Notes under the pieces: generated by a model
The model's database searches: none
What the model saw: only the letters and a program-made list of their open reading frames with translations
What the model was told of the DNA's origin: nothing
From: an uncultured Eubacteriales bacterium
GTDB taxonomy: Bacteria > Actinomycetota > Coriobacteriia > Anaerosomatales > JAAXUF01
Length of the DNA stretch: 64,000 nt
Assembly (NCBI GenBank): GCA_964388455.1
Contig: CAYMAN010000005.1
Location: forward strand, 2,920-66,919
Direction of reading: 5' to 3'
Translations under genes and position numbers: made by a program
In this document: positions 1-64,000 of the stretch, piece after piece
How the letters are laid out: every line of letters starts with the position of its first letter
Position numbering within the stretch: the stretch's first letter is position 1

Positions 1-1947
1 GCCGATGATCCAGTTCGTGACGGCACCGGTGATGTAGGAAGCGGAGTCCGTGTACGCCGTGAGGATGGTCGAGTTCGCCAGCCCGATGATGTTGGTGTCA
101 ACACCCGGGTTGCCGAGCTTGCCGACCACGACACCGAGCGCAGGAACATGCAGCTCAGCGAGACCCTCGCGGAGCAGTGCGACAGCGAGGTCCGCACCGA
201 CCATCTTGGGATCGAGGCCGTTGCCCGAAACGTGGACGTAGTCCGCGTAGTCGGCCAGGCCGAACGGGGTGAGATCCACGCTGGTGGCAAGCGCAACGTT
301 GTCCTTGAACAGGCCCATGATGAACATGCGAGCCATGGGACCGCCTTCGGCCGAGTTGCCGTTCCAGCGCGGAGCCTTGAGCCAGCTGTACTTCGAGGCA
401 TCGCCACGAAGCGGGATGGTGCGGTTGACCACGTGCGGGTCCGACACACCGTTGGCGGGGTACCCGGCTGCGACGGCAGCGGGTGACGTGGTGTCATACC
501 GCGCAAACGTGCAGTCCTCACGCAGGTTGGCGTACACATCAGCCGTGTTGATCGACTGAGCAGCGGCGGCGGGCGTCATGCCGGGCTTGTAGCCACGGGC
601 GAGAGCGAGCGAGCCGTCGGACTGCGGGAACGCGCCCCATGAGAGGAACTTCTTGATGCCGGCGCCGTAGCCGGAGCCGCCGTTGTTCACATTGTCGAAC
701 GGAGTGTAGAGCGCCCCGAGCGCAAGAACCAACGGTACGTACTCCTTGACGATGAACTCTCCGACCTCAGCGATCATGGCACGGAACTTCGTGCACTTGA
801 CCGTCAGGTTCTCGGTGTGGTCTGTGGTGACTCCACCGGCGACAAAGGTTGAGGTCATCGGCATACGACCTGCGAACAGCGCGCCTGCCTCGAACGTGAG
901 GCGACGGATGCGCAGTGCCTTGATGTACTGGTTGATGACAGCCGACCACAGGTCAGTCGAGAAGCCGTTGTCTTCGTCCTTCAGAGGAAGAACGCCGGTA
1001 CCGGCTCCACCATCAGTGCCGTGACCCGCCGAGAGCAGCAGCGGGTGATAGTAGCTGGTGTCGAAGTACGGAGTCCACGGCGCCATGTTGGGGCCCTGAA
1101 CGTAGCTCGGCGCAGCCAGGTGATAGAAGTGCGTGATGCTCGACATCAAGTACTCCGCAGCAAGCACAAGGTTGCGGATGTGCACCGCCTTGGCGGGCAC
1201 GCCCTTACCGTTGGCGCCGGGGGCACCGATCATCGGTGTCTGGAAGTTGTCGTTGTAGCCGTAGACCGACTCAACGGCGAACATGGCCGTGGTGCCGTGG
1301 GGTACGGGGCACACGCCACAGATGCGCTGAACGAACGTGATCGCATCGTTAGGGTTGCGGCCGAGCAGGAAGTTCTCGAAGCCACGCCACAGGTTTCCGT
1401 GAACGTCGGCTTCGGTCACGAGACCGTCGGCACCCGTCGTGAGCTTGACGCCGAGGTGCCCCTCGATGCGGGAGATCGGATCGACCTCCACCTCACCGGA
1501 GCTGAGAATTCCAGCCATCACGGAAATCGCGCGAGTGGCGCGGAATTCTGCGCCCAGCGACACATCCGTTGCATCGACGAAATCAGCAGCGAACGTGTAG
1601 GTACCTGCGGAAGCACCAGCGGCAAAAGTCACGCGAAGGTTTCCGGTGACATTCGCACCGCCGGCGATTGGGACGACGTCGTTCGGGGGCGGGTAGTTCG
1701 GATACGTGCCGAAGAGCGATGAACCCACGAGGGTAACCGGAAGCGCCTCCCAGACACCTGCATTGTTCACCGTGTCTTCAAATTCCATGCTCACAAGTCC
1801 GGCGGCGAGCCCGCTGCCGGCGATTGAGAACTGGAACTTGCCGAGAACGCTGGCTACGTCCGTGTTGGTGACAGTAACGCTCGTAACAAGCGGCGTACCT
1901 TTCACAAACGGCTTGTTAAAGCCATTGAGAACGTAAGTGAATCCCAT
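1..1947 (-). CDS. [NiFe]-hydrogenase large (catalytic) subunit; 3' end lies outside the window; carries a ~150-aa N-terminal extension
   Basis: Absent from the ORF track because it runs off the window. My translation starts at ATG 1947 (SD GAGGAGG upstream): MGFTYVLNGFNKPFVKG... The conserved DPISRIEGHLG sits at about aa 156, followed by the Ni-binding motif QRICGVCPVPHG. The gene lies directly downstream of the small-subunit gene. Confidence 0.85.
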   Translation of the reverse strand, partial: MGFTYVLNGFNKPFVKGTPLVTSVTVTNTDVASVLGKFQFSIAGSGLAAGLVSMEFEDTVNNAGVWEALPVTLVGSSLFGTYPNYPPPNDVVPIAGGANVTGNLRVTFAAGASAGTYTFAADFVDATDVSLGAEFRATRAISVMAGILSSGEVEVDPISRIEGHLGVKLTTGADGLVTEADVHGNLWRGFENFLLGRNPNDAITFVQRICGVCPVPHGTTAMFAVESVYGYNDNFQTPMIGAPGANGKGVPAKAVHIRNLVLAAEYLMSSITHFYHLAAPSYVQGPNMAPWTPYFDTSYYHPLLLSAGHGTDGGAGTGVLPLKDEDNGFSTDLWSAVINQYIKALRIRRLTFEAGALFAGRMPMTSTFVAGGVTTDHTENLTVKCTKFRAMIAEVGEFIVKEYVPLVLALGALYTPFDNVNNGGSGYGAGIKKFLSWGAFPQSDGSLALARGYKPGMTPAAAAQSINTADVYANLREDCTFARYDTTSPAAVAAGYPANGVSDPHVVNRTIPLRGDASKYSWLKAPRWNGNSAEGGPMARMFIMGLFKDNVALATSVDLTPFGLADYADYVHVSGNGLDPKMVGADLAVALLREGLAELHVPALGVVVGKLGNPGVDTNIIGLANSTILTAYTDSASYITGAVTNWIIG

Positions 1948-1967
1948 CTGCTATCCTCCTCTCTTTC

Positions 1968-3320
1968 TTATCGAACGATGAACGGCAGGAAGCTGTCAGG
2001 ATATCCGGCTTCCGTGCAGCCCATGCAGGGGGCTCCGCCGGCGACACAGTTGCCGCCCTTGGCGCCGTGCACGGTCTGAATGCCGTAGTCCCATGAAGCG
2101 TTGTTGGTCGGCTGCTGGCCGTTCCAGCCGTGAGCAGCACACAAGGTCATGGTCTGCATGCCCTTGCAGCCAAGAAGCTGCAGGCAACCCGGATCACCGG
2201 ACTTGGCGGCGAACTTGCCGTCGAGGAAGTCCTGGTAGCGGGTACAGAACGCCCCGTGCAGAGTCTGGCCGTAGACAGCCTTGAGACGACGCTGGCTGTC
2301 GACCGCAGCGCCGTTGATGCTGCCGTCACTCTTCAGAATACCCAGAGGGCCGTTGGCCGCAGTTGCTGCACCGGGACCATTGGTGAAGTCAACGAGCCAC
2401 GCGACGACCGTGAGGATGAACCACCACGGGTTGGTCGGGCAACCGGGAACCGCAACGACCTTGTTCTTGGCAAGTGAACCTCGGTGCTCGAGGAACTGGT
2501 ACGTCCCCATCGCTCCGGTCTGACCTTCGCCGAGAAGCGGAGACACGCAGGCGGGGTATCCGCCAAAGCATGCGCACTGGCCGATCGGGATGACCGCAGC
2601 GCACTCTGCCTGCGTCGCAAGCTCGAAGACGACGTCGTCGAACTCCAGTTCGTGTGGCGTCGGCTCGTTGGGGGTGCCATCGACACCGATCGAGCACCAC
2701 GGTGCGGCACCCGTTGCATCCCAGTATCCGCCCAGTTCCTTGGGCTGAATCGCACCCTCGACGATGAGCACAAACGGCGCACCGGGGGTGTCCATGCTGT
2801 CCTTGAGCCACTGGTAGGCCAAGTCCGAACCCATGCCCATGATCGTCTCATGGTACTGAAGGTCGATGAAGTCGATCAGAACGTCCGCGACATCGATGAT
2901 GTACGGATCGTCATCGTTTGCGACAGCGTTGAAGTCCGAACCCGTGACGCTGCCGGTCTTGCTGATGGTGCGGTGACCGTACGGATGAGTAGTATCGCCG
3001 TAGGGATCGGAGCCGAGCACGTGTGCTCCGCTGCCATCTCCTCCCACCGCAAGGTCAAGCGCCGCAACGGTCGTATAGCTAGCGCCCTCGATAGCTTTAC
3101 CGGTGGCGTTCTCAAACAGGCTGAGCAGAGATACCGAACAGCCGGTGCACTCAGCGCCATGCACCCAGACCACCTTCGGCTTCGTGGTCCAAGATGCACC
3201 CGCCCATGCGGAACCATGGGCAAACGCCTCGCCGACCTTTGCAAGGTCGAGCTGGCTCATGCCCATGGCTGCAGCCAAGGTTCCCAGCCGAGTAACAAAC
3301 TGACGTCTTGTTATCGCCAT
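1968..3320 (-). CDS. [NiFe]-hydrogenase small subunit, Tat-exported, no C-terminal membrane anchor
   Basis: Twin-arginine signal MAITRRQFVTRLGTLAAAMGMS; cluster motifs HGAECTGCSVS and CVAGGAPCMGCTEAGYPDSF. ATG 3320 (SD GAAGGAGG ~10 nt upstream) is preferred over the track start 3341. Confidence 0.9.
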   Translation of the reverse strand: MAITRRQFVTRLGTLAAAMGMSQLDLAKVGEAFAHGSAWAGASWTTKPKVVWVHGAECTGCSVSLLSLFENATGKAIEGASYTTVAALDLAVGGDGSGAHVLGSDPYGDTTHPYGHRTISKTGSVTGSDFNAVANDDDPYIIDVADVLIDFIDLQYHETIMGMGSDLAYQWLKDSMDTPGAPFVLIVEGAIQPKELGGYWDATGAAPWCSIGVDGTPNEPTPHELEFDDVVFELATQAECAAVIPIGQCACFGGYPACVSPLLGEGQTGAMGTYQFLEHRGSLAKNKVVAVPGCPTNPWWFILTVVAWLVDFTNGPGAATAANGPLGILKSDGSINGAAVDSQRRLKAVYGQTLHGAFCTRYQDFLDGKFAAKSGDPGCLQLLGCKGMQTMTLCAAHGWNGQQPTNNASWDYGIQTVHGAKGGNCVAGGAPCMGCTEAGYPDSFLPFIVR

Positions 3321-3381
3321 GCTTTCCCAAACCTCCTTCACGCACTCCTAGTGCTAGTAAGACTTGCCGAGAACGAGCACG

Positions 3382-3437
3382 AAAAAAGGCCCACCTCCTG
3401 TCGAACTGCTCCGTCTCTCGGAACACAGGTGGAGGGC
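3382..3437 (-). terminator. Intrinsic-terminator-like hairpin plus U6 inside the hydrogenase 5' leader (candidate attenuator)
   Basis: Minus-strand arms GCCCUCCACCUGU / ACAGGAGGUGGGC pair at 11 of 13 positions and are followed directly by UUUUUU. The element lies ~60 nt upstream of the small-subunit ATG. Confidence 0.55.
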
Positions 3438-3570
3438 GATATCGGGACGATGGCAGAAGCACCCTGTGTAGGTTGGTAGATTGCTTCCGACTGCGCCTTG
3501 GTCCGAGTACCGGCTCCGACCTGCAAGTACACAGCTGTATGCGACTAAGAATCGCTAAAACTGGCGCCCT

Positions 3571-3628
3571 TGTAACAGGTGTTACATTGGCTCATGCCTA
3601 TGCTACCTCTGCGCCGGCATGTGGTCAA
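3571..3628 (-). promoter_or_regulatory. Sigma70-like promoter plus palindromic operator of the hydrogenase operon
   Basis: -35 TTGACC (3623-3628), 17-nt spacer, -10 TAGCAT (3600-3605). The 16-bp dyad TGTAAC-N4-GTTACA lies at 3571-3586, 13 nt downstream of the -10. Confidence 0.6.
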
Positions 3629-3717
3629 CGAGAAATCCGCAATTCCTACACATTGCGGAGGCGACCTTCATGCCTCGGACAACTGTGTGGAATCCCTCGG
3701 AATTGGCCCGGAATAGG

Positions 3718-5220
3718 CTAGGACCTGGACCCAGAACCGTCCTTGGGCGCCCCGAACCGGTTGATGAACTCGAGGTGATCCACGGTCGGGACCTCGAGCA
3801 CCCGTCCGATACGGCGCAGTTCGCCACTCTCGGTGCAGAAGAGTCGCGCGCGTTGCGCGATCGACATCACGATCGCGTCCGACTCCGTGAGCTCATAGCG
3901 ATCCTTGAGCGCCTGAGAGTCCGACGGCGAATGCTCGACGGGATTCAGCAGCTCCTCCATGTTCGCGCGACCCTGAATCAGCCCGCGCAGCAGCTCGTAA
4001 TCCTCGAGCGTGACCTCCCAGCGCACTCGACGCTGAATCATGCGCTCAGCTTCCTCAGCGGCGATCATGGCGGTCACGAAGTCAGCGGTGGCGAAGAAGC
4101 GACGCTTGCGGAGGAGCAGGAGCAGCGGCAGAAGGAGGAGGGGCGTCAGGCAAAGAGTCCAGCCGGTGGCCGTGGTCGGAACAGGAATCGGGTTGGCAAC
4201 CGAGGGCCATCCCCATACCTGGATGCGTCCGTTGTTACTGTCGGTTATGAAGATCTTGCGCTTGGAGTCGATGGATACATCGTTGGGGTAGTTGAACTGG
4301 CCTTCCAAGACACCCTTTGCACCAAAGGTCAGGACCTTCTCGGAGGTCGAGGAGTCCCAGATGGTGGCGTCGTGGGCGAGTGTGTCAACGACTACCAGGC
4401 GTAGCGGCTCCTCAGGGTCAAGTTTGGGAAGGAAGGCCAACCCGCGCGGAAGACCCTGGGTAACCTGCATGCGCTTGAACTCGCCTCGGCGGCTAAAGAC
4501 CTGAATGCGACGATTGTTGGAGTCGGCGACCCATACCTCGTCGCCGCGGACCTTGACGGAGTTGGGGAACTGGAAGACGGACTCACCCTGGGTCGGATCA
4601 TTGATCATGCCAAACGTCCCGACGCTGCGGTTGAACGCTCCGTCGGGACGGAAGATCAGCAGGCGGTGCCCGTTGAGAATCTCAGTGACGTAGAGCGTCC
4701 CATCAGGTGCGAACGCCAGAGCGAGCGGTGCCCACTGAACACCCTTGGGAACCTTGATCGTGGGCAGCTGATCCTTGGGAAGCTTGGGATCGAAGACCCG
4801 AAGGAACTTCCCCTCAGAGCTGAAGATGGCGATGCTTCGCGTGCGGCGATCGCTCACCCACAGTTCACCGGTCTTGGGATGCTTTGCGACGTAGAGCGGC
4901 ACGACCAGCTTGCCCTTACCCCACGAGGCGATCTTGGTGCCGGTCTTGGTGAACACGTCGAGCACGCCGCGACGGGAATCCGTCACGTATACCCGATTCC
5001 CGCTCACGAGAACGCCCAACGGACGGACCAGTCTGTCCTGACCCTCGCCACTGAAGGAATACAGGTACTGCGGCATGGGAAGCAGATCCGCCTCGTTGAC
5101 CTGAATGTCGATACCCAACGACCTGGTCGAGCGATAGTTCACGAACGCAGCTGCGAGCAACGCAAGGAGTATGACGAGTACGACGATCGCGATGATTTGG
5201 CGCATCCGCTTACGGGACAT
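3718..5220 (-). CDS. Bitopic membrane protein: TM, NHL-repeat beta-propeller, TM, ~135-aa PIN-like C-terminal domain (paralog A)
   Basis: N-terminal TM IIAIVVLVILLALLAAAF. NHL-type blades include VYVTDSRRGVLDVF, LWVSDRRTRSIAIF, VWVADSNNRRIQVF and IFITDSNNGRIQVW. A second TM (TLCLTPLLLLPLLLLL) is followed by RKRR. SD AGGAGGAA precedes the start. Confidence 0.8.
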   Translation of the reverse strand: MSRKRMRQIIAIVVLVILLALLAAAFVNYRSTRSLGIDIQVNEADLLPMPQYLYSFSGEGQDRLVRPLGVLVSGNRVYVTDSRRGVLDVFTKTGTKIASWGKGKLVVPLYVAKHPKTGELWVSDRRTRSIAIFSSEGKFLRVFDPKLPKDQLPTIKVPKGVQWAPLALAFAPDGTLYVTEILNGHRLLIFRPDGAFNRSVGTFGMINDPTQGESVFQFPNSVKVRGDEVWVADSNNRRIQVFSRRGEFKRMQVTQGLPRGLAFLPKLDPEEPLRLVVVDTLAHDATIWDSSTSEKVLTFGAKGVLEGQFNYPNDVSIDSKRKIFITDSNNGRIQVWGWPSVANPIPVPTTATGWTLCLTPLLLLPLLLLLRKRRFFATADFVTAMIAAEEAERMIQRRVRWEVTLEDYELLRGLIQGRANMEELLNPVEHSPSDSQALKDRYELTESDAIVMSIAQRARLFCTESGELRRIGRVLEVPTVDHLEFINRFGAPKDGSGSRS

Positions 5221-5276
5221 GTACTGCGTTCCTCCTGGATCGTCACGGCGTACGCCGCAGTGGCCATTCGAGCGGT

Positions 5277-6317
5277 TTACTTGGCTCCGAGCTCAGCCAA
5301 CATGTTCTTCAGAGCGGTGTCGTCGGGCAGGGTAGCCAGCGCGGCCTTGACCACTTTCTGGGCACCGGCTGTGTCGCCGTCGGCCTTGAGCACTTCTGCG
5401 TGGAAGATGACGGCGTCTACGTTCTCGGGGTCCAGTGCCGTCGCCAACAGCGCTGCATCGATGGCGTCCTTGAGTTGACCCGCCTTCAGCCGGGCACGAC
5501 CGTCTTCAACCGCCTGCTTCGAGGTACCAAGCTTCTTCAGCGCATCGACGGGCTGGTCCTGCTCGGGTGCCAGGTCGGCAGCCTTGCGGAGATGAATAGC
5601 GGCGTTGATCTTGTCGCCTTGATCGAGCAGGATCATCCCGTAGAGGTAGTGCGCCTCAGGATAGTTGGGATCGAACGCGAGCGCGGCGTTGAGTTGCTTG
5701 ACCGCCGCCACGTCCTCCCCCATACCGCGCAGAGACTGCGCGAGGAGGTAGTAGGTGTCCGAGGCGTCCTTGCGGATTCGCAGCGCTCCCTTGAAGTAGC
5801 CCGCGGCATCCTCGTAGCGTCGCTGACTCAGCGCGATCTCGCCCAGATGGAAGAGAGCCTGCTCGCGGCGCTCGTTCATCGCCTCGAACTGAGTCGCCTG
5901 CGTAAGCTCGACGACTTTGGTGAAGTACTTCTCGGCGGGGCCGTACTCCTTGTTTTCCATTGCGATGATGCCCAGGTCGAGGTAGGCGCCCGTGTGGTTC
6001 TTGTCGAGCTTCACTGCGATCTGGAACTGCTCGGCTGCCGGCTTGAGCTGGCCGGCTGCGGCGAGTGCCTCCCCGAATCGGACGCGTGCGGCCGCACTAT
6101 TGGGGGACTTTCTGACCACCGCCTCGATATCCTTGATCGCGCGCTGCGCGGGAGTTGCGGTGAGCTCTGCCTGCCTCCCCTGCCACACGGAATAGCCGAG
6201 AAGGGCGCCGAGGCCTATGACCGCGGACACGAGAACGATGATGACGATGCGAAGGATGCCGTCGGCGCCTTCAGGCGAGCGCTTCAATCGGCGTGTTGCA
6301 GGCGCGTTCTCACTCAT
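5277..6317 (-). CDS. Membrane-anchored TPR-repeat protein (paralog A)
   Basis: Single N-terminal TM (ILRIVIIVLVSAVIGLGALLGY) followed by tandem TPR-like helix pairs, e.g. AVKLDKNHTGAYLDLG and ALAFDPNYPEAHYLYG. ATG 6317 (SD TAAGGA) is preferred over the track TTG 6323. Confidence 0.75.
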   Translation of the reverse strand: MSENAPATRRLKRSPEGADGILRIVIIVLVSAVIGLGALLGYSVWQGRQAELTATPAQRAIKDIEAVVRKSPNSAAARVRFGEALAAAGQLKPAAEQFQIAVKLDKNHTGAYLDLGIIAMENKEYGPAEKYFTKVVELTQATQFEAMNERREQALFHLGEIALSQRRYEDAAGYFKGALRIRKDASDTYYLLAQSLRGMGEDVAAVKQLNAALAFDPNYPEAHYLYGMILLDQGDKINAAIHLRKAADLAPEQDQPVDALKKLGTSKQAVEDGRARLKAGQLKDAIDAALLATALDPENVDAVIFHAEVLKADGDTAGAQKVVKAALATLPDDTALKNMLAELGAK

Positions 6318-6455
6318 GCACAAGTCCTTACCCGTGACGTCGTACGCGCTGGAGCCTGCCGGGGCTCACATGGGGCGCGAAGACTGCTGACTGACAATAC
6401 CTGCGGTGCCAAAGTGCCGTCAACACGACGACGCCTGGCGACACGCAGGACTCAC

Positions 6456-7301
6456 CTACGGAAGCTGCTTTGCGACGGCGATCAGGGCGTTCTTGAGACC
6501 CGCCTGCTTACCGGGATCGGCCGCCATCTCCACCTGGATAAGCACAGCACCTTGCGTGAATGCAAGAATCGCATACCGAGTGTTGTCGGTGCCAAAATAC
6601 GCAGAATGTCCATTGACTTTCACCGTGCTCGCACCCATGGAGTAGGGGCGCTTCGAGTACGCCTCGAGAGCGGCTGCGGCGTAGCCCTTGTCCCGGAACT
6701 GCTCAACGTCGATGACCAGAGCGCGCACCTTGGACCCTGATGCCGGGACGTACTGACGTGTGAGGTTAAAGGCGCCCGCCACTGGCTTGGCCGCCTTGAA
6801 CCCTGTCAAGGTTCCGGGAGCCCACTTCAGCAGCGTTTTGACCGGACCGGTAATCTCGTCGTCACCGGGCTTCGCGGTACCCGTGGTGGGATTGGAGCCA
6901 CCGGATCCGGGGTTCGCAGTGTCGGGTGTCGGCTTCTTGCCGGACTTGATGACGGCCAGCTGCTTTGCCGCCTGACGGAATGCAGGGTCGTCGGCGACGA
7001 TCTGGGCGAGCTTCAACTGCGCTGCGGCCATATCACCCTTGGTGATGTCGGCCTGTGCTGCCGCGTAGAGAGCGTCAAGCTTCTTATGCCGATCACAGGT
7101 GATAGTGACGGTCTCGGCCTTGCGCAGGGTAGCCTCCTCGGCGGGGACGCTCACCGTTTTGATGGTGTTTGAGACGACCTCACCGTAAGTGCAGAGGGTG
7201 CGTGTCCCGGACTGGACCTCAACCTTCTTCTGACAGCCCCCTGTCGCGACCAATGAAGCCGTCAGTGCCGCAAGCGCGAGTATGGATCCAAGACGTCTCA
7301 T
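6456..7301 (-). CDS. Lipoprotein of unknown function
   Basis: MRRLGSILALAALTASLVATGGC is a signal peptide with a lipobox. The ATG 7301 overlaps the upstream stop as ATGA. The track start at 7493 adds an Arg-rich extension that overlaps the upstream gene, so I rejected it. Confidence 0.7.
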   Translation of the reverse strand: MRRLGSILALAALTASLVATGGCQKKVEVQSGTRTLCTYGEVVSNTIKTVSVPAEEATLRKAETVTITCDRHKKLDALYAAAQADITKGDMAAAQLKLAQIVADDPAFRQAAKQLAVIKSGKKPTPDTANPGSGGSNPTTGTAKPGDDEITGPVKTLLKWAPGTLTGFKAAKPVAGAFNLTRQYVPASGSKVRALVIDVEQFRDKGYAAAALEAYSKRPYSMGASTVKVNGHSAYFGTDNTRYAILAFTQGAVLIQVEMAADPGKQAGLKNALIAVAKQLP

Positions 7302-8764
7302 ACGTTCTCCTTCGGTGGCGAAGCGACAGACGCACTGCCCGCGCTGAGACGGCGCACGAGTGTCACGATCAGCAACACGCATGCCCCTGCCGAAAGCGCG
7401 AGAGCGGTGTATCGGACGAGGTGAGGAGCGACTTCCAAGGACAAGCGAGCATATTCCGTGCCGTAGGCCTGCTGGATCTCCGCAGGAATCCATCTCGTCC
7501 AGGTATGAAGCGGAGTGGATACAACGAGGGGATAGGCGGCAGCAGCCAACAGCGCCGAAACGGCAGCGAAGAGCGCCTCACGGACCCCGACCATTCGCCG
7601 GGACTCGATGGCTGTTGCCAGTGCGAGGAGGGACACGCTCAGCAGGAGCCATCCGACTGCTGCCTCGGCTCCGCTGAACGTCCAGTTCGCCGCGAATGCG
7701 GCGCCCGCCTCAGTGGTACCTACGACCGATGCGTTGAACGCGGGCAGAAAGAGCGCGGCGGTCGAAACCGCTGTCGCAATGCCCGCAAGCGCGATCGCCG
7801 CAATCGATTCCGGGGCCCGAGGAGCGGCGGATAAGACTTCCGCAGCCTCGGTGCAATGCGCGGTGTGCAAGACCAGTAGGCCGAGGACCACCAGCACGGA
7901 TCCACCAGCGGCCCCGGTCCACACGATCGGCGCAGGACCGAAGGCGCCCGTGAGTCGCTCGACTACTGTCAGAGCGGTGAGCGCCATCGGTGTCACGACC
8001 ATCCACGCAGTGGCTCTGACGACACCCCGTGAGCCTGCGAACCCGGCGAGTCCGGTAGCCATCGTCGACAACGCCACACCCGCGAGCATCAGCTGCGGCC
8101 ATGTGCGGCTGTAAGCGGCCGCTGCGGGCATGGTGTCGGGCAATGCGACCACAACAGACAGAGTGGTAGCGGCAGCGACACCGATCCAGAGCGAGGAGCG
8201 AAGTCCCATCAGTCCTGCGCTTCGACGAGCACCGATCAGTCCTAGGGCGAACACCCCACCAGCGCCAAAAATGATCGCCTCCTGTAGGGGGAACTTCATG
8301 AACGGCGAGAATGAACTGGGTCGCTCCCAATTGCCGAGAAGCGCTGCGGTGCCGAGGATCGTCATCAGGACAGCGGCGGACTGGACGTACGTCGGCCGCT
8401 CACGGCGAAAGAACGACGCCGCGAGCGCGGAGGCGAGCAACGCACCCGCTGTGGTGAAGAACAGGGTCTCGGTTCCTGACGGCGCGTCAGTGGCCCGCTG
8501 TGACAGCACGATCAAGGGGGCCAGGTACCACGCGAGAACACCCGCCGCACCAGCAAGAACGGTCTCGCGACGCCCGGCCGCTTTCACGCGAGCCGGTACA
8601 GCGCTGCCCACGAAGCCCGAGATGAACGCGATGGCCACCACAAGCGATGCGGCCATGATGACCGAATCGGGAACCTCGCCGATCAGGAGCGTGGACACGA
8701 CGAACCACGCGGCCGAACCAGCAACGATCATGGCGACACAGAGCGACTGATTGGACAATCTCAC
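7298..8764 (-). CDS. Polytopic integral membrane protein (~14 hydrophobic helices), unknown function
   Basis: Hydrophobic Ala/Leu/Gly/Val-rich segments run throughout the protein. GTG start with SD GGAGGAG. I recognise no cofactor or transporter motif. Confidence 0.6.
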   Translation of the reverse strand: MRLSNQSLCVAMIVAGSAAWFVVSTLLIGEVPDSVIMAASLVVAIAFISGFVGSAVPARVKAAGRRETVLAGAAGVLAWYLAPLIVLSQRATDAPSGTETLFFTTAGALLASALAASFFRRERPTYVQSAAVLMTILGTAALLGNWERPSSFSPFMKFPLQEAIIFGAGGVFALGLIGARRSAGLMGLRSSLWIGVAAATTLSVVVALPDTMPAAAAYSRTWPQLMLAGVALSTMATGLAGFAGSRGVVRATAWMVVTPMALTALTVVERLTGAFGPAPIVWTGAAGGSVLVVLGLLVLHTAHCTEAAEVLSAAPRAPESIAAIALAGIATAVSTAALFLPAFNASVVGTTEAGAAFAANWTFSGAEAAVGWLLLSVSLLALATAIESRRMVGVREALFAAVSALLAAAAYPLVVSTPLHTWTRWIPAEIQQAYGTEYARLSLEVAPHLVRYTALALSAGACVLLIVTLVRRLSAGSASVASPPKENV

Positions 8765-8808
8765 AACGAAGCTCCTCCAGGAATGCTGTCGATCGTATCG
8801 TCCACAAA

Positions 8809-8840
8809 GGAAGGGCCGGGAAGCGTTCCCCGGCCCTTCC
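8809..8840 (-). terminator. Very stable GC-rich hairpin between the hexaheme cytochrome gene and the membrane-protein gene
   Basis: GGAAGGGCCGGG..CCCGGCCCUUCC forms a 12-bp perfect stem, extended by 2 bp after a one-nt bulge, with loop GCG. It is followed by UUUGUGG on the minus strand. Confidence 0.5.
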
Positions 8841-8875
8841 GACAGTACCAGACTCTTGATGCATTGAGTGCTGAA

Positions 8876-10114
8876 CTACTTGTTGTGGCAGTTCTCACAC
8901 ACGCCGCGGTTGTCCATACGGAGCAGTGCCGAAGGCGTGCTGGAAACGAACGGCGGCAGGCCCGAGCCAGATGTGTCGACTGAGAAGCCGGACATCTGCG
9001 CGACCGTGCCGTGTGCCCTGTGGCACGTGAGGCACTCGACCCAGTCGGTCGCTGTCGTCGAAGGGTTGCCCTTCTCGGAGAGATTGTTCGCGACCGGAAG
9101 TGCCAGACCAGCTACGTTCAGCGGCGTGGCGGTCGAGTTGTAAGAAGCGAGCTCCACGTTGATCGGGTGCTTGTGGCGCAGCGTCAGCGCGGCCCCATCG
9201 CCAGCGTTATACGTGCTGGCGAGCGACTGGTAGACGACACCCAGGCTGCTGGTGAACTGCTCCGTCGCGTCACCGACATACGTCGAGTGACAGCCGGCGC
9301 ACCAACCGCTCATGCCCTTGTCAGGGTTCTCGACGCCCGTGGCCATGTCATAGCCCTTGGCGTACATCGGAGTGGTGTAGTTAGGCTCGTACGCGGGGTA
9401 GCCGCCAGGATTGTGAAGACGGAAGCCCTTGTCGGGCCATCCGGTCTCTACCGACGAGACGAAGCCGTCTGGCGTCGGGTCGGCCGGGGCGGTAGCGGAT
9501 GTCACGTAGCCACCGACGTAGTTGCCGTTGACGAGCGACTTCAGGATGCGGTAGTTCGAGCTGCCGTGAGGATCATGGCAGGTGGCGCAGTCCATGGCGA
9601 TCTTGTTGGACTCGCCCGCAAGGTTGCTGGTCAGAGGGTTGCCGGTTTCGGTGTAGTTACCGGTCGCACCCGCAGTGCCCTTGCCGAAGTAGCCACCGCC
9701 GTAGGCACCCCACGCGGCACCGTTGGCGATATGCCACGACGTGGTGGCACTATCATCGAAGGACTCAAAGCCACCTGCGTTGAGTATGCCCATGTTGGTA
9801 CCGTAGTCGGTTCCGTAGTACAGACCATCGCTGACGTTGGTATCCGCGCTCTGTCCAGCTGAGTCGTGACACGCGTAGCAGAACTCCTGCATTGTCGTGG
9901 CCGACGAGACCAGCAAAGCACTGTGCTCAGTCGTTCCACTCGCGTCAGTCCACGTGAGCGAACTGACAGAAGTGTGTGCACGGTGACAACCAGCGCAAGC
10001 GTCGGTGTCGTTCACGTAGTTGCCATGGATCGCGAAGTTGGCGAACGCTGCCGAGGGAACGAGGATGGCTGCGAATGCGACGATCGCGAGCAGAATCGAG
10101 AATCTCTTCGTCAT
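8876..10114 (-). CDS. Secreted hexaheme c-type cytochrome
   Basis: Signal peptide MTKRFSILLAIVAFAAILVPSAAFA. Six CxxCH motifs: CAGCH, CYACH, CATCH, CAGCH, CLTCH, CENCH. SD GGGAGGTG. Confidence 0.85.
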   Translation of the reverse strand: MTKRFSILLAIVAFAAILVPSAAFANFAIHGNYVNDTDACAGCHRAHTSVSSLTWTDASGTTEHSALLVSSATTMQEFCYACHDSAGQSADTNVSDGLYYGTDYGTNMGILNAGGFESFDDSATTSWHIANGAAWGAYGGGYFGKGTAGATGNYTETGNPLTSNLAGESNKIAMDCATCHDPHGSSNYRILKSLVNGNYVGGYVTSATAPADPTPDGFVSSVETGWPDKGFRLHNPGGYPAYEPNYTTPMYAKGYDMATGVENPDKGMSGWCAGCHSTYVGDATEQFTSSLGVVYQSLASTYNAGDGAALTLRHKHPINVELASYNSTATPLNVAGLALPVANNLSEKGNPSTTATDWVECLTCHRAHGTVAQMSGFSVDTSGSGLPPFVSSTPSALLRMDNRGVCENCHNK

Positions 10115-10119
10115 ATCAG

Positions 10120-11010
10120 CTACACCTCCCCGCCGGTCACGGCGTCTGCTTCGTTCTTGGCTCTGCGTGAGGATATCGCCATCAGGCCACCGACTACAAG
10201 CGTCGGAAGCACGACGGCCTTTGCGAGCGAGCCAGTAAGCATGCCACTCACCATCGGAGCGACATGGTCCTCGATGAACGGATCCGCCTTGGGCGGAGCC
10301 AAGAGCGTCTTGCGACTCGCCCAGAACATCGAGTCACCACCGATGACGTTCACGGTGCCGTCGGCGAAGGTGTAGCCGTTGGCGGGATCCTGAACGTATG
10401 CGGCGATGTTGGCGCGAGTGTCCCACATCATGGCCTTCGCAGGACACGTTGAGACGCAGGCCGGCTCGTGAGCGCGACCGGGCGACGCAGCGATCTCGGC
10501 GGCGGTTGCACGGGTCTGCAGGGGCGGAAGGCCTGAGCCTGCCACATCCGCATCGGAACCGGCGCGACCGGCGCACAGGATGCACTTGTTCATCAGCGTG
10601 GACTCATTGCCGATGTAGGGCTTACCGATCTTGGGATAGCCGCCGCGCTGGCAGTTAACCTGGCACGGATACTGACCAAAACGGTCCTTGCACGCTGCCG
10701 GATCACAGAGGTTCGGATCCACGGCAACGGCGCCTGTACTGGGATTCCAGGTCAGGGCAGCCTTGCCGCTCGCGTCCTTGACGGGACACGCACGGGCGCA
10801 AGGAGCGTCGACGCAGTGCCAGCACGAGAACCGAATGAACGGGCCCATGTCGACACGCTTCTGGCTCTTGATCGTCACACGCTGATCATACGCAACGTTG
10901 TGAACGCCGATCGTCTCGGCGCGGATGTTCCACTCGCGCTTACAGGCAACGACACAGCCATTGCACCGCATGCACTTGTCCACATCTTGCAGAATTGCCA
11001 TCACAGTCAT
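10120..11010 (-). CDS. 4x[4Fe-4S] ferredoxin-type electron-transfer subunit (FdnH/DmsB-like) with C-terminal TM anchor
   Basis: Cys clusters CMRCNGCVVACK, CWHCVDAPCARACP, CILCAGR and CVSTCP. C-terminal helix VVLPTLVVGGLMAISS. SD GGGAGGTG. Confidence 0.85.
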   Translation of the reverse strand: MTVMAILQDVDKCMRCNGCVVACKREWNIRAETIGVHNVAYDQRVTIKSQKRVDMGPFIRFSCWHCVDAPCARACPVKDASGKAALTWNPSTGAVAVDPNLCDPAACKDRFGQYPCQVNCQRGGYPKIGKPYIGNESTLMNKCILCAGRAGSDADVAGSGLPPLQTRATAAEIAASPGRAHEPACVSTCPAKAMMWDTRANIAAYVQDPANGYTFADGTVNVIGGDSMFWASRKTLLAPPKADPFIEDHVAPMVSGMLTGSLAKAVVLPTLVVGGLMAISSRRAKNEADAVTGGEV

Positions 11011-11023
11011 CAGTCACACCTCC

Positions 11024-14000
11024 CTACATCTTCTTGATACGGCAGAGGCAGATCTTGTACTCAGGAATCAAAGTGTTTGCATCCCAGGCATCGATGGTGA
11101 GGTCGTTTGCACGCGAGCCGGTTGAGAGGCCCTTCTCACCCCAGTGCCATGGAATCGCGACTACACCGACGCCTACACGCTGGTTGGTGCTCTGTCCAAC
11201 GCCCACCTTGGCGCGCCAGCCCGCTCCGTAAGGAAGAAGCTTCTGGTCTGCAAGGCCCTCGGTGCGCTTCGTGATGATCTGGACCAAGTCACCATCCTGG
11301 ATGCCGTGGGCACGCGCATCGATGGAGTTGAGCTCGATCCACGGCTCGGGCTCGAGCTCATGGTTGTACGCGTTGTTTCGCGTGATCGGGCCACCCTGGA
11401 AATGCTCGACGCAACGAATCGTGGTGAGCATGAGCGGGTAGGTGTCCACGGTACCGATGGGCGACCGCGCGTCTGAAGTGGTGATCAGGTTCGCGGAGGT
11501 GCCGGTTGTGCCGTTCTTGCCCCACGTGAGCGCGAGCGTAGGCTCTGGGGTCTCGTACGGCTCGGTGTGGCCGGGGAAGCGGCCGGTGAGCACGTGCGGC
11601 GCGGTCGAGCCACCGATGCTGGGCAGATCCTTGAGGTTGTGGTGCTTGCGATAGTTGTTGTTCGCATAGTCCATGAGATCCGTGCTGAGCGTCGAGAAGA
11701 GTCTCGAGACGCGGTCCGGACCCTGGAACCCGTCCATCTGATCGCCAGGAACCTCAGCTGTGGCATCGACCGCTGCATTGTTGTTGTACAGAACGCGACG
11801 GTTGACCAGCCAAGAGTAGCCCCACTTGTGGAAGCCATAGGACTTGTAGGGATCTTCCTGTGAGCGACTCTTCGAGCGATTGGCAACTGTCCATGCAGTG
11901 TAGTCGGCACCGAGACGCGACTTGTTGAGAGTAGAGCTGTACGCCTCGTGGTAGATCCAGATCGTTCCGCCACCGGCGTTTGAGACGACGGTGCACATCT
12001 GGCGATACAACTTCTCCGCGACGTACTCGGCGCCCGTCATCGCGCCCGTCTTGATGCCACCCTCGTGGGTGAATCCGGACTCGGTCGCGTCCTTGAAATC
12101 ATCGACGGTAGCCGTTGCGTTCGGCGTCCAGCCGTACTGGCGACCGAACAGTGAGTCATACACCGATACGAAGGTGCCAGGTGTCGCACCGTCCGTGCTT
12201 GCTGCGAACGCTGCGCCCTTAGTCCATCCGAGACCGCCGGATGCCTTGGCCGTGGTCCACTTGTTCTCGATGTGCGAGAACACGCTCTTCTCGTCAAGCT
12301 TCTTGGCGAGACGAAGCAGCAGCTCGAGATCGGTCTTGCTGTTGCCGCTGGGGAGTTTGGCCTGATAGCGCCACTGCAGTACGCGACCGGAGTTGGTTGC
12401 GCTACCGGCCTGCTCGACGTGCGCGGCAGCCGGAATCAGGTACGTTACTGCACCATCCTTACGCGGAATAGCGGCCGTCTCAGTCTCGAAGACATCCTGT
12501 ACGACCAACAGATCGAGGTTCTTGAGGCCGTCGCGCACCACACCCTGGTTGGGCTCGGTCACGGCCGGGTTCTGGCCAAGAATGAACGCAGCCTTCGTGC
12601 CGCCTGCGACCATCTTGCGGAACATGGAGATGTGATCATCGCCGTTACCCTTTGGCCAGAGGTCGTACACAGCGTTGACCTTCGTGCGCCTGTCGGCGAT
12701 GGCTGCCGTGGCGGCGTCATCAACGTAGTCGTCGGCACCAGCGGCGTAGTTCGGAGCGAACCACCGCATGGTCATGTTGTAGAAGCCCTTGGACTGCAGG
12801 TTCAGGGGTCCCGTGCCTACCAAGCCCCATGTGCTACGAGTGAACGCGTCATCGTACGGGTTGGTGCCCATGTTCATGCGGTTGCCCCACAGGCCGTCCA
12901 TGTACTTACCGAACGCATTGACGTCATTCTTAGTCGAGTCCGAGTGACCAGCGCTCATCACCGTCGGGTTGCCCGAGTACGCAGGGATGTTGCCGAACAG
13001 CAGACCCATATCCGTGGAGCCCTGAACGTTGTGGATTCCACGAAGGGCGTTGATTCCGCCGCCCGCACGACCCGCGTTACCCAGAATGGTCTGGAGGTTG
13101 GCGAAGCCCTTGACGTTCTGCGAGCCACACGTGTGCTGGGTGATTCCCATTGCGTAGAGAATCGTGGTCGCACGATAGCCGGATGCGTAGGGCGTCTTGA
13201 CAAGACCCGTCAGCGGATCCGCGTCGCCTGCGCCGGTGTAGCTAGCCATGCGGCTGTGCTTGATCATTTCTTCGGCAACCGCAACAAGCTCGGCCGGGGT
13301 ACACCCGCAGATATCGGCAACAGTGGCCTCGTCATACGGTGCGACCTGGGCTTTGAGCTTCTGGAAAACACTGTCCGCATCGGTGATGTCGTTCGCGGCA
13401 ACAGGAAGCGCCGTGAACTGGAATGCAGCGTCCCACCAGCCCATACCGAAGTACAGGTTTGCCAGGCTATCTGAATACCAGAGTGCCCAGCTGGTACCGA
13501 CCTGGGCGACCACTGGACGCGCGGTGCCTGCGCTGGCGGTCACGCCCGGCAAACCCTTGATGTAACCGGTCAATCCGGCAGCCACAACAGGCCGCGTGAA
13601 GGTCAGGCCATCGGCGGAAGTTGCCGTGCTGATCTTCTGGATCTGATCCGTCAAGCTGTACCCAACGTACAGGAGCTGGTATGCAGCGCCGTTCTTGACA
13701 ACCATCGGGTGCATGACGCGATAGCTATCCCAGCCAGTCGCCGCAGGTGAAAGAGCCGGTACGGGACCGCCGACGACAGCCTCGAACGAGGCGTTGAAGG
13801 TGGTTGCGTCCCAGGTACCGGGCGCGTCCGTCGTGAAGCCCTGATACAGCTTGTACTCAGCGGCTGGATTCCCACGACCCTGGAAGTAGAGGCGATATGT
13901 CGCTCCATCCTTCAGGACCATAGGACGGTCGTACTTGTAGATGGTCATGCCCGCACTGTCGGTGACAGGTGTCGTCACCGGATCGAGGATGACGGCTTCG

Positions 14001-15526
14001 GCGCCCCATGTCAGGCCATCAGCAGAGCTGCGAATGGTGAGTTTACGATCCGCATCGTTGTTGACCATGTAGTACACGCCGGACTCAAGCCAGACGAACG
14101 GTGCATCGGCGCCGTCGGAGACGTTGGTATCGACACCCGTCGTCCACGTGTTGCCGTCCTTGGAGGTCGCGAACTGGATGTTCGTCTCCGCGCCTACAGC
14201 CGAGACGTACCACATCTTGTACTTCTTGGCGGCGTCAGTCTCCGCTGCGTCAAACACAACTGTCGGTGTGTTAGCGGCATATCCGGTTGCAGCAGCCTTG
14301 TTGTAGCGCTGATAGTCGCTGCCCACCGAGTTGATCTTCAGGCGTGCATCGGTGTACTTGGAGCGATCCGCGGCCGTAGCTACGCCGCCCCTAGCACCGT
14401 CGGGGATGAACGTCTGCGTCTGCTTCTGGTTAAGGAAGGCGTCGAAGTGAGTCTTGTACTTCTCCGTTGCAGCTGCGCCGTCCGCGATGTTGTTGATGAT
14501 GTAACGAATCAGGCCGTTCTGGAACGCGATGTCTGTTCCGGGACGGATACGCACATACATGTCCGCCTGCGTCGCGGTGCGCGTCTTGCGCGGATCGATG
14601 ACGATCATCTTCGCCGCGGGCTTTGCACTTATGTCGCCGTTAGGCAGAACCTGGTTGGCGGTCTTGGCGCGGTTGATGTGCGCCATGCACGCCGGATGGT
14701 TCTCTGCCGGATTAGCTCCCCACGCGATGACAAGCGTCGAGTTCGCGATATCTGTCCAGCTGTTGGTCATTGCTCCACGTGCGAATGCGGCGGCCAGACC
14801 GGCCACCGTTGACGAGTGTCATATTCGCGCCTGATGCTCGACGTTGCTGGTACCGAAGTTCGCGATGAGTTTGCGGTACAGATAGTTGCCTTCGCTGTTC
14901 ATGTGCGAACTACCGAAGAACGCAACGCCCTTACTGTTGTAGCCGTTCGCGGCCGACGGTGCTGAAACACCGGCGCCACCAACGTTGTCACGTGCGGCCT
15001 TGAGGCCGTCTGCGATCTCATCCATCGCCTGGTCTAGCGGCATCGCCGTCCACGCGGTGTTAACGCCTGATGCAGTTCCTGTGGACTTGTACGCGACGCC
15101 GTTAGGAGCAGCCGGGTCGGCAAGGAAGGCATTGCTGCCTGCAGGGTGGTTGAGACTGCCGCCGAGCTCAGGCGAGCCAGCTTCCCACGCACCGATACGA
15201 CGAGAGTTGTTCACGAGCTGAAGAGAGCCCGCACCCTTGGAGCACAGACCGCCGGTATTGAAGACGGACTCGAAATCGCCATAGATGTCGACGACCTTGC
15301 CAGATGATTTCTCAACGACTACTCGCTGCCCGCAACTAGCGGAACAGTAAGGACAGGTGGTTGTGGTGATCGTGTAGGCGGCCATTCCCTCGTACGCCGC
15401 TGCCTTTGCAGGGTCGTATGCGAAGTTGAGACCGCAACCAACCACCGCTGTTGCAGCAGCGGATGACTTCAGAAAGTCTCTACGTGAGAGTCCTGAGGCC
15501 CCCTGCCCGGTGTCTTTAGTTGCCAT
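11024..15526 (-). CDS. Tat-exported selenocysteine-containing molybdo/tungstopterin oxidoreductase, formate dehydrogenase (FdnG)-like, 1500 aa with internal beta-propeller-like insertion
   Basis: Track ORFs 14819..15526 and 11024..14806 are in the same frame and separated only by TGA 14819-14821. The joined reading is ...NVEHQARI-U-HSSTVAGLAAAFARGAMTNSW, which matches the FdnG/FdhF Sec context. Tat signal SRRDFLKSSAAATAVVG. N-terminal FeS motif CPYCSASCG...C. C-terminal pterin-binding region ...LTTIRCVEHFQGG... Confidence 0.85.
14789..14807 (-). promoter_or_regulatory. SECIS-like hairpin 11 nt 3' of the UGA codon
   Basis: GGUGGCC-GGUCU-GGCCGCC forms a 7-bp stem with one G-U pair. The GGUCU loop resembles the E. 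coli fdhF SECIS apical loop. Confidence 0.65.
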
Positions 15527-15654
15527 ACTGCGTTCCTCTCTGATTGGCAGAGATCAGAAAAATCTCCGTGCTCCTGTGCCCTGAATGAGCGCGCATCGAT
15601 GACGTGTTTTGCCCATCCTCCTCTCGCGTGCCATCGCTGCTTACCGGGGAGCGA

Positions 15655-15705
15655 AAATGAAAAACCGGGCGCGACACAGCACTGCGCTGTGAACACACTC
15701 CGGTT
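15655..15705 (-). terminator. Terminator-like structure with U-run in the FDH-operon leader
   Basis: Outer stem AACCGG/CCGGUU encloses the inner hairpin CACAGC-GCAGU-GCUGUG. It is followed by UUUUUCAUUUU. It lies between the riboswitch-like element and the start codon. Confidence 0.4.
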
Positions 15706-15792
15706 CTAGAACCCATATTGGACAGCCCTCTTCCCTTACCCGGGGAAACACGAGCATGGGCGAGCCGTGGTGACCGGGGCTCGCCGTACTCG

Positions 15793-15893
15793 CAGTCTCC
15801 TTTCCAAGTGGGGAGGCGCCACCGTTTCCAGTGACACCCCGGCCCGACAACCATGGCGCGGATGCGCTGTAGGTCCGAAGGGCTCGGAGACTG
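15793..15893 (-). ncRNA. Moco/Tuco-riboswitch-like element in the FDH-operon leader
   Basis: An 8-bp closing stem CAGUCUCC...GGAGACUG encloses CUCCGAGCC, an internal GGAAACGG loop, GCGCCUCCCC and UUGGAAAGG. These are the conserved blocks I recall from the Moco RNA motif. A paralogous element lies at 34340-34442. Confidence 0.6.
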
Positions 15894-15948
15894 TCTTATT
15901 CGGTTGAATCAAGCACGATCTACGCGTTCACGACCCTGTGAGGTCGAG

Positions 15949-16009
15949 TTTGTAACACGTGTTACAAAGACCGCACATGTATCGTAATCCTCGCTTGCAG
16001 ACCTGTCAA
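15949..16009 (-). promoter_or_regulatory. Sigma70-like promoter plus palindromic operator of the FDH-like operon
   Basis: -35 TTGACA (16004-16009), 17-nt spacer, -10 TACGAT (15981-15986). A perfect 20-bp palindrome TTTGTAACACGTGTTACAAA lies at 15949-15968. Confidence 0.65.
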
Positions 16010-16046
16010 CGCACACGCAATCTCCACAGTGTGCGGGTAGCAGCAC

Positions 16047-17543
16047 CTAGCGTTCATTCTGCCGATCGTTTGCGCCGAAATATCGTGCAATGAACTGCTC
16101 CGCATCAAATGTGCCAATCTCCGCTAAACGCGCAAGGCGCCGGAGATCCAAATCCTCGGTGCACAGACCCCGAGCACGATCAGCAAGTGCAAGGAGAATC
16201 GCCTCGCGCTCACCGATGTCGAGCTTCTCGCGCATCGCACGCACATCGGACTCCGAGTACTCCTCGGCCTGGATAAGCGTGCCAAGATCGACGTCGCCAA
16301 CGATGCGGCCCGCGTATAGCGCGTGGTCCATCTCAGGACAGAGCAGACGCAGCTTGCGCTTGGAGGCCACTTCGGCGATCACATCGCGCTGAATGAGCAC
16401 CTCGACGAACTCCGGTGAGACGACTAGGCGGACCTTTCTGAGCATCAACGGAATCAGGAGCAGAAGGAGCGGCAGGAGACACAGCGCCCAACCCCACGGC
16501 GTGCTGGGGGTGACAACTCTCGGGATGGGAGCAACCGGCCAGCCCCATACCTGGACCTGATCGTTCTCGCGGTCGGTGACGTAAATGCGGCCGTTCTTAT
16601 CGAGCGCCACATCTGCGGGATAGTTGAACTGACTGGGACCAAATCCCTTGGAACCGAACTGAACCAGCTGCTTGCCATCGAGATCGTAGATGTCCACGAC
16701 ATGTGCGAGAGCGTCGACCGCGAACAGATGCTTGGAATCCACAGCCAGACCGCGAGGAATACCCGATGAGTCGATGATGCGGATCAATTCGCCGGTTGGC
16801 TTGAACACCTGAATGCGACGGTTGTTGGAATCCGAGACGTAGACAGCGCCGTTCTTCGCCACAGCGATACCACTTGGAAAGAAGAACTCGCTCGGCGAAT
16901 CGATCACCGAGTTGGCCTGAACTGTCTTGCCGAACGTGACCGTTCGGCTGCCCTCGGTGGAGAAGAAGATGACTCTGTGTCGGTCCGTTGCGCCGACATC
17001 AGTGACTCTCGGCGCACCTGATGTGTCAAAGGAGATTGCCAGTGGAGCCCAACTGAACTTGGGTTCACCCTCCGGCGTGAACGTCCTCAGGTACTTACCC
17101 TCGAGGTCGTAGACGTAGATGGTCCTGAAGCGGCGCTCGGTTACCCACACCTCGGAGCCCTTGATGGCGACGTTCACTGGCGAGCGAAGTCGACCCTTGC
17201 CAGTGGTGCCGAACGAGAAGAGATACCTGCCGCGCGGAGCGAACACGCTCATCCGCCGATTGCCCGCGTCAACGACGTACACGCGGCCATCCGCGCCGAT
17301 ATCGACTCCGGCAGGGCGTCTGATCTGACCCTTGCCTTCGTCTCCGGTGATGGAGAACAGATACTGCGGCGCTGTCAACGCCGCTTGTGGCTCTCCCAAC
17401 TTCACAGACGGCAGGCTCTGGTTCCTCACAAAGTAGAACGTCGCATATGAAAGCAACGCGAGCAGCAAGAGGAGCAGAGCAAGCAGGATGACACGTTTGC
17501 GCTTCTGACGACGAGTTAGAGGCTGACGCGTGCTACTTGCCAT
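16047..17543 (-). CDS. Bitopic membrane protein: TM, NHL-repeat beta-propeller, TM, PIN-like C-terminal domain (paralog B)
   Basis: Same architecture as 3718..5220. Blades include VYVVDAGNRRMSVF, VWVTERRFRTIYVY, VYVSDSNNRRIQVF and IYVTDRENDQVQVW. TM2 is ALCLLPLLLLLIPLML, followed by RK. The start overlaps the upstream TPR gene by 11 nt. Confidence 0.8.
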   Translation of the reverse strand: MASSTRQPLTRRQKRKRVILLALLLLLLALLSYATFYFVRNQSLPSVKLGEPQAALTAPQYLFSITGDEGKGQIRRPAGVDIGADGRVYVVDAGNRRMSVFAPRGRYLFSFGTTGKGRLRSPVNVAIKGSEVWVTERRFRTIYVYDLEGKYLRTFTPEGEPKFSWAPLAISFDTSGAPRVTDVGATDRHRVIFFSTEGSRTVTFGKTVQANSVIDSPSEFFFPSGIAVAKNGAVYVSDSNNRRIQVFKPTGELIRIIDSSGIPRGLAVDSKHLFAVDALAHVVDIYDLDGKQLVQFGSKGFGPSQFNYPADVALDKNGRIYVTDRENDQVQVWGWPVAPIPRVVTPSTPWGWALCLLPLLLLLIPLMLRKVRLVVSPEFVEVLIQRDVIAEVASKRKLRLLCPEMDHALYAGRIVGDVDLGTLIQAEEYSESDVRAMREKLDIGEREAILLALADRARGLCTEDLDLRRLARLAEIGTFDAEQFIARYFGANDRQNER

Positions 17544-18537
17544 TGTTCACCTTTTCCAGACCGGCCTTCGCCGACGCATTGTTGGGTTCGATCACCAGGA
17601 CGCGCTGATACATCTCTGCGGCATGCTTCTTGGCACCCGTCTTGACCGCCAGGTCGCCGAGCAGGATGAGTGCCTCGACGTTCTGTGGTTCAAGAGCCAC
17701 CGCGATGCGTGCCTCGATCAGCGCGGCTTTGGGGTCCTTGGCTGCCTTGGTCTTGGCCGCGGCGAGGCGATCACTGAAGGGCCCGAGCTCATCCAGTGCA
17801 TCCTGCGGCAAGTCCACATTGGGGGCCGCGGCGATCGACGTGCGCAGGTGTTCTGCGGCCCCGGCCTTGTCGCCGTCCTTGAGGAGGAGGAGTGCGTAGT
17901 CGTAGTTCGCCTCGGGCATCTTGGGGTCGAACAGCAGCGTGTTCTCGAGCTCCTCGCGGTACTTTGAATCAGAACCCAGCTTGCTGTAGGTGAAAGCCAA
18001 TGCATAGTGCGTGTCCGAGGCGTCGCGTCGGAGAAGAATGGCCTTCTTGTAGTAGTTCGCGGCCTCCTCGTACTCCTTCTGCTCCATGAGCGCAGTGCCC
18101 AAGTAGAAGTACGCGATCTCGAGTTGCGCATCCGGACCGCTCTTGTGCTTGGGCTCGAGTATCGCGATCACTCGGCGGAAGTACGTCTCCCCCTCGGCGA
18201 ACTGCTTGCGCTGCAGGGCGAGAAAACCGATGCCTGAGATCGCAGGCGCGAAGTCCTTGCTGATCTTGAGTGCGGCCTCGTACTGCACCACCGCGTCCTT
18301 GTCCCGACCGGCGACCGCGAGAGCCTGCGCGAGCTGCATGCGTGCGTCGATGTCATTGGGGTTCTTGCGAACCCTGGCCTCGACAGCAGCGACCGCGCGC
18401 GCAGCGGGCGTTGAGTCAACGATCTGACGGCCCTGAGCCCAGACCGAATAGCCAAGATATGCGCCAAGAACAAGCACCACAACGGCTATGGCTGCTATGA
18501 CGGCGTCAAGCGGGCGGATGTTTCTGACAGTGGACAC
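17533..18537 (-). CDS. Membrane-anchored TPR-repeat protein (paralog B)
   Basis: N-terminal TM AVIAAIAVVVLVLGAYLGY followed by TPR-like repeats, e.g. ALKISKDFAPAISGIGFLAL and TLLFDPKMPEANYDYALLLL. GTG start with SD AAGGGAG. Confidence 0.75.
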   Translation of the reverse strand: MSTVRNIRPLDAVIAAIAVVVLVLGAYLGYSVWAQGRQIVDSTPAARAVAAVEARVRKNPNDIDARMQLAQALAVAGRDKDAVVQYEAALKISKDFAPAISGIGFLALQRKQFAEGETYFRRVIAILEPKHKSGPDAQLEIAYFYLGTALMEQKEYEEAANYYKKAILLRRDASDTHYALAFTYSKLGSDSKYREELENTLLFDPKMPEANYDYALLLLKDGDKAGAAEHLRTSIAAAPNVDLPQDALDELGPFSDRLAAAKTKAAKDPKAALIEARIAVALEPQNVEALILLGDLAVKTGAKKHAAEMYQRVLVIEPNNASAKAGLEKVNNGK

Positions 18538-18580
18538 GCGAGTCTCCCTTGTGGGTTGCAGCCCGTAAACAGTGAGCGTG

Positions 18581-20221
18581 CTAGATGTTCAGGTCGGTAT
18601 GGCAGCGCAAGCACAACGACGCTCCGGGATACGGAGCGATGATCTGATTCTGATAGTCGACCGCACCGTGGCAGCCATAGCACAAGCGAACGTCGTGCCC
18701 TGCGTTCGGCAGACTCCCGGCGGTCCCATCGTGCGCTGGCGACGACGCAGCGGTTGAGAACCCGATATGGCAGTCATCACAAGTGTACGGCTTCCCATCG
18801 TACGGTTTGCCACCTCGGGTCGTTCCGGTTTTGAAGTGCACGGCGTGCTCGGCGAAGCCCTTGTTCTTGATGGAAGTGGGCGGCTTCTTCGTCATCTCTT
18901 CATGGCACGGTACGCAGTTCTTCGAGATGAGCTCCGCCTTGGCGACCTTCTGGTGGTGGCAGTTCTGACACGTGGCCCGATTCGTGTGGCACACATTGCA
19001 GTCATCGGTCGTCACGCCGGGAGCCGGCCGGTGATTCTCGATCCAGCCGGTGGGGTGCGGCATGACGGTCTTGTGGCATCGCTGGCACGACTTCGCGTCA
19101 TGACACGAACCACACGCGCCCTTGCCGCCAAGGTACAGCGGTCCGTGCTTGGTCTTCCAGTCGGCCTTGAGATGGTCCTTCGGTACGACCGACTTGGCGG
19201 GCGCATTTGGCGATTCACTCTTGCCTGTGTGGCACTTCACACAGAAGGCGGACTTGTGACACATGGCGCAGTACGCAGGGTCAGCGTTGGCCGTCTTCTG
19301 GTGTTTGCCCCGCACAAACGACTTGGTGTGATTCTTGGGAACCAGGTCGAAGCTCTTGGGGTGGCACTTGAGACACGCGTCCCCGGCGACGAGCCCCTGT
19401 GTCGAATGCTCGAGCCCGTGGCACCGGTAGCAGGACAGCATCTCGGGCTTGGTCGCGCCATCTGCCGTGTGTCCGAACGTCGGGTGGCACACGCTGCATT
19501 TGTAGTTGCGCTCGACGTGCGCCGAGTGGGCGAAGATGAGCGGCCCGGGCATGAAAGCGTCAAGATTGGGATGGCAGTAAGAGCACTGCGACATCGTCGT
19601 CGAACCCGTCGGATAGATCTTGATCGATGGGTCTTTCGCCTTCTCGGTGATTATTGAAGCGTATGTGGGAGGCATGGGCGGGATATCGAGATTCTTGTCC
19701 TTGTGGCAGACGTCGCAGTCTTTGACGGACTCATGGCACATCATGCACTGGTTGACACCGGAATCGTTGGCGACGTCGGCGTGGGGCTTGTTGGGCCAGT
19801 CTTTGACGTGACTCTTGGGGCGCAGCGTCTTTGACTTCGTGTGGCACTTGTTGCACTCGGCGGTTGCGAGTTCGCCCTGAGGTCCATGCGAAACGCCGTG
19901 GCACGCGAAGCACACTTCCATCGGGACCGTCTCCGTGACGCCGTCCCGGTGGGGCATGCGGGCATGGCAACCGTCGCAAGCGACCATGAGATGGTTTCCG
20001 TGGCTGAAGATCAATCCCGGCTGGTTGACCGAGCCCAAGTCGAGGTGACACGGCACGCACTGTGAGCGGTCGACGGAAGCTGCGGTGTCGATGACCGGAT
20101 CGGGCGAACCTGGTGTCGCGGCCAATCCGAAACGCACAGAAGCAAGCAGGAAGGCGGCCACGAGAACAGTCGCGGCCACCCCCCAAACCCAGTTATGTCG
20201 ATTGTGTCGTGCGTCAATCAC
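18581..20221 (-). CDS. Membrane-anchored multiheme c-type cytochrome, 20 CxxCH motifs
   Basis: N-terminal TM VWGVAATVLVAAFLLASV. I count 20 CxxCH motifs, from CVPCH and CDGCH through CYGCH and CLRCH. GTG start with SD TAGGGAG. Confidence 0.85.
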   Translation of the reverse strand: MIDARHNRHNWVWGVAATVLVAAFLLASVRFGLAATPGSPDPVIDTAASVDRSQCVPCHLDLGSVNQPGLIFSHGNHLMVACDGCHARMPHRDGVTETVPMEVCFACHGVSHGPQGELATAECNKCHTKSKTLRPKSHVKDWPNKPHADVANDSGVNQCMMCHESVKDCDVCHKDKNLDIPPMPPTYASIITEKAKDPSIKIYPTGSTTMSQCSYCHPNLDAFMPGPLIFAHSAHVERNYKCSVCHPTFGHTADGATKPEMLSCYRCHGLEHSTQGLVAGDACLKCHPKSFDLVPKNHTKSFVRGKHQKTANADPAYCAMCHKSAFCVKCHTGKSESPNAPAKSVVPKDHLKADWKTKHGPLYLGGKGACGSCHDAKSCQRCHKTVMPHPTGWIENHRPAPGVTTDDCNVCHTNRATCQNCHHQKVAKAELISKNCVPCHEEMTKKPPTSIKNKGFAEHAVHFKTGTTRGGKPYDGKPYTCDDCHIGFSTAASSPAHDGTAGSLPNAGHDVRLCYGCHGAVDYQNQIIAPYPGASLCLRCHTDLNI

Positions 20222-20244
20222 GCGGGTATCAGACTCCCTAGCGA

Positions 20245-21585
20245 CTAGTCGCCGCCCAGCCCACGAATGCGGGCGATCAGTTGAAGCAGTGCGTTCTGTT
20301 CCTGGGCCTCGCCCTTACGATGGATCAGTTCGCCCGCGGCGGCACCGAACTCCTCGCTCGATCCCTTGTGGCAACCTTCCTGGCCGCACGTCGTGCCGAT
20401 GTTCTTGGTCGAGACGCTGGATGCGGCATTCGCACTAGGAAGAACCTCGTGCGCCTCATGGCACTGCCAACATGCGGGTGAATCTGCGGCGCCGTTCTTG
20501 TATGCACGCCCATGATAGTAGTCATTGTACGTCGCGTAATCGTCGCCGTGCTGCTTACAGCGGGCGCAGGTGCGATAAGCCGATCCATGCATACGCAGCT
20601 TGCCGGCCTCTGTCGCGGTACTGTAGATGAAGTGACCGCCGTGGCAGGATGCGCAGGTGGCCGACTCGTAGTCACCTTCGAGCAGCTTCTCGGAGTGAAC
20701 CGACTTGCCGTACTCGGCGACCGGGTCCTTGAGCTTCGGCTCCTCGAGATCCTGATGGCACGTGCCACACGCGATGCCGGCGTTGATGTTCCATAGCTTG
20801 GTCACACCTGGCTTGTCGTCGTAACGATAGTCCGGGTGACACTGCTGGCATGTGTTTTCGCGGTGCGCAGAGTCATCGACTCCGGCCACCTCGAACGATT
20901 TGGCTGCGCCGGCCGACTGCTTCAAGAGCGTCGAACTGCCGTGACACGACTGACAGCCGTTGTCACTGTCGAAGTCCCACCCGGTCGACGGGGTCCAGTC
21001 GATGTTCTCGCGGAGGTGACAGTCCACGCAGTCGGCAGCCTTATGACACATCATGCACTTGGTGTTGAGCGCATCGTTCGAAGGCTTGACGTGCGGTTTC
21101 TGTGCCCAATCCGCGGTGTGGAAGGCGGGGCGAAGACGCCACTTAGGCGTCACGTGACAGGCATCGCAATTGTCCTTGGCGATGATACCCATCGAGCCGT
21201 GGCGCAGTCCGTGGCAGTCGAAACAGCCCTTCATGGTCGGGCGCTCAGTGCCGGTCTTACGGTGAGGGAATCGCGGGTGACAACCGCTGCACTGCACGAT
21301 GATGTGGTTGCCGTGCGAGAACTTGATCGACGATGAGTAATTCTTGGAAAGTGCGATGTTGCCGTGACACAACGTGGTGCACGCTGCACCATCGACCTGC
21401 GAGCCAGCGAGCTGGTCGAAGAGCTGTGTGATAGAAGCGGAGCCCGTCGTGAGATCGATCTCGTCGACCGGCACGGCGTCCGCAGCGAAGACGAACGACG
21501 TTGATGCGATAACGGTACAGAACGCTGCCGTCGCGAGTGCGAAGGCGAGCAGCCTGCCGGGGCGTGCTCTGAACCTGAAGGTCAT
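20245..21585 (-). CDS. Secreted multiheme c-type cytochrome: 10 CxxCH plus CX3CH, CxxCK and CX4CH sites
   Basis: Signal peptide MTFRFRARPGRLLAFALATAAFCTVIASTSFVFA, from ATG 21585 with SD GGAGAAGGGG; the track start 21816 is rejected. Variant motifs are CTTLCH, CARCK and CGQEGCH. The N-terminal half is homologous to the 20-heme protein and the C-terminal part to the 7-heme protein. Confidence 0.8.
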   Translation of the reverse strand: MTFRFRARPGRLLAFALATAAFCTVIASTSFVFAADAVPVDEIDLTTGSASITQLFDQLAGSQVDGAACTTLCHGNIALSKNYSSSIKFSHGNHIIVQCSGCHPRFPHRKTGTERPTMKGCFDCHGLRHGSMGIIAKDNCDACHVTPKWRLRPAFHTADWAQKPHVKPSNDALNTKCMMCHKAADCVDCHLRENIDWTPSTGWDFDSDNGCQSCHGSSTLLKQSAGAAKSFEVAGVDDSAHRENTCQQCHPDYRYDDKPGVTKLWNINAGIACGTCHQDLEEPKLKDPVAEYGKSVHSEKLLEGDYESATCASCHGGHFIYSTATEAGKLRMHGSAYRTCARCKQHGDDYATYNDYYHGRAYKNGAADSPACWQCHEAHEVLPSANAASSVSTKNIGTTCGQEGCHKGSSEEFGAAAGELIHRKGEAQEQNALLQLIARIRGLGGD

Positions 21586-21644
21586 GCTGTCGTACCCCTT
21601 CTCCCCGTTGGGCCCTCTTGGGAGCGCCCAACGCACTGATGGTC

Positions 21645-22646
21645 CTATCCTGCGAACAGTGATCTGACTGAATCGATCATCGATCGAACCGCAGTCCGTA
21701 CCGTGCTCACAGCCGCGTACAGAGGGTTCTCGTCGTACACCTGCTGCGCGCTGTGCACGAGCACGCCGAAGTCGAGGAACGTATCGTCCATCTCGCCTGC
21801 GTGACAGGTGCCACACGTCTCAGGAAGGTTGTTGCGGTTGACCGCAGACTTGCGGTCGTCGGCAGCAAGCACTTGATGCGTCTCGTGACACTGCCAGCAG
21901 GCAGGAGCGTCTGATGCGCCCACCTGATAGGCGCGGCCATGGTAGTAGTCCATGTACTCGACCGTGTACTTCTCGTGGCACGACCCGCACATGGCGACCG
22001 CTGAGGCGCGAACGGCCTCGTTGCCCGCCGTGTCTTCTTTGCTGGGAATACCGTGTCCGCCGTGGCAGTCGCCACACAGAGGACGCGGCTTGCCCGGTGC
22101 CGAGGAATCGGCTGCGCCGACGGTGGACGAGCTGTCTCCGGGACGGCCTGCCGGCGAGTGCGCCCCACTGGTGTAGAGCGTGAACGCGTCTTTGTGGCAG
22201 TTCTTGCAGGACAGCTTGGCCACCTCGCGCCACTCTTCACCGTTCTTTACGATGGTGTCATGGGGCGTCTTGTACGCGAAGTCGACGTGGCAGCTGGTGC
22301 ACGGCACGTTCTTGTGCGCCGAGCCCTGAATTATCTCCGTGTCGACGTACAGGGAGATGATCTTGCCGGCCTGGATCCGCATGAGATTCTGGTCACCGTG
22401 GCACACGCCGCAACCCGACTTGCCGGCGGTCGGCAACGTCCAGTCGAGGTCGTACGTGGGTTTCAGCGGAGCCTTCTTGGTGACAGTCGCGGTCTTGGTC
22501 GCCGACTTAGACGAGGCAGTGACCGACGCGGGGACAGCTGGCATCGCCGTTGAAGTGGTGGCGGGGGCCGCCAAAGAGACCCCCGGAAGCCCAATGGCTA
22601 CCGCAAGCGCACCAGCAACAATGGTCGAGCGCAGAATCATCCGCAA
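21645..22646 (-). CDS. Secreted heptaheme c-type cytochrome
   Basis: Signal MRMILRSTIVAGALAVAIGLPGVSLA. Seven CxxCH motifs: CGVCH, CTSCH, CKNCH, CGDCH, CGSCH, CWQCH, CGTCH. The start is TTG 22646 or ATG 22640. Confidence 0.85.
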   Translation of the reverse strand: MRMILRSTIVAGALAVAIGLPGVSLAAPATTSTAMPAVPASVTASSKSATKTATVTKKAPLKPTYDLDWTLPTAGKSGCGVCHGDQNLMRIQAGKIISLYVDTEIIQGSAHKNVPCTSCHVDFAYKTPHDTIVKNGEEWREVAKLSCKNCHKDAFTLYTSGAHSPAGRPGDSSSTVGAADSSAPGKPRPLCGDCHGGHGIPSKEDTAGNEAVRASAVAMCGSCHEKYTVEYMDYYHGRAYQVGASDAPACWQCHETHQVLAADDRKSAVNRNNLPETCGTCHAGEMDDTFLDFGVLVHSAQQVYDENPLYAAVSTVRTAVRSMIDSVRSLFAG

Positions 22647-22658
22647 CTTCGTTGCTCC

Positions 22659-23522
22659 CTAGACCTGGTCTGCCACGGGTACCGCCGGAGCGTGCTCCAT
22701 ACCGGGAGCCTTGGCATCGTGCGCACGGTCATCGCCATGTGCGTCACCGTGATCGCCATGCTCGGCGTGGGGCCTGTCCAGAAAACCCAGACCGAAGAAG
22801 TCCAGGAACGCCGGGAGGTCCTCGGTGACTGAGAGGTACACGTGAATCGTGGTGAGAACAATGAACAGCCAGTTGATGAGGTAGTGGATGGTTCTGACCC
22901 ACCACACACCGCTGGCGCCGATGAGTCCGGCAACAAGCTGCTGGAGGCTGACATCGACGATCGGCAACATGAGTCGCCAGAGCATCAGGCCGGTGATGGC
23001 CTGTGCGATCAGCAGCGGCACGAACAGCGTGTACGTGCCCTTCTGCATGATGTTGTACTTGCCCAGGTGCGGCTTGGACGGCTTCACGAAGATGTAATAC
23101 AGAATGACCTTCGGGGCCGTGGTGAGGTCGCGCTTGCTGATGGCGAACTCGCGATAGTCACGACGGCGCGAGCCGAACGCGTACCACAGGCGCACGATCA
23201 GGTTGACGATCACGATGATCATCGCGATGTAGTGCACCCACTGCATGAACGCACGGCCACCGTTGAAGAACGGGAACCGAATGTACATGCCCGACACGCC
23301 CAGCGCGATCATGGCAGCGACGTGCTGGAAGTGCAGAAGCTTGGGAAGTGCAGGAATAGGTCCGCCTTCATGCGCAGGCCACTCCCAACCGACAAACCTT
23401 CGTTTAGCGCGACCAGTCAGGATGTTGCCGAGGAAGTGGCCTGAGAGCGCCACAACAATCACCACATAGAGCGTGGTGAACACGACATCGATCCAGACGT
23501 TAAGCTGCGTCAGTCCGATCAA
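22659..23522 (-). CDS. Integral-membrane b-type cytochrome (Ni/Fe-hydrogenase / FdnI-type cytochrome b family-like) with His/Asp-rich C-terminal tail
   Basis: Four to five TM helices carry conserved His residues (LLHFQHVAAMIAL, WVHYIAMIIV, VRTIHYLINWLFIVLTTIHVYL). Tail: RPHAEHGDHGDAHGDDRAHD. TTG start with SD GGGAGTAGGGGG. Confidence 0.65.
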   Translation of the reverse strand: MIGLTQLNVWIDVVFTTLYVVIVVALSGHFLGNILTGRAKRRFVGWEWPAHEGGPIPALPKLLHFQHVAAMIALGVSGMYIRFPFFNGGRAFMQWVHYIAMIIVIVNLIVRLWYAFGSRRRDYREFAISKRDLTTAPKVILYYIFVKPSKPHLGKYNIMQKGTYTLFVPLLIAQAITGLMLWRLMLPIVDVSLQQLVAGLIGASGVWWVRTIHYLINWLFIVLTTIHVYLSVTEDLPAFLDFFGLGFLDRPHAEHGDHGDAHGDDRAHDAKAPGMEHAPAVPVADQV

Positions 23523-23644
23523 CTGACACCCCCTACTCCCTTGTATCCGTCACCTGTCAGGTACGGCTGATGCGTAGTTAGGCACGTGCAGGCACGCAAA
23601 GTCCGCAGGCGATTACCGGCCACCGGCGGCGCAGCCCCTACGCT

Positions 23645-23693
23645 TGTAACAGCAGTTACACGCATACTAGGGTGCTGCACGACGGAGTGTCAA
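23645..23693 (-). promoter_or_regulatory. Sigma70-like promoter plus palindromic operator of the cytochrome operon
   Basis: -35 TTGACA (23688-23693), 18-nt spacer, -10 TAGTAT (23664-23669). The dyad TGTAAC-AGCA-GTTACA lies at 23645-23660, starting 3 nt after the -10. Confidence 0.6.
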
Positions 23694-23727
23694 CGAACAC
23701 GCCGAGCCGATACTTGTCGCGCATCGA

Positions 23728-23970
23728 TTACACGTCCTCGATTAGTCCGCGCGCGTTGATCAGGATACCCGCCGCATCGAGGTACGTGGCGGCCCGCTCT
23801 TCGTCGGCGAGTTCGAGACGCAGGGCGATGCCACACCTCGAACCGAGCGTCTTGGGTGCCGGCATCGGAACGACATCTATCCCGAGGTCACCGAGCAGCG
23901 CCTCGGCGTCGAGCGCCGCGTGCGTCGACTCGAAGCCGAATGCGGCGAACTCACGTGGGGCCCGGGTCAC
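23728..23970 (-). CDS. Small DUF3343-like putative S/Se carrier protein
   Basis: 80 aa, FGFESTHAALDAEALL...PMPAP...SRCGIALR. The GTG start overlaps the cysteine desulfurase stop as GTGA. I know this family from selenium/sulfur-mobilisation neighbourhoods; the call is by recall only. Confidence 0.5.
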   Translation of the reverse strand: MTRAPREFAAFGFESTHAALDAEALLGDLGIDVVPMPAPKTLGSRCGIALRLELADEERAATYLDAAGILINARGLIEDV

Positions 23971-25157
23971 GGCTGCTCACCCGCGAGCTCCGCGAGCGCG
24001 GACAGCGCGGCGTCCACGTCGCTGTCCGTGTTACCGAAGCCGATGCCGAACCGCAGCGCCCCAGTGTCGAGCGTGCCGAGCGTGCGGTGGGCCCACGGCG
24101 CACAATGAAGCCCGGCTCGGGCAGCGATTCCATAGCGGCGATCCAGGGCGAATGCGAGCCTGTCCGCATCGATGCGCTCATGTGTGACTGACAGCACCGG
24201 CACGCGAACCTCCGCCGGCTCAGGCCCGAGCACGCGGAACCCGCCGATGCCGAGAATCCCCTCATGGAGCCGGCGCGAGAGGCGACGCTCCTCGAGACGC
24301 TGTGCTGTGGCGTGAACGCTCAGGAAGCGTGCGGCGGCACCCAGCCCTGCGATGCCGGGAGTGTTGGGAGTCCCGGCCTCGTAGCGATCAGGTCGCGCGG
24401 CGGGCGCCCCCTCGTCCTCGCTCGAGCCGCCGCCGGTGCCGCCGAGCACCAGTGGATTGGGGTTCACATCCGGCGACAGATACAGGACGCCGACACCCTG
24501 CGGTCCGAGCAACCCTTTGTGGCCCGAGCAAGCCCAGGCATCCGCACCCAGGGTCGCGAGGTCAACGTCGATGTGTCCGCCCGCCTGCGCCCCGTCCACC
24601 AGCATCATAGCGCCGTGCGCGTGGGCGATATCCGCGAGATCCGCGACGGGCTGGATTGCGCCGGTCAGGTTGCTGGCGTGTTGACAGACAACAGCCGCAG
24701 TTCGAGCGGCGGCTACGGCGGTCTCGACCTCGTCGGGATCGACCGTGCCGGTCTCGTCGGCCTCTACGACCACGAGTTCGACGCCGAGCGCCGCCAGCGC
24801 GTAGAGCGGCCTGGCGACGGCGTTGTGCTCCATCGAGCATGCCACGACCCGGTCGCCCGGCTTGATCAGGCCACGGAGCACCATGTTCATCGCCTCGGTG
24901 CAGCCGGGCTGAAAGAGCAGATCACGCGCGTTGGGCGCGCCGAGAAGCGCTGCGATGTCACGACGGGACTCGTGGATGAGGCGCGTGGTCGCCATCGCGA
25001 GTCGGTACGCACCGCGTCCGGGATTGCCACCATAAAGCGTCAGCGCATCATGGACCGCCGACACGACCTCAGGCGGCTTGGGCCACGACGTCGCCCCGTG
25101 GTCCAGATAGATGGTCTCGGCGTTGACCGTCGTCTGGCTGTCGCGCGTGTCAGTCAC
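23967..25157 (-). CDS. Class V aminotransferase / cysteine (or selenocysteine) desulfurase family protein
   Basis: IYLDHGATSWPKP, PLP-lysine context ACSGHKGLLGPQG, and active-site Cys context AGLHCAPWAHRTLGT. Confidence 0.8.
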   Translation of the reverse strand: MTDTRDSQTTVNAETIYLDHGATSWPKPPEVVSAVHDALTLYGGNPGRGAYRLAMATTRLIHESRRDIAALLGAPNARDLLFQPGCTEAMNMVLRGLIKPGDRVVACSMEHNAVARPLYALAALGVELVVVEADETGTVDPDEVETAVAAARTAAVVCQHASNLTGAIQPVADLADIAHAHGAMMLVDGAQAGGHIDVDLATLGADAWACSGHKGLLGPQGVGVLYLSPDVNPNPLVLGGTGGGSSEDEGAPAARPDRYEAGTPNTPGIAGLGAAARFLSVHATAQRLEERRLSRRLHEGILGIGGFRVLGPEPAEVRVPVLSVTHERIDADRLAFALDRRYGIAARAGLHCAPWAHRTLGTLDTGALRFGIGFGNTDSDVDAALSALAELAGEQP

Positions 25158-25160
25158 GCG

Positions 25161-25646
25161 CTAGCCGTGCCCGCCGCCGCACACCATCTCGACCGCATGC
25201 TCGAGCTGGGGTGCGATGAAGCCGAATGACTCTCGGGCGGCCTTCTCGGAACCGGGAAGGTTGATGATGACGGTCTGGCCGCGCTGCGCGGCGGTCGCGC
25301 GCGAGAGCATGGCGCGCTTGGTGACTTTGAGTGACTCGGAGCGGAGGTACTCGGCGATGCCGGGGACGGGGCGCTCAGCGATGTCCATGGTGGCTTCGGG
25401 GGTTACGTCGCGCGGACCGAGGCCGGTGCCGCCGCACGAGAAGACGATATCGGCATCCTCGACGTCACACATCTCGGCGAGCGAGGCGGCGATACACTCA
25501 CGATCGTCGGGGCAGACGTGGTAGGCGACTACCAGCCAGCCGGCTGCCTCGGCGAGCTCGATGAGCGCGCGGCCGGCGGTGTCCTCGGCCTCACCTGCAG
25601 AACGGGTGTCGGAGCAGGTCAGGACGCCGATGCGGAGTTCTGCCAC
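25161..25646 (-). CDS. MogA/MoaB-family molybdopterin adenylyltransferase-like protein
   Basis: VAELRIGVLTCSDTRS...FSCGGTGLGPRDVTPEA...INLPGSEKAA. GTG 25646 with SD GGAAGGGGAG; the track start 25892 (Pro/Arg-rich) is rejected. Confidence 0.8.
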   Translation of the reverse strand: MAELRIGVLTCSDTRSAGEAEDTAGRALIELAEAAGWLVVAYHVCPDDRECIAASLAEMCDVEDADIVFSCGGTGLGPRDVTPEATMDIAERPVPGIAEYLRSESLKVTKRAMLSRATAAQRGQTVIINLPGSEKAARESFGFIAPQLEHAVEMVCGGGHG

Positions 25647-25650
25647 GGTG

Positions 25651-26256
25651 CTACTCCCCTTCCGGGCTTGTGGTGACGCGGTTGCAGTTCTTCTCCGAGC
25701 GGGCCTCGGCTTTGGCGGCCTCCTCGGCGGCCTCCTTGGCGCGCTCGGCTGCGAACTCGGCGATGGACTCGGGCGAGGTGCGATCGCAGGTGCCGTCGCC
25801 GATAGAGAGCGTGGTGATGGTGTCGCCGACCTCGACGTCGCCGGCCTGGCGGACCACGGCGAAGATGCCCTCGCGCGGCATGACACAGTCACCGGCCTGG
25901 TAGTAGATGGCGCACTTGGTGTGGCAGACCTTGCCGATCTGGCTGATCTCGAGAATCACCGAGTCACCGATCTGGATCTGGCTGCCCATGGGCAACGCGA
26001 GCAGGTCGATGCCGGTGGTGGTGATGTTCTCGGCGAAGTCCCCGGCGTCCACGTCGAGGCCCTTGGCCTGCATGGTGCCGATCGACTCTGCCGAGAGGAG
26101 CGAGACCTGGCGATGCCAGTCGCCCGCGTGCGCGTCGGTGTCGAATCCTCGGTCGAGGATGAGGGTGCCGCGGGTGCCGGGTGTCTTGCGCATGGTCTTC
26201 TTGGGGCTCAGGTTGACCGAGGTTACGGTGCCGGGGCCGGGCAGGGGTGCTGTCAT
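25651..26256 (-). CDS. MOSC-domain protein
   Basis: Beta-barrel MOSC-like core ...HRQVSLLSAESI...GDFAENITTTGIDL...GKVCHTKCAIY. ATG 26256 overlaps the moaC stop as TGATG. Confidence 0.65.
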   Translation of the reverse strand: MTAPLPGPGTVTSVNLSPKKTMRKTPGTRGTLILDRGFDTDAHAGDWHRQVSLLSAESIGTMQAKGLDVDAGDFAENITTTGIDLLALPMGSQIQIGDSVILEISQIGKVCHTKCAIYYQAGDCVMPREGIFAVVRQAGDVEVGDTITTLSIGDGTCDRTSPESIAEFAAERAKEAAEEAAKAEARSEKNCNRVTTSPEGE

Positions 26257-26876
26257 CAGGTGTTCTCCTCGCGGGTCCACAGGCCGGACTTGCCGCCTTC
26301 TTTGCGAAGCAGGCAGACGTCTGAGATGACCATGCCTCGGTCAACGGCCTTACACATATCGTACACGGTCAGCGCAGCGACGCTGGCTGCCGTGAGCGCT
26401 TCCATCTCGATGCCGGTCTTGCCGTCGACTTCGACGGTGGCCGTGATGCGGATTCCGGTGCGCGCGCTGAGTGCCGGGCCGTTCGACGGCGCGGGAACGG
26501 CGGAACGCTCCGGCACGAGCTCGACGGCAGCGTGGGTGATGTTGAGCGGGTGGCACATCGGGATGAGCTCGGCGGTGCGCTTGGCGGCCATGATGCCGGC
26601 GATGCGCGCCGTGGCGAGCACGTCGCCTTTGGGTGCCGAGCCGGTCACGATCATCTCGAGGGTGGCAGGTGCCATCGCGATGAAAGCGCCGGCGACGGCC
26701 ACGCGATGGGTGACGGGCTTGTCGGCGACGTCGACCATACGTGCGGCGCCCGTGGCGTCCAAGTGCGTGAGTGCGCCCGGCGCGACGTGGACGGCGGGGT
26801 GCTGCGGGGTGTCGGGCGCGGCGGTGGGGGTGTCGGGTGTGCCCGTGGGGGGCGTGTCGGGGGTCTCGGCGGGCAT
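26256..26876 (-). CDS. moaC: Cyclic pyranopterin monophosphate synthase MoaC with Pro/Thr-rich N-terminal repeat
   Basis: [16 protein letters not shown]...[29 protein letters not shown]...[23 protein letters not shown]. Confidence 0.9.
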
Positions 26877-26879
26877 GGG

Positions 26880-27913
26880 TCAGCCTCCGATCTGGGACAT
26901 GCGACGGTCGGTTCCGACGCGGTCCTGGTGGTTTTCGGGCTTGTCGTGCAGGCTCTGGCGGATGACGGCGCGGATGTCGTCGTCGGTGCCGGAGCGGAGT
27001 ACAGAGCGCACGTCGAGTTCTGCGTCCGAGAAGAGACACGGACGCAGGCGACCGTCGGCGGTGAGTCTCAGGCGGTTGCATTCACTGCAGAAGTGGTGCG
27101 ACAGCGGCGAGATGACGCCGATGGTCCCGGGCGCGCCGGAGAAGCGGTAGTACTTCGCGGGTCCCCAACCGCCCGGTGCCGAGTCGCGCTCGACGGCGAC
27201 GAGCTCGCCGAGACCGGCAGCGACACCCTCGGCTGAGATGCGGGCGATGACCTCGTCGGACGGCATGGTGTCGTCGCGCGTCCAGCCGTCGGTCTCTACG
27301 CCGCCGTCGGAGTGGCAACCCGCGCCCTCCTCGGCGATTCCGACGGGCATGTACTCGATGAAGCGTACGTGCAGCGGACGATCGAGCGTGAGCTTCGCGA
27401 AGCCGAGCAGGTCCTGCTGAAGCGAGCGGACCACGACGACGTTGAGCTTGATGGGCTTGAAGCCGACGTCGAAGGCCGCGTCGATGCCGGCGAGTGCGTC
27501 GGCGAGCTTGCCTCCGCGGGTGATGCGCTCGTAGACGTCGGGGTCAAGCGAGTCGAGGCTGATGTTGACGCGCTCGAGGCCGGCGTCGCGCAGATCGTGC
27601 GCGAACTTGGGCAGCAGCGTGGCGTTGGTAGTCAACGCGATGGACTCGAGGCCGGTGATGGCGCGGAGGCGACGCACGTGGTCGACGACACCGTGTCGGA
27701 CCAGCGGCTCGCCGCCGGTGAGGCGGATCTTGCCGATGCCTTCACCCACGGCGATTCCGGCGAAGCGTTCGATCTCCTCGAGGGAGAGCATCTCGTCATG
27801 CGGCTTGAAGGCTACGCCCTCGGCGGGCATGCAGTAGACGCATCGCAGGTTGCAGCGATCTGTCAAGGAGATGCGGAGGTAGTCTATGCGGCGACCGAAT
27901 GTGTCTGTGGCCA
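26880..27913 (-). CDS. moaA: GTP 3',8-cyclase MoaA (radical SAM)
   Basis: DTFGRRIDYLRISLTDRCNLRCVYCMP, and C-terminal CSECNRLRLTADGRLRPCL. GTG 27913 follows the mobB TAG directly, with SD GGAGGAG. Confidence 0.9.
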
Positions 27914-28519
27914 CTAGATCTCTCCTCCGTCCGGCGTGGTCCCCGAGGGCACCGTGCTCAGACAGTCCTCGTCGCCTTCGGCTCCTGCGGAACTGCGCGC
28001 GGTACCCCCGGGGACCACGCCTGCCAGGTAGCGGGTGCACACCATATCTGCCACTGCGATTGCATCCTCTAGACCGAACAGCGGGACGCCTTCAGGTGCT
28101 AGATCCGGGTTGTCGGTCACCAAGGCCACTAGCTCCTCCGGGGTGGAGATCAGGGACTCGCTTCTTGCTCGCCTCGATATCTCGATGCGTTGAGTGGCCT
28201 CGCGCTTGAAGCCCTCGGTGAGGAGGATATCGGCGCCAGAGTCAGTGGCGATCGTCGCCAGCTCTGGCAGCGTGTACTCGCGCTCTACTTTTGCGATGAG
28301 ACTGAACTTATCGGGGCTTGAGACCATTGTGGTGACGGCGCCGGCTCGGGCGTGGCGCCAGGAGTCCTTACCGGGGACGTCGATGTCGTAGTCGTGGACG
28401 TGGTGCTTCACGGTGGCTACGCGCACGCCTCGGCTCGAGAGCTCGCGGATGAGCTTCTCGAGGAAGGTGGTCTTGCCGGAGTCGCCCTTGCCGACGATGG
28501 AAACGATCGGAACCGTCAC
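27914..28519 (-). CDS. mobB: Molybdopterin-guanine dinucleotide biosynthesis adapter MobB
   Basis: P-loop IVSIVGKGDSGKTTFLEKLI...VATVKHHVHDYDIDVPGKDSWRH. The GTG start overlaps the upstream TAG as TAGTG. Confidence 0.85.
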   Translation of the reverse strand: MTVPIVSIVGKGDSGKTTFLEKLIRELSSRGVRVATVKHHVHDYDIDVPGKDSWRHARAGAVTTMVSSPDKFSLIAKVEREYTLPELATIATDSGADILLTEGFKREATQRIEISRRARSESLISTPEELVALVTDNPDLAPEGVPLFGLEDAIAVADMVCTRYLAGVVPGGTARSSAGAEGDEDCLSTVPSGTTPDGGEI

Positions 28520-28737
28520 TAGAAGCAGCCGAGATCGCAGTTGTGGACGCGCACTCCGGCCATATCCGCGGCGGTACCGGCGACCTTGTACGGGATGCCG
28601 GTGTCCTCGGCGAACTTGCGAAGCACAGGGCATGTGACCTTTTCGTCGACGGACTTGGCCTTGATGGCGTCCATCATTTCAGGTGTGACCTGCTCGACCC
28701 AGCGGGGATCGTGTGTCTTGGGACCCTTGTCGCTCAT
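28519..28737 (-). CDS. Small conserved-looking protein of unknown function, C-terminal HNCDLGCF
   Basis: 72 aa, translationally coupled on both sides (ATGA with moeA, TAGTG with mobB). Codon usage looks coding. I recognise no family. Confidence 0.5.
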   Translation of the reverse strand: MSDKGPKTHDPRWVEQVTPEMMDAIKAKSVDEKVTCPVLRKFAEDTGIPYKVAGTAADMAGVRVHNCDLGCF

Positions 28738-30044
28738 ACGGTGCCTTCTTCCATGTCGAGCCGGACGCAGTCGACCTGCGTGCCGGCGGGGAACACGCCT
28801 TCGTCCGCGGGGAGGACGACGAAGCAGTTGCCGCGGTGGGCGGCGGTGAGCAACGCCGAGGACTGGCTGTGCGGCAGCGACGCCAGGTAGCCGTCGCCGG
28901 ACGGATCACGCTCGATTCTGCCGCGCAGGTAGTAGCGACGGTCCTGCTTCTTCTTCACGTCATGCGCGAGTCGTGCCACCGTCACCGGCCGATCGATCGC
29001 CGAGAAGCCCATCATGCGACGGAGCGCCGGGCGCACGAAGATCTCGAAGCCGACGTAGGTGCTGGTGGGATTGCCCGGCAGGCCGAAGAACGGCACTCCC
29101 CGGATCGAGCCGAGCGTCTGCGGATTGCCGGGGCGCATCTTGACCTTGGCGAACGCGAGCTCGCCGAGTTCCTCGAGAATCGGCTTCACGAAGTCGAAGT
29201 CGCCCACTGACACGCCGCCGCTGGTCAGGATGAAGTCGCACTCCTCGGCGGCGAGATTGAAGGCGTCGCGCGTGGCATCGAGGTCGTCGAGGACGATCGG
29301 GTAGCGGACGGGAATCGCGCCGGCTGCAAGAACCTGAGCGGCGATCGAGTAGCTGTTGGAGTTGCGGATCTTGCCCGGACCCGGCTTCTCGGCGACCTCG
29401 ACGAGTTCGCTGCCGGTCGAGAGCACGGCGACGCGCGGGCGGCGGCGGACGCTGACGGTGGCGTGGCCGGTCGACGCGAGCAGGCCGATGCCCGCCGGGC
29501 CGAGCACGTCGCCGGCCTCGATGACGACGTCACCGGCGCACACCTCCTCGCCCTGCAGCCGGATGTGCTCGCCCAGGCGCGGCTCGAGCTCGAAAGCGAC
29601 CGTGGAGCCGAGACCACCATCGCCGGCGACCACGCGGGTGCGCTCGACCATCACGACGCTGTCGGCGCCTGAGGGTACGGCGGCACCAGTCATGATGCGG
29701 GCGGCCTCGCCGGGACCGACTTGGATGCCGGCGACGTCGTCGCCGGCGCCGATGTGTGCGATGACGAGCAGCTGGCCGGGGTTCTCGGCGGTAGCGCCTT
29801 CGAGGTCGGCGGCGCGAACGGCGAACCCGTCCATCGCCGAGTTATCGAACGGCGCAACGTCGATGTCGCTCACCGCGTCCTCGGCGAGAACGCGGCCGAG
29901 CGCGTCGAGCAGCGATACCTGCTCGGCGGGCATCGGCGCGATGCGGTCGAAGACGAGCTCGCGCGCCTCCTCGACGGTCATGACCGGAATCGACACGTCG
30001 GAATCCGCGATGGGCCTGGGTGCGGGAGTCGGGGTCGGGCTCAT
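28734..30044 (-). CDS. moeA: Molybdopterin molybdenum/tungsten transferase MoeA
   Basis: ...SDIDVAPFDNSAMDGFAVRA...ILTSGGVSVGDFDFV...FGLPGNPTS... The ATG follows the upstream TGA directly. Confidence 0.9.
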   Translation of the reverse strand: MSPTPTPAPRPIADSDVSIPVMTVEEARELVFDRIAPMPAEQVSLLDALGRVLAEDAVSDIDVAPFDNSAMDGFAVRAADLEGATAENPGQLLVIAHIGAGDDVAGIQVGPGEAARIMTGAAVPSGADSVVMVERTRVVAGDGGLGSTVAFELEPRLGEHIRLQGEEVCAGDVVIEAGDVLGPAGIGLLASTGHATVSVRRRPRVAVLSTGSELVEVAEKPGPGKIRNSNSYSIAAQVLAAGAIPVRYPIVLDDLDATRDAFNLAAEECDFILTSGGVSVGDFDFVKPILEELGELAFAKVKMRPGNPQTLGSIRGVPFFGLPGNPTSTYVGFEIFVRPALRRMMGFSAIDRPVTVARLAHDVKKKQDRRYYLRGRIERDPSGDGYLASLPHSQSSALLTAAHRGNCFVVLPADEGVFPAGTQVDCVRLDMEEGTV

Positions 30045-31481
30045 TCAGTCCTCCTCGGGAGGGGCGAGTACGCGCTGGGGGTGCGTGTAGACGGTGAGTT
30101 TGCCGCCGCGGGCGTAGCCGACAAGCGTGATGCCCAGCTCGGCACCGATCTCTGCCGCAAGGTCGGTGACCGCCGAGCGCGACGCGACGATGGGGACCGC
30201 GGCCTTGGCTGCCTTGACAGCCATCTCGTAGCTGATGCGGCCGGTGGAGATGAGCACGGTGTTGCGCGTGGAGACGCGGTCGAGCCAGGCCCGACCGAGC
30301 AGCTTGTCGAGCGCGTTATGGCGGCCGACGTCCTCGCGGACGAGCGCGAGTTCGCCGCCGAACGCCAGGCCGCACGCGTGCATGCCGCCGGTGTCGCGGT
30401 AGAGCGTGGCGGCGCGCGCCATATCGCCGACGTAGCGATAGAGCTCGTCGGCGGTGACGGTGAGGTCGCCGGTGACCGGCTCGAGACCGCGGGCGTGGCC
30501 GACGCTCGAGAACGTCACGCCCTTCCCGCAGCCGCTGGTCAGGTACCGCGTGCGGTGCACAAGGTCCTCGGGCACGACCTCGTCGCTGGTGACCCAGACG
30601 AAGCCGCGTTTGGCGTCGACGTCGACGGTGCGCAGCGCTTCGCGGTCCTCGAGCAGACCCTCCGAGACGAGGAAGCCTACGGCGAGCTCCTCGAGGTCGC
30701 TGGGCGTGGACTGCGTCGTGGCGACCTCGACGTCGTTGAGGTAGATGGTGACCGGACGCTCGCTGGGCATACCCCGCGAGCGACGCGTGGCGACTTCGAC
30801 GACCTCGATCTTGATGGGGCCGGCGTAGTGATCGCGCTTACTGCCCTGCTTGTCGGGCACCTCAGCGGTCTCGCGCGCCTCGGCGAGGTCGGCGGGGGTG
30901 TTCACGTTCACGAGCGAGCGCAGCTCGGGGTCGACGGCTCGCAGCGCCTCGAGCGGCAACTCGGCGACGCGCAGGGTCGAGATCATGGCGATGATGCGAC
31001 GACGACCGGTGGAGAGCGCAGCACGTGCGGCCGGGAGGCAGGCTTCGACGCGGTAGAGGGCGAGAAGCGGCTCCGGACCCTTCTCGCCGACCGGCAGGAC
31101 GACGTCCACGCCTTCTCGGACATCCCAGAGCGCGCGGATGACGTCGGGTTCGAGGTGCGGCATGTCGGCGGCCACGGCGAGAACCCACTCGTCTCCGGCG
31201 GCGGCCATGGCTGTGGCAAGGCCACCGAGCGGACCCTGGTACGCGACCTCGTCGGAGAGAATGCGGACGTCGGCGGGCAGCCCGGCTTCAGCGAGGGCTT
31301 CGGGACGGTTGGTGACGACGACCGTGTGATCGCAGACGCTTTGCACGACACCGACGACGCGCGACACCAACGGCTCGCCATCGACGGCGAGCAGCGTCTT
31401 GTCGACACCCATGCGCACCGACCGTCCACCGGCCAATACAGCCGCGGTGAGCGGCAGCGACGTGTGAACCCGCTGCGTCAT
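30045..31481 (-). CDS. Fusion protein: MobA (Moco guanylyltransferase) N-terminal domain plus FdhD (FDH sulfurtransferase/accessory) C-terminal domain
   Basis: The N-terminus LTAAVLAGGRSVRMGVDKTLL...GPLGG is MobA-like. The C-terminus ...GGMHACGLA...VGRHNALDKLLG...STGRISYEMAVKAAKAAVPIVASRSAVT is FdhD-like. Confidence 0.8.
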   Translation of the reverse strand: MTQRVHTSLPLTAAVLAGGRSVRMGVDKTLLAVDGEPLVSRVVGVVQSVCDHTVVVTNRPEALAEAGLPADVRILSDEVAYQGPLGGLATAMAAAGDEWVLAVAADMPHLEPDVIRALWDVREGVDVVLPVGEKGPEPLLALYRVEACLPAARAALSTGRRRIIAMISTLRVAELPLEALRAVDPELRSLVNVNTPADLAEARETAEVPDKQGSKRDHYAGPIKIEVVEVATRRSRGMPSERPVTIYLNDVEVATTQSTPSDLEELAVGFLVSEGLLEDREALRTVDVDAKRGFVWVTSDEVVPEDLVHRTRYLTSGCGKGVTFSSVGHARGLEPVTGDLTVTADELYRYVGDMARAATLYRDTGGMHACGLAFGGELALVREDVGRHNALDKLLGRAWLDRVSTRNTVLISTGRISYEMAVKAAKAAVPIVASRSAVTDLAAEIGAELGITLVGYARGGKLTVYTHPQRVLAPPEED

Positions 31482-31589
31482 CTTCCCTTACCCTTCACGG
31501 CCGTAAGCAGCCGATGCTTCGTGGCGAGGCGATGCCTCGATTGTCGCACACACGCGGAATCCGGAGTGCCGGCCCGGGTTCGCGCGTTC

Positions 31590-32708
31590 CTAGTCGGTGA
31601 TGGGTGCCCACCGTACCGCGGTGGCCTTGAAGAGCGCGAGTACCGGAGCTCCCGGCACCAGCCCGAGCTCGTCTGTAGCCGCACGGGACACACTTGCAGC
31701 AAGTCGCAAGCCGTCGGCATCGAGCACCACGTGGTTGCTCGCGCCACGGGGACTCACCGACTCGACTGACGCGCGAACACGGTTGCGCGCCGTCGTCGCC
31801 GGCAGCTCCGCCGTGATCTCGAACAGCATGACGTCCTCGGGGCGCACAGCCAGTCGCACGCGCGCGCCCACAGCCGCCGAGCCCGAAACGAACACCTCGA
31901 CGCCCTGCGCCGCACCCTGCACCGCGATGGTCACAAGCCCCTCGTCGGATGCTGTGACGATTCCGCGCGACGCCTCCTCCATGCCGAGGAACGCGGCGCT
32001 CCAGTCGTCTTCGGGGAGCCCCATCACCTCGTCGGCGGGTCCGCAGGCGACTATGCGGCCGGCGTTCATGATCGCGACCTGGTCGGCGATCACGAGCGCC
32101 TCGTCTTGATCGTGCGTAACGTAGACAACGGTCACGCCCGTCTCGCGCAGGATCGAAGCGAAGTCATGGGTGAGCTGACGCTTCAGCAGCGGGTCGAGGC
32201 TGGCCAGCGGTTCATCGAGCAGCAGCACCTGCGGCTCGACCACGAGCGCTCGGGCCAGCGACACGCGCTGCGCCTCTCCACCGGACAGCGCGAGCGCGCT
32301 GCGCTTCTCGTACCCGGCAAGGCCCACACGCTCGAGCGCGGCCGCAACCCGTGGCCCGCGCTCCGCCCGCGGTACGCCGCGCGCCGCGAGGCCGTACGCG
32401 ACGTTTCCTCCGACCGACCCCTTGAACAGGTACGGCCGCTGGAACACCGCCGCCATCGCAAGATGCCCCGCCCGATCGCCCATGGACACCGGAGCGCCGC
32501 CGAGAAGGATCGTCCCCGCATCAGGTTGCTCGAGAAGTCCGAGCACCGAGAGCAGCGTCGATTTTCCCGACCCACTGGGGCCGATGATCGCGAGCACACT
32601 GCCCGCTGCGACCTCCACCTCCGGGACGTCGAGCAGGAAGCCGCTCCTGGGGAACGTGCGTCGCACTCCGGTCGCTGAGATCGACAGCGGCGTCACTGAC
32701 GCATTCAT
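31590..32708 (-). CDS. tupC: Tungstate/molybdate ABC transporter ATPase with C-terminal TOBE domain
   Basis: Walker A GPSGSGKST, signature LSGGEAQRVSLARAL, Walker B LLLDEPLASLD, and a TOBE-like tail. Confidence 0.75.
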   Translation of the reverse strand: MNASVTPLSISATGVRRTFPRSGFLLDVPEVEVAAGSVLAIIGPSGSGKSTLLSVLGLLEQPDAGTILLGGAPVSMGDRAGHLAMAAVFQRPYLFKGSVGGNVAYGLAARGVPRAERGPRVAAALERVGLAGYEKRSALALSGGEAQRVSLARALVVEPQVLLLDEPLASLDPLLKRQLTHDFASILRETGVTVVYVTHDQDEALVIADQVAIMNAGRIVACGPADEVMGLPEDDWSAAFLGMEEASRGIVTASDEGLVTIAVQGAAQGVEVFVSGSAAVGARVRLAVRPEDVMLFEITAELPATTARNRVRASVESVSPRGASNHVVLDADGLRLAASVSRAATDELGLVPGAPVLALFKATAVRWAPITD

Positions 32709-33418
32709 CGGCTGTCACGCTCCCAGCGGTCGGCCGAAGTCTGGAGCCCTGTGAGAATCACGTTGACGAAGAGCACGATCGCCATGAGGATCGCCGCTAG
32801 GGCCAGGGCCTCACCGTAGCGGCCCATGCGCGTGAACTGCATGATGCCCGTCGTCATGACGCGCGTGTCGCCTTCGAGGTTGCCTCCCACCATCTGCACG
32901 GCACCGACCTCGGAGATGATTGCGCCGAACCCTCCGGCTACAGCAGCGATCAGGCCCATACGGGCTTCCGAGAGCGTGAGAATCGAGCGGCGCCATCGCC
33001 CCGCACCGAGCGAGCGCGCTTGGAGGATGAGCTCTCTGGGCACCGCGGCGACGGATGCGGCGGTGATCGCCATGACAATGGGAATCGCGATCACGACCTG
33101 CGCGATGACCATCGCCTGCTGCGAATACAGCAGCCCCAGATCGCCGAGCGGACCACGGCGCGAGAGCGTCATCGCGACGATCAGGCCGACGACGACCGGC
33201 GGCAGACCCATGCCGGCGTTGAAGATGACCAGCGCGGCACGCCTGCCGATGAAGCGCTTGGTGCCGACCAACAGGCCGACGGGTAGCCCGATGACAAGCG
33301 CGATCAACGTCGCGGTTCCCGACACGCGAACCGACGTGAACACGATCGTCCATACATCGACGGAGCCGGAGGAGAGCATCGCCCACCCCTCGCGCCACGC
33401 GTCCGTGAACAGCTGCAT
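32705..33418 (-). CDS. tupB: Tungstate/molybdate ABC transporter permease
   Basis: Six-TM permease with an EAA-like loop (ARSLGAGRWRRSILTLSEARMGL). Overlaps both neighbours. Confidence 0.75.
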   Translation of the reverse strand: MQLFTDAWREGWAMLSSGSVDVWTIVFTSVRVSGTATLIALVIGLPVGLLVGTKRFIGRRAALVIFNAGMGLPPVVVGLIVAMTLSRRGPLGDLGLLYSQQAMVIAQVVIAIPIVMAITAASVAAVPRELILQARSLGAGRWRRSILTLSEARMGLIAAVAGGFGAIISEVGAVQMVGGNLEGDTRVMTTGIMQFTRMGRYGEALALAAILMAIVLFVNVILTGLQTSADRWERDSR

Positions 33419-33442
33419 CAGGCTACCCGTCCCCGGTTGCTG

Positions 33443-34336
33443 CTACTCGGCGTTCGGGACGAACAGCTGCTGTCCGAACTCCGCCACGCCGTACTCGCCG
33501 ATGACCTTCTGGCCATCAGCCGACAGGATCCAGTCGTTGAACGCCTGTGCGCCGACCTGGTTCTTGGCATCGGTCACCACGATGACGCCGTACTGGTTGA
33601 GCAGTCCCTTGTCCTTCTCGTACAGCACGACCAGGTCGGGATTGGCCTTCTGCGACGACAGGTAGGTGGCACGGTCGACGAGCGTGTAGGCGGCCTTGTC
33701 GTTGGCGACCTTGAGCGTCTCGCCCATGCCCTGACCGGTGGAGAGGTACCACGCGTCCGCATCAGGCGTCGGCGTGGGTGTCACACCGGCGTTCGCCCAG
33801 AGCTTCAGTTCCTTCTTGTGGGTTCCGGAATCGTCGCCACGAGAAACGTATAGTCCCTTGCCGGACTTGCCGGACTTCTGGATTGCGAGCATCGCAGCGG
33901 TGGTATCAGCCGAACCCTTGATCGCAGCAGGATCGGACGCGGGACCCACCAGAACGAAATCGTTGTACATGACGCTCTTGCGCTCGACTCCGAAACCACC
34001 GGCCACGAACTTCTCTTCGTCCGCCTTGGCGTGCACGAGCAGCACGTCTGCGTCCTTGGTCTCGCCCAACTTGAGCGCTTCACCGGTACCGACGGCGATG
34101 ACCTTGACCTTGTACTCAGGATTGGCCTTCTCGAACGCAGGAATCAGCACGTCAAACAGTCCTGAATCCTGTGTCGAGGTTGTTGAGGCCAAGACGACAT
34201 CGCTTGTCGTCGGGGTCTCGGCGGCTATAGGCGCTTCGGCTTTCTGCCCGCAACCCACAAGCGCCAATACCAGTACGACGGCGAGCGAGATGCCCGCCAG
34301 GCGCCTCTTGCGAGGCGCGGCGTTCGGGTGGTGCAT
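33443..34336 (-). CDS. tupA: Tungstate-binding lipoprotein TupA
   Basis: Lipobox LALVGC. TupA-type motifs LASTTSTQDSGLFDVLIPAFEK, VGTGEALKLGETKDADVLLVHA and SRGDDSGTHKKE. Confidence 0.8.
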   Translation of the reverse strand: MHHPNAAPRKRRLAGISLAVVLVLALVGCGQKAEAPIAAETPTTSDVVLASTTSTQDSGLFDVLIPAFEKANPEYKVKVIAVGTGEALKLGETKDADVLLVHAKADEEKFVAGGFGVERKSVMYNDFVLVGPASDPAAIKGSADTTAAMLAIQKSGKSGKGLYVSRGDDSGTHKKELKLWANAGVTPTPTPDADAWYLSTGQGMGETLKVANDKAAYTLVDRATYLSSQKANPDLVVLYEKDKGLLNQYGVIVVTDAKNQVGAQAFNDWILSADGQKVIGEYGVAEFGQQLFVPNAE

Positions 34337-34339
34337 ATG

Positions 34340-34442
34340 AATCCCCTTTCCACCGGGAGGCAGGGCCGTTTCCGTGCCCTACCCTATCGGTCCGGCATCC
34401 TTGGCCCATCATGGGCGGTAGGCGTACCGGACTCGGAGACTT
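34340..34442 (-). ncRNA. Moco/Tuco-riboswitch-like element abutting the tupA start codon
   Basis: AAGUCUCCGAGUCCGG...CCUACC...GGUAGG...CACGGAAACGG...CUGCCUCCCGGUGGAAAGGGGAUUCAUAUG. The 3' block closely resembles the E. coli moaA leader as I recall it (GCCUCCC...UGGAAAGG...AUG). The SD lies inside the conserved GGAAAGG. Confidence 0.7.
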
Positions 34443-34484
34443 TGGCCGCGCGGGTGCGCGACGGATTCCAGCATAGCGCACGAC

Positions 34485-34518
34485 CGCGCCCGGCACAGCA
34501 TCAACTTTTCCGGGCGCG
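34485..34518 (-). terminator. 9-bp GC hairpin downstream of mop
   Basis: CGCGCCCGG-N16-CCGGGCGCG, 9 nt after the mop stop. No clear U-tract follows. Confidence 0.35.
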
Positions 34519-34526
34519 AGTAGTGA

Positions 34527-34733
34527 CTATTCCTTGCCGAGAAGTACGTGGTCGGCCTTGATGATCGCAACGACTTCGTCGCCGACCGCGATGCCCATCT
34601 CTTTGACTGCGTCGACCGTGATAACGGACGTGATCATCTGACCACCGACATCCATCTTTACGAGCGCCTCTACGGCGCCTTCGCGGACTTCGGTGACCGT
34701 TCCCTTCAGTTGGTTGCGCGCGCTGAGCTTCAT
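34527..34733 (-). CDS. mop: Mop/TOBE molybdate-tungstate binding protein (molbindin)
   Basis: 68 aa, MKLSARNQLKGTVTEV...GQMITSVITVDAVKEMGIAVGDEVVAIIKADHVLL. Confidence 0.85.
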   Translation of the reverse strand: MKLSARNQLKGTVTEVREGAVEALVKMDVGGQMITSVITVDAVKEMGIAVGDEVVAIIKADHVLLGKE

Positions 34734-34849
34734 GACAAACCACCTTCCGACGAGTTAGCGGATTCTGCGGGCGCGTCGCAAGGCGCGCCTCACACATGAT
34801 TCATGCCCGCAAGTCGCACTCGTGAACCCGGCGGCGCAACTCGTCGGCT

Positions 34850-35740
34850 CTACGCAAGCCGCTCGCGCAGAAACGCCGAGAACGCCTCGGCTGCGTGGGT
34901 CGGCGTGCCCTTGGGGAGCACGGCGAAGTAGGTACGAATCGCCGGCGGCGTCGCGAGGTCCACGCGCGCGACCGTCCCTAGCGCAAGCGCCTTACCAGCG
35001 ACGTGCGACGAGAGCATCGCGACGCCCAGACCACCCTCGATCGCCGAGACAATCGCCTCACCGGTGCCGAGCTCCACCGCGACACGGAGCTCAGCGGGAT
35101 CGAGTCCGTTCTCGGCCAGGAAGCTCTCGCTGATCTGACGCGTGCCGGAACCGGACTCTCTTGTGACCCAGTTCGCGTCGGCGAGATCGGCCAGCGGCGC
35201 GGCTTTGCGCGTGGCAAGCGGTGAGGACGGCGGGCAGATGACGACCAGTTCGTCGGTGCCGAGTGGAGTGAAGTTGACCTTCGCACCCTTGACGATCGCG
35301 CCGGTCACGCCGAAGTTCGCGCGACCGTTCTCGACGGCCTCGACGACTTCGGTCGTGTCGTGAACGGTGATCGTGACTCCGACCTGCGGGTTCTCGGCGA
35401 GGAAGGGGCCGAGGAGGCGGGGAATCACGTAGACGCCGGGGGTCGTGCTCGCGGCGATGACGAGGCGACCGGTCACGGCTCCGGACAGCGCGGCTATCCC
35501 CTCGCGGGCGCATTCGAGCTCGGCGAGCACCTTGCGCGCGTAAGGCAGCAGCACGCGACCGGCCTCGGTGAGGTCGATGCGGCGGTAGCGACGATCAAGA
35601 AGCGTCGCGCCGGCGTCGGCCTCGAGCGCCTGGACCTGCATGGTGACCGCCGGTTGCGAGATCCCCATCTGGCGTGCCGCCTCCGAGAAGGAGCCGGCGT
35701 CGACGACAGTCACAAACGTACGCAGCTGTGGGATGTTCAT
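34850..35740 (-). CDS. LysR-family transcriptional regulator
   Basis: N-terminal wHTH MNIPQLRTFVTVVDAGSFSEAARQMGISQPAVTMQVQALE, followed by a substrate-binding domain. Confidence 0.9.
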   Translation of the reverse strand: MNIPQLRTFVTVVDAGSFSEAARQMGISQPAVTMQVQALEADAGATLLDRRYRRIDLTEAGRVLLPYARKVLAELECAREGIAALSGAVTGRLVIAASTTPGVYVIPRLLGPFLAENPQVGVTITVHDTTEVVEAVENGRANFGVTGAIVKGAKVNFTPLGTDELVVICPPSSPLATRKAAPLADLADANWVTRESGSGTRQISESFLAENGLDPAELRVAVELGTGEAIVSAIEGGLGVAMLSSHVAGKALALGTVARVDLATPPAIRTYFAVLPKGTPTHAAEAFSAFLRERLA

Positions 35741-35877
35741 AAGGTTCCCGTCAAGCGTGGTTGGCTGTCACTCGAGTCTAGCGCATAAGCGTGCGTTATA
35801 GCTTCCGTTGGGTATACTCTGGGGGCTAGATGCGAACGATTCTCATGTAGTGCACCCGAAATCTTGGAAGGAGACCT

Positions 35878-36327
35878 GTGGCTCCACGTGTCCCGCAGTC
35901 TGCGGAGCCCGGTCGAGACGCGTCGCCGTACGGCGGCGGCCGCGTGACCCCCCAGCGCCGACTGGTTGCCGCGGTGGCCGGCGCATGGTCCGGCGCTTTC
36001 ACTGTGGACGAGCTCGCAGCCGCGGTACGGACCCGCGACCGTGCCGCGAGCGTCGCCACCGTGTATCGCAGCGTCGCCGCGCTGGCCGAGAACGGCTGGC
36101 TGGAGCGCGTCGGCGAGCGCGACGGTGCCGCGCTCTTCACGCGCTGTGCCGCCGGCGCCCACCATCACCATCACGTGGTGTGCGACGGCTGCGGCCGCGT
36201 CGAAGTCGCGGAGTGTCCCGTGAAGCCCGCGGTCTCGGCGAATGTAGCTGGCGGGTTCGTCATCACGCGCCACGAGGTCACGCTGTACGGCCTCTGCCCC
36301 GCGTGCGCCAACGGGACGGTGAGCTAG
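35878..36327 (+). CDS. Fur-family metalloregulator (possibly Ni-responsive)
   Basis: wHTH region ...ASVATVYRSVAALAENGWL. Metal sites HHHHHVVCDGCG and CPAC. GTG start with SD GGAAGGAG. Stop and start are contiguous with the downstream ECF transporter (TAGATG). Confidence 0.75.
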   Translation: MAPRVPQSAEPGRDASPYGGGRVTPQRRLVAAVAGAWSGAFTVDELAAAVRTRDRAASVATVYRSVAALAENGWLERVGERDGAALFTRCAAGAHHHHHVVCDGCGRVEVAECPVKPAVSANVAGGFVITRHEVTLYGLCPACANGTVS

Positions 36328-37128
36328 ATGTCGCACATCCACATCCCGGACGGCGTGCTGCCGCTGTGGCTCGTGGCGCTGGGTTGGCTCGTAACCACGG
36401 TGATCGTCGGCCTGGCCGTGCGTCACGGCTCGCGCGCAGACCTCGGGCGTCGCGTACCGCTGCTCGGCGCCATCGGCGCACTTATGCTGGTGGCGATGTC
36501 GAGCGAGCTCATCCCGATCGCCTATCACGTCAACCTCACGGTGGTCGCCGGCATCCTGCTGGGGCCCTCGCTGTCGGTCGTCGCTGCCGCGATCGTGGTG
36601 ACGCTGCTGGCGTTACTCGGCCATGGCGGGGTCACGGTGATCGGCCTCAACGTGATGGTCATCGCCGCCGAGATGGTCGTGGGATGCCTGCTCTTTCGTG
36701 GCCTGCTGCGTCTTATGGGTCGCCCGCGCGCGTCGTGGGCCGCCGGTGTGGCGACCGTCGTCACACTTGCGCTGACCTCCACGATGCTGGTCGGGATAGT
36801 GTGGCTCGGGGGTGCGGGGGCGGCGACACGCGAGAGCGGCGCGCTCGACCCGTCGACGCTGCGGTTCGAGAGCCCTCTCGCGGGCGGCATCTTCACCAAC
36901 GCCATCGTCGCGCCCGAGACCGAACCAGAGGTCCCGGATGCGCCTCTCTCGGTCGCCCGGTTCGCGCTGATGGTTTACGCGCTGGGGTCCATCGGTTGGG
37001 TGCTGGAGGCAATGATCACCGGCGCGATCGTGGGTTACACCGCCAAGATCCGGCCGTCGCTGGTGTTCGAAGGCGCGACGCGCACCGCAGCCTCTCCCCC
37101 ACCGGGCGATGAGGGGCTGAGCGCCTGA
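36328..37128 (+). CDS. ECF transporter substrate-capture subunit, CbiM/NikM family (Ni or Co)
   Basis: The N-terminus MSHIHIPDGVLP resembles the CbiM/NikM MHIPDG metal-binding N-terminus. Multi-TM protein. Confidence 0.75.
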   Translation: MSHIHIPDGVLPLWLVALGWLVTTVIVGLAVRHGSRADLGRRVPLLGAIGALMLVAMSSELIPIAYHVNLTVVAGILLGPSLSVVAAAIVVTLLALLGHGGVTVIGLNVMVIAAEMVVGCLLFRGLLRLMGRPRASWAAGVATVVTLALTSTMLVGIVWLGGAGAATRESGALDPSTLRFESPLAGGIFTNAIVAPETEPEVPDAPLSVARFALMVYALGSIGWVLEAMITGAIVGYTAKIRPSLVFEGATRTAASPPPGDEGLSA

Positions 37129-37949
37129 TGCGGATCGCAGACGTCGATACGATAGCGGTGCTGGGCGACTCGTCGCTGCACCGCATCGGGGCGCCCACCA
37201 AGCTCGTCGCGTTCGCGTTGGTGCTCTCGGCGGTACTGGTAACCACCAACGTGCTTCTCATCCTGGCGCTCGCACTCGCTCTGATCGCGGTGGTGGTGGG
37301 GCAGCGACTGCCGGCGCGCACGCTGCTGGGCTTCGCGGCGTATCCGGCGCTGTTCGCGGCGCTGTTCGCTTTGGCGACGACCGCGGGGATGCTCGGCGTG
37401 GCGCTGGTGGTTGGTAAGGCGCTGTGCGCGGCGCTCGCTGCGGTGCTGCTGACATTCACGACGCCATACCCCTACATCTTCGCCCCTATTCAGCGTGGGC
37501 TGCCAGCGCTTCTCGGCGATGCGGCGCTGATGACGTATCGCTCACTGTTCCTGCTGCTGGACCGCATGGACAAGACGCTGACTTCGGTGCGGCTGCGAGC
37601 TGGTCGACCGCGGTCGTTCGCCGCGGGAGCGCGGATGGTGACGACTGCGCTGGGCGGTACGCTCTTCTACTCGATCGACCTGTCGCAGCGCACCTATGAC
37701 GTGATGCGACTCCGAGGCTACGAAGGCCGCCTCGCAGTCGCCCCCCAGCCGAGGGGTCCGCTGGTGACGCGCGTGGCGACCGTGGCAATCGCTGCGGGGC
37801 TGCTCGGCGTGTCGGTGCTGTGGCGTGTGGAGTGGGCGCGACTTAACCCGATATCGTGGCTGCCTCCGCTGCTCGCGGCGCTGGTTCTGCTCGGCGCTGT
37901 TGCTGCCCGCGTGACCCGAACCATCCGTAGCCGGAAGGAACGCTCATGA
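37128..37949 (+). CDS. ECF transporter T component (CbiQ/NikQ-like)
   Basis: Hydrophobic protein between the M and O components, with overlapping start and stop. Contains the MRLRGY region typical of the Ala-Arg-Gly-type coupling helices. Confidence 0.7.
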   Translation: MRIADVDTIAVLGDSSLHRIGAPTKLVAFALVLSAVLVTTNVLLILALALALIAVVVGQRLPARTLLGFAAYPALFAALFALATTAGMLGVALVVGKALCAALAAVLLTFTTPYPYIFAPIQRGLPALLGDAALMTYRSLFLLLDRMDKTLTSVRLRAGRPRSFAAGARMVTTALGGTLFYSIDLSQRTYDVMRLRGYEGRLAVAPQPRGPLVTRVATVAIAAGLLGVSVLWRVEWARLNPISWLPPLLAALVLLGAVAARVTRTIRSRKERS

Positions 37950-38842
37950 GCACCACCTGCGATCCCGTGCACACGCATCTCGCGTCTGAGCCGTGCCCCG
38001 ATGACGTCGTGCGCGTCAGCTGCGTGCGCCACGCCTACGAGGACGGCACGCGCGTCGATCTGTGCGGCATGGACTTTGTGGCGCACCGCGGTGCGCGGGT
38101 GGCATTGCTGGGACCCAACGGCTCGGGCAAGACCACCCTGCTCTACCACATCCTCGGCCTGCTCAAGGCGCAGGAGGGCCACGTCAGCGTCTTCGGCCTC
38201 GACCCGGCGACACAGTGGCGCGAGATCCGGGCACGTGTGGGAGTGGTGCTCCAGAACGTCGACGAGCAGATCATCATGCCGACCGTCGCCGACGACGTCG
38301 CGTTCTCGCCGCGCCAGTACGGCCTGCCCGAGGACGAGGTAACCCGCCAAGTGGACCGCGCGCTTGACCTGCTCGGCATCGCCGAACTCGCCGGTCGCGT
38401 GCCGCACCACCTGTCGGGAGGGCAGAAGCGCAAGGTCGCGCTGGCGGGGGCGCTGGTGATGGAGCCGGAACTGCTGGTGCTCGATGAGCCGTTCGAGGGG
38501 CTCGACCCTGCAGCGCGCGGGGCGCTGGTGGAGCTCATCGGCCGGTTGGCGCGTGAGCAGCAGGTGACTGTGGTGATGACGACGCACGACATCGACTCGG
38601 TGTCGGAGCTCGCGGACTTCGCCTACGTGCTGGCCCCGGGCGGCGAGATCGTGCTGCGAGGGACGCCGGCCGAGGTGTTCGCGAACGTGGACGCCATCGC
38701 TGCGAGCAACATCAGGCCGCCGCTGTTGGCGGAGCTGTTCGCGGCGCTGGCCGCCGAGTCGGGCGATGCGCCGGCGCCGGAACTCGATGTCGCGGCTGCA
38801 ACTTCCGCGTTGCTACGCTGGCGGGACGAGACGAGCCGTTAG
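37946..38842 (+). CDS. ECF transporter ATPase (CbiO/NikO-like)
   Basis: Walker A GPNGSGKTT, signature LSGGQKRKVALAGAL, Walker B LVLDEPFEGLD. Confidence 0.85.
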   Translation: MSTTCDPVHTHLASEPCPDDVVRVSCVRHAYEDGTRVDLCGMDFVAHRGARVALLGPNGSGKTTLLYHILGLLKAQEGHVSVFGLDPATQWREIRARVGVVLQNVDEQIIMPTVADDVAFSPRQYGLPEDEVTRQVDRALDLLGIAELAGRVPHHLSGGQKRKVALAGALVMEPELLVLDEPFEGLDPAARGALVELIGRLAREQQVTVVMTTHDIDSVSELADFAYVLAPGGEIVLRGTPAEVFANVDAIAASNIRPPLLAELFAALAAESGDAPAPELDVAAATSALLRWRDETSR

Positions 38843-40056
38843 CCCTGCTCCTCGACGCCCTTCATCTTCACGAGCTCGGCGAAGCTGGCGCCCCACGCCT
38901 GAGCCTCCTCGATGTCCTCGGCAGTGGGTTTGTACTTGCAGGTGAAGTCGGGCTGGGGCATCTCGAAGCCGATCTCTTCGAGCCGCGCCGTCATCTGCTT
39001 GGTGGCGCCGCTCGACCAGCCGTAGCTGCCAAAGGCTCCCGCGAGCTTGTTCTTGGGCTTGAGGCCGGCGATGTACTGCAGGTACGCCGCAGTGCGGTAC
39101 AGCATCCCGTGGTGCAGCGTGGGGCTTCCCAGGAGCAGTGCGCGGCTGTCGAGCAGGTGGCGCGTGATCTCAGCCAGCGGCGTGACGGCGATGTCAAAGA
39201 GCTGGACCTCGACGCCGGCACGAGCGGCGCCGTCGGCGATCTCACGGGCCAGGATGTCGGTCGAGCCCCACATGGTCGAGTACGCGACGACGAGCTTGTC
39301 CTCGGTCTCGCCGGCGGTAAGGCGGTCGTACGCGTCGATGACGGTCGGGACCGAGTCATGACGCCAGATGACGCCGTGGCTCGGCGCGATGGTGGAGCAT
39401 GTCCAGCCGTTCTCGACGACCTTGGAGACGGCCTTGGAAACCTGCGACCCCAGCGGCATGAGGATGTTGGCGTAGTAAGCGGTCAGCTCTTCGACCGCGA
39501 ACGTCAGTCCGACCTCGTCGGCGAATCTGGCCGAGGACGCGAGGTGCTGGCCGAAGGCGTCGTTGGGCATGAGCGTGCACGACTCGGCACAGTACGTGAA
39601 CATCGAGTCGGGCCAGTGAACCATCGGCATCGGGAGAAACTGCAGCGTCTTGCCGCCCAGGTCGATGGTGTCATCCGCGCCGACCGGCGAGACCTGCGAC
39701 GCGATGTCGTCACCGTGGTAGCCGAGGATGCCTCGCACGCCGCCGGCGCTTGCGACGACCTTGGCCTGCGGAAGCGCCTCCATGACAGCGCGGAGCCCAC
39801 TGTTGTGGTCGGGCTCGACGTGGTTGACGACGATGTAGTCGATCTTCTCCAGCGCCACGACGTCCGCGCAACGTTCAAGCAGCTCGGGCACGAACGGCAA
39901 CTTCACCGTGTCGATCAGGGCGACGTGATCATCTCCCACGACGAGGTACGCGTTGTAGGTCGTGCCATGCGGCGTCTCGTAGCCGTGGAAGTCACGGAGG
40001 TTCCAGTCGATCACACCGACCCAGTGAATTCGGTCAGAAACAGGAACAGATTTCAT
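38839..40056 (-). CDS. Flavodiiron protein (FprA-type O2/NO reductase)
   Basis: Metallo-beta-lactamase-like diiron motif VNHVEPDHNSG, plus a C-terminal flavodoxin-like domain (VVAYSTMWGSTD...). Confidence 0.85.
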   Translation of the reverse strand: MKSVPVSDRIHWVGVIDWNLRDFHGYETPHGTTYNAYLVVGDDHVALIDTVKLPFVPELLERCADVVALEKIDYIVVNHVEPDHNSGLRAVMEALPQAKVVASAGGVRGILGYHGDDIASQVSPVGADDTIDLGGKTLQFLPMPMVHWPDSMFTYCAESCTLMPNDAFGQHLASSARFADEVGLTFAVEELTAYYANILMPLGSQVSKAVSKVVENGWTCSTIAPSHGVIWRHDSVPTVIDAYDRLTAGETEDKLVVAYSTMWGSTDILAREIADGAARAGVEVQLFDIAVTPLAEITRHLLDSRALLLGSPTLHHGMLYRTAAYLQYIAGLKPKNKLAGAFGSYGWSSGATKQMTARLEEIGFEMPQPDFTCKYKPTAEDIEEAQAWGASFAELVKMKGVEEQG

Positions 40057-40113
40057 CGCCAGAGGTCCTTCCCTCGGTCATTGCCCACCAGTGGTGTGTA
40101 CCCGAGACGAACG

Positions 40114-41121
40114 CTACGAGTTACGCTTGATGAAGAAGTCCGCCATCGAGCCGAGAAGATCGCGCGCCTTGGTTCTGGGCAGATCGCGTTCGAGCGCGTC
40201 TTTCGCCTGGAGCACCAGTGATTCAGCGTACTCGTTGGCGAAGTCGATGGAACCGGCCTCGCGCATGATCTCAACCGCCTCGTCGAGCACGGTCGAGTCG
40301 GTCTCATGTGCCGAGAGGATCTCGAGCAGACGGTCGCGATGGGCCGAATTGTGCAGCGCGTGCACCGCAACAAGCGTCCGCTTGCCCTCGGCAACGTCGC
40401 TTCGGAAGTCCTTCTTGGTCGCCTCACGTGTGCCGACGAGGTTGAGAACGTCGTCCTGGATCTGGAACGCCAGGCCGGTGCTCATGCCGAATCCGCGCAA
40501 TGCGGTGATCTGCGGCTCAGTGCCGCCGCCGATGATTGCGCCGACCGCAAGCGGCACGGCACCGGAGTAATACGCGGTCTTGTGGTTCGCCATCAGCAGA
40601 TAGTCGTCGACCGAGAGGTCGAAGCGGTTGTCGCGCGCCCATCCGATGTCGAGCGCCTGTCCCTCGATGGTGCGGGTGGTCATCTCGACGAGCTCATGGA
40701 GGACGCGCAGCTTGGTGGCGTCATCGAGACCGGGATCGTCGACGACGGTGCCGGTAACGAGCGACAGCGCGAGGTCGCCCGCGTTGACGGCCAGGCCTTC
40801 ACCCTCGCGAATGTGCAGGCAGGGTTCGCCTCGGCGGGTCTGGGAGGCGTCTTCGATGTCGTCGTGGATGAGTGCAGCGGTGTGGAAGTGCTCGATCGCC
40901 GCAGCCGCTGGCCACGAACGCTTGGGGTCGCCGCCGACGGCCTCGGTTGCGAGCAGACAGATGAGGGGGCGGTGACGCTTACCCGCGTTCTCGGAGAACT
41001 GCGCGAGCGGACCGTAGAGGTAGCGCTTCATGTCCGGGTGGGTTCCGTCGACAAAGAATCTGCCGAGGTAGTCATCGAACTTCTTGGAGTTGAGTTTGAG
41101 GTAGAGCTCGAAACCGATCAT
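40114..41121 (-). CDS. Polyprenyl diphosphate synthase
   Basis: First Asp-rich motif LIHDDIED and second Asp-rich motif FQIQDDVLN. Confidence 0.85.
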   Translation of the reverse strand: MIGFELYLKLNSKKFDDYLGRFFVDGTHPDMKRYLYGPLAQFSENAGKRHRPLICLLATEAVGGDPKRSWPAAAAIEHFHTAALIHDDIEDASQTRRGEPCLHIREGEGLAVNAGDLALSLVTGTVVDDPGLDDATKLRVLHELVEMTTRTIEGQALDIGWARDNRFDLSVDDYLLMANHKTAYYSGAVPLAVGAIIGGGTEPQITALRGFGMSTGLAFQIQDDVLNLVGTREATKKDFRSDVAEGKRTLVAVHALHNSAHRDRLLEILSAHETDSTVLDEAVEIMREAGSIDFANEYAESLVLQAKDALERDLPRTKARDLLGSMADFFIKRNS

Positions 41122-41238
41122 GACCCTCCCCGAAAGGACTGCGGGTGGCAGTCGTGCGAGTATCGTCGGGTGACGGCGCGAGTTGCGACGCCGACGCGTG
41201 CGGTTCGCGCGTAATCGTAGCAGACGAGATGTGTGCGA

Positions 41239-41586
41239 CTACGGCAGAAGCATCCAGCCCCACACAGAACCGCCGCCATAGATCACCAGGAAGGCGACGT
41301 GCTTGATGATGAGTGCGCGGCGCTTCTGTGCGAGTTCAGTGGGCGGAGTGGTCGCGCGCCAGTAGAAGAGTCGCAGGGCACCGGTAACGCTGACGACGAT
41401 CAACGCGCCGATGAGCAACCAGAACACCAGCACCATCGACTCACCGACTGCAGCGGAGGCCTCGGTGGGCATGCCGACAATCTCACTGTTGAGCACCCAG
41501 AGCACCATGAGGCATGCGGCCCAGGTACCCGTGGCCATGTCGTGGAAGAAGTTGTTGGTGATGCGAACGTAGGCGTTATCGAGCAT
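41239..41586 (-). CDS. Small membrane protein (3 TM), unknown function
   Basis: Three hydrophobic segments. Overlaps the fetB stop by 11 nt, so it is probably co-transcribed. Confidence 0.45.
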   Translation of the reverse strand: MLDNAYVRITNNFFHDMATGTWAACLMVLWVLNSEIVGMPTEASAAVGESMVLVFWLLIGALIVVSVTGALRLFYWRATTPPTELAQKRRALIIKHVAFLVIYGGGSVWGWMLLP

Positions 41587-42388
41587 CGTCGCGAAAGCCC
41601 TTCTCGAGGAAGACGCCGTCGGCGGTGAACCGTCGGCGATAGGTCAGTACCAGAGCAAGTACACTGCCCAATGCGGTTGCGGCGGCGACCATCAGCATGA
41701 CGACGATCTGGTAGCCGGTCGCCGTCACAGGATCGGCACCAGCGAGAATCTGGCCGGACATCATGCCGGGGATGAAGACGATGCCCGCTGCGGCCATCGA
41801 GTTGATGGTTGGGATGAGGCCGGCGCGCAGGGCATCTCGGATGGCAGGGTGAGCGGCCTCCCAAGGTGTGGCGCCAAGAGCTGTGAGCGCGAGGACCTCG
41901 CCTTCTCGGCGGTCGAGGTCGGCGAACATGCGCTCGAGCGCCAGCGCGATACCGTTCATGGAGTTGCCGATGACCATGCCGGCGAGCGGAATCACGTACT
42001 GCGGCAGGTACCACGGATCGACCTGGATGATGACGCCCGTGACCGAGAAGGTGACGAGAAACCCGGTGAGCGCCATCGAGACGAATGCGCTGCCGAAGAT
42101 GCCGGGTGGCGCGTCGGGACTGCGCTTGACCAGGATGCGGGCTGCGGCGAGCACCATGAGCAGCACCAGTCCCAGCACCAGCCACGCTGAGTCGATGCCG
42201 AACACCCAGCGCAGCACAAAGCCGAGCGCGAGCAGCTGCACGTAGGTGCGCACGGTCGCGACTGCGAGATCTTTGGTGATGCCGAGCGAGAGCCGAATCG
42301 AGAGCACGCCGACGAAGACGACGAACAGCGTCGCGAGCGCAAGCTGCCACGGACCGATGAGGATGACGCCACCGACGGTATCGGTCAC
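41576..42388 (-). CDS. fetB: FetB/YbbM (UPF0014) putative iron-export ABC permease
   Basis: Close to E. coli YbbM as I recall it: VIPLAGMVIGNSMN...LGATPWEA...IRDALRAGLIPTINSMAAAGIVFIPGMMSGQILAG. Confidence 0.8.
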   Translation of the reverse strand: MTDTVGGVILIGPWQLALATLFVVFVGVLSIRLSLGITKDLAVATVRTYVQLLALGFVLRWVFGIDSAWLVLGLVLLMVLAAARILVKRSPDAPPGIFGSAFVSMALTGFLVTFSVTGVIIQVDPWYLPQYVIPLAGMVIGNSMNGIALALERMFADLDRREGEVLALTALGATPWEAAHPAIRDALRAGLIPTINSMAAAGIVFIPGMMSGQILAGADPVTATGYQIVVMLMVAAATALGSVLALVLTYRRRFTADGVFLEKGFRDDAR

Positions 42389-43062
42389 AGCGACACCTCC
42401 GTCAGCGTCCCGGCTTCGAGACGATAACGCGCGGTGGTGAGGCCGTCGCTCCGGTGATGCCGAACTCGCACGACGGCTCCGCCGGCGTCCGCGAAGTCGC
42501 GGAACAGGACTCCGACCGCATCGGCGGACACATCGTCGAGGGCCGCATCCGGTTCATCGAGCAGTAGAACTCGTGGGCGGGTGAGCAGCACTCGCAGGAG
42601 GGCGACGCGGGCCCGCTGGCCAACGCTCAGTCGGGCGGCGTCGCGATCGAGTGCGACATCGTCGAGTCCAACGCTCTCGAGCGCGGTGATCAGGGCCGCA
42701 TCGGCGGGAGGTGTGTGGCCGTGACGGGCCTTCAGTGTCCAGGGGAGTCGCAGGTTCTCGCCCACGCTGCCCGAGAAGATCGCGGGCTTCTGTGGCAGTA
42801 GTGCGACAGCGGCACGCCACGCAGTCGGAGAGATGCTGGTCGCGGGGATGCCGTCGAGGGTGAGCGAGCCGGTCACCTCGGGGAGCAGGCGAGCCAGAGC
42901 GCGCAGGAGGGTGGTCTTGCCGGACCCCGACGGGCCGGTGACGTCAACGATGTCGCCGGGGGCGATGGCGAGCGAGACACCCTCGAGCCTGCACACGTCT
43001 CGGCCGTCGGCGCGCAGGAGCGCGACGAGGTCGGAGGCGACGAGCAGCGCGGGCTGGGACAT
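42385..43062 (-). CDS. fetA: FetA/YbbL ABC ATPase
   Basis: Walker A GPSGSGKTT, LSVGQRARVALLRVL, LLLDEPDAALD. ATG 43062 (SD GAGGGAG) is preferred over the track start 43104. Confidence 0.8.
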   Translation of the reverse strand: MSQPALLVASDLVALLRADGRDVCRLEGVSLAIAPGDIVDVTGPSGSGKTTLLRALARLLPEVTGSLTLDGIPATSISPTAWRAAVALLPQKPAIFSGSVGENLRLPWTLKARHGHTPPADAALITALESVGLDDVALDRDAARLSVGQRARVALLRVLLTRPRVLLLDEPDAALDDVSADAVGVLFRDFADAGGAVVRVRHHRSDGLTTARYRLEAGTLTEVSL

Positions 43063-43137
43063 ACGGACAGGACTCCCTCGGCGGATGTGGTCGGGCGAGT
43101 CCATGCTACCGCACGTGGCCGGGTCGGGGCCGATTCG

Positions 43138-46100
43138 CTAGGGGTTCAGCAGACTTCTGAAGCTCGTCTCCTGGGCGATCGGCACGACTGCGGTGCCACC
43201 GATGACCCAACCTTGGTCGATCTTAGCCTTGTGCGTGGTGATGAACGTCTTGGACGTGGACTGGATGCCGGCCGACGACTCGGTGAACAGCATGATGCCG
43301 CCCATGCGTCCGAGGAATGCGCCGCCGGTCAGCGCGTCGGGGAGCTTGGAGGCAAGCGCCGTGTCCGCGCGGCTCGTCCAGGTGCGGTCGACGGCGACGA
43401 ACTTGGCGATCTGCGTCGCCGCCGTGAAACGGTTCGAACTCGTGGTCATGCGCGTGGCGCCCGCCGCGGGTACCGACCCGATGTAGGTGGCCGAGGAGGC
43501 CGCATAGCGTGGCTTACCCTTGAGTGCTGCGGACTTGAGCACGTTGCCCACCGACGTTGGGACGCCGCCCTTCTTGACCGAGAGCATCGGCATCGTCTGT
43601 GCGTAGGCGACCGGGGAAGCTGCCAGCGCGTCGTAGAAGGCCGAAGGGTTGTCGCCTGCGATCAGGATGACACCGTTGACGGCGGCTGCTCCCTTGACGC
43701 TTACCATGCGGGTCGCCATGAGGGCAGAGGTCTCGTAGCGGTCACGACCGGCGAAGCGGTCCTTGACCTGACTCACGCCCGGGATCCGCTTGATGTCGTT
43801 CCAGCGCGCGTCAGGCACGACCGCCGTGCCACCGACGATGTGGATCCTCACACCGGGGTTCTTCTTGGCGATTTCGGTGATGGCGGTCTTGGTGGCGCCG
43901 GGGACCTTGCCGACCTGCACGGTGAGGACCGGCGCGTCGTAGACGCCTGCGAGTCCGGCAGCTGAGAGCGGGTCTGACTCTTTGCCCGGCTCACCGTTGG
44001 CGACGATGATGTGCTTCACGCCACTCCAGGCCAGCTTGCCCGTGGGATCCCAGCCCTTACGAGCGAGCGCTGCGGCGGTACCGTAGCGGTCGGAGCCGTA
44101 GGCCCTGGTCACGGGACGTACGGTGCGCGCGAAAGTGGCGCCTATGGTGTGGCTCGCGGTCACGTTGGAGAACGTCACGCTCGAACTCGCACCGATGGAG
44201 ATGCCGTCCTTGGTGACGTTCACGATGTGGTACCCGGCGGCAGGTGTGACCGTGAACGTTCGACTCGACCCGTGCGCGACCGTCTGGGGGCTTCCGGGAG
44301 AGATGGTGCCATTGGCGCCGGCAGTCGGCGTGATGGCGTAGGTGTTGATAGCGAAGGTGGCACCGATGGTGTGGTTGGCTGTCACGTCGGCGAAGGTCAC
44401 AGACTGGCTGGTGCCGATCGAGACCCCATCCTTGGTGACGCCGACGATGTGATAGCCGACATTCGGAGTCACTGTGAACGTCTTGTCGGTGCCGTAGCCG
44501 ACAGTCTGTACCCCGCTGGGCGATATCACACCGTTGGCGCCGGCAGTGGGGGTGATGGTGAACGTATCGATAGCGAAGGTGGCACCGATGGTGTGGTCAG
44601 CGTTCACATCGGCGAAGGTCACCGACTGACTGGTGCCGATCGAGACCCCATCCTTGGTGACGTCGACAATGTGATAGCCGACGTCCGGAGTCACGGTGAA
44701 CGTCTTGTCGTTGCCACCGGAGACAAGCTGTACGGTTCCCGGATTGATCGATCCGTGGGGACCGACCATCGGTGTGATGGCATGAGTGCCGACCGCGTTC
44801 TGGGCGAATGTGGCACTGAGTGTGTGACCCCCCGTGACGTTGTAGAAGGTAACGACCGAGACGGCGCCGACCGAGACACCATCTTTCAACACGTCGGCGA
44901 TGTGATAGCCAGGCGCAGCCGTCACCGTGAAGGTCTTATCGGATCCGTGAACCACCGTCTGCGCGCCGCTGGGCGAGATGGCACCGTTGGGGCCGGCAGA
45001 TGGGGTGATGGTGTAGGTGTTAATAGCAAACGTGGCAGCGAGTGTATGGTTTGCGGCCACATTGGTGAATGTCACCGACTCGCTAGCCCCTATCGAGACA
45101 CCGTCCTTCTTCACGTCGGCGATATGGTAGCCGGTGGCGGGGATGACGGTGAACGTCTTGTCGGCTCCGTTCTCTACCGTCTGAGCGGCACCGGGCGAGA
45201 TGGCACCGTTGGGGCCTGCAGACGGGGTGATGGTGTATGTCTTGACGACGAATGGTGAGCTGTTCGTGGACTGCCCCACTGCGTCTGTCGCACGGGCAGT
45301 GACGGTGTACGTGTGCGAACCGACCTCGGTCGGGTCCGGAGCCCACGCCCAGCCCCACGTGTCCCACCCATTGCTTGTCGTAGCCGCATTCCAGTACTGA
45401 GCGGTGACCCAGCCGACTCCAGCCCTCCAATACTTGCCGTCGTCACGCAGGATCGAGACGCCGACCGATGTCACGCCCGCACCTACATCCGAGGAGGTGC
45501 CGGCGACGATTCTAGTGGTGGCGGATGGCGAGTCGTACTCCACCGGTGTGGTCAACGTCACCTTGGGAGGCGTCGCCGTTGTCCAGGTCCACGTCGCGCC
45601 GCCGTCGTTGGTGCGGCCGATGGTCTCGTTGTCTCCCACGACGATCCACTTGGTGGCGGTGATCATGGATATCGAGCGAAGTCTCCCGGCAACCCCACCA
45701 TCCTTGAAGCTCCAAGACGCACCACCGTTCGTGCTTATCTGGAGCGAGCCGGTGCCTAGATTGGTGCGGCCAACGGCAACTATGAGCGAGGTTCCAAACG
45801 AATCGATCCCGTACAGGGTTTCAGGTCTGATCGCCGGAGTTGGAGCCTGCGCATATGTCGACCAGGCTGTCCCGTTGGTTGTCTGGAGCACTGTACGCCC
45901 CGCGCCACCCACAGCGAACGCGTGTGTTGGGTCAGTCACGACAATGTCATTGAATGCGCTGCTCAACGTGGCAGGTGCATTCTGAGAGCTCCACGATGCA
46001 CCGCCGTTTGAGGTTTTGTAGATCAGTACGCGCTTGAAAGCAGCGGTACTGTAGAGCGGACTGGTCCACTCGGATCCGATGGCCCAGCCGGTCAGTCCGT

Positions 46101-46680
46101 CGGGCGCGAAAGCGATTGCATCCATATGAGCCCATGTTGCAGGCCCCGGGGTGTAATCGCCTGATATCGGATCGGTGGTCCCAGGATAGATAGGCCCGCG
46201 GAATCGCTCGGTCCAGCCAGAGATGCCGTTCGCGCTGGTGTAGATGATGCCGACATCTCCGTCAGCGGTGCCTTGGCGCTTGCCCACCGCCACATACCCG
46301 GTCGAGCTCTTGACGACAGCTGAGAAGCTCGCGCCACCACCTACAACCGGTGCGTTTCGAGACCAGGTCGCCCCGGCATCGCCGGTCGACAGCACGAGGT
46401 CGTCGGTATCGCTCACGGCTCGAGCCGTCGAGGTCCCGTTCATGGCAAGCCCTATCGGCGAGCTCTGCCCGGTCAGGATCGCGTGCCACGTCGCACCACC
46501 GTCGTTGGTGGTCGACATGAAGCCGCTGCGTGGGTTGTTGCCATACCATCCGCCAAGATATCCGCGATTCGCGTCGGCGAAATCGACGGTTCCAAGATAA
46601 GAAGCCCCAAACGCCGGGACCGCCGAGAACACAAAGATGAAGGCCGCTACAGCCAGAAGGATTCTGCGAGTCGATCGCAT
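43138..46680 (-). CDS. Large secreted cell-wall-anchored protein: Asp-box/BNR (Ycf48/sortilin-like) beta-propeller, five ~75-aa Ig-like repeats, three CWB2-type cell-wall-binding repeats
   Basis: Signal RRILLAVAAFIFVFSAVPAFG. Asp-box-like motifs TNDGGATW, TGDAGATWS, SNGGASWS, TNGGASWS, TNDGGATWT. Repeats have the form TYTITPSAGPNGAISP...GYHIADV.KDGVS.G...VTF.NV...HT..ATFA. The C-terminus has RYGTAAALA/RYETSALMA/RFTAATQIA modules. ATG 46680 with SD AAAGGTGG. Confidence 0.75.
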   Translation of the reverse strand: MRSTRRILLAVAAFIFVFSAVPAFGASYLGTVDFADANRGYLGGWYGNNPRSGFMSTTNDGGATWHAILTGQSSPIGLAMNGTSTARAVSDTDDLVLSTGDAGATWSRNAPVVGGGASFSAVVKSSTGYVAVGKRQGTADGDVGIIYTSANGISGWTERFRGPIYPGTTDPISGDYTPGPATWAHMDAIAFAPDGLTGWAIGSEWTSPLYSTAAFKRVLIYKTSNGGASWSSQNAPATLSSAFNDIVVTDPTHAFAVGGAGRTVLQTTNGTAWSTYAQAPTPAIRPETLYGIDSFGTSLIVAVGRTNLGTGSLQISTNGGASWSFKDGGVAGRLRSISMITATKWIVVGDNETIGRTNDGGATWTWTTATPPKVTLTTPVEYDSPSATTRIVAGTSSDVGAGVTSVGVSILRDDGKYWRAGVGWVTAQYWNAATTSNGWDTWGWAWAPDPTEVGSHTYTVTARATDAVGQSTNSSPFVVKTYTITPSAGPNGAISPGAAQTVENGADKTFTVIPATGYHIADVKKDGVSIGASESVTFTNVAANHTLAATFAINTYTITPSAGPNGAISPSGAQTVVHGSDKTFTVTAAPGYHIADVLKDGVSVGAVSVVTFYNVTGGHTLSATFAQNAVGTHAITPMVGPHGSINPGTVQLVSGGNDKTFTVTPDVGYHIVDVTKDGVSIGTSQSVTFADVNADHTIGATFAIDTFTITPTAGANGVISPSGVQTVGYGTDKTFTVTPNVGYHIVGVTKDGVSIGTSQSVTFADVTANHTIGATFAINTYAITPTAGANGTISPGSPQTVAHGSSRTFTVTPAAGYHIVNVTKDGISIGASSSVTFSNVTASHTIGATFARTVRPVTRAYGSDRYGTAAALARKGWDPTGKLAWSGVKHIIVANGEPGKESDPLSAAGLAGVYDAPVLTVQVGKVPGATKTAITEIAKKNPGVRIHIVGGTAVVPDARWNDIKRIPGVSQVKDRFAGRDRYETSALMATRMVSVKGAAAVNGVILIAGDNPSAFYDALAASPVAYAQTMPMLSVKKGGVPTSVGNVLKSAALKGKPRYAASSATYIGSVPAAGATRMTTSSNRFTAATQIAKFVAVDRTWTSRADTALASKLPDALTGGAFLGRMGGIMLFTESSAGIQSTSKTFITTHKAKIDQGWVIGGTAVVPIAQETSFRSLLNP
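44122..45240 (-). repeat. Five tandem coding repeats (~222-231 bp each) within the surface protein
   Basis: Protein-level repeats of 74-77 aa. Repeats 3 and 4 share long identical stretches (KDGVSIGTSQSVTFADV). Confidence 0.8.
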
Positions 46681-46838
46681 GCACAACCACCTTTACCCGT
46701 GACGCTTCACGAAGACCTCACCGCGGCCGTTGTCCGGCGTCCGCGCTGGGATTCGATTCTATCACCGTTCAGGCGCGTGGCCTTCTCGGCGGGGATTGAC
46801 CTGCAACCTTCGTGCCGCGGTGACGTGGCGGCGATCGA

Positions 46839-47351
46839 CTAGGACCAGCGCTCCTGGTGCACGAAGTCGGGATTGTAGCGGGTCACGTCGGCGCCCGCGC
46901 CGTCGGGAACCCCGACCGCGACGAGGCACAGAACCCGCATATCGTCTGCGACTCCCAGGAGCTCGACCACGGCGGCCTCGCGCTCGGCCTCCGGGAATAC
47001 GCCGATCCAGCAGGTGCCCAGACCGCTGGCGTGTGCGCTGAGCAGTATGTTCTGTGTCGCCGCCGAGCAGTCCATGGTCCAGCGGTCGGGCGCCTTGGTC
47101 GACGTGGGATGGGCCAGAACCGCGATTGCCACTGACGCGCGGGCGACCGGTCCGGCGTACGGCGATATCTCCGAGAGCTTCGCGCGCATATCGGCGTCTC
47201 TGATCACGACGAACCGCCATGGCTGCTCGTTCATCGCCGAGGGTGCCGCCATTGCGGCGCGCAGCAAGCGATCCACCTGCGGCTGAGTAACCTCCGTGTC
47301 GGTGAATCGACGGACACTGCGGCGGGTGTGGATGGCGTTGAGAACGTCCAT
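46839..47351 (-). CDS. Nitroreductase-family flavoprotein
   Basis: MDVLNAIHTRRSVRRFT...LRAAMAAPSAMNEQPWRFVVI... Confidence 0.8.
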   Translation of the reverse strand: MDVLNAIHTRRSVRRFTDTEVTQPQVDRLLRAAMAAPSAMNEQPWRFVVIRDADMRAKLSEISPYAGPVARASVAIAVLAHPTSTKAPDRWTMDCSAATQNILLSAHASGLGTCWIGVFPEAEREAAVVELLGVADDMRVLCLVAVGVPDGAGADVTRYNPDFVHQERWS

Positions 47352-47364
47352 GTGGTGCCTCCGG

Positions 47365-48405
47365 TCAGATGGCGTCGGGCGCTGTTGCGCTAGCGGGTGC
47401 GGGTGCGGGTGCGGGTACCGCGTCTGGTGCGACCTCGGGCGCGATGGCCTCGCGCTCGCGAGCGGCGACGCGGCGGCCGTCTCGGCGAATCACGGGGCTG
47501 GTTCCAAAGAGGAGGTCATTCTCGAAGGACACTCGCTCTAGAATCGTGAGCTCGCGGGCGAGCTGATCGACGTTCATGCGGACCTCGGGCGAGTCGATCG
47601 TCAGGTCGTGCAGGTCGACCCCCTCGAGTTGACCCTTCTTCTTGGCGTGCACATACGTCTTGAACATCGCGCCGCGGATGCGCTGCTTGGTCGAGGGCTT
47701 TCGCAGCGCGTCGAGGATGCGGGCTCGCACTGCCTCGAGTTCCTCGGCGGGGGCGCGTTTGGGGAGCGCGGCCAAGGTGCGACCGATGTCGTCGGCAACG
47801 GGCCGGGCGGTCTCCTGGATGATGAACTTCACCACGTGCCAGGCGTCGAAGAGGTCGCGCGCCGAGGAGATCTCGCGGTTGCGCAGCCACAGCCACGCGT
47901 GCAGCCGGCGTCGTGCGTCCCACCACAGGAGCGAGTTCGCCAGCGCCTCATCGGAGATGAGGAACAGCCCGCTCGTCGCCAGCATCGCGCCGAAGACGCC
48001 GGCGCCCAGCTGCTCGGTACGACGCTTGCCGACGCGCGCCTTGGCCAATCCGCAGGTGGGTGACGCCTCTTTGGCGATGAACGCCACTACGCCCGCGCGC
48101 TCAATGGCGGCCATCGCATCGCGCGAACCGGCGACGACGCGCGCGGTGACGTCGTTGTTGCGGCGGTCTCGAACGGTGGCGGTACCGGCGAGCACCTCGG
48201 CGCCGGTGCCGGTCAGGTGGATCGGCGCGCGCGGAACGCCGAGTCCGGCCAGGCACTCGGGACACACAGGCGTGAACACGAAGTCCGCGCGCTCCCGGCC
48301 CATGGTCGCGAGAGCGTCGAACGCATGCCCGTTGTAACGAACCGGGCAGTTGAACGCGCATGCGCTGATGCCGATGGGTACCTTAGTGGTGATGACCGCA
48401 GCCAC
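47365..48405 (-). CDS. DUF523 plus DUF1722 fusion protein (YbgA-like)
   Basis: PIGISACAFNCPVRYNGH...SPTCG is DUF523-like. The C-terminal ...LLWWDARRRLHAWLWL... region is DUF1722-like. The start is uncertain: GTG 48405 is proposed and the track start 48648 adds an Arg-rich extension. The gene is divergent from the photolyase. Confidence 0.6.
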   Translation of the reverse strand: MAAVITTKVPIGISACAFNCPVRYNGHAFDALATMGRERADFVFTPVCPECLAGLGVPRAPIHLTGTGAEVLAGTATVRDRRNNDVTARVVAGSRDAMAAIERAGVVAFIAKEASPTCGLAKARVGKRRTEQLGAGVFGAMLATSGLFLISDEALANSLLWWDARRRLHAWLWLRNREISSARDLFDAWHVVKFIIQETARPVADDIGRTLAALPKRAPAEELEAVRARILDALRKPSTKQRIRGAMFKTYVHAKKKGQLEGVDLHDLTIDSPEVRMNVDQLARELTILERVSFENDLLFGTSPVIRRDGRRVAAREREAIAPEVAPDAVPAPAPAPASATAPDAI

Positions 48406-48500
48406 GATGCCGCCCTTCGCAGTTGATGGGTGTATCGCGGCATCGAACCTTACCGCGTACCCAGTATGTACCCGAGCCCGAGGCAGGAGCCGCCACGTCA

Positions 48501-49880
48501 ATGCCACGCACCGCGATCGCCTGGTTCCGGCGCGACCTGCGACTCGCCGATAACCCCGCGCTGACCTACGCCATCGAGCATGCGGACACGGTCGTACCGG
48601 TGCATGTCGCCGACGACCCCGCAGCACCGTTCGCTCCCGGCGCCGCATCGAGGGCGTGGCTGGAGGGCTCGCTAGCTGCCCTTGGCGAGTCGCTGATGGC
48701 GCGTGGCGCGGACCTCTCTCGCCTCGACGGTCCTGCGGTCAGCACGCTGCCGGAGTTCGCCGCGGCGTGCGGCGCGCAACTCGTGACCTGCACACGCGAC
48801 TGGTCCCCCGCCGCCGTGGCCGAGGAGGACGATGTCCGCAGTGCGCTCGCGTCAGCGGGAATCGAGCTGTTCGTGGCCGAGAGCCAACTCCTCGTGGAAC
48901 CAGACCGCGTGCGCACCGGAGGCGGAACGCCGTACTCGGTGTTCACGCCGTACTCGCATGCGTGGGCCGCTGCATGGCGCCCGAGCGAGCCTTTACCCGC
49001 GCCGGCGCGAGTCCCTGGTATGGCCCCCTCGAGCGCTGGAGTGCCGCACTCCTCGTGCGGCCTCGTGTTGGACGGCGCGTCCCCGACCCCAGGCGATCTC
49101 ACTGCGTGGTGGACACCGGGTGAGCTAGGCGCCCAGCAGCGACTCGCGGCGTTCTCGGCGGTGTGCGTGGGCGACTACGATCGTGATCGCGACCTGCCGG
49201 CCGTCTCCGGCACCAGCGAGCTCTCGGCGCACCTCGCGTTTGGCGAGCTGTCTCCTCGGCAGGTCGTGGCGGCGGTGCTCGCGAAATCCGAGGAGTCGGT
49301 GGCGTGGGCGTTCATTCGGCAGCTTGCGTGGCGGGAGTTCAGTTACCACGTTCTGCATGCGCATCCCAAGACCCAGAGCGAGCCGCTGAGGCCGCAGTAC
49401 GCCGCGTTCCCGTGGCGTGACGACGCACGCGGTACGGCCGCATGGCTCGACGGTCGCACTGGGTTTGCGCTGGTGGACGCGGGGATGCGCCAACTCGCCG
49501 CAACGGGCTGGATGCACAATCGCGTGCGCTTGGTCGTGGCGTCATTCCTGGTCAAGGACCTGCTGGTGCCGTGGCAGACCGGCGAAGCCGCGTTTCGCGA
49601 GCGGCTGGTCGACTACGACCCGGCGGCCAACGCGTTCAACTGGCAGTGGGTCGCCGGATCCGGAGCCGACGCGGCACCGTACTTCCGCGTCTTCAACCCG
49701 GCGACGCAGGCCAAGCGGTTCGATCCGCTCGGCGAGTATGTGCGTCGATGGGTGCCCGAGTACGGCACGCCGGAATACCCTGCGCCGATCGTCGACCACG
49801 CCGAAGCGCGGACCCGTGCACTCGCAGCGCTTGCCGCAATGAGCTCGGCCGCCGCAACGCAGCTCGGGGCCACTACTTAG
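48501..49880 (+). CDS. phr: Deoxyribodipyrimidine photolyase / cryptochrome family
   Basis: IAWFRRDLRLADNPAL...TSELSAHLAFGELSPRQV...GWMHNRVRLVVASFLVKDL...DADPAANAFNWQW-type motifs. ATG 48501 with SD AGGAG. Confidence 0.9.
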   Translation: MPRTAIAWFRRDLRLADNPALTYAIEHADTVVPVHVADDPAAPFAPGAASRAWLEGSLAALGESLMARGADLSRLDGPAVSTLPEFAAACGAQLVTCTRDWSPAAVAEEDDVRSALASAGIELFVAESQLLVEPDRVRTGGGTPYSVFTPYSHAWAAAWRPSEPLPAPARVPGMAPSSAGVPHSSCGLVLDGASPTPGDLTAWWTPGELGAQQRLAAFSAVCVGDYDRDRDLPAVSGTSELSAHLAFGELSPRQVVAAVLAKSEESVAWAFIRQLAWREFSYHVLHAHPKTQSEPLRPQYAAFPWRDDARGTAAWLDGRTGFALVDAGMRQLAATGWMHNRVRLVVASFLVKDLLVPWQTGEAAFRERLVDYDPAANAFNWQWVAGSGADAAPYFRVFNPATQAKRFDPLGEYVRRWVPEYGTPEYPAPIVDHAEARTRALAALAAMSSAAATQLGATT

Positions 49881-50349
49881 GAGTCACGACCACGCTGACT
49901 TGGGTCGTCGAAGTGTCCGTCGACCTGGTGAGGGTGAACAGCGCGTCGAACTGCTTCACGGTTGCTGCGAGAATCGCGACCTTCTCGGTGTCTGTGCTGG
50001 CATCGGTCGCCTCGGTGGTCCAGCCCGACTTCTCGAGCCCGACACCGAAGCCCTTCACGACCGCATCGAACTCGTCGTCTGTGGTGAAGGTGGCGTTCCA
50101 GCTGATGCCGGTAGGAGCGCGCGTGGTACTGGACGTTGTGACCGTGGAGCCCGGCCACAACGGAAGCGACTCGGGTCGACCCTCGACCAGCTGCTCGCCG
50201 GCCAATGTCGCCTCGACGCTCGCGACTTGCGGAGCCAGCGTGACGACCGCAGGCGCGGGCGTGAACTTCTCCTTGAGCGTCCCGCATCCTGACGCCGACA
50301 AGCCGACAGCCACCAGGACCGCCACATACACAAGTCTCAAACCGCGCAT
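49873..50349 (-). CDS. Small lipoprotein, unknown function
   Basis: MRGLRLVYVAVLVAVGLSASGC is a lipobox signal. ATG 50349 with SD AAGGGAG. The track start 50634 would run through selC and is rejected. Confidence 0.6.
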   Translation of the reverse strand: MRGLRLVYVAVLVAVGLSASGCGTLKEKFTPAPAVVTLAPQVASVEATLAGEQLVEGRPESLPLWPGSTVTTSSTTRAPTGISWNATFTTDDEFDAVVKGFGVGLEKSGWTTEATDASTDTEKVAILAATVKQFDALFTLTRSTDTSTTQVSVVVTPK

Positions 50350-50456
50350 CGAACTCCCTTTCGTCCCACTCCAGCCGAGAAGCCACCCGCATCGTGACGG
50401 CTCCGGTGACACAAGCGCCCCGCCGAGAACCCCGGCGGGACGCTGATTCCGCGCAA

Positions 50457-50553
50457 TGGCGGAAGCGTGTGCGAATCGAACACACCCGGGAGGCTCTTCA
50501 CCCCCCACACTGGTTTTGAAGACCAGGGGCCCCACCAGGAACCATCCGCCTCC
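50457..50553 (-). tRNA. selC: tRNA-Sec (anticodon UCA), 97 nt with encoded CCA
   Basis: Minus-strand sequence: GGAGGCGGAUGGUUCCUGGUGGGGCCCCUGGUCUUCAAAACCAGUGUGGGGGGUGAAGAGCCUCCCGGGUGUGUUCGAUUCGCACACGCUUCCGCCA. It has a 6-bp D-stem with a 4-nt loop, an anticodon loop CUUCAAA, a long variable arm (6-bp stem), a T-arm GUGUG-UUCGAUU-CGCAC, and a 7-8 bp acceptor. An upstream TTGACA-17-GACAAT promoter lies at 50563-50591 and a downstream hairpin at 50419-50439. Confidence 0.85.
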
Positions 50554-50711
50554 ATCTGGGGCATTGTCCCGACGCGGATAGGCCCTGTCAAACGCCGGCT
50601 GACTGATGTCGCCGTATGAGGATGTTCTCATCACGCTCTCATGCGCCCTTCACGACCGTTGTCGATTCTAGGTATAGGCACTTCTCCCGCACCCGGCAGA
50701 CAGGCGAGACG

Positions 50712-52205
50712 ATGGCGCAGGCAAAGGCGTGGATCGCGAGGAATCGGTTCTTCGCGATCTTGGGCGGCCTGGCACTGGCGATGGTCCTCGGCGCCGCGTT
50801 CGTCGGTGTGGCCGGCGCGACCAGCTCGCCTTCCTTCTGTCGCGCCGCGTGTCATGAGATGAGGCCGTACCACGACGCTTGGGCCACCGGCCCACACAAA
50901 GGCATCTCCTGTATCGAGTGTCACGTCGATCCCGGTGCCGTCGCTCAGCTCAAACACAAGGTGGTCGCCCTCGGCGAAGTCGCCACCCACTTTCGCGGCG
51001 ACACGTCGTTCCCACGCGAGGTGCAGGCCGAGGTTCCCAGTGAACGATGCGTCCGTTGCCACTCCAAGATCTCGATCGTCAGCACCGGGTTCGATCATGC
51101 CGTCCACGCCAGGCGCGGCCCCTGTACGCAGTGCCATGCGGATGCAGGCCACAAGGTCACCATCACCGCGCTGAAGGCTGCCGGCTACTACAGCGGGTTC
51201 ACAGGCACCGGCGCGTCAGCCGAGAGCACCACCGCGATCGTCGATCGTGGCCGGGCCGACCTTCCCGGCCACGTGAGCATCTCGTGCTCGCGCTGCCACG
51301 TGATGTCGGCAAACACGTGCTCGGGATGCCATAAACCCAAGCACCCCGCCCGCGGCGAATGCGGCACCTGTCACGCGACAGGCGCGGAGTTCATCTTCAC
51401 GCACCCCGTTGACCGACCCGACTGCAAGTCCTGCCACACTCCCAAGCCCACGCACACGAAGTCTTCTTCCCCGACGACCCGGTGCGTGACCTGTCACAAG
51501 CAGCCGGGCGTCAAGTGGTCGTTCACGCACCCTTCGAAGACCTCCGATTGTGAGTCGTGCCACGCCCGTCCCGCCAAGCACCGCGCCGGTACCTGCACTC
51601 AGTGTCACGCGGCCGGCGGCAGCTGGAAGTTCAAGCATCCCGCCGCAAAGTCAGACTGCCAGTCCTGCCACAACAGGCCGTCCGGCCACAGATCCGGCTC
51701 GTGCACGACGTGCCACTCCGTCGGCTCCTCTTGGGCATTCAGGCACCCGAGCAACGGTTCCTCCTGCGCGACATGTCACAACCGCCCGTCCGGTCACCGC
51801 TCAGGTTCGTGCACCTCGTGTCACTCGACCGGCTCTCGATGGAGCTTCAGGCACCCTGGCAACGGCGTATCGTGCTCGTCATGTCACAACCGTCCCTCTG
51901 GTCACAAGTCCGGATCGTGCAGCACGTGTCACTCCGTCGGCAAGCGCTGGACCTTCAGGCACGGATCATCGAGCAAGTGTTCCTCGTGCCACCGGGCACC
52001 GTCGAAGCACTACGGCACAAGCTGCTCACGCTGCCACTCGCCGAGCAGATCGTGGAAGAGCGCATCGTTCCGTCACCCAGGCATACCGGGCGGAGAGCAC
52101 CGCTACACCTCGTTCTCCTGTGTGAAGTGCCACCCCGGTGACGGTCGCGGCCCTGGTCACTACTGCAGCTGCCACGGCAACACGTCTGGTCCCGACGACG
52201 ATTAG
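50712..52205 (+). CDS. Membrane-anchored NapC/NirT/NrfH-like cytochrome fused to a long tandem di-heme repeat region (about 20 heme sites)
   Basis: TM FFAILGGLALAMVLGAAFVGVAG. NapC-like FCRAACHEM (one residue longer than the canonical FCxSCHEM), then CIECH, CVRCH and CTQCH, followed by 16 further CxxCH motifs. ATG 50712 is preferred over the track start 50616. Confidence 0.8.
   Translation: MAQAKAWIARNRFFAILGGLALAMVLGAAFVGVAGATSSPSFCRAACHEMRPYHDAWATGPHKGISCIECHVDPGAVAQLKHKVVALGEVATHFRGDTSFPREVQAEVPSERCVRCHSKISIVSTGFDHAVHARRGPCTQCHADAGHKVTITALKAAGYYSGFTGTGASAESTTAIVDRGRADLPGHVSISCSRCHVMSANTCSGCHKPKHPARGECGTCHATGAEFIFTHPVDRPDCKSCHTPKPTHTKSSSPTTRCVTCHKQPGVKWSFTHPSKTSDCESCHARPAKHRAGTCTQCHAAGGSWKFKHPAAKSDCQSCHNRPSGHRSGSCTTCHSVGSSWAFRHPSNGSSCATCHNRPSGHRSGSCTSCHSTGSRWSFRHPGNGVSCSSCHNRPSGHKSGSCSTCHSVGKRWTFRHGSSSKCSSCHRAPSKHYGTSCSRCHSPSRSWKSASFRHPGIPGGEHRYTSFSCVKCHPGDGRGPGHYCSCHGNTSGPDDD
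51516..52055 (+). repeat. Five tandem 108-bp (36-aa) coding repeats, each with two CxxCH
   Basis: Unit W.F.HP....C.SCH.RPS.H.SGSC..CHS.G.., repeated from aa 301 to ~480 in track numbering. More degenerate copies lie upstream. Confidence 0.8.
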
Positions 52206-52332
52206 CCACACGGAACATCGCCCGCCGCTGAGCGGACAAGCCCCGGCACCGGCCCCGACACCGCGGTGCACCCTCAGCCCCAGACGATGGTCCAGCACGA
52301 GAATAGGGCACAATGTAGGTGTGGACATTTGA

Positions 52333-52866
52333 TTGAGTGAAAGCGATACAGCAGTGAACAGAGTACTTCGCACAGCACTCGTATCCGCATCCGTTCTCCT
52401 GTCGGGAACGGTCGCTTTCGCCGTTGCGGCCGCCATCGCCCCTCCCGGTGTCGACGGCGTCGACGTGGTCGTCACCAATCGGCCGGTCCTGTCCTTAGCT
52501 GCAGCCGCGACGCCACGTCCCGCGACCACGACCTTTGCCACAGCCACGCCAGTGGACCGCTCTGAGAAGCGGGCGGGAACGACCATGACTGCCCCGCGGA
52601 GCAAGACCGTCGTCACCGGTGGCGATTCTGGGACTCGGCCCATCGGCGCTGTAGCTCCTACCGTAAAGCCCAGACCGCCGGTCAGCACGGTCGTCGAAAC
52701 CGAATCCGACCGCGAGGTCGTGACTCCGCCGGTTCGAGATGATGACCATGACGAACCGGACGACGACGATGATGATGAGCGCCCGAGCGACTCGTCCCCT
52801 TCAGTCGATACCGAGAACGAGGCGCGAGAGGACATCTCGCGCCCGTCCGGCACCAAGGGGGACTGA
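52333..52866 (+). CDS. Single-TM protein with Pro/Thr-rich and strongly acidic C-terminal regions, unknown function
   Basis: TM ALVSASVLLSGTVAFAVAAAIA; acidic tail DDDHDEPDDDDDDE. TTG start, so the exact start is uncertain. It lies immediately upstream of the response regulator. Confidence 0.4.
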   Translation: MSESDTAVNRVLRTALVSASVLLSGTVAFAVAAAIAPPGVDGVDVVVTNRPVLSLAAAATPRPATTTFATATPVDRSEKRAGTTMTAPRSKTVVTGGDSGTRPIGAVAPTVKPRPPVSTVVETESDREVVTPPVRDDDHDEPDDDDDDERPSDSSPSVDTENEAREDISRPSGTKGD

Positions 52867-52868
52867 CC

Positions 52869-53537
52869 GTGCGTATCCTGGTCGTCGAAGACGAGGACTC
52901 GATCGCCTCGTTCGTGGTGAAAGGTCTCTCGGCGGAGGGACACACGGTCGAGCGCGCCGACACGGCCGCAGAAGGTGCAGCGCTCGGGATGACCTACGAT
53001 TTCGACCTGGTGCTGCTCGACCTCATGCTTCCCGACGGCAGCGGCATGGACGTTCTCAGGCGCATCCGTACCGAGAAGCCCGAACTACCGATCATCGTCG
53101 TCAGCGCGCTGGGTGAGATCGACGATAAGGTCAACCTGCTCGATGCCGGCGCAGACGACTACCTCGTCAAGCCGTTCGCATTCGCCGAGCTGGCCGCACG
53201 CGTGCGAGCAGCCGGAAGACAGGGCGCGGCCTCATCGCACACCTTGTGCGTCGGAGATCTGATGCTGGACACGAGAACTCGGGTTGCCAAGCGCGGCGAC
53301 GACATCGCAGCAGACCTGCCCAGCAGGGAGTTCGCACTGCTCGAGTACCTCATGCGCCATGCCGGCCACATACTCACTCGCCAGCAGCTGCTCGACGCTG
53401 TGTGGGGGATCGGCTTCGATGCCGGCAGTAACGTCGTGGACGTCTACGTCAGCTACCTGCGGCGCAAGCTCGATCGCACGAGCGAGGCCTCGGTGATCGA
53501 GACCGTACGCGGCGCGGGATACCGTGTCCGAGCGTAA
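52869..53537 (+). CDS. OmpR-family response regulator
   Basis: Receiver domain MRILVVEDEDSIA...DLVLLDLMLPDGSG..., plus a winged-helix domain ...REFALLEYLMRHAGHILTRQQLLDAVWG...VRGAGYRV. Confidence 0.9.
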   Translation: MRILVVEDEDSIASFVVKGLSAEGHTVERADTAAEGAALGMTYDFDLVLLDLMLPDGSGMDVLRRIRTEKPELPIIVVSALGEIDDKVNLLDAGADDYLVKPFAFAELAARVRAAGRQGAASSHTLCVGDLMLDTRTRVAKRGDDIAADLPSREFALLEYLMRHAGHILTRQQLLDAVWGIGFDAGSNVVDVYVSYLRRKLDRTSEASVIETVRGAGYRVRA

Positions 53538-54936
53538 GCGGAAGTTCCTCTCGGCAAGCGGACGCGTCGTCGCTGCGATGACCACGCTCTTGGCTGTGGC
53601 CGTGATCGCGTTGTGTGTGCTCGCCTACTTCATCACCCTGCGAAATCTGTCCGCCGACGTCGACCGAGCGCTTGCACGCGAGGCGTCCGCGTACTCCGCC
53701 GCGGTGCGCAGCGCACCCGCAAGTGAGGCTCTGGTCACGGCCACACGCGAGTATCTGCAGGGTCGCGAGACGGCCACGTCCGGCTTCAGCCCGGTGCTGC
53801 TCCTATCGTTGGAGAGCGGACGCGTGATCTCCAACTCCACACTCAAACTCGAGGCTGCGGCGGGCAACCTCGCACTCGTCACCCCTGTCGCCTCGCCCGG
53901 GTACGTCACCGTCACGCTAGGCGACGCCGAGTACCGCACACTCTCCGTACCGGTACTGAGCAGCAGCGGGGTCCGGCTCGGCACGTTTCAGGTCGCACTT
54001 TCCGCCGAGACGCCGCGAACCGTCGCTGCCGGCGTTGCGGCGTCGCTTGGTGCGGCGGGCTTCGTCGTATTGCTGCTGGGGGCGCTCGTCTCGGTCTGGG
54101 CGGCTCGCGGCGCACTGGCACCGCTCACGCAGATGGCGAGCGACGCAACTGCGATCACGCTTGCCAAGCCCGGCAACGGTATCGCGTACAACGGACCCCG
54201 GGACGAGCTGGGCACGCTTGCCGAGGCGCTCAACGCCATGCTGGAGCGGCTCGAGCGCGCCTACGACGATCAGCGGCGTTTCGTTGCCGATGCCAGTCAT
54301 GAGCTGCGCACACCGGTCGCGATCGTACGCGGCAACATCGAACTGCTTCGCAGCGGTCACAGCACCGAGCGGGACGCAGAGGAATCACTCGCCATGATCG
54401 AGGCCGAAGCGATACGCATGAGCAAGCTGCTCGATGAGCTGCTCTCGCTCGCTCGTCTCGAAGGCGCTTCTCGACCGTTTCAGCCTCTCGAAGTGCGCAC
54501 GTTACTCGAAGAAGTCGCCGCACGAGCCCACACGCTCGGCAATCGCGACATCACGCTCGACGGGCCGTGCGGGCTGTGGATCGAAGGCGACCCCGACCTG
54601 CTCGATCAGGCGCTGGTGAACCTCATGCGCAACGCCATCGCGCACACTCGGGACGGCGGCTCGATCGTACTGGCTTGCCGGGCGGTGTCCTCGGCGATCC
54701 GCATCACCATCACAGACGATGGACCAGGTGTCCCCGAGGCCGATCTTGGCCGCATCTTTGATCGCTTCTACCGCGCGCCAGGTAAGCGTCCGGCGCGTGG
54801 CGGCGGAGCGGGGCTCGGACTGGCGATCTCCAAGCGTCTCATCGAGATCCACGGCGGCACGCTCCACGCCGAGAACGCGCAGCCCACCGGCGCACGCTTC
54901 ATCATCGAGCTTCCCGTGATCGACGAGCCGACGTAG
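53524..54936 (+). CDS. Sensor histidine kinase (two TM, HAMP, HisKA, HATPase_c)
   Basis: H-box FVADASHELRTP, N-box LMRNAIAHT, G-boxes DDGPGV and GGAGLGLAI. Confidence 0.9.
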   Translation: MSERKRKFLSASGRVVAAMTTLLAVAVIALCVLAYFITLRNLSADVDRALAREASAYSAAVRSAPASEALVTATREYLQGRETATSGFSPVLLLSLESGRVISNSTLKLEAAAGNLALVTPVASPGYVTVTLGDAEYRTLSVPVLSSSGVRLGTFQVALSAETPRTVAAGVAASLGAAGFVVLLLGALVSVWAARGALAPLTQMASDATAITLAKPGNGIAYNGPRDELGTLAEALNAMLERLERAYDDQRRFVADASHELRTPVAIVRGNIELLRSGHSTERDAEESLAMIEAEAIRMSKLLDELLSLARLEGASRPFQPLEVRTLLEEVAARAHTLGNRDITLDGPCGLWIEGDPDLLDQALVNLMRNAIAHTRDGGSIVLACRAVSSAIRITITDDGPGVPEADLGRIFDRFYRAPGKRPARGGGAGLGLAISKRLIEIHGGTLHAENAQPTGARFIIELPVIDEPT

Positions 54937-54949
54937 AGCGCATCGACCA

Positions 54950-56860
<1,911 letters not shown>

Positions 56861-56867
56861 CCTGGCG

Positions 56868-58268
56868 CTACGCTCCCAGAATCTCGCCGAGACGCGCGAC
56901 GACCGTGTCCGACTCGTCGGCACACAGCAGCGTGCGGGGGTCGATGAGGAGACGACCGTCCTTCACGCGCGCGATGATCGCCGGCTCCGCGCCGAGGCGC
57001 AGTCGCGACTCGAGATCTCCGACGCTCAGCGCGGCGGGTGCAACCGTCACGACGACGGTCGGGATCTCGGCCAGCGGCAGCGATCCGCCGCCGGCGCGCG
57101 CGATGTCGTCTACGCACTCGACCGTCGCCGCGCTTCCCACCGTCTCGCGAATGCGTGCGGCGAGCGCCTCGGCACGTACACGGACGTCGGCCTGAGGCTC
57201 GGTCAGCATTCGCAGCGTGGGGATGTCTTTGAGCGCGCGCTCCTCGTCGAGGTATGCACGCAACGTGGCCTCAAGCGCGGCGAGCGTCATCTTATCGAGC
57301 CGCACCGCACGCGCCATGGGGTGCTTCTTGAGCCTGGCGATGATCTCCCACCGGCCAACCAGGATGCCTGCCTGCGGTCCGCCCAGCAGCTTGTCGCCCG
57401 ACGCCGATACCAGGTCCGCCCCGGCCGCGATCGACGCGCCCACCGTAGGCTCATCGGGCAGGCCGTACTTCGCGAGGTCCACGAGCACACCCGAGCCCTG
57501 GTCCTCGAACACCGGCACACCCTGCGATGCGCCAAGCTTCACGAGGTCGGCAAGCGAGACCTCCTCGGTGAATCCGACCACGCGGTAGTTGCTCGAGTGA
57601 ACCTTGAGCAGCAGCCCCGTGTTCGCCGTCATCGCGCGTTCATAGTCCGAGAGGTGCGTCTTGTTGGTGGCGCCGATCTCGACCATCGTCGCGCCGGACT
57701 CGCGCATGATGTCCGGGATGCGGAAGCTCCCGCCGATCTCGACGAGCTGACCGCGCGACACGATCGCTTCCTTGCCGCGCGACAATGCCGCGATGCCGAG
57801 CATGACGGCTGCGGCGTTGTTGTTGACGGCCATCGCCGCCTCGGCGCCGGTGAGTCGACACAGCAGCGACTCCACATGCGCATGACGGCTGCCGCGCTCA
57901 CCGCTGTCGACGTCGTACTCCAGCGTCGAGTAGCTGGCGGCTACCTCCTGAACGGCGGCCGCGGCCTTCTCGGAGAGCACGCTGCGGCCGAGGTTGGTGT
58001 GCACGATGATGCCGGTGGCGTTGATGACCCGGCGCAGTGACGGCCGAGCAGCGAGTGCCGCGCGCGTCACGGCCTCGAGGGCGACGCTCGAAGCAGCGGG
58101 CTCGAACACCTCGCCGGCGAGCAGCCGTGCTCTGGCATCCTCGATCGCGCCGCGCACCGCGTCGAGAACGATCGCTCGTGGGTATACCGCCAGCGCGTCG
58201 GACAGCTCGGGCGTCGCAAGGACGTCGTCGGTCTTGGGAAGCGTTCGGAGTAGCGCATTAGTATCCAT
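56868..58268 (-). CDS. selA: L-seryl-tRNA(Sec) selenium transferase SelA
   Basis: LLRTLPKTDDVL N-terminus, INATGIIVHTNLGRS, and PLP-Lys context SGDKLLGGPQAG. The start is ATG 58268; ATG 58316 and the track start 58343 are alternatives. Confidence 0.85.
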   Translation of the reverse strand: MDTNALLRTLPKTDDVLATPELSDALAVYPRAIVLDAVRGAIEDARARLLAGEVFEPAASSVALEAVTRAALAARPSLRRVINATGIIVHTNLGRSVLSEKAAAAVQEVAASYSTLEYDVDSGERGSRHAHVESLLCRLTGAEAAMAVNNNAAAVMLGIAALSRGKEAIVSRGQLVEIGGSFRIPDIMRESGATMVEIGATNKTHLSDYERAMTANTGLLLKVHSSNYRVVGFTEEVSLADLVKLGASQGVPVFEDQGSGVLVDLAKYGLPDEPTVGASIAAGADLVSASGDKLLGGPQAGILVGRWEIIARLKKHPMARAVRLDKMTLAALEATLRAYLDEERALKDIPTLRMLTEPQADVRVRAEALAARIRETVGSAATVECVDDIARAGGGSLPLAEIPTVVVTVAPAALSVGDLESRLRLGAEPAIIARVKDGRLLIDPRTLLCADESDTVVARLGEILGA

Positions 58269-58342
58269 AGCTGGGATTCTACCCGACCCGTGCGCCGCGT
58301 GATGCAGCGACGGCATTTCCGTCGTGTATGACTCGTTAGCCA

Positions 58343-58678
58343 TCAGCCGACGGTCAGCACGTCATCTGCCATAAGCGCTGCCACTGCATCCGCCATGATT
58401 CCGACCTCACCGATCGCCAACCGATCCTTCAGGCCCAGGTAGTCGAGGCAGGTGCCGCACGCCTTGATCGGCACACCCTTCTCAGCGAGCAGTGTCAGAT
58501 CGTCGAGCGAGGTCGATCCTTCGCATGCGAGGAGCACGCCGGCGTTCATCAGCGTCACGGCGACCGGTGTCTCGGCGTTCCGTGCGAGCGTGTAGAGGAA
58601 GTTCCTCATGAGAACCGTACCAAGCTCATCGTCGCCATGCCCGATGCGATCGGAGGTGATGAAGACTCGTTTGGACAT
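58343..58678 (-). CDS. DsrE-like selenium-metabolism protein (C-terminal-half YedF-like)
   Basis: MSKRVFITSDRIGHGDDELGTVLMRNFLYTL...MNAGVLL...LAEKGVPIKACGTCLDYLGL. ATG 58678 with SD GAGGAG. It lies between selD and selA. Confidence 0.7.
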   Translation of the reverse strand: MSKRVFITSDRIGHGDDELGTVLMRNFLYTLARNAETPVAVTLMNAGVLLACEGSTSLDDLTLLAEKGVPIKACGTCLDYLGLKDRLAIGEVGIMADAVAALMADDVLTVG

Positions 58679-58811
58679 GAGCGCTCCTCTGCAGGATTCA
58701 GCGTCGCCGATAAGGGCGAACATATACGAGAGTTCCGTTGTGATTATAGCGCGCCGAGACCGCACATGCGCGACAGCCGCCTCGCAGGCGGCGACTCAGC
58801 CGGCTTGGGCG

Positions 58812-59852
58812 CTAGCGGACGACGATGCGCCCGGGAGTGTCAGCGATGCAGCGACCTATGCGCGCACCCAGCACTCCACGCGCGGCGAGTTCCGCCGCCA
58901 GGCGATCAGCGTCCTCAGTGGGTACCGCGATCATGAGGCCGCCGCTGGTCTGCGGGTCGCAGAGGATCCGCATCCACGTGCCCGGCTCGGACGCTCCTGC
59001 CCACAGCACGAACTCGTCGGCCCACGCGACCACGTCGGCTGTTCGCCCCGGAACGACTCCTTGCTCGGCGAAGTCAGCGACGCGGTCGAAGAGTGGCACG
59101 GCGGCAACGTTCAGCTCGGCGCCACATCCGCTCGCTTCGACCATCTCGTGTAGGTGACCGAGAAGCCCGAATCCGGTGACGTCTGTGCACGCGCTGACGC
59201 CGACCTCCACCATCGCCTCGCACGCGAGACGGTTCAGGGCCGCCATAGCCTCGATGCAGTCGCGCGCGGTCTCCTCGTTCTCCAGACCCTGCTTCAACGC
59301 GGTCCCGATGATGCCGGTTCCGATCGGCTTGGTAAGGAATATCTCGTCGCCCGCCCGCGCGCCGCGGTTGCGAACGACCCTGTCGGGATGAACGGTACCG
59401 AACACGGAAAGCCCGAACTTGGGCTCCTTATCGTCGATGGTATGACCGCCAACAGTGACCGCGCCGGCCTCGGTGACCTTTTCGGCGCCTCCGCGGACGA
59501 CTTCGCCCACGATGTCGGCGCCCATTGAGCACGGGAACGCGAGCAGGTTCATCGCCGTCAGCGGACGGCCGCCCATCGCATAGATGTCGGAGAGCGAGTT
59601 CGCCGCGGCTATCCGCCCGAAGTCGTACGGGTCATCCACGATGGGCGTGAAGAAGTCCACGGTCAGCAACGCCGCCATGTCATCTGACAGTCGATAGACC
59701 GCGGCGTCATCGCTCGTCTCGAAGCCGAGGATGAGCGCGTCGGACTGACCGGGAGCGATCTTGTCGAGCACTGCCTGGAGGTCCGCCGGACCCCACTTCG
59801 CCGCTCAACCAGCTTTGCTTGAGAGTTGCGTAAGTCGCACGCGCTCAGTCAT
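58812..59852 (-). CDS. selD: Selenide, water dikinase SelD, itself a selenoprotein (in-frame TGA at 59805-59807)
   Basis: The track ORF starts at 59771. Upstream in the same frame: ATG 59852 (SD GGGAGGTG), then MTERVRLTQLSSKAG-U-AAKWGPADLQAVLDKI..., which matches the SelD N-terminal LTQxSxxxG(C/U)xxK motif. A candidate hairpin lies at 59778-59794. Confidence 0.85.
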
Positions 59853-59924
59853 GTCCGATCACCTCCCGTTGAGAGCCAGAATTGGTTGCCGTTATCGCGC
59901 GACGTCGCACATCCGCGCAGACTA

Positions 59925-61295
59925 TCACGCAAGCGCGTACTGCCGAGCAGGCAGGTCGTCGTCGTCGGGGAACGGCTCGCTTGGCATCGCCATCAGGAAT
60001 CCCTGGCCGTACTTCACACCCAATGCCCGCAGCGCGTCCAGCTCTTCGACGGTCTCGATACCCTCGGCGATCAGCTTTGCCCCTACTCGCTCCGCCAGCG
60101 TCACCAGAGACTCGATCAGCGTCGCACGGATGTCATCGCTGTCGACGCCGCGAACCAGGGAGAGGTCGACCTTGAGCCACTCGGGGCGCACCTCTGAGAT
60201 GCACTGCAAAGAGCCGTAGCCGGCGCCCGCGTCATCGACCGCCACTGAGAAGCCCAGCGCACGCACGTACTCGAGCGTGGCGCGGAAGGAACAGAAATCG
60301 GTGATGGCAGCGCGCTCGGTGATCTCGAGCACCACACGGTTCGCAGGAAGCGAAGCCTCCTCAAGCAGCGAAGCGGTCACGATATCGCGTAGCTGTGGGT
60401 CTGCAATCGCCTCGGGCTCGATGTTGACGAAGAGCAGTCGCTCACCCTTCATGCCCGCCGCCGCCTGCAGCGCACGCTTGCGACAGATCCGCTCGAGACG
60501 CAAAACGAGATCGGAGTCGTAGGCTACCGCGAAGAGCTTGTCGGGCCGTTCGAACTCACTGCCTTCCGGACCGCGTGAAAGCGCCTCGTACCCGATGACC
60601 TCCATGGTCTCGAGCTGAAAGACCGGGTGCACCAGCGTGCGAACATCCTCACGCGTGATGATGTCGCGCAAACGCGCGATGCGCTCGGTGCCATCTTCAG
60701 CCTCGCGCGCGTAGGAGTCGGCCAACGCGCGTTCGAGGCCGTCGTATACGAGGCGCTCGACGCGCACCGACTCGTCCTGACAGACGGTCGCAGAACCGAC
60801 GTAGCAGCCGAACTTCTTGTACAGCGACGGCTCCATCCGCTCCTCGATCTTTGCGCGAAGCACCCCCTCGACGCGACGAGCGAGCTCGAGTCGAGAGTGT
60901 TGTTCGAGGCATGCCATCGTCCTGGGCGGTGAAAGAACGATCACAAAGGCGTTGCCGGATATCATAAGCTCGGCGATCACATCCGCGTCACGGAGTACCT
61001 CACCGGCGATCTCGTCGAGCACGACCGCGACCTCGCACATGACCCGGTCGAACGCCTTCCAACCAAAGATTTCTTCGATCCGCGAGTAGCGCGCAACGTT
61101 CACGCACAGCAGGGATACTTCGCCCCGCTCCTCGAGGAGCGCCGATATCCGAGGAAAGACAAGAGGAGTCGTCGGCAGACCGGTCACAGCGTCGAACAGC
61201 ATGCGCCGGACCTCGGGATTCACGTCGAGCGTCTTGTGCAGGTCGAGCCAGGACTCGAGTAGGAGCTTGGTGTTATCGAGCCGACCGTCCTCCAT
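59925..61295 (-). CDS. Degenerate GGDEF plus EAL domain protein (c-di-GMP phosphodiesterase-like)
   Basis: EAL motifs YEALSR, EITE, DDAGAGY, KVD, AEGIE and GQG. In the N-terminal GGDEF-like domain ISGNAF replaces GG(D/E)EF. Confidence 0.75.
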   Translation of the reverse strand: MEDGRLDNTKLLLESWLDLHKTLDVNPEVRRMLFDAVTGLPTTPLVFPRISALLEERGEVSLLCVNVARYSRIEEIFGWKAFDRVMCEVAVVLDEIAGEVLRDADVIAELMISGNAFVIVLSPPRTMACLEQHSRLELARRVEGVLRAKIEERMEPSLYKKFGCYVGSATVCQDESVRVERLVYDGLERALADSYAREAEDGTERIARLRDIITREDVRTLVHPVFQLETMEVIGYEALSRGPEGSEFERPDKLFAVAYDSDLVLRLERICRKRALQAAAGMKGERLLFVNIEPEAIADPQLRDIVTASLLEEASLPANRVVLEITERAAITDFCSFRATLEYVRALGFSVAVDDAGAGYGSLQCISEVRPEWLKVDLSLVRGVDSDDIRATLIESLVTLAERVGAKLIAEGIETVEELDALRALGVKYGQGFLMAMPSEPFPDDDDLPARQYALA

Positions 61296-61364
61296 GTAGC
61301 ACTCTCCCCATGTGGTCCGTCAATGCCGGCCCGTCGGCCGGAGCGTCACTAGTTTAGTATCGGC

Positions 61365-63407
61365 TTACGCGTACGCGAGCCTGAGCGCAACCGCGCCGTT
61401 CGCCTCGATCGGCACCCCGAACGCCGTCCCGCCCACGGCGACCGGTGCCCCGCCCCGAACGTCTGTCACCGATGAGACGCGTCTGTCGGTCGTCAGGTTC
61501 GCCGAGACCTTCTCGGGCGAGTGGTTCAGAAGCACCACGAGATCGTCGGCCTCGCCCTGCAGCAACGTGACCTCGACTTCCGGAACGTCGCACGCCACCG
61601 GCGCGCCACATCCGGCAGCTCGCGCCACGGCGCCATACACCTCGCGCAGCATCTTGCGAATGGGTGCTGGAGTCGCCCACGGATCACCCTGGGCGATCGA
61701 ACGCTCCACGGGCGCTGCGAGGTACACGGCTCGACCCTGACCGACCTGGTTGACGGTCAGCAGCGGACTGCCCTTCGCGTCGGTCGCGACGATGGTGGCG
61801 GTTCCGCCGGAGAGCAGCGCGTAGTTGGGGACGTCAAGGTTCACGTCGAACCCGTCGAGCGTGCCGAGGACGTCTTGCTGCGCCACACGACACGACAGCG
61901 TCGAGCGCGGACCCGCATCGCCCAGAAACTCGATGCCGAATATCTCGCGAATCGCCGGGTTCGCGTCGCCGCCCCCGTACGACAACAGCAGCGAGCCACC
62001 CGCCTGCACGAAACTGGCGAGCCGCTCCCAGGTCTTCTCGGCGAGTTCAAACGCGCTGGGAACGAGCAACACGGAGTACGCCGAGAAGTCGTCGGTCTCG
62101 AAGGCGACGGTCACCGGCAGATGGGCCTCTTTTGCGCCGATAAAGGACGCGAGGCACGAACGCGGGTCGAAGAGGCCCGCGAGATTCGGCAGAGGCAGGT
62201 ATCGCTCAGAGGGCATGATGACCGCGGTGCGCTCAGGCGTGGGCTCGAAGTGCCGCAGATCGATACGGGCCGCGGTCTTCACGAATGTGCGCATCTCGCC
62301 GAGAGCCGGCTTGGCCTTGCCGGCACCGTCGGTCACGCCGACGAGCGTCTCGAACGGATCGAGGAAATACGGCTCGCGCCGCTCGGTTTCCAGATCGCGG
62401 TACCGGCGAACGAGCGCGCCGGCCGCGCGGTTCACGAGTCCCGACCACAGCGCGAGTCGCAGCGCGGCAGCCTCCTCGCCGGGCGAGTTGTCGAGGCTGA
62501 GCACGCCGATCTCGTCGAGCAACACCGGCTTGCCTCGGCCGGCGGTGCGAAGAAGAAACGCGTCGAGGTACGTCGACGGACCGCTGGTGATGGGCCCCTC
62601 GGCGGCATACGCGCGGTAGGCGGCGGTGACGTGGCTGACCCCGAACTCGCAGGTGTCGACCGCCCCGCGCGCGTCGACTCCGGTCGCGCGGAAGAGCGCC
62701 TCCGGATCGATGCCCAGGGTGATCGGCCGCTCCTCGTCGAGTTCCCGGATCGCCTCGCGCAACTGGCGCGTCCACGCCTCGAGCGCCGAGGAGGTCTCGA
62801 AACCGCTGCAGAACGCCTCGTTGGCGAGCTGCCAGGCGAACACTCCCGCGTCAGAGCGGAAGCGCGCGACCAGTTTCTGGACCAGAGCGACTTCACGCTG
62901 CACGAGGTAGTTGTCGGTACGCGGATCGCGCTTCTTGCCCCACGGGACCTCGGTGAGCTCGGCGTGGCGATCGTCAGCGAAGAAACAGAGGATGACCTGC
63001 AGCTTGCGCTCCCGCGCAGCGGCGATCAGGTCCTCGAGTCTGTCGATGGCGCGCTCGTCGTACTGCCCTACCTGGGGCTCGAGCACCTTCCACGATACGA
63101 GCAACCTCACCAGCGCGAAGCGAGCCTCTCCGAGAGCGTCGAGATCCTCGGACTGGTCGCGCACGTACCAGTCGTTCCAGCTCTCCGTCTCGGTGTCGAG
63201 CGGGTAGATCGTGGCGCCCACCGGAAACAGCGGGTTGCGACGCGGTGGCTTGGGAGCCGGCGTCGCGGCAGACGCGGATTGCGAGGCCTTGGTCGACCCG
63301 GCCACTCCGGCCGGTGCCTCCTTGCGCGGTGCGGTCGCCGCTGCGGTGTTCTCGGCAGGTGCGATGCGCTGTCTGGGCTGGCGGGGTCCGCCTTTGCGTG
63401 TGGCCAC
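61365..63407 (-). CDS. Glycoside hydrolase-like protein (TIM-barrel GH5/GH42-like plus GH42-type trimerisation-like domain) with basic disordered N-terminus
   Basis: LVRLLVSWKVLEP..., a WQLANE (NE acid/base-like) motif, and a central ...YSVLLVPSAFELAEKTWERLASFVQAGGSLLLSYG region. GTG start. Confidence 0.5.
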   Translation of the reverse strand: MATRKGGPRQPRQRIAPAENTAAATAPRKEAPAGVAGSTKASQSASAATPAPKPPRRNPLFPVGATIYPLDTETESWNDWYVRDQSEDLDALGEARFALVRLLVSWKVLEPQVGQYDERAIDRLEDLIAAARERKLQVILCFFADDRHAELTEVPWGKKRDPRTDNYLVQREVALVQKLVARFRSDAGVFAWQLANEAFCSGFETSSALEAWTRQLREAIRELDEERPITLGIDPEALFRATGVDARGAVDTCEFGVSHVTAAYRAYAAEGPITSGPSTYLDAFLLRTAGRGKPVLLDEIGVLSLDNSPGEEAAALRLALWSGLVNRAAGALVRRYRDLETERREPYFLDPFETLVGVTDGAGKAKPALGEMRTFVKTAARIDLRHFEPTPERTAVIMPSERYLPLPNLAGLFDPRSCLASFIGAKEAHLPVTVAFETDDFSAYSVLLVPSAFELAEKTWERLASFVQAGGSLLLSYGGGDANPAIREIFGIEFLGDAGPRSTLSCRVAQQDVLGTLDGFDVNLDVPNYALLSGGTATIVATDAKGSPLLTVNQVGQGRAVYLAAPVERSIAQGDPWATPAPIRKMLREVYGAVARAAGCGAPVACDVPEVEVTLLQGEADDLVVLLNHSPEKVSANLTTDRRVSSVTDVRGGAPVAVGGTAFGVPIEANGAVALRLAYA

Positions 63408-63410
63408 CGG

Positions 63411-64000
63411 TTACGACCTTCCGCCGGCGTAGGTGTCGTAGAGCCGCCAGAAGAGTCCCTGGCGACGCGTGTCGTGGTAGGCGGCGCGGCGGACCTCCCA
63501 ATGTGCGCGGGAGTGCTCGCCCTCCGTCAGCAGTACGGCCGCGAGTCCGAAGCGGGCGCGAACGCACGCGGGATCGAGCTCAACCGCGCGCAGATACGAC
63601 GCCTTGGCCTGTCCATAACGCTGCAGCCCGAGAAGCGACTCCGCGAGAAGAACGTGCGGCATCGCGTCGTCAGGAACCGCCTTGGCGAGCGCACCGAAGA
63701 CGCGGGCGGCGTTGCGGTTGAGCCCCGGTCGCTTGGCGAATGACGCACCCAGAACGTAGACCGCGGTGGGTGTACGGGTCGAGACCGCCATGGCGCGTAG
63801 GGCAACGGCCATCGCCTCGTTGACCGCCTCCTGCTTGAGGTAGAGGTAGCCGGCGAGTGCAAGCGCCTCGGCGTCGTCGGGGTCCTCGTCGAGAATCAGT
63901 CTGATCAGATCGACCGCCGAGAAGAAATCCTCCTCGAAGGCCAGCTCGAGCGCCGCCTTGAGCCGCGCATCGCGATCCGGTGCGACATCGATGGGGTCCG
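63411..64000 (-). CDS. TPR-repeat protein, 5' end outside the window
   Basis: The frame stays open upstream of the track Met (63812) to the window edge (...LILDEDPDDAEALALAGYLYLKQEAVNEAMAV...). TPR-like helix pairs are present. Confidence 0.6.
   Translation of the reverse strand, partial: DPIDVAPDRDARLKAALELAFEEDFFSAVDLIRLILDEDPDDAEALALAGYLYLKQEAVNEAMAVALRAMAVSTRTPTAVYVLGASFAKRPGLNRNAARVFGALAKAVPDDAMPHVLLAESLLGLQRYGQAKASYLRAVELDPACVRARFGLAAVLLTEGEHSRAHWEVRRAAYHDTRRQGLFWRLYDTYAGGRS

Follow-up and report, generated by a model that had tools for sequence, protein, structure and literature searches.

The window, a 64-kb stretch of DNA, encodes a multiheme c-type cytochrome of 497 aa on the forward strand (50712..52205, TAG stop codon). 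We counted 20 heme-type motifs in this protein (19 CxxCH and one CX3CH, CRAACHEM, at aa 43), whereas 5000 composition-preserving shuffles of its sequence gave a mean of 0.32 motifs and a maximum of 4. As the initial annotation had stated, 16 CxxCH motifs follow the head of the protein, all beyond residue 190. Conserved His residues outside the motifs numbered 21, for 20–21 hemes, and only 4 Met residues were present in the whole protein, none of them in the repeats. We infer that heme is covalently attached at the CxxCH sites.

The open reading frame spans 50616..52205 (+), and ATG 50712 was taken as the start codon. The longer start at 50616 was discarded because it overlaps the conserved promoter repeat described below and was not chosen in an independent gene call; positions 50616–50711 form a conserved, non-coding regulatory repeat region. 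An identical 497-aa protein was called in a separate public assembly (SRR13723396). The gene lies in a tRNA-Sec/selB/selA setting, and a selenoprotein reading was also considered. It was rejected, as the gene has neither an in-frame TGA nor a read-through, and GPxDD forms the shared C terminus of all homologues.

Conserved gene cassette and genomic setting

Three further genes follow the cytochrome gene on the forward strand. The first, gene X (52354..52866; start uncertain, TTG 52333 or GTG 52354), encodes an N-terminal transmembrane (TM) helix followed by an Ala/Pro/Thr-rich linker, the conserved motif (D/E)(H/R)E(V/T)VxPPVRD(D/E), and an acidic tail with a net charge of −17 across the last 60 aa. 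No Pfam or NCBIfam family matched protein X, and a gene of this architecture was found between cytochrome and regulator in ~50 loci. Neither a terminator nor an unusual RNA structure or stable hairpin (z = 0.29) was found in the 148-nt gap between the cytochrome gene and gene X. The second gene encodes an OmpR/PhoB-family response regulator (52869..53537; Pfam Response_reg and Trans_reg_C), which is 65–94% identical between loci. The third encodes a membrane sensor histidine kinase (53524..54936) with two TM segments, an extracytoplasmic loop of ~150 aa, and HAMP, HisKA, and HATPase domains assigned by Pfam. The order cytochrome, TM/acidic protein, OmpR-type regulator, histidine kinase was conserved in ~55 species-level loci.

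Upstream of the cytochrome gene, an operator-like triple direct repeat, CTCAy-N6-CTCAy-N6-yTCAy, with an 11-bp period (50627..50653, forward strand) ends 58 bp before the start codon, and an upstream half-site turns it into a partial palindrome (ATGAGgatgttCTCAT). The repeat matched once in the 64-kb window and in 0 of 100 shuffles, with a background rate of 0.03 per kb. It was found at a constant position 5′ of the orthologues in 31 of 52 loci that carry the regulator pair and in 1 of 13 that lack it, a comparison for which the Fisher test ignores the kinship of the loci. The conserved gene order and this co-occurrence support the earlier suggestion that the OmpR/kinase pair may regulate the cytochrome. 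The regulator would probably control the cytochrome promoter through the triple repeat.

The best NCBIfam matches of the regulator and the kinase were CztR/SilR/CopR and, over its full length, CztS/SilS/CopS, respectively. These heavy-metal families, together with the Asp/Glu/His-rich tail of protein X, which is of a cation-binding kind, would fit a metal- or metalloid-responsive reductase, in which the kinase detects an extracellular metal or metalloid, the regulator induces the cytochrome, and its exposed, low-potential hemes act at the cell surface to reduce soluble species such as Cr(VI), U(VI), selenite, or tellurite. A selenium version of this reading would draw on the position of the gene as a reflection of selenium supply or detoxification: a tRNA-Sec gene, absent from the initial annotation, lies 159 bp upstream of the cytochrome gene, the cassette sits between tRNA-Sec and selB/selA in most loci (a selC-selB-selA-selD locus), and the adjacency of cytochrome and selB is kept in five loci without the regulator pair. 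Nevertheless, we regard a metal-responsive reductase as improbable. Both NCBIfam scores fell below their cut-offs (207 vs 279 and 198 vs 292 bits) and were barely above those of WalK, PhoR, and BaeS, and the similarity of the sensor domain is therefore weak. The cytochrome has no Sec codon or read-through, and a paralogue in a complete genome occupies another locus, from which both the sel genes and the regulator pair are absent. The position within the sel locus can be a chance arrangement that was passed on, and the conservation of the cassette itself could likewise reflect gene order inherited within the sel locus of the same lineages.

The window also encodes other multiheme cytochromes, a molybdopterin oxidoreductase, a cytochrome b, a hydrogenase, and a polyprenyl synthase, and a CWB2 wall-binding protein is encoded 4 kb from the cytochrome gene. 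No terminal reductase or surface cytochrome was found next to the cytochrome gene. Cultured strains of Anaerosomatales, a related order, are Gram-positive, include one obligate Fe(III) reducer, and have 17–18 multiheme cytochromes; cytochrome c biogenesis genes have also been reported in these cultured relatives (PMC9686372). The same report mentions quinol-oxidizing multiheme cytochromes only in general terms, and its supplement contains no relevant entries.

NrfH/NapC-like head and membrane anchor

The N-terminal region (aa 1–36; 50712..50819) comprises a cytoplasmic K/R-rich segment and a single TM helix. A hydrophobic stretch at aa 13–35 has K/R on its N-terminal side, AlphaFold predicted a helix at aa 12–36, and this helix aligns with the membrane helix of NrfH. 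A conserved A-x-A directly follows the TM helix; it could be a signal-peptidase site, and cleavage there would release the cytochrome from the membrane.

The tetraheme head (aa 37–160; 50820..51191) contains CRAACHEM (aa 43), CIECH (aa 67), CVRCH (aa 113), and CTQCH (aa 138). In a phmmer search against PDB sequences, aa 10–147 aligned with NrfH (2J7A chain C, E = 7e-8); the four heme motifs paired one to one with those of NrfH, and CHxM was aligned as well. The full-length AlphaFold model, in which the head had a pLDDT of 70–87, matched the same chain in Foldseek (2J7A_C, E = 2.6e-4, probability 1.00, TM-score 0.60 on the target, 138 columns), and NrfH chains (2J7A and 2VR0) were its only significant matches. 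M50 of CHEM, K83, and E89 were invariant across the family alignment. K83 and E89 lie opposite K82 and D89 of NrfH, the Lys and acidic residues of the quinol site in the 2J7A/2VR0 structures. The alignment and the predicted fold bear out the membrane-anchored tetraheme NapC/NirT/NrfH module proposed in the initial annotation. The first motif of the module is CX3CH and not the CxxCH that had been assumed. Heme 1 has CX3CH in this clade, whereas CxxCH occurs there in other clades.

The assignment to a known family was then considered. NrfH (TIGR03153) was the top NCBIfam match of the cytochrome, and homologues are named "cytochrome c nitrite reductase small subunit" or "NapC" in some public sources, which would fit an ordinary NrfH/NapC protein that belongs to a nitrite or nitrate reductase and has merely gained a decorative extension. 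However, the TIGR03153 score of 54.3 bits is far under the 134.2-bit cut-off, the heme array makes up two thirds of the protein, and the five loci inspected had no NrfA (cytochrome c552), NapA, or NapB family gene within 10 kb. An NrfA/cytochrome c552 family gene was also not found among the window genes scanned. A role as such a subunit is thus very improbable. The window protein did not match Pfam PF03264 at E ≤ 1; this family is recorded, as a precomputed assignment, for most homologues, which NCBI names NapC/NirT family. As judged from these comparisons, the head is a divergent relative and not an NrfH equivalog.

Homology further suggests that the head oxidizes quinol. For both of the cultured Anaerosomatales strains, quinones are reported as "not detected" (PMC9686372), and the proposed quinol-linked role therefore rests on homology together with the polyprenyl synthase and cytochrome b genes of the window.

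Di-heme repeat array and its variation

A Gly/Ser/Thr/Ala-rich linker (aa 161–185; 51192..51266), which is variable in the alignment and has pLDDT <50 at aa 165–177, follows the head. Next comes a conserved tri-heme segment (aa 186–226; 51267..51389) containing CSRCH (aa 192), CSGCH (aa 203), and CGTCH (aa 217), with invariant Cys/His columns. A degenerate di-heme unit of 42 aa follows (aa 227–268; 51390..51515); its position is kept among close relatives, and it agrees with the degenerate upstream copies noted earlier. Four regular 36-aa (108-bp) di-heme units (aa 269–412; 51516..51947) begin at 51516, 51624, 51732, and 51840 and have the consensus W.F.HP....C.SCH.RP.GH.SGSC..CH..G...; copy number varies in this part of the protein. 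The fifth di-heme unit (aa 413–447; 51948..52052) is a terminal variant with ...APSKHYG..., and its position is conserved family-wide. Thus, of the five near-regular 36-aa units initially described, four have exactly this length and the fifth has 35 aa. The protein ends in a C-terminal cap (aa 448–497; 52053..52202), F.HPGIPGGEH...CVKCH...CSCH...GPDDD, which is conserved family-wide, although its pLDDT is low. The cap carries the last CxxCH plus CSCH, a CxCH motif, where other clades carry a 21st CxxCH.

Every unit has exactly two CxxCH motifs and exactly two further invariant His residues. The repeats (residues 269–447) have 17.9 residues per heme, in line with the initial figure of ~18, as well as an aliphatic (ILVM) content of 1.7% and a net charge of +21. 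The four regular units were 47–72% identical as protein and 57–73% identical as DNA in pairwise comparisons. Because of this divergence, Tandem Repeats Finder reported 2.7 copies only (51669–51962, period 108, 76% matches).

We compared the array with known multiheme families. The whole protein scored 43.3 bits against PF14522 Cytochrome_C7 (cut-off 24.8) and 39.3 bits against PF14537 Cytochrom_c3_2 (cut-off 25), and the repeats alone scored 26.2 and 23.9 bits, respectively. These scores are sums of weak stretches and therefore indicate kinship at the superfamily level only. PF09699 Paired_CXXCH_1 scored 20.2 bits against the repeats, under its cut-off of 20.6, with the best stretch covering profile positions 1–16 of 41. 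A two-unit profile searched against PDB sequences gave marginal matches to Hmc (1e-3) and STC (E = 0.008), which are a lead and do not establish membership. In BLASTP, the array matched two other multiheme cytochromes of the window, one of them PF09699-positive, only at CxxCH. The same di-heme module was also found on further membrane-anchored proteins that lack the quinol head. In the literature searched, neither the family nor a 36-residue di-heme repeat was described.

Two AlphaFold models, of the full protein and of the array (aa 180–497), were of moderate confidence, with pLDDT of 69 and 75 and pTM of 0.33–0.37. The tri-heme segment (aa 186–226) was the most confident part of the second model (pLDDT 82–90), and the secondary structure of both models was periodic at 36 residues along the array. 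The array model had no Foldseek match in the PDB at E ≤ 10, a weak test for a heme-free model that is mostly coil.

More than 740 homologues of the cytochrome were found, almost only in metagenome-assembled genomes (MAGs) of uncultured Coriobacteriia/Actinomycetota. Head and array/cap formed a single open reading frame in all 43 complete loci examined, and the repeats were not seen as a separate gene. Heme number ranged from 9 to 31 across species and reached 35 in one paralogue, and it changed at least 90 times on a head tree of 43 leaves. Same-locus orthologues of close relatives had three, four, or five middle units, and homologue lengths clustered modulo 36. In some homologues, units within one protein were 95–100% identical, and tandem gain and loss is therefore real and ongoing. 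The growth by tandem duplication proposed in the initial annotation, which had recommended comparing copy numbers, agrees with these observations. The cytochrome family joins a putative quinol-oxidizing head of known type to a variable di-heme array.

Assemblers can collapse or expand repeats, and a few related loci from long-read MAGs have broken reading frames, as would be seen if the repeat region were an artefact of assembly or annotation or if the gene were decaying. Against this, the repeat copies are too diverged (57–73% DNA identity, as given above) for an artefact of assembly, which the initial annotation had named as a risk. In addition, the identical protein was recovered independently from SRR13723396, an 86%-identical orthologue has an equal unit count, and the motif Cys and His are all invariant across the family. 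The chance that the repeat region is an artefact or in decay is therefore negligible.

Proposed electron conduit and comparison with known systems

We propose, with a probability of roughly 0.55, that the cytochrome is a quinol-linked, wall-penetrating electron conduit of monoderm Coriobacteriia. The single N-terminal helix would anchor the protein in the cytoplasmic membrane, with the remainder outside the membrane, and the NrfH/NapC/CymA-type head would exchange electrons with the quinone pool at heme 1 via CHxM, the Lys, and the acidic residue. On the same polypeptide, 16 (possibly 17) more hemes, predicted to be bis-His ligated, would sit in a scaffold that has ~18 residues per heme and hardly any hydrophobic core, and the 36-residue di-heme modules and the conserved cap would form a continuous, strongly cationic heme chain. 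As both models are heme-free, the length of the chain is an estimate from other cytochromes: with ~1 nm per heme assumed, it would be 15–20 nm long and extend into or through the cell wall. The quinone pool would thereby gain access to acceptors or donors out of reach of the membrane, which may be Fe(III)/Mn(IV) minerals, humics, cytochromes of the cell surface, or partner cells; electron flow may be outward or inward. Tandem duplication and deletion alter the number of modules, and chain length is therefore an evolvable trait.

The head evidence applies equally to a membrane-surface hub or capacitor modeled on CymA (hub) and GSU1996 (proposed capacitor), in which the head oxidizes quinol, the many low-potential hemes store charge and feed several soluble or wall-located reductases near the membrane (molybdoenzymes, other cytochromes), and a length that spans the wall is not a selected trait. 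No dedicated partner gene adjoins the cytochrome gene, as would suit a hub, other multiheme cytochromes and a molybdopterin oxidoreductase are encoded in the window, and GSU1996-type polymers have been discussed as electron reservoirs (PMC10138318). We consider a hub or capacitor less likely than the conduit, since it has no obvious need for 9 to 35 hemes in strict 36-residue steps or for a conserved distal cap, and monoderm cells lack the outer membrane that would enclose a periplasm for soluble partners. The extreme positive charge and the lack of a hydrophobic core would also better fit an extended chain in an anionic wall.

A bolder form of the conduit proposal is held only tentatively. 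It would make the cytochrome a self-contained, length-adjustable, wall-crossing conduit with the most heme-dense scaffold yet described, the range of 9–35 hemes tracking envelope thickness or acceptor distance. Since the module also occurs on headless membrane-anchored proteins, it would then serve monoderm envelopes as a general "wire segment."

The Gram-positive wall is tens of nanometers thick, and models of how electrons cross it mostly invoke several separate cytochromes. The cytochrome family is a simpler candidate, with a putative quinol site and wire in one chain, and the natural length variants at one orthologous locus would allow unit number to be compared with wall thickness. The 36-residue di-heme module is a compact block that can be repeated; provided that its fold is as predicted, it would interest designers of protein-based conductors. 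Environmental Coriobacteriia (OPB41/Anaerosomatales and relatives) carry the gene. They are common members of subsurface and sediment communities, where the cytochrome may matter for iron cycling and for electron transfer between species. A handle on the inducing signal is offered by the conserved promoter repeat together with the adjacent two-component system.

With NrfH/NapC/NirT/CymA, represented by Desulfovibrio vulgaris NrfH (2J7A/2VR0), the cytochrome shares the N-terminal TM helix, the order and spacing of the four heme sites, the CHxM motif of heme 1, and the paired Lys and acidic residues that line the quinol pocket. It differs from NrfH in the CX3CH motif of heme 1, in the lack of NrfA/NapAB or another partner gene nearby, and in running 340 residues longer with 16–17 more hemes. 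MtrA/DmsE decaheme wires, which belong to Gram-negative porin-cytochrome conduits, are elongated single chains that cross an envelope layer, as is proposed here. By contrast, MtrA is porin-sheathed, has ~33 residues per heme, and lacks a membrane anchor or quinol site; the NCBIfam DmsE model (TIGR03508) scored 24.7 bits, below its 192.2-bit cut-off.

Short heme modules of other kinds were also compared. PF09699 ("doubled CXXCH motif," ~41 residues, Geobacter/Shewanella-type) shares the concept of a short module with two CxxCH motifs, but its spacing is different, and the W.F.HP / RP.GH signature differs. The two-unit profile (72 aa, 4 hemes) aligned end to end with STC/CctA of Shewanella (1M1P; 91 aa, 4 hemes), and the CxxCH motifs were in register at all four positions. 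Although this alignment is marginal and motif-driven, it suggests that a pair of units may have a linear four-heme layout similar to that of STC. The tetraheme domain of flavocytochrome c3 belongs to the same comparison. STC is soluble and consists of one domain, the present protein has a repeat array, and Foldseek gave no link.

The Gram-positive metal reducers Thermincola potens (OcwA) and Carboxydothermus ferrireducens (OmhA and Smh proteins, with separate putative quinol oxidases) face the common task of crossing the thick wall of a monoderm cell. Models of these organisms place several separate multiheme c-type cytochromes in series (PMC7829351, PMC9686372), whereas here a quinol dehydrogenase-like head and a chain of variable length form one polypeptide. 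The "quinol-oxidizing" multiheme proteins of Carboxydothermus, described with CISM membrane-anchor domains (PMC7829351), were not equated with the cytochrome family.

The "nanowire" cytochromes of Geobacter (GSU1996, GSU0592, and GSU2210) are likewise single polypeptides, with a linear chain of 12–27 hemes. They are c7-type triheme polymers, for which growth through duplication of domains has been proposed (PMC10138318, PMC11492766). Pfam Cytochrome_C7 and c3 are the best family matches of the present array. The unit is a 36-aa di-heme module here and a ~75-aa triheme domain in GSU1996, and the hemes are all apparently bis-His here, in contrast to one His-Met heme per domain in GSU1996. Heme density is ~18 residues per heme here and roughly 26 in GSU1996, as calculated from its published size. 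Finally, the Geobacter proteins are soluble, periplasmic, and without a quinol-dehydrogenase head, whereas the cytochrome described here is predicted to be membrane-anchored and to carry such a head at the start of its chain.

Heme motifs and repeat anatomy

The cytochrome gene was listed as an open reading frame at 50616..52205 (+), and ATG 50712 is most likely its start, giving a protein of 497 aa. Gene calling on another public contig, assembled independently from run SRR13723396, yielded the very same 497-aa protein. The upstream start at 50616 was rejected; it lies inside the promoter repeat, and 50616-50711 is a non-coding stretch that contains a conserved promoter element. The protein contains 19 CxxCH motifs, 16 of them past residue 190, and one CX3CH (CRAACHEM at aa 43), whereas shuffles keeping composition average 0.32 motifs and never exceed 4. 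Two motifs are non-standard: that of heme 1 in the head (50838-50855 (+), aa 43-48), which is CX3CH (CRAACH) in the clade of the window, and the last one (52161-52172 (+), aa 484-487), where a CSCH, one residue short, is kept throughout the subclade of the window protein. Other clades have CxxCH at both positions. An out-of-frame 194-aa ORF overlapping the repeats (51557-52141 (+)) is a false frame; high G+C yields spurious long ORFs, and a simple GC3-based gene filter chose this frame over the real Cys/His/Ser-rich one.

Four regular units of exactly 36 aa start at 51516, 51624, 51732, and 51840 (+), with a fifth of 35 aa at 51948 (+) and a degenerate unit of 42 aa at 51390 (+). The initial annotation, made from the sequence alone, had described a NapC/NrfH-type head followed by 16 further CxxCH motifs in 36-aa units; this was correct apart from the CX3CH at heme 1, the shorter fifth unit, and the extra C-terminal CSCH. 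Identity among the four regular units is 47-72% as protein and 57-73% as DNA, and because of this divergence Tandem Repeats Finder counted no more than 2.7 copies at a period of 108 bp. Repeats so different as DNA were not made by the assembler. An artefact, a concern raised in the initial annotation, is thus excluded for practical purposes, the identical protein from a separate assembly also speaking against it.

The unit consensus is W.F.HP....C.SCH.RP.GH.SGSC..CH..G..., and its two CxxCH and two further His did not vary when 29 diverse two-unit segments were aligned. Across the whole cytochrome, 20-21 hemes are matched by 21 conserved His outside the motifs, and Met occurs just four times, suggesting that essentially all predicted hemes should have bis-His ligation. 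In the repeats there is one heme per 17.9 residues, Ile/Leu/Val/Met make up 1.7%, and the net charge is +21; the core of the array must be the hemes themselves. A heme-free model of moderate quality for residues 180-497, built on 120 sequences (pLDDT 75), showed an identical short helix/strand pattern each 36 residues, and Foldseek returned no PDB neighbours of the array at E<=10. The array passed the threshold of Cytochrome_C7 just barely, as it did that of c3, both generic class III families and the only ones reached, and fell narrowly short of Paired_CXXCH_1. A two-unit profile aligned marginally with the small tetraheme cytochrome (STC) of Shewanella, with four hemes in register. By these comparisons, the array appears to be kin to class III cytochromes.

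Unit number and architecture across the family

More than 740 homologues were present in a large protein collection, few of them named ('NapC/NirT family cytochrome c [Coriobacteriia bacterium]' or hypothetical). When each species was represented by a single genome, 151 relatives were found; the best 80 were nearly all titled uncultured Coriobacteriia or Actinomycetota MAGs, Anaerosomatales included, with some titled 'uncultured Eubacteriales' and one Chloroflexi. A C-terminal cap, F.HP.IPGGEH...C..CH...C(x)xCH...GP.DD, was found family-wide. The initial annotation had allowed that the repeat region might be a separate gene, but one ORF always held both head and cap in the 43 complete members.

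Protein lengths in the family cluster modulo 36. The expansion and contraction anticipated in the initial annotation were observed: close relatives (62-86% identity) have 3, 4, or 5 middle units, with the edge units and cap fixed in place, and the syntenic locus encodes 9 to 31 heme motifs (35 in one paralogue). At least 90 heme-number changes are required on the head-domain tree of complete members, and within some family proteins the units are 95-100% identical to one another. Therefore, gain and loss of units are frequent and recent.

When the five-unit region was compared with 1.84 billion representative proteins, only 465 matches were obtained at E<=1e-3, many of them without the NrfH head and with the array behind a TM helix, accompanied by a DUF5667 domain or C-terminal Fn3-like domains. 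The di-heme unit is therefore rare as a module, yet it is built into several membrane-anchored architectures. Four headless array proteins, P0121, P0140, P0122, and P0130 (loci L084 and L085), matched with E down to 1e-78. One type combines a TM helix, DUF5667, and the array; another has a TM helix, the array, C-terminal Fn3-like/BiPBP_C domains, and a Pro-rich tail, reaching 1078 aa and about 30 putative hemes.

Gene neighbourhood

As claimed in the initial annotation, the cytochrome is accompanied by a TM/acidic protein (gene X, 52354-52866 (+)), an OmpR-family regulator, and a sensor kinase. The gaps are 148 bp before gene X and 2 bp before the regulator, regulator and kinase overlap by 14 bp, and no terminator-like site or stable hairpin was found between these genes. 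About 55 species-level loci share this order, with cytochromes as little as 37% identical and regulators 65-94% identical. Gene X has counterparts in about 50 loci (e.g., L001 8867-9361 and L002 12016-12531) and matched no known family. Its design is conserved: a TM helix, an Ala/Pro/Thr-rich low-complexity linker, a (D/E)(H/R)E(V/T)VxPPVRD(D/E) motif (doubled in L018, L020, and L033), and an Asp/Glu-rich, often His-containing tail. Protein X and the strongly basic heme array have opposite charges. Some related loci carry an extra gene between cytochrome and regulator (L005 11892-12416, equal to L040 7595-8119; L038 7426-7977; L045 7436-8017; L052 2718-3461); its product is a TM protein that has one CxxCH motif and a very long, acidic tail of Asp-rich repeats.

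Upstream of the cytochrome, a triple direct repeat, CTCAy-N6-CTCAy-N6-yTCAy (50627-50653), occurs once in the window and is absent from shuffles. Its 11-bp periodicity is typical of OmpR/PhoB-type binding sites. Where the regulator pair is present, 31 of 52 loci have the repeat, always at the same position; where the pair is absent, 1 of 13 has it (p-value 0.001, indicative only because the loci are related). The best matches of regulator and kinase were heavy-metal CztRS/SilRS/CopRS subfamilies, under the cut-offs, a weak lead that touches on a rival reading of the cytochrome as a metal- or metalloid-responsive surface reductase.

A selenium-linked version of that reductase is suggested by the gene order. 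On the strand opposite the cytochrome, and 159 bp upstream of it, is a gene for tRNA-Sec (anticodon TCA, Rfam 72.8 bits; 50457-50553 (-)), and selB (54950-56923 (-)), selA (56868-58343 (-)), and selD (58812-59771 (-)) lie downstream of the kinase; the cassette is therefore nested in a selenocysteine locus. This nesting is kept in most related loci, and cytochrome-selB adjacency remains in five loci without the regulator pair. The arrangement may simply have been inherited or may be functionally tied to selenium. Just upstream of tRNA-Sec is a promoter-like site (TTGACA, 17 nt, GACAAT; 50591-50563 (-)), probably the selC promoter, as its GTGTCAAAC element is conserved in related loci. The predicted selC promoter and the promoter region of the cytochrome stand back to back.

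Elsewhere in the window, a respiratory cluster (1968-23522 (-)) encodes three more multiheme cytochromes (8876-10114, 18581-20221, and 21645-22646), a cytochrome b561-type protein (22659-23522), a 1260-aa molybdopterin oxidoreductase (11024-14806) with its 4Fe-4S subunit (10120-11010), and a NiFe hydrogenase small subunit (1968-3341), all on the minus strand, together with an NHL-repeat protein and two TPR proteins. It resembles the Parvivirga cytochrome/molybdoenzyme clusters discussed for Fe(III) reduction. The region 26880-38842 encodes molybdenum cofactor biosynthesis proteins (MoaA-like and MoeA), a TOBE-domain ABC transporter of the molybdate type, a LysR regulator, and, beside CbiM/CbiQ and an ABC ATPase, a regulator of the FUR family; these genes would serve the supply of nearby molybdoenzymes and metal centres. 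A secreted 1182-aa protein (43138-46686 (-)) with BNR/sortilin-like repeats, five InlB B-repeat-like domains, and three cell-wall-binding CWB2 domains is predicted to be wall-attached, consistent with a monoderm envelope.

Head domain and proposed electron path

In a phmmer search of all PDB sequences, residues 10-147 matched NrfH of Desulfovibrio vulgaris (2J7A chain C, E=7e-8), with the membrane helix, all four heme motifs, and the CHxM signature of heme 1 aligned. Quinol-pocket Lys and acidic residues also align, K83/E89 corresponding to K82/D89 of NrfH, and M50, K83, and E89 are invariant among 50 family sequences. The heme-free AlphaFold model, of moderate quality (pLDDT 69 overall, 70-87 in the head), matched NrfH with a TM-score of 0.60 on target for the head, and gave no significant PDB matches beyond the NrfH chains (2J7A and 2VR0). 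The protein scored 54 bits against TIGR03153 (cut-off, 134) and was not reported by Pfam PF03264, which is recorded for most homologues. By these curated thresholds, the head is classed as a divergent NrfH relative. An ordinary Nrf/Nap subunit, to which this kinship might point, is unlikely; no NrfA or Nap genes were near the cytochrome in any inspected locus. The head would work like a putative NrfH/CymA-type quinol dehydrogenase, yet is not NrfH in the strict sense.

The best-supported reading is that the cytochrome is a predicted membrane-anchored quinol dehydrogenase feeding a single-polypeptide bis-His heme chain. The head would take quinol electrons at the cytoplasmic membrane and pass them along the chain, which would extend outward from the membrane and enter or cross the monoderm cell wall. 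Assuming about 1 nm per heme, after other linear multiheme proteins, the chain could measure 15-20 nm in the window protein and up to about 30 nm in members with 31-35 hemes; its positive charge would suit it to a place among the anionic polymers of the wall. Cultured Anaerosomatales relatives are Gram-positive with 17-18 multiheme cytochromes, and one strain is an obligate Fe(III) reducer (PMC9686372). Several points weigh against the wire: no quinones were detected in the cultured strains (PMC9686372), no terminal reductase is encoded beside the cytochrome, and the structural models are heme-free and of moderate quality. A rival to the wire is a membrane-surface hub or capacitor.

No published description of an NrfH-headed di-heme array cytochrome was found in a literature search, and the protein is of interest for extracellular electron transfer in Gram-positive bacteria and for protein wires. 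Its head shares the superfamily of NrfH, NapC, and CymA. Its array is like GSU1996-type polymers, the Geobacter chains of c7-type triheme domains, and Paired_CXXCH_1 in concept, but differs from them in its unit of 36 aa with two hemes, its predicted all-bis-His ligation, its density, and the direct fusion of a variable-length array to a quinol dehydrogenase head.
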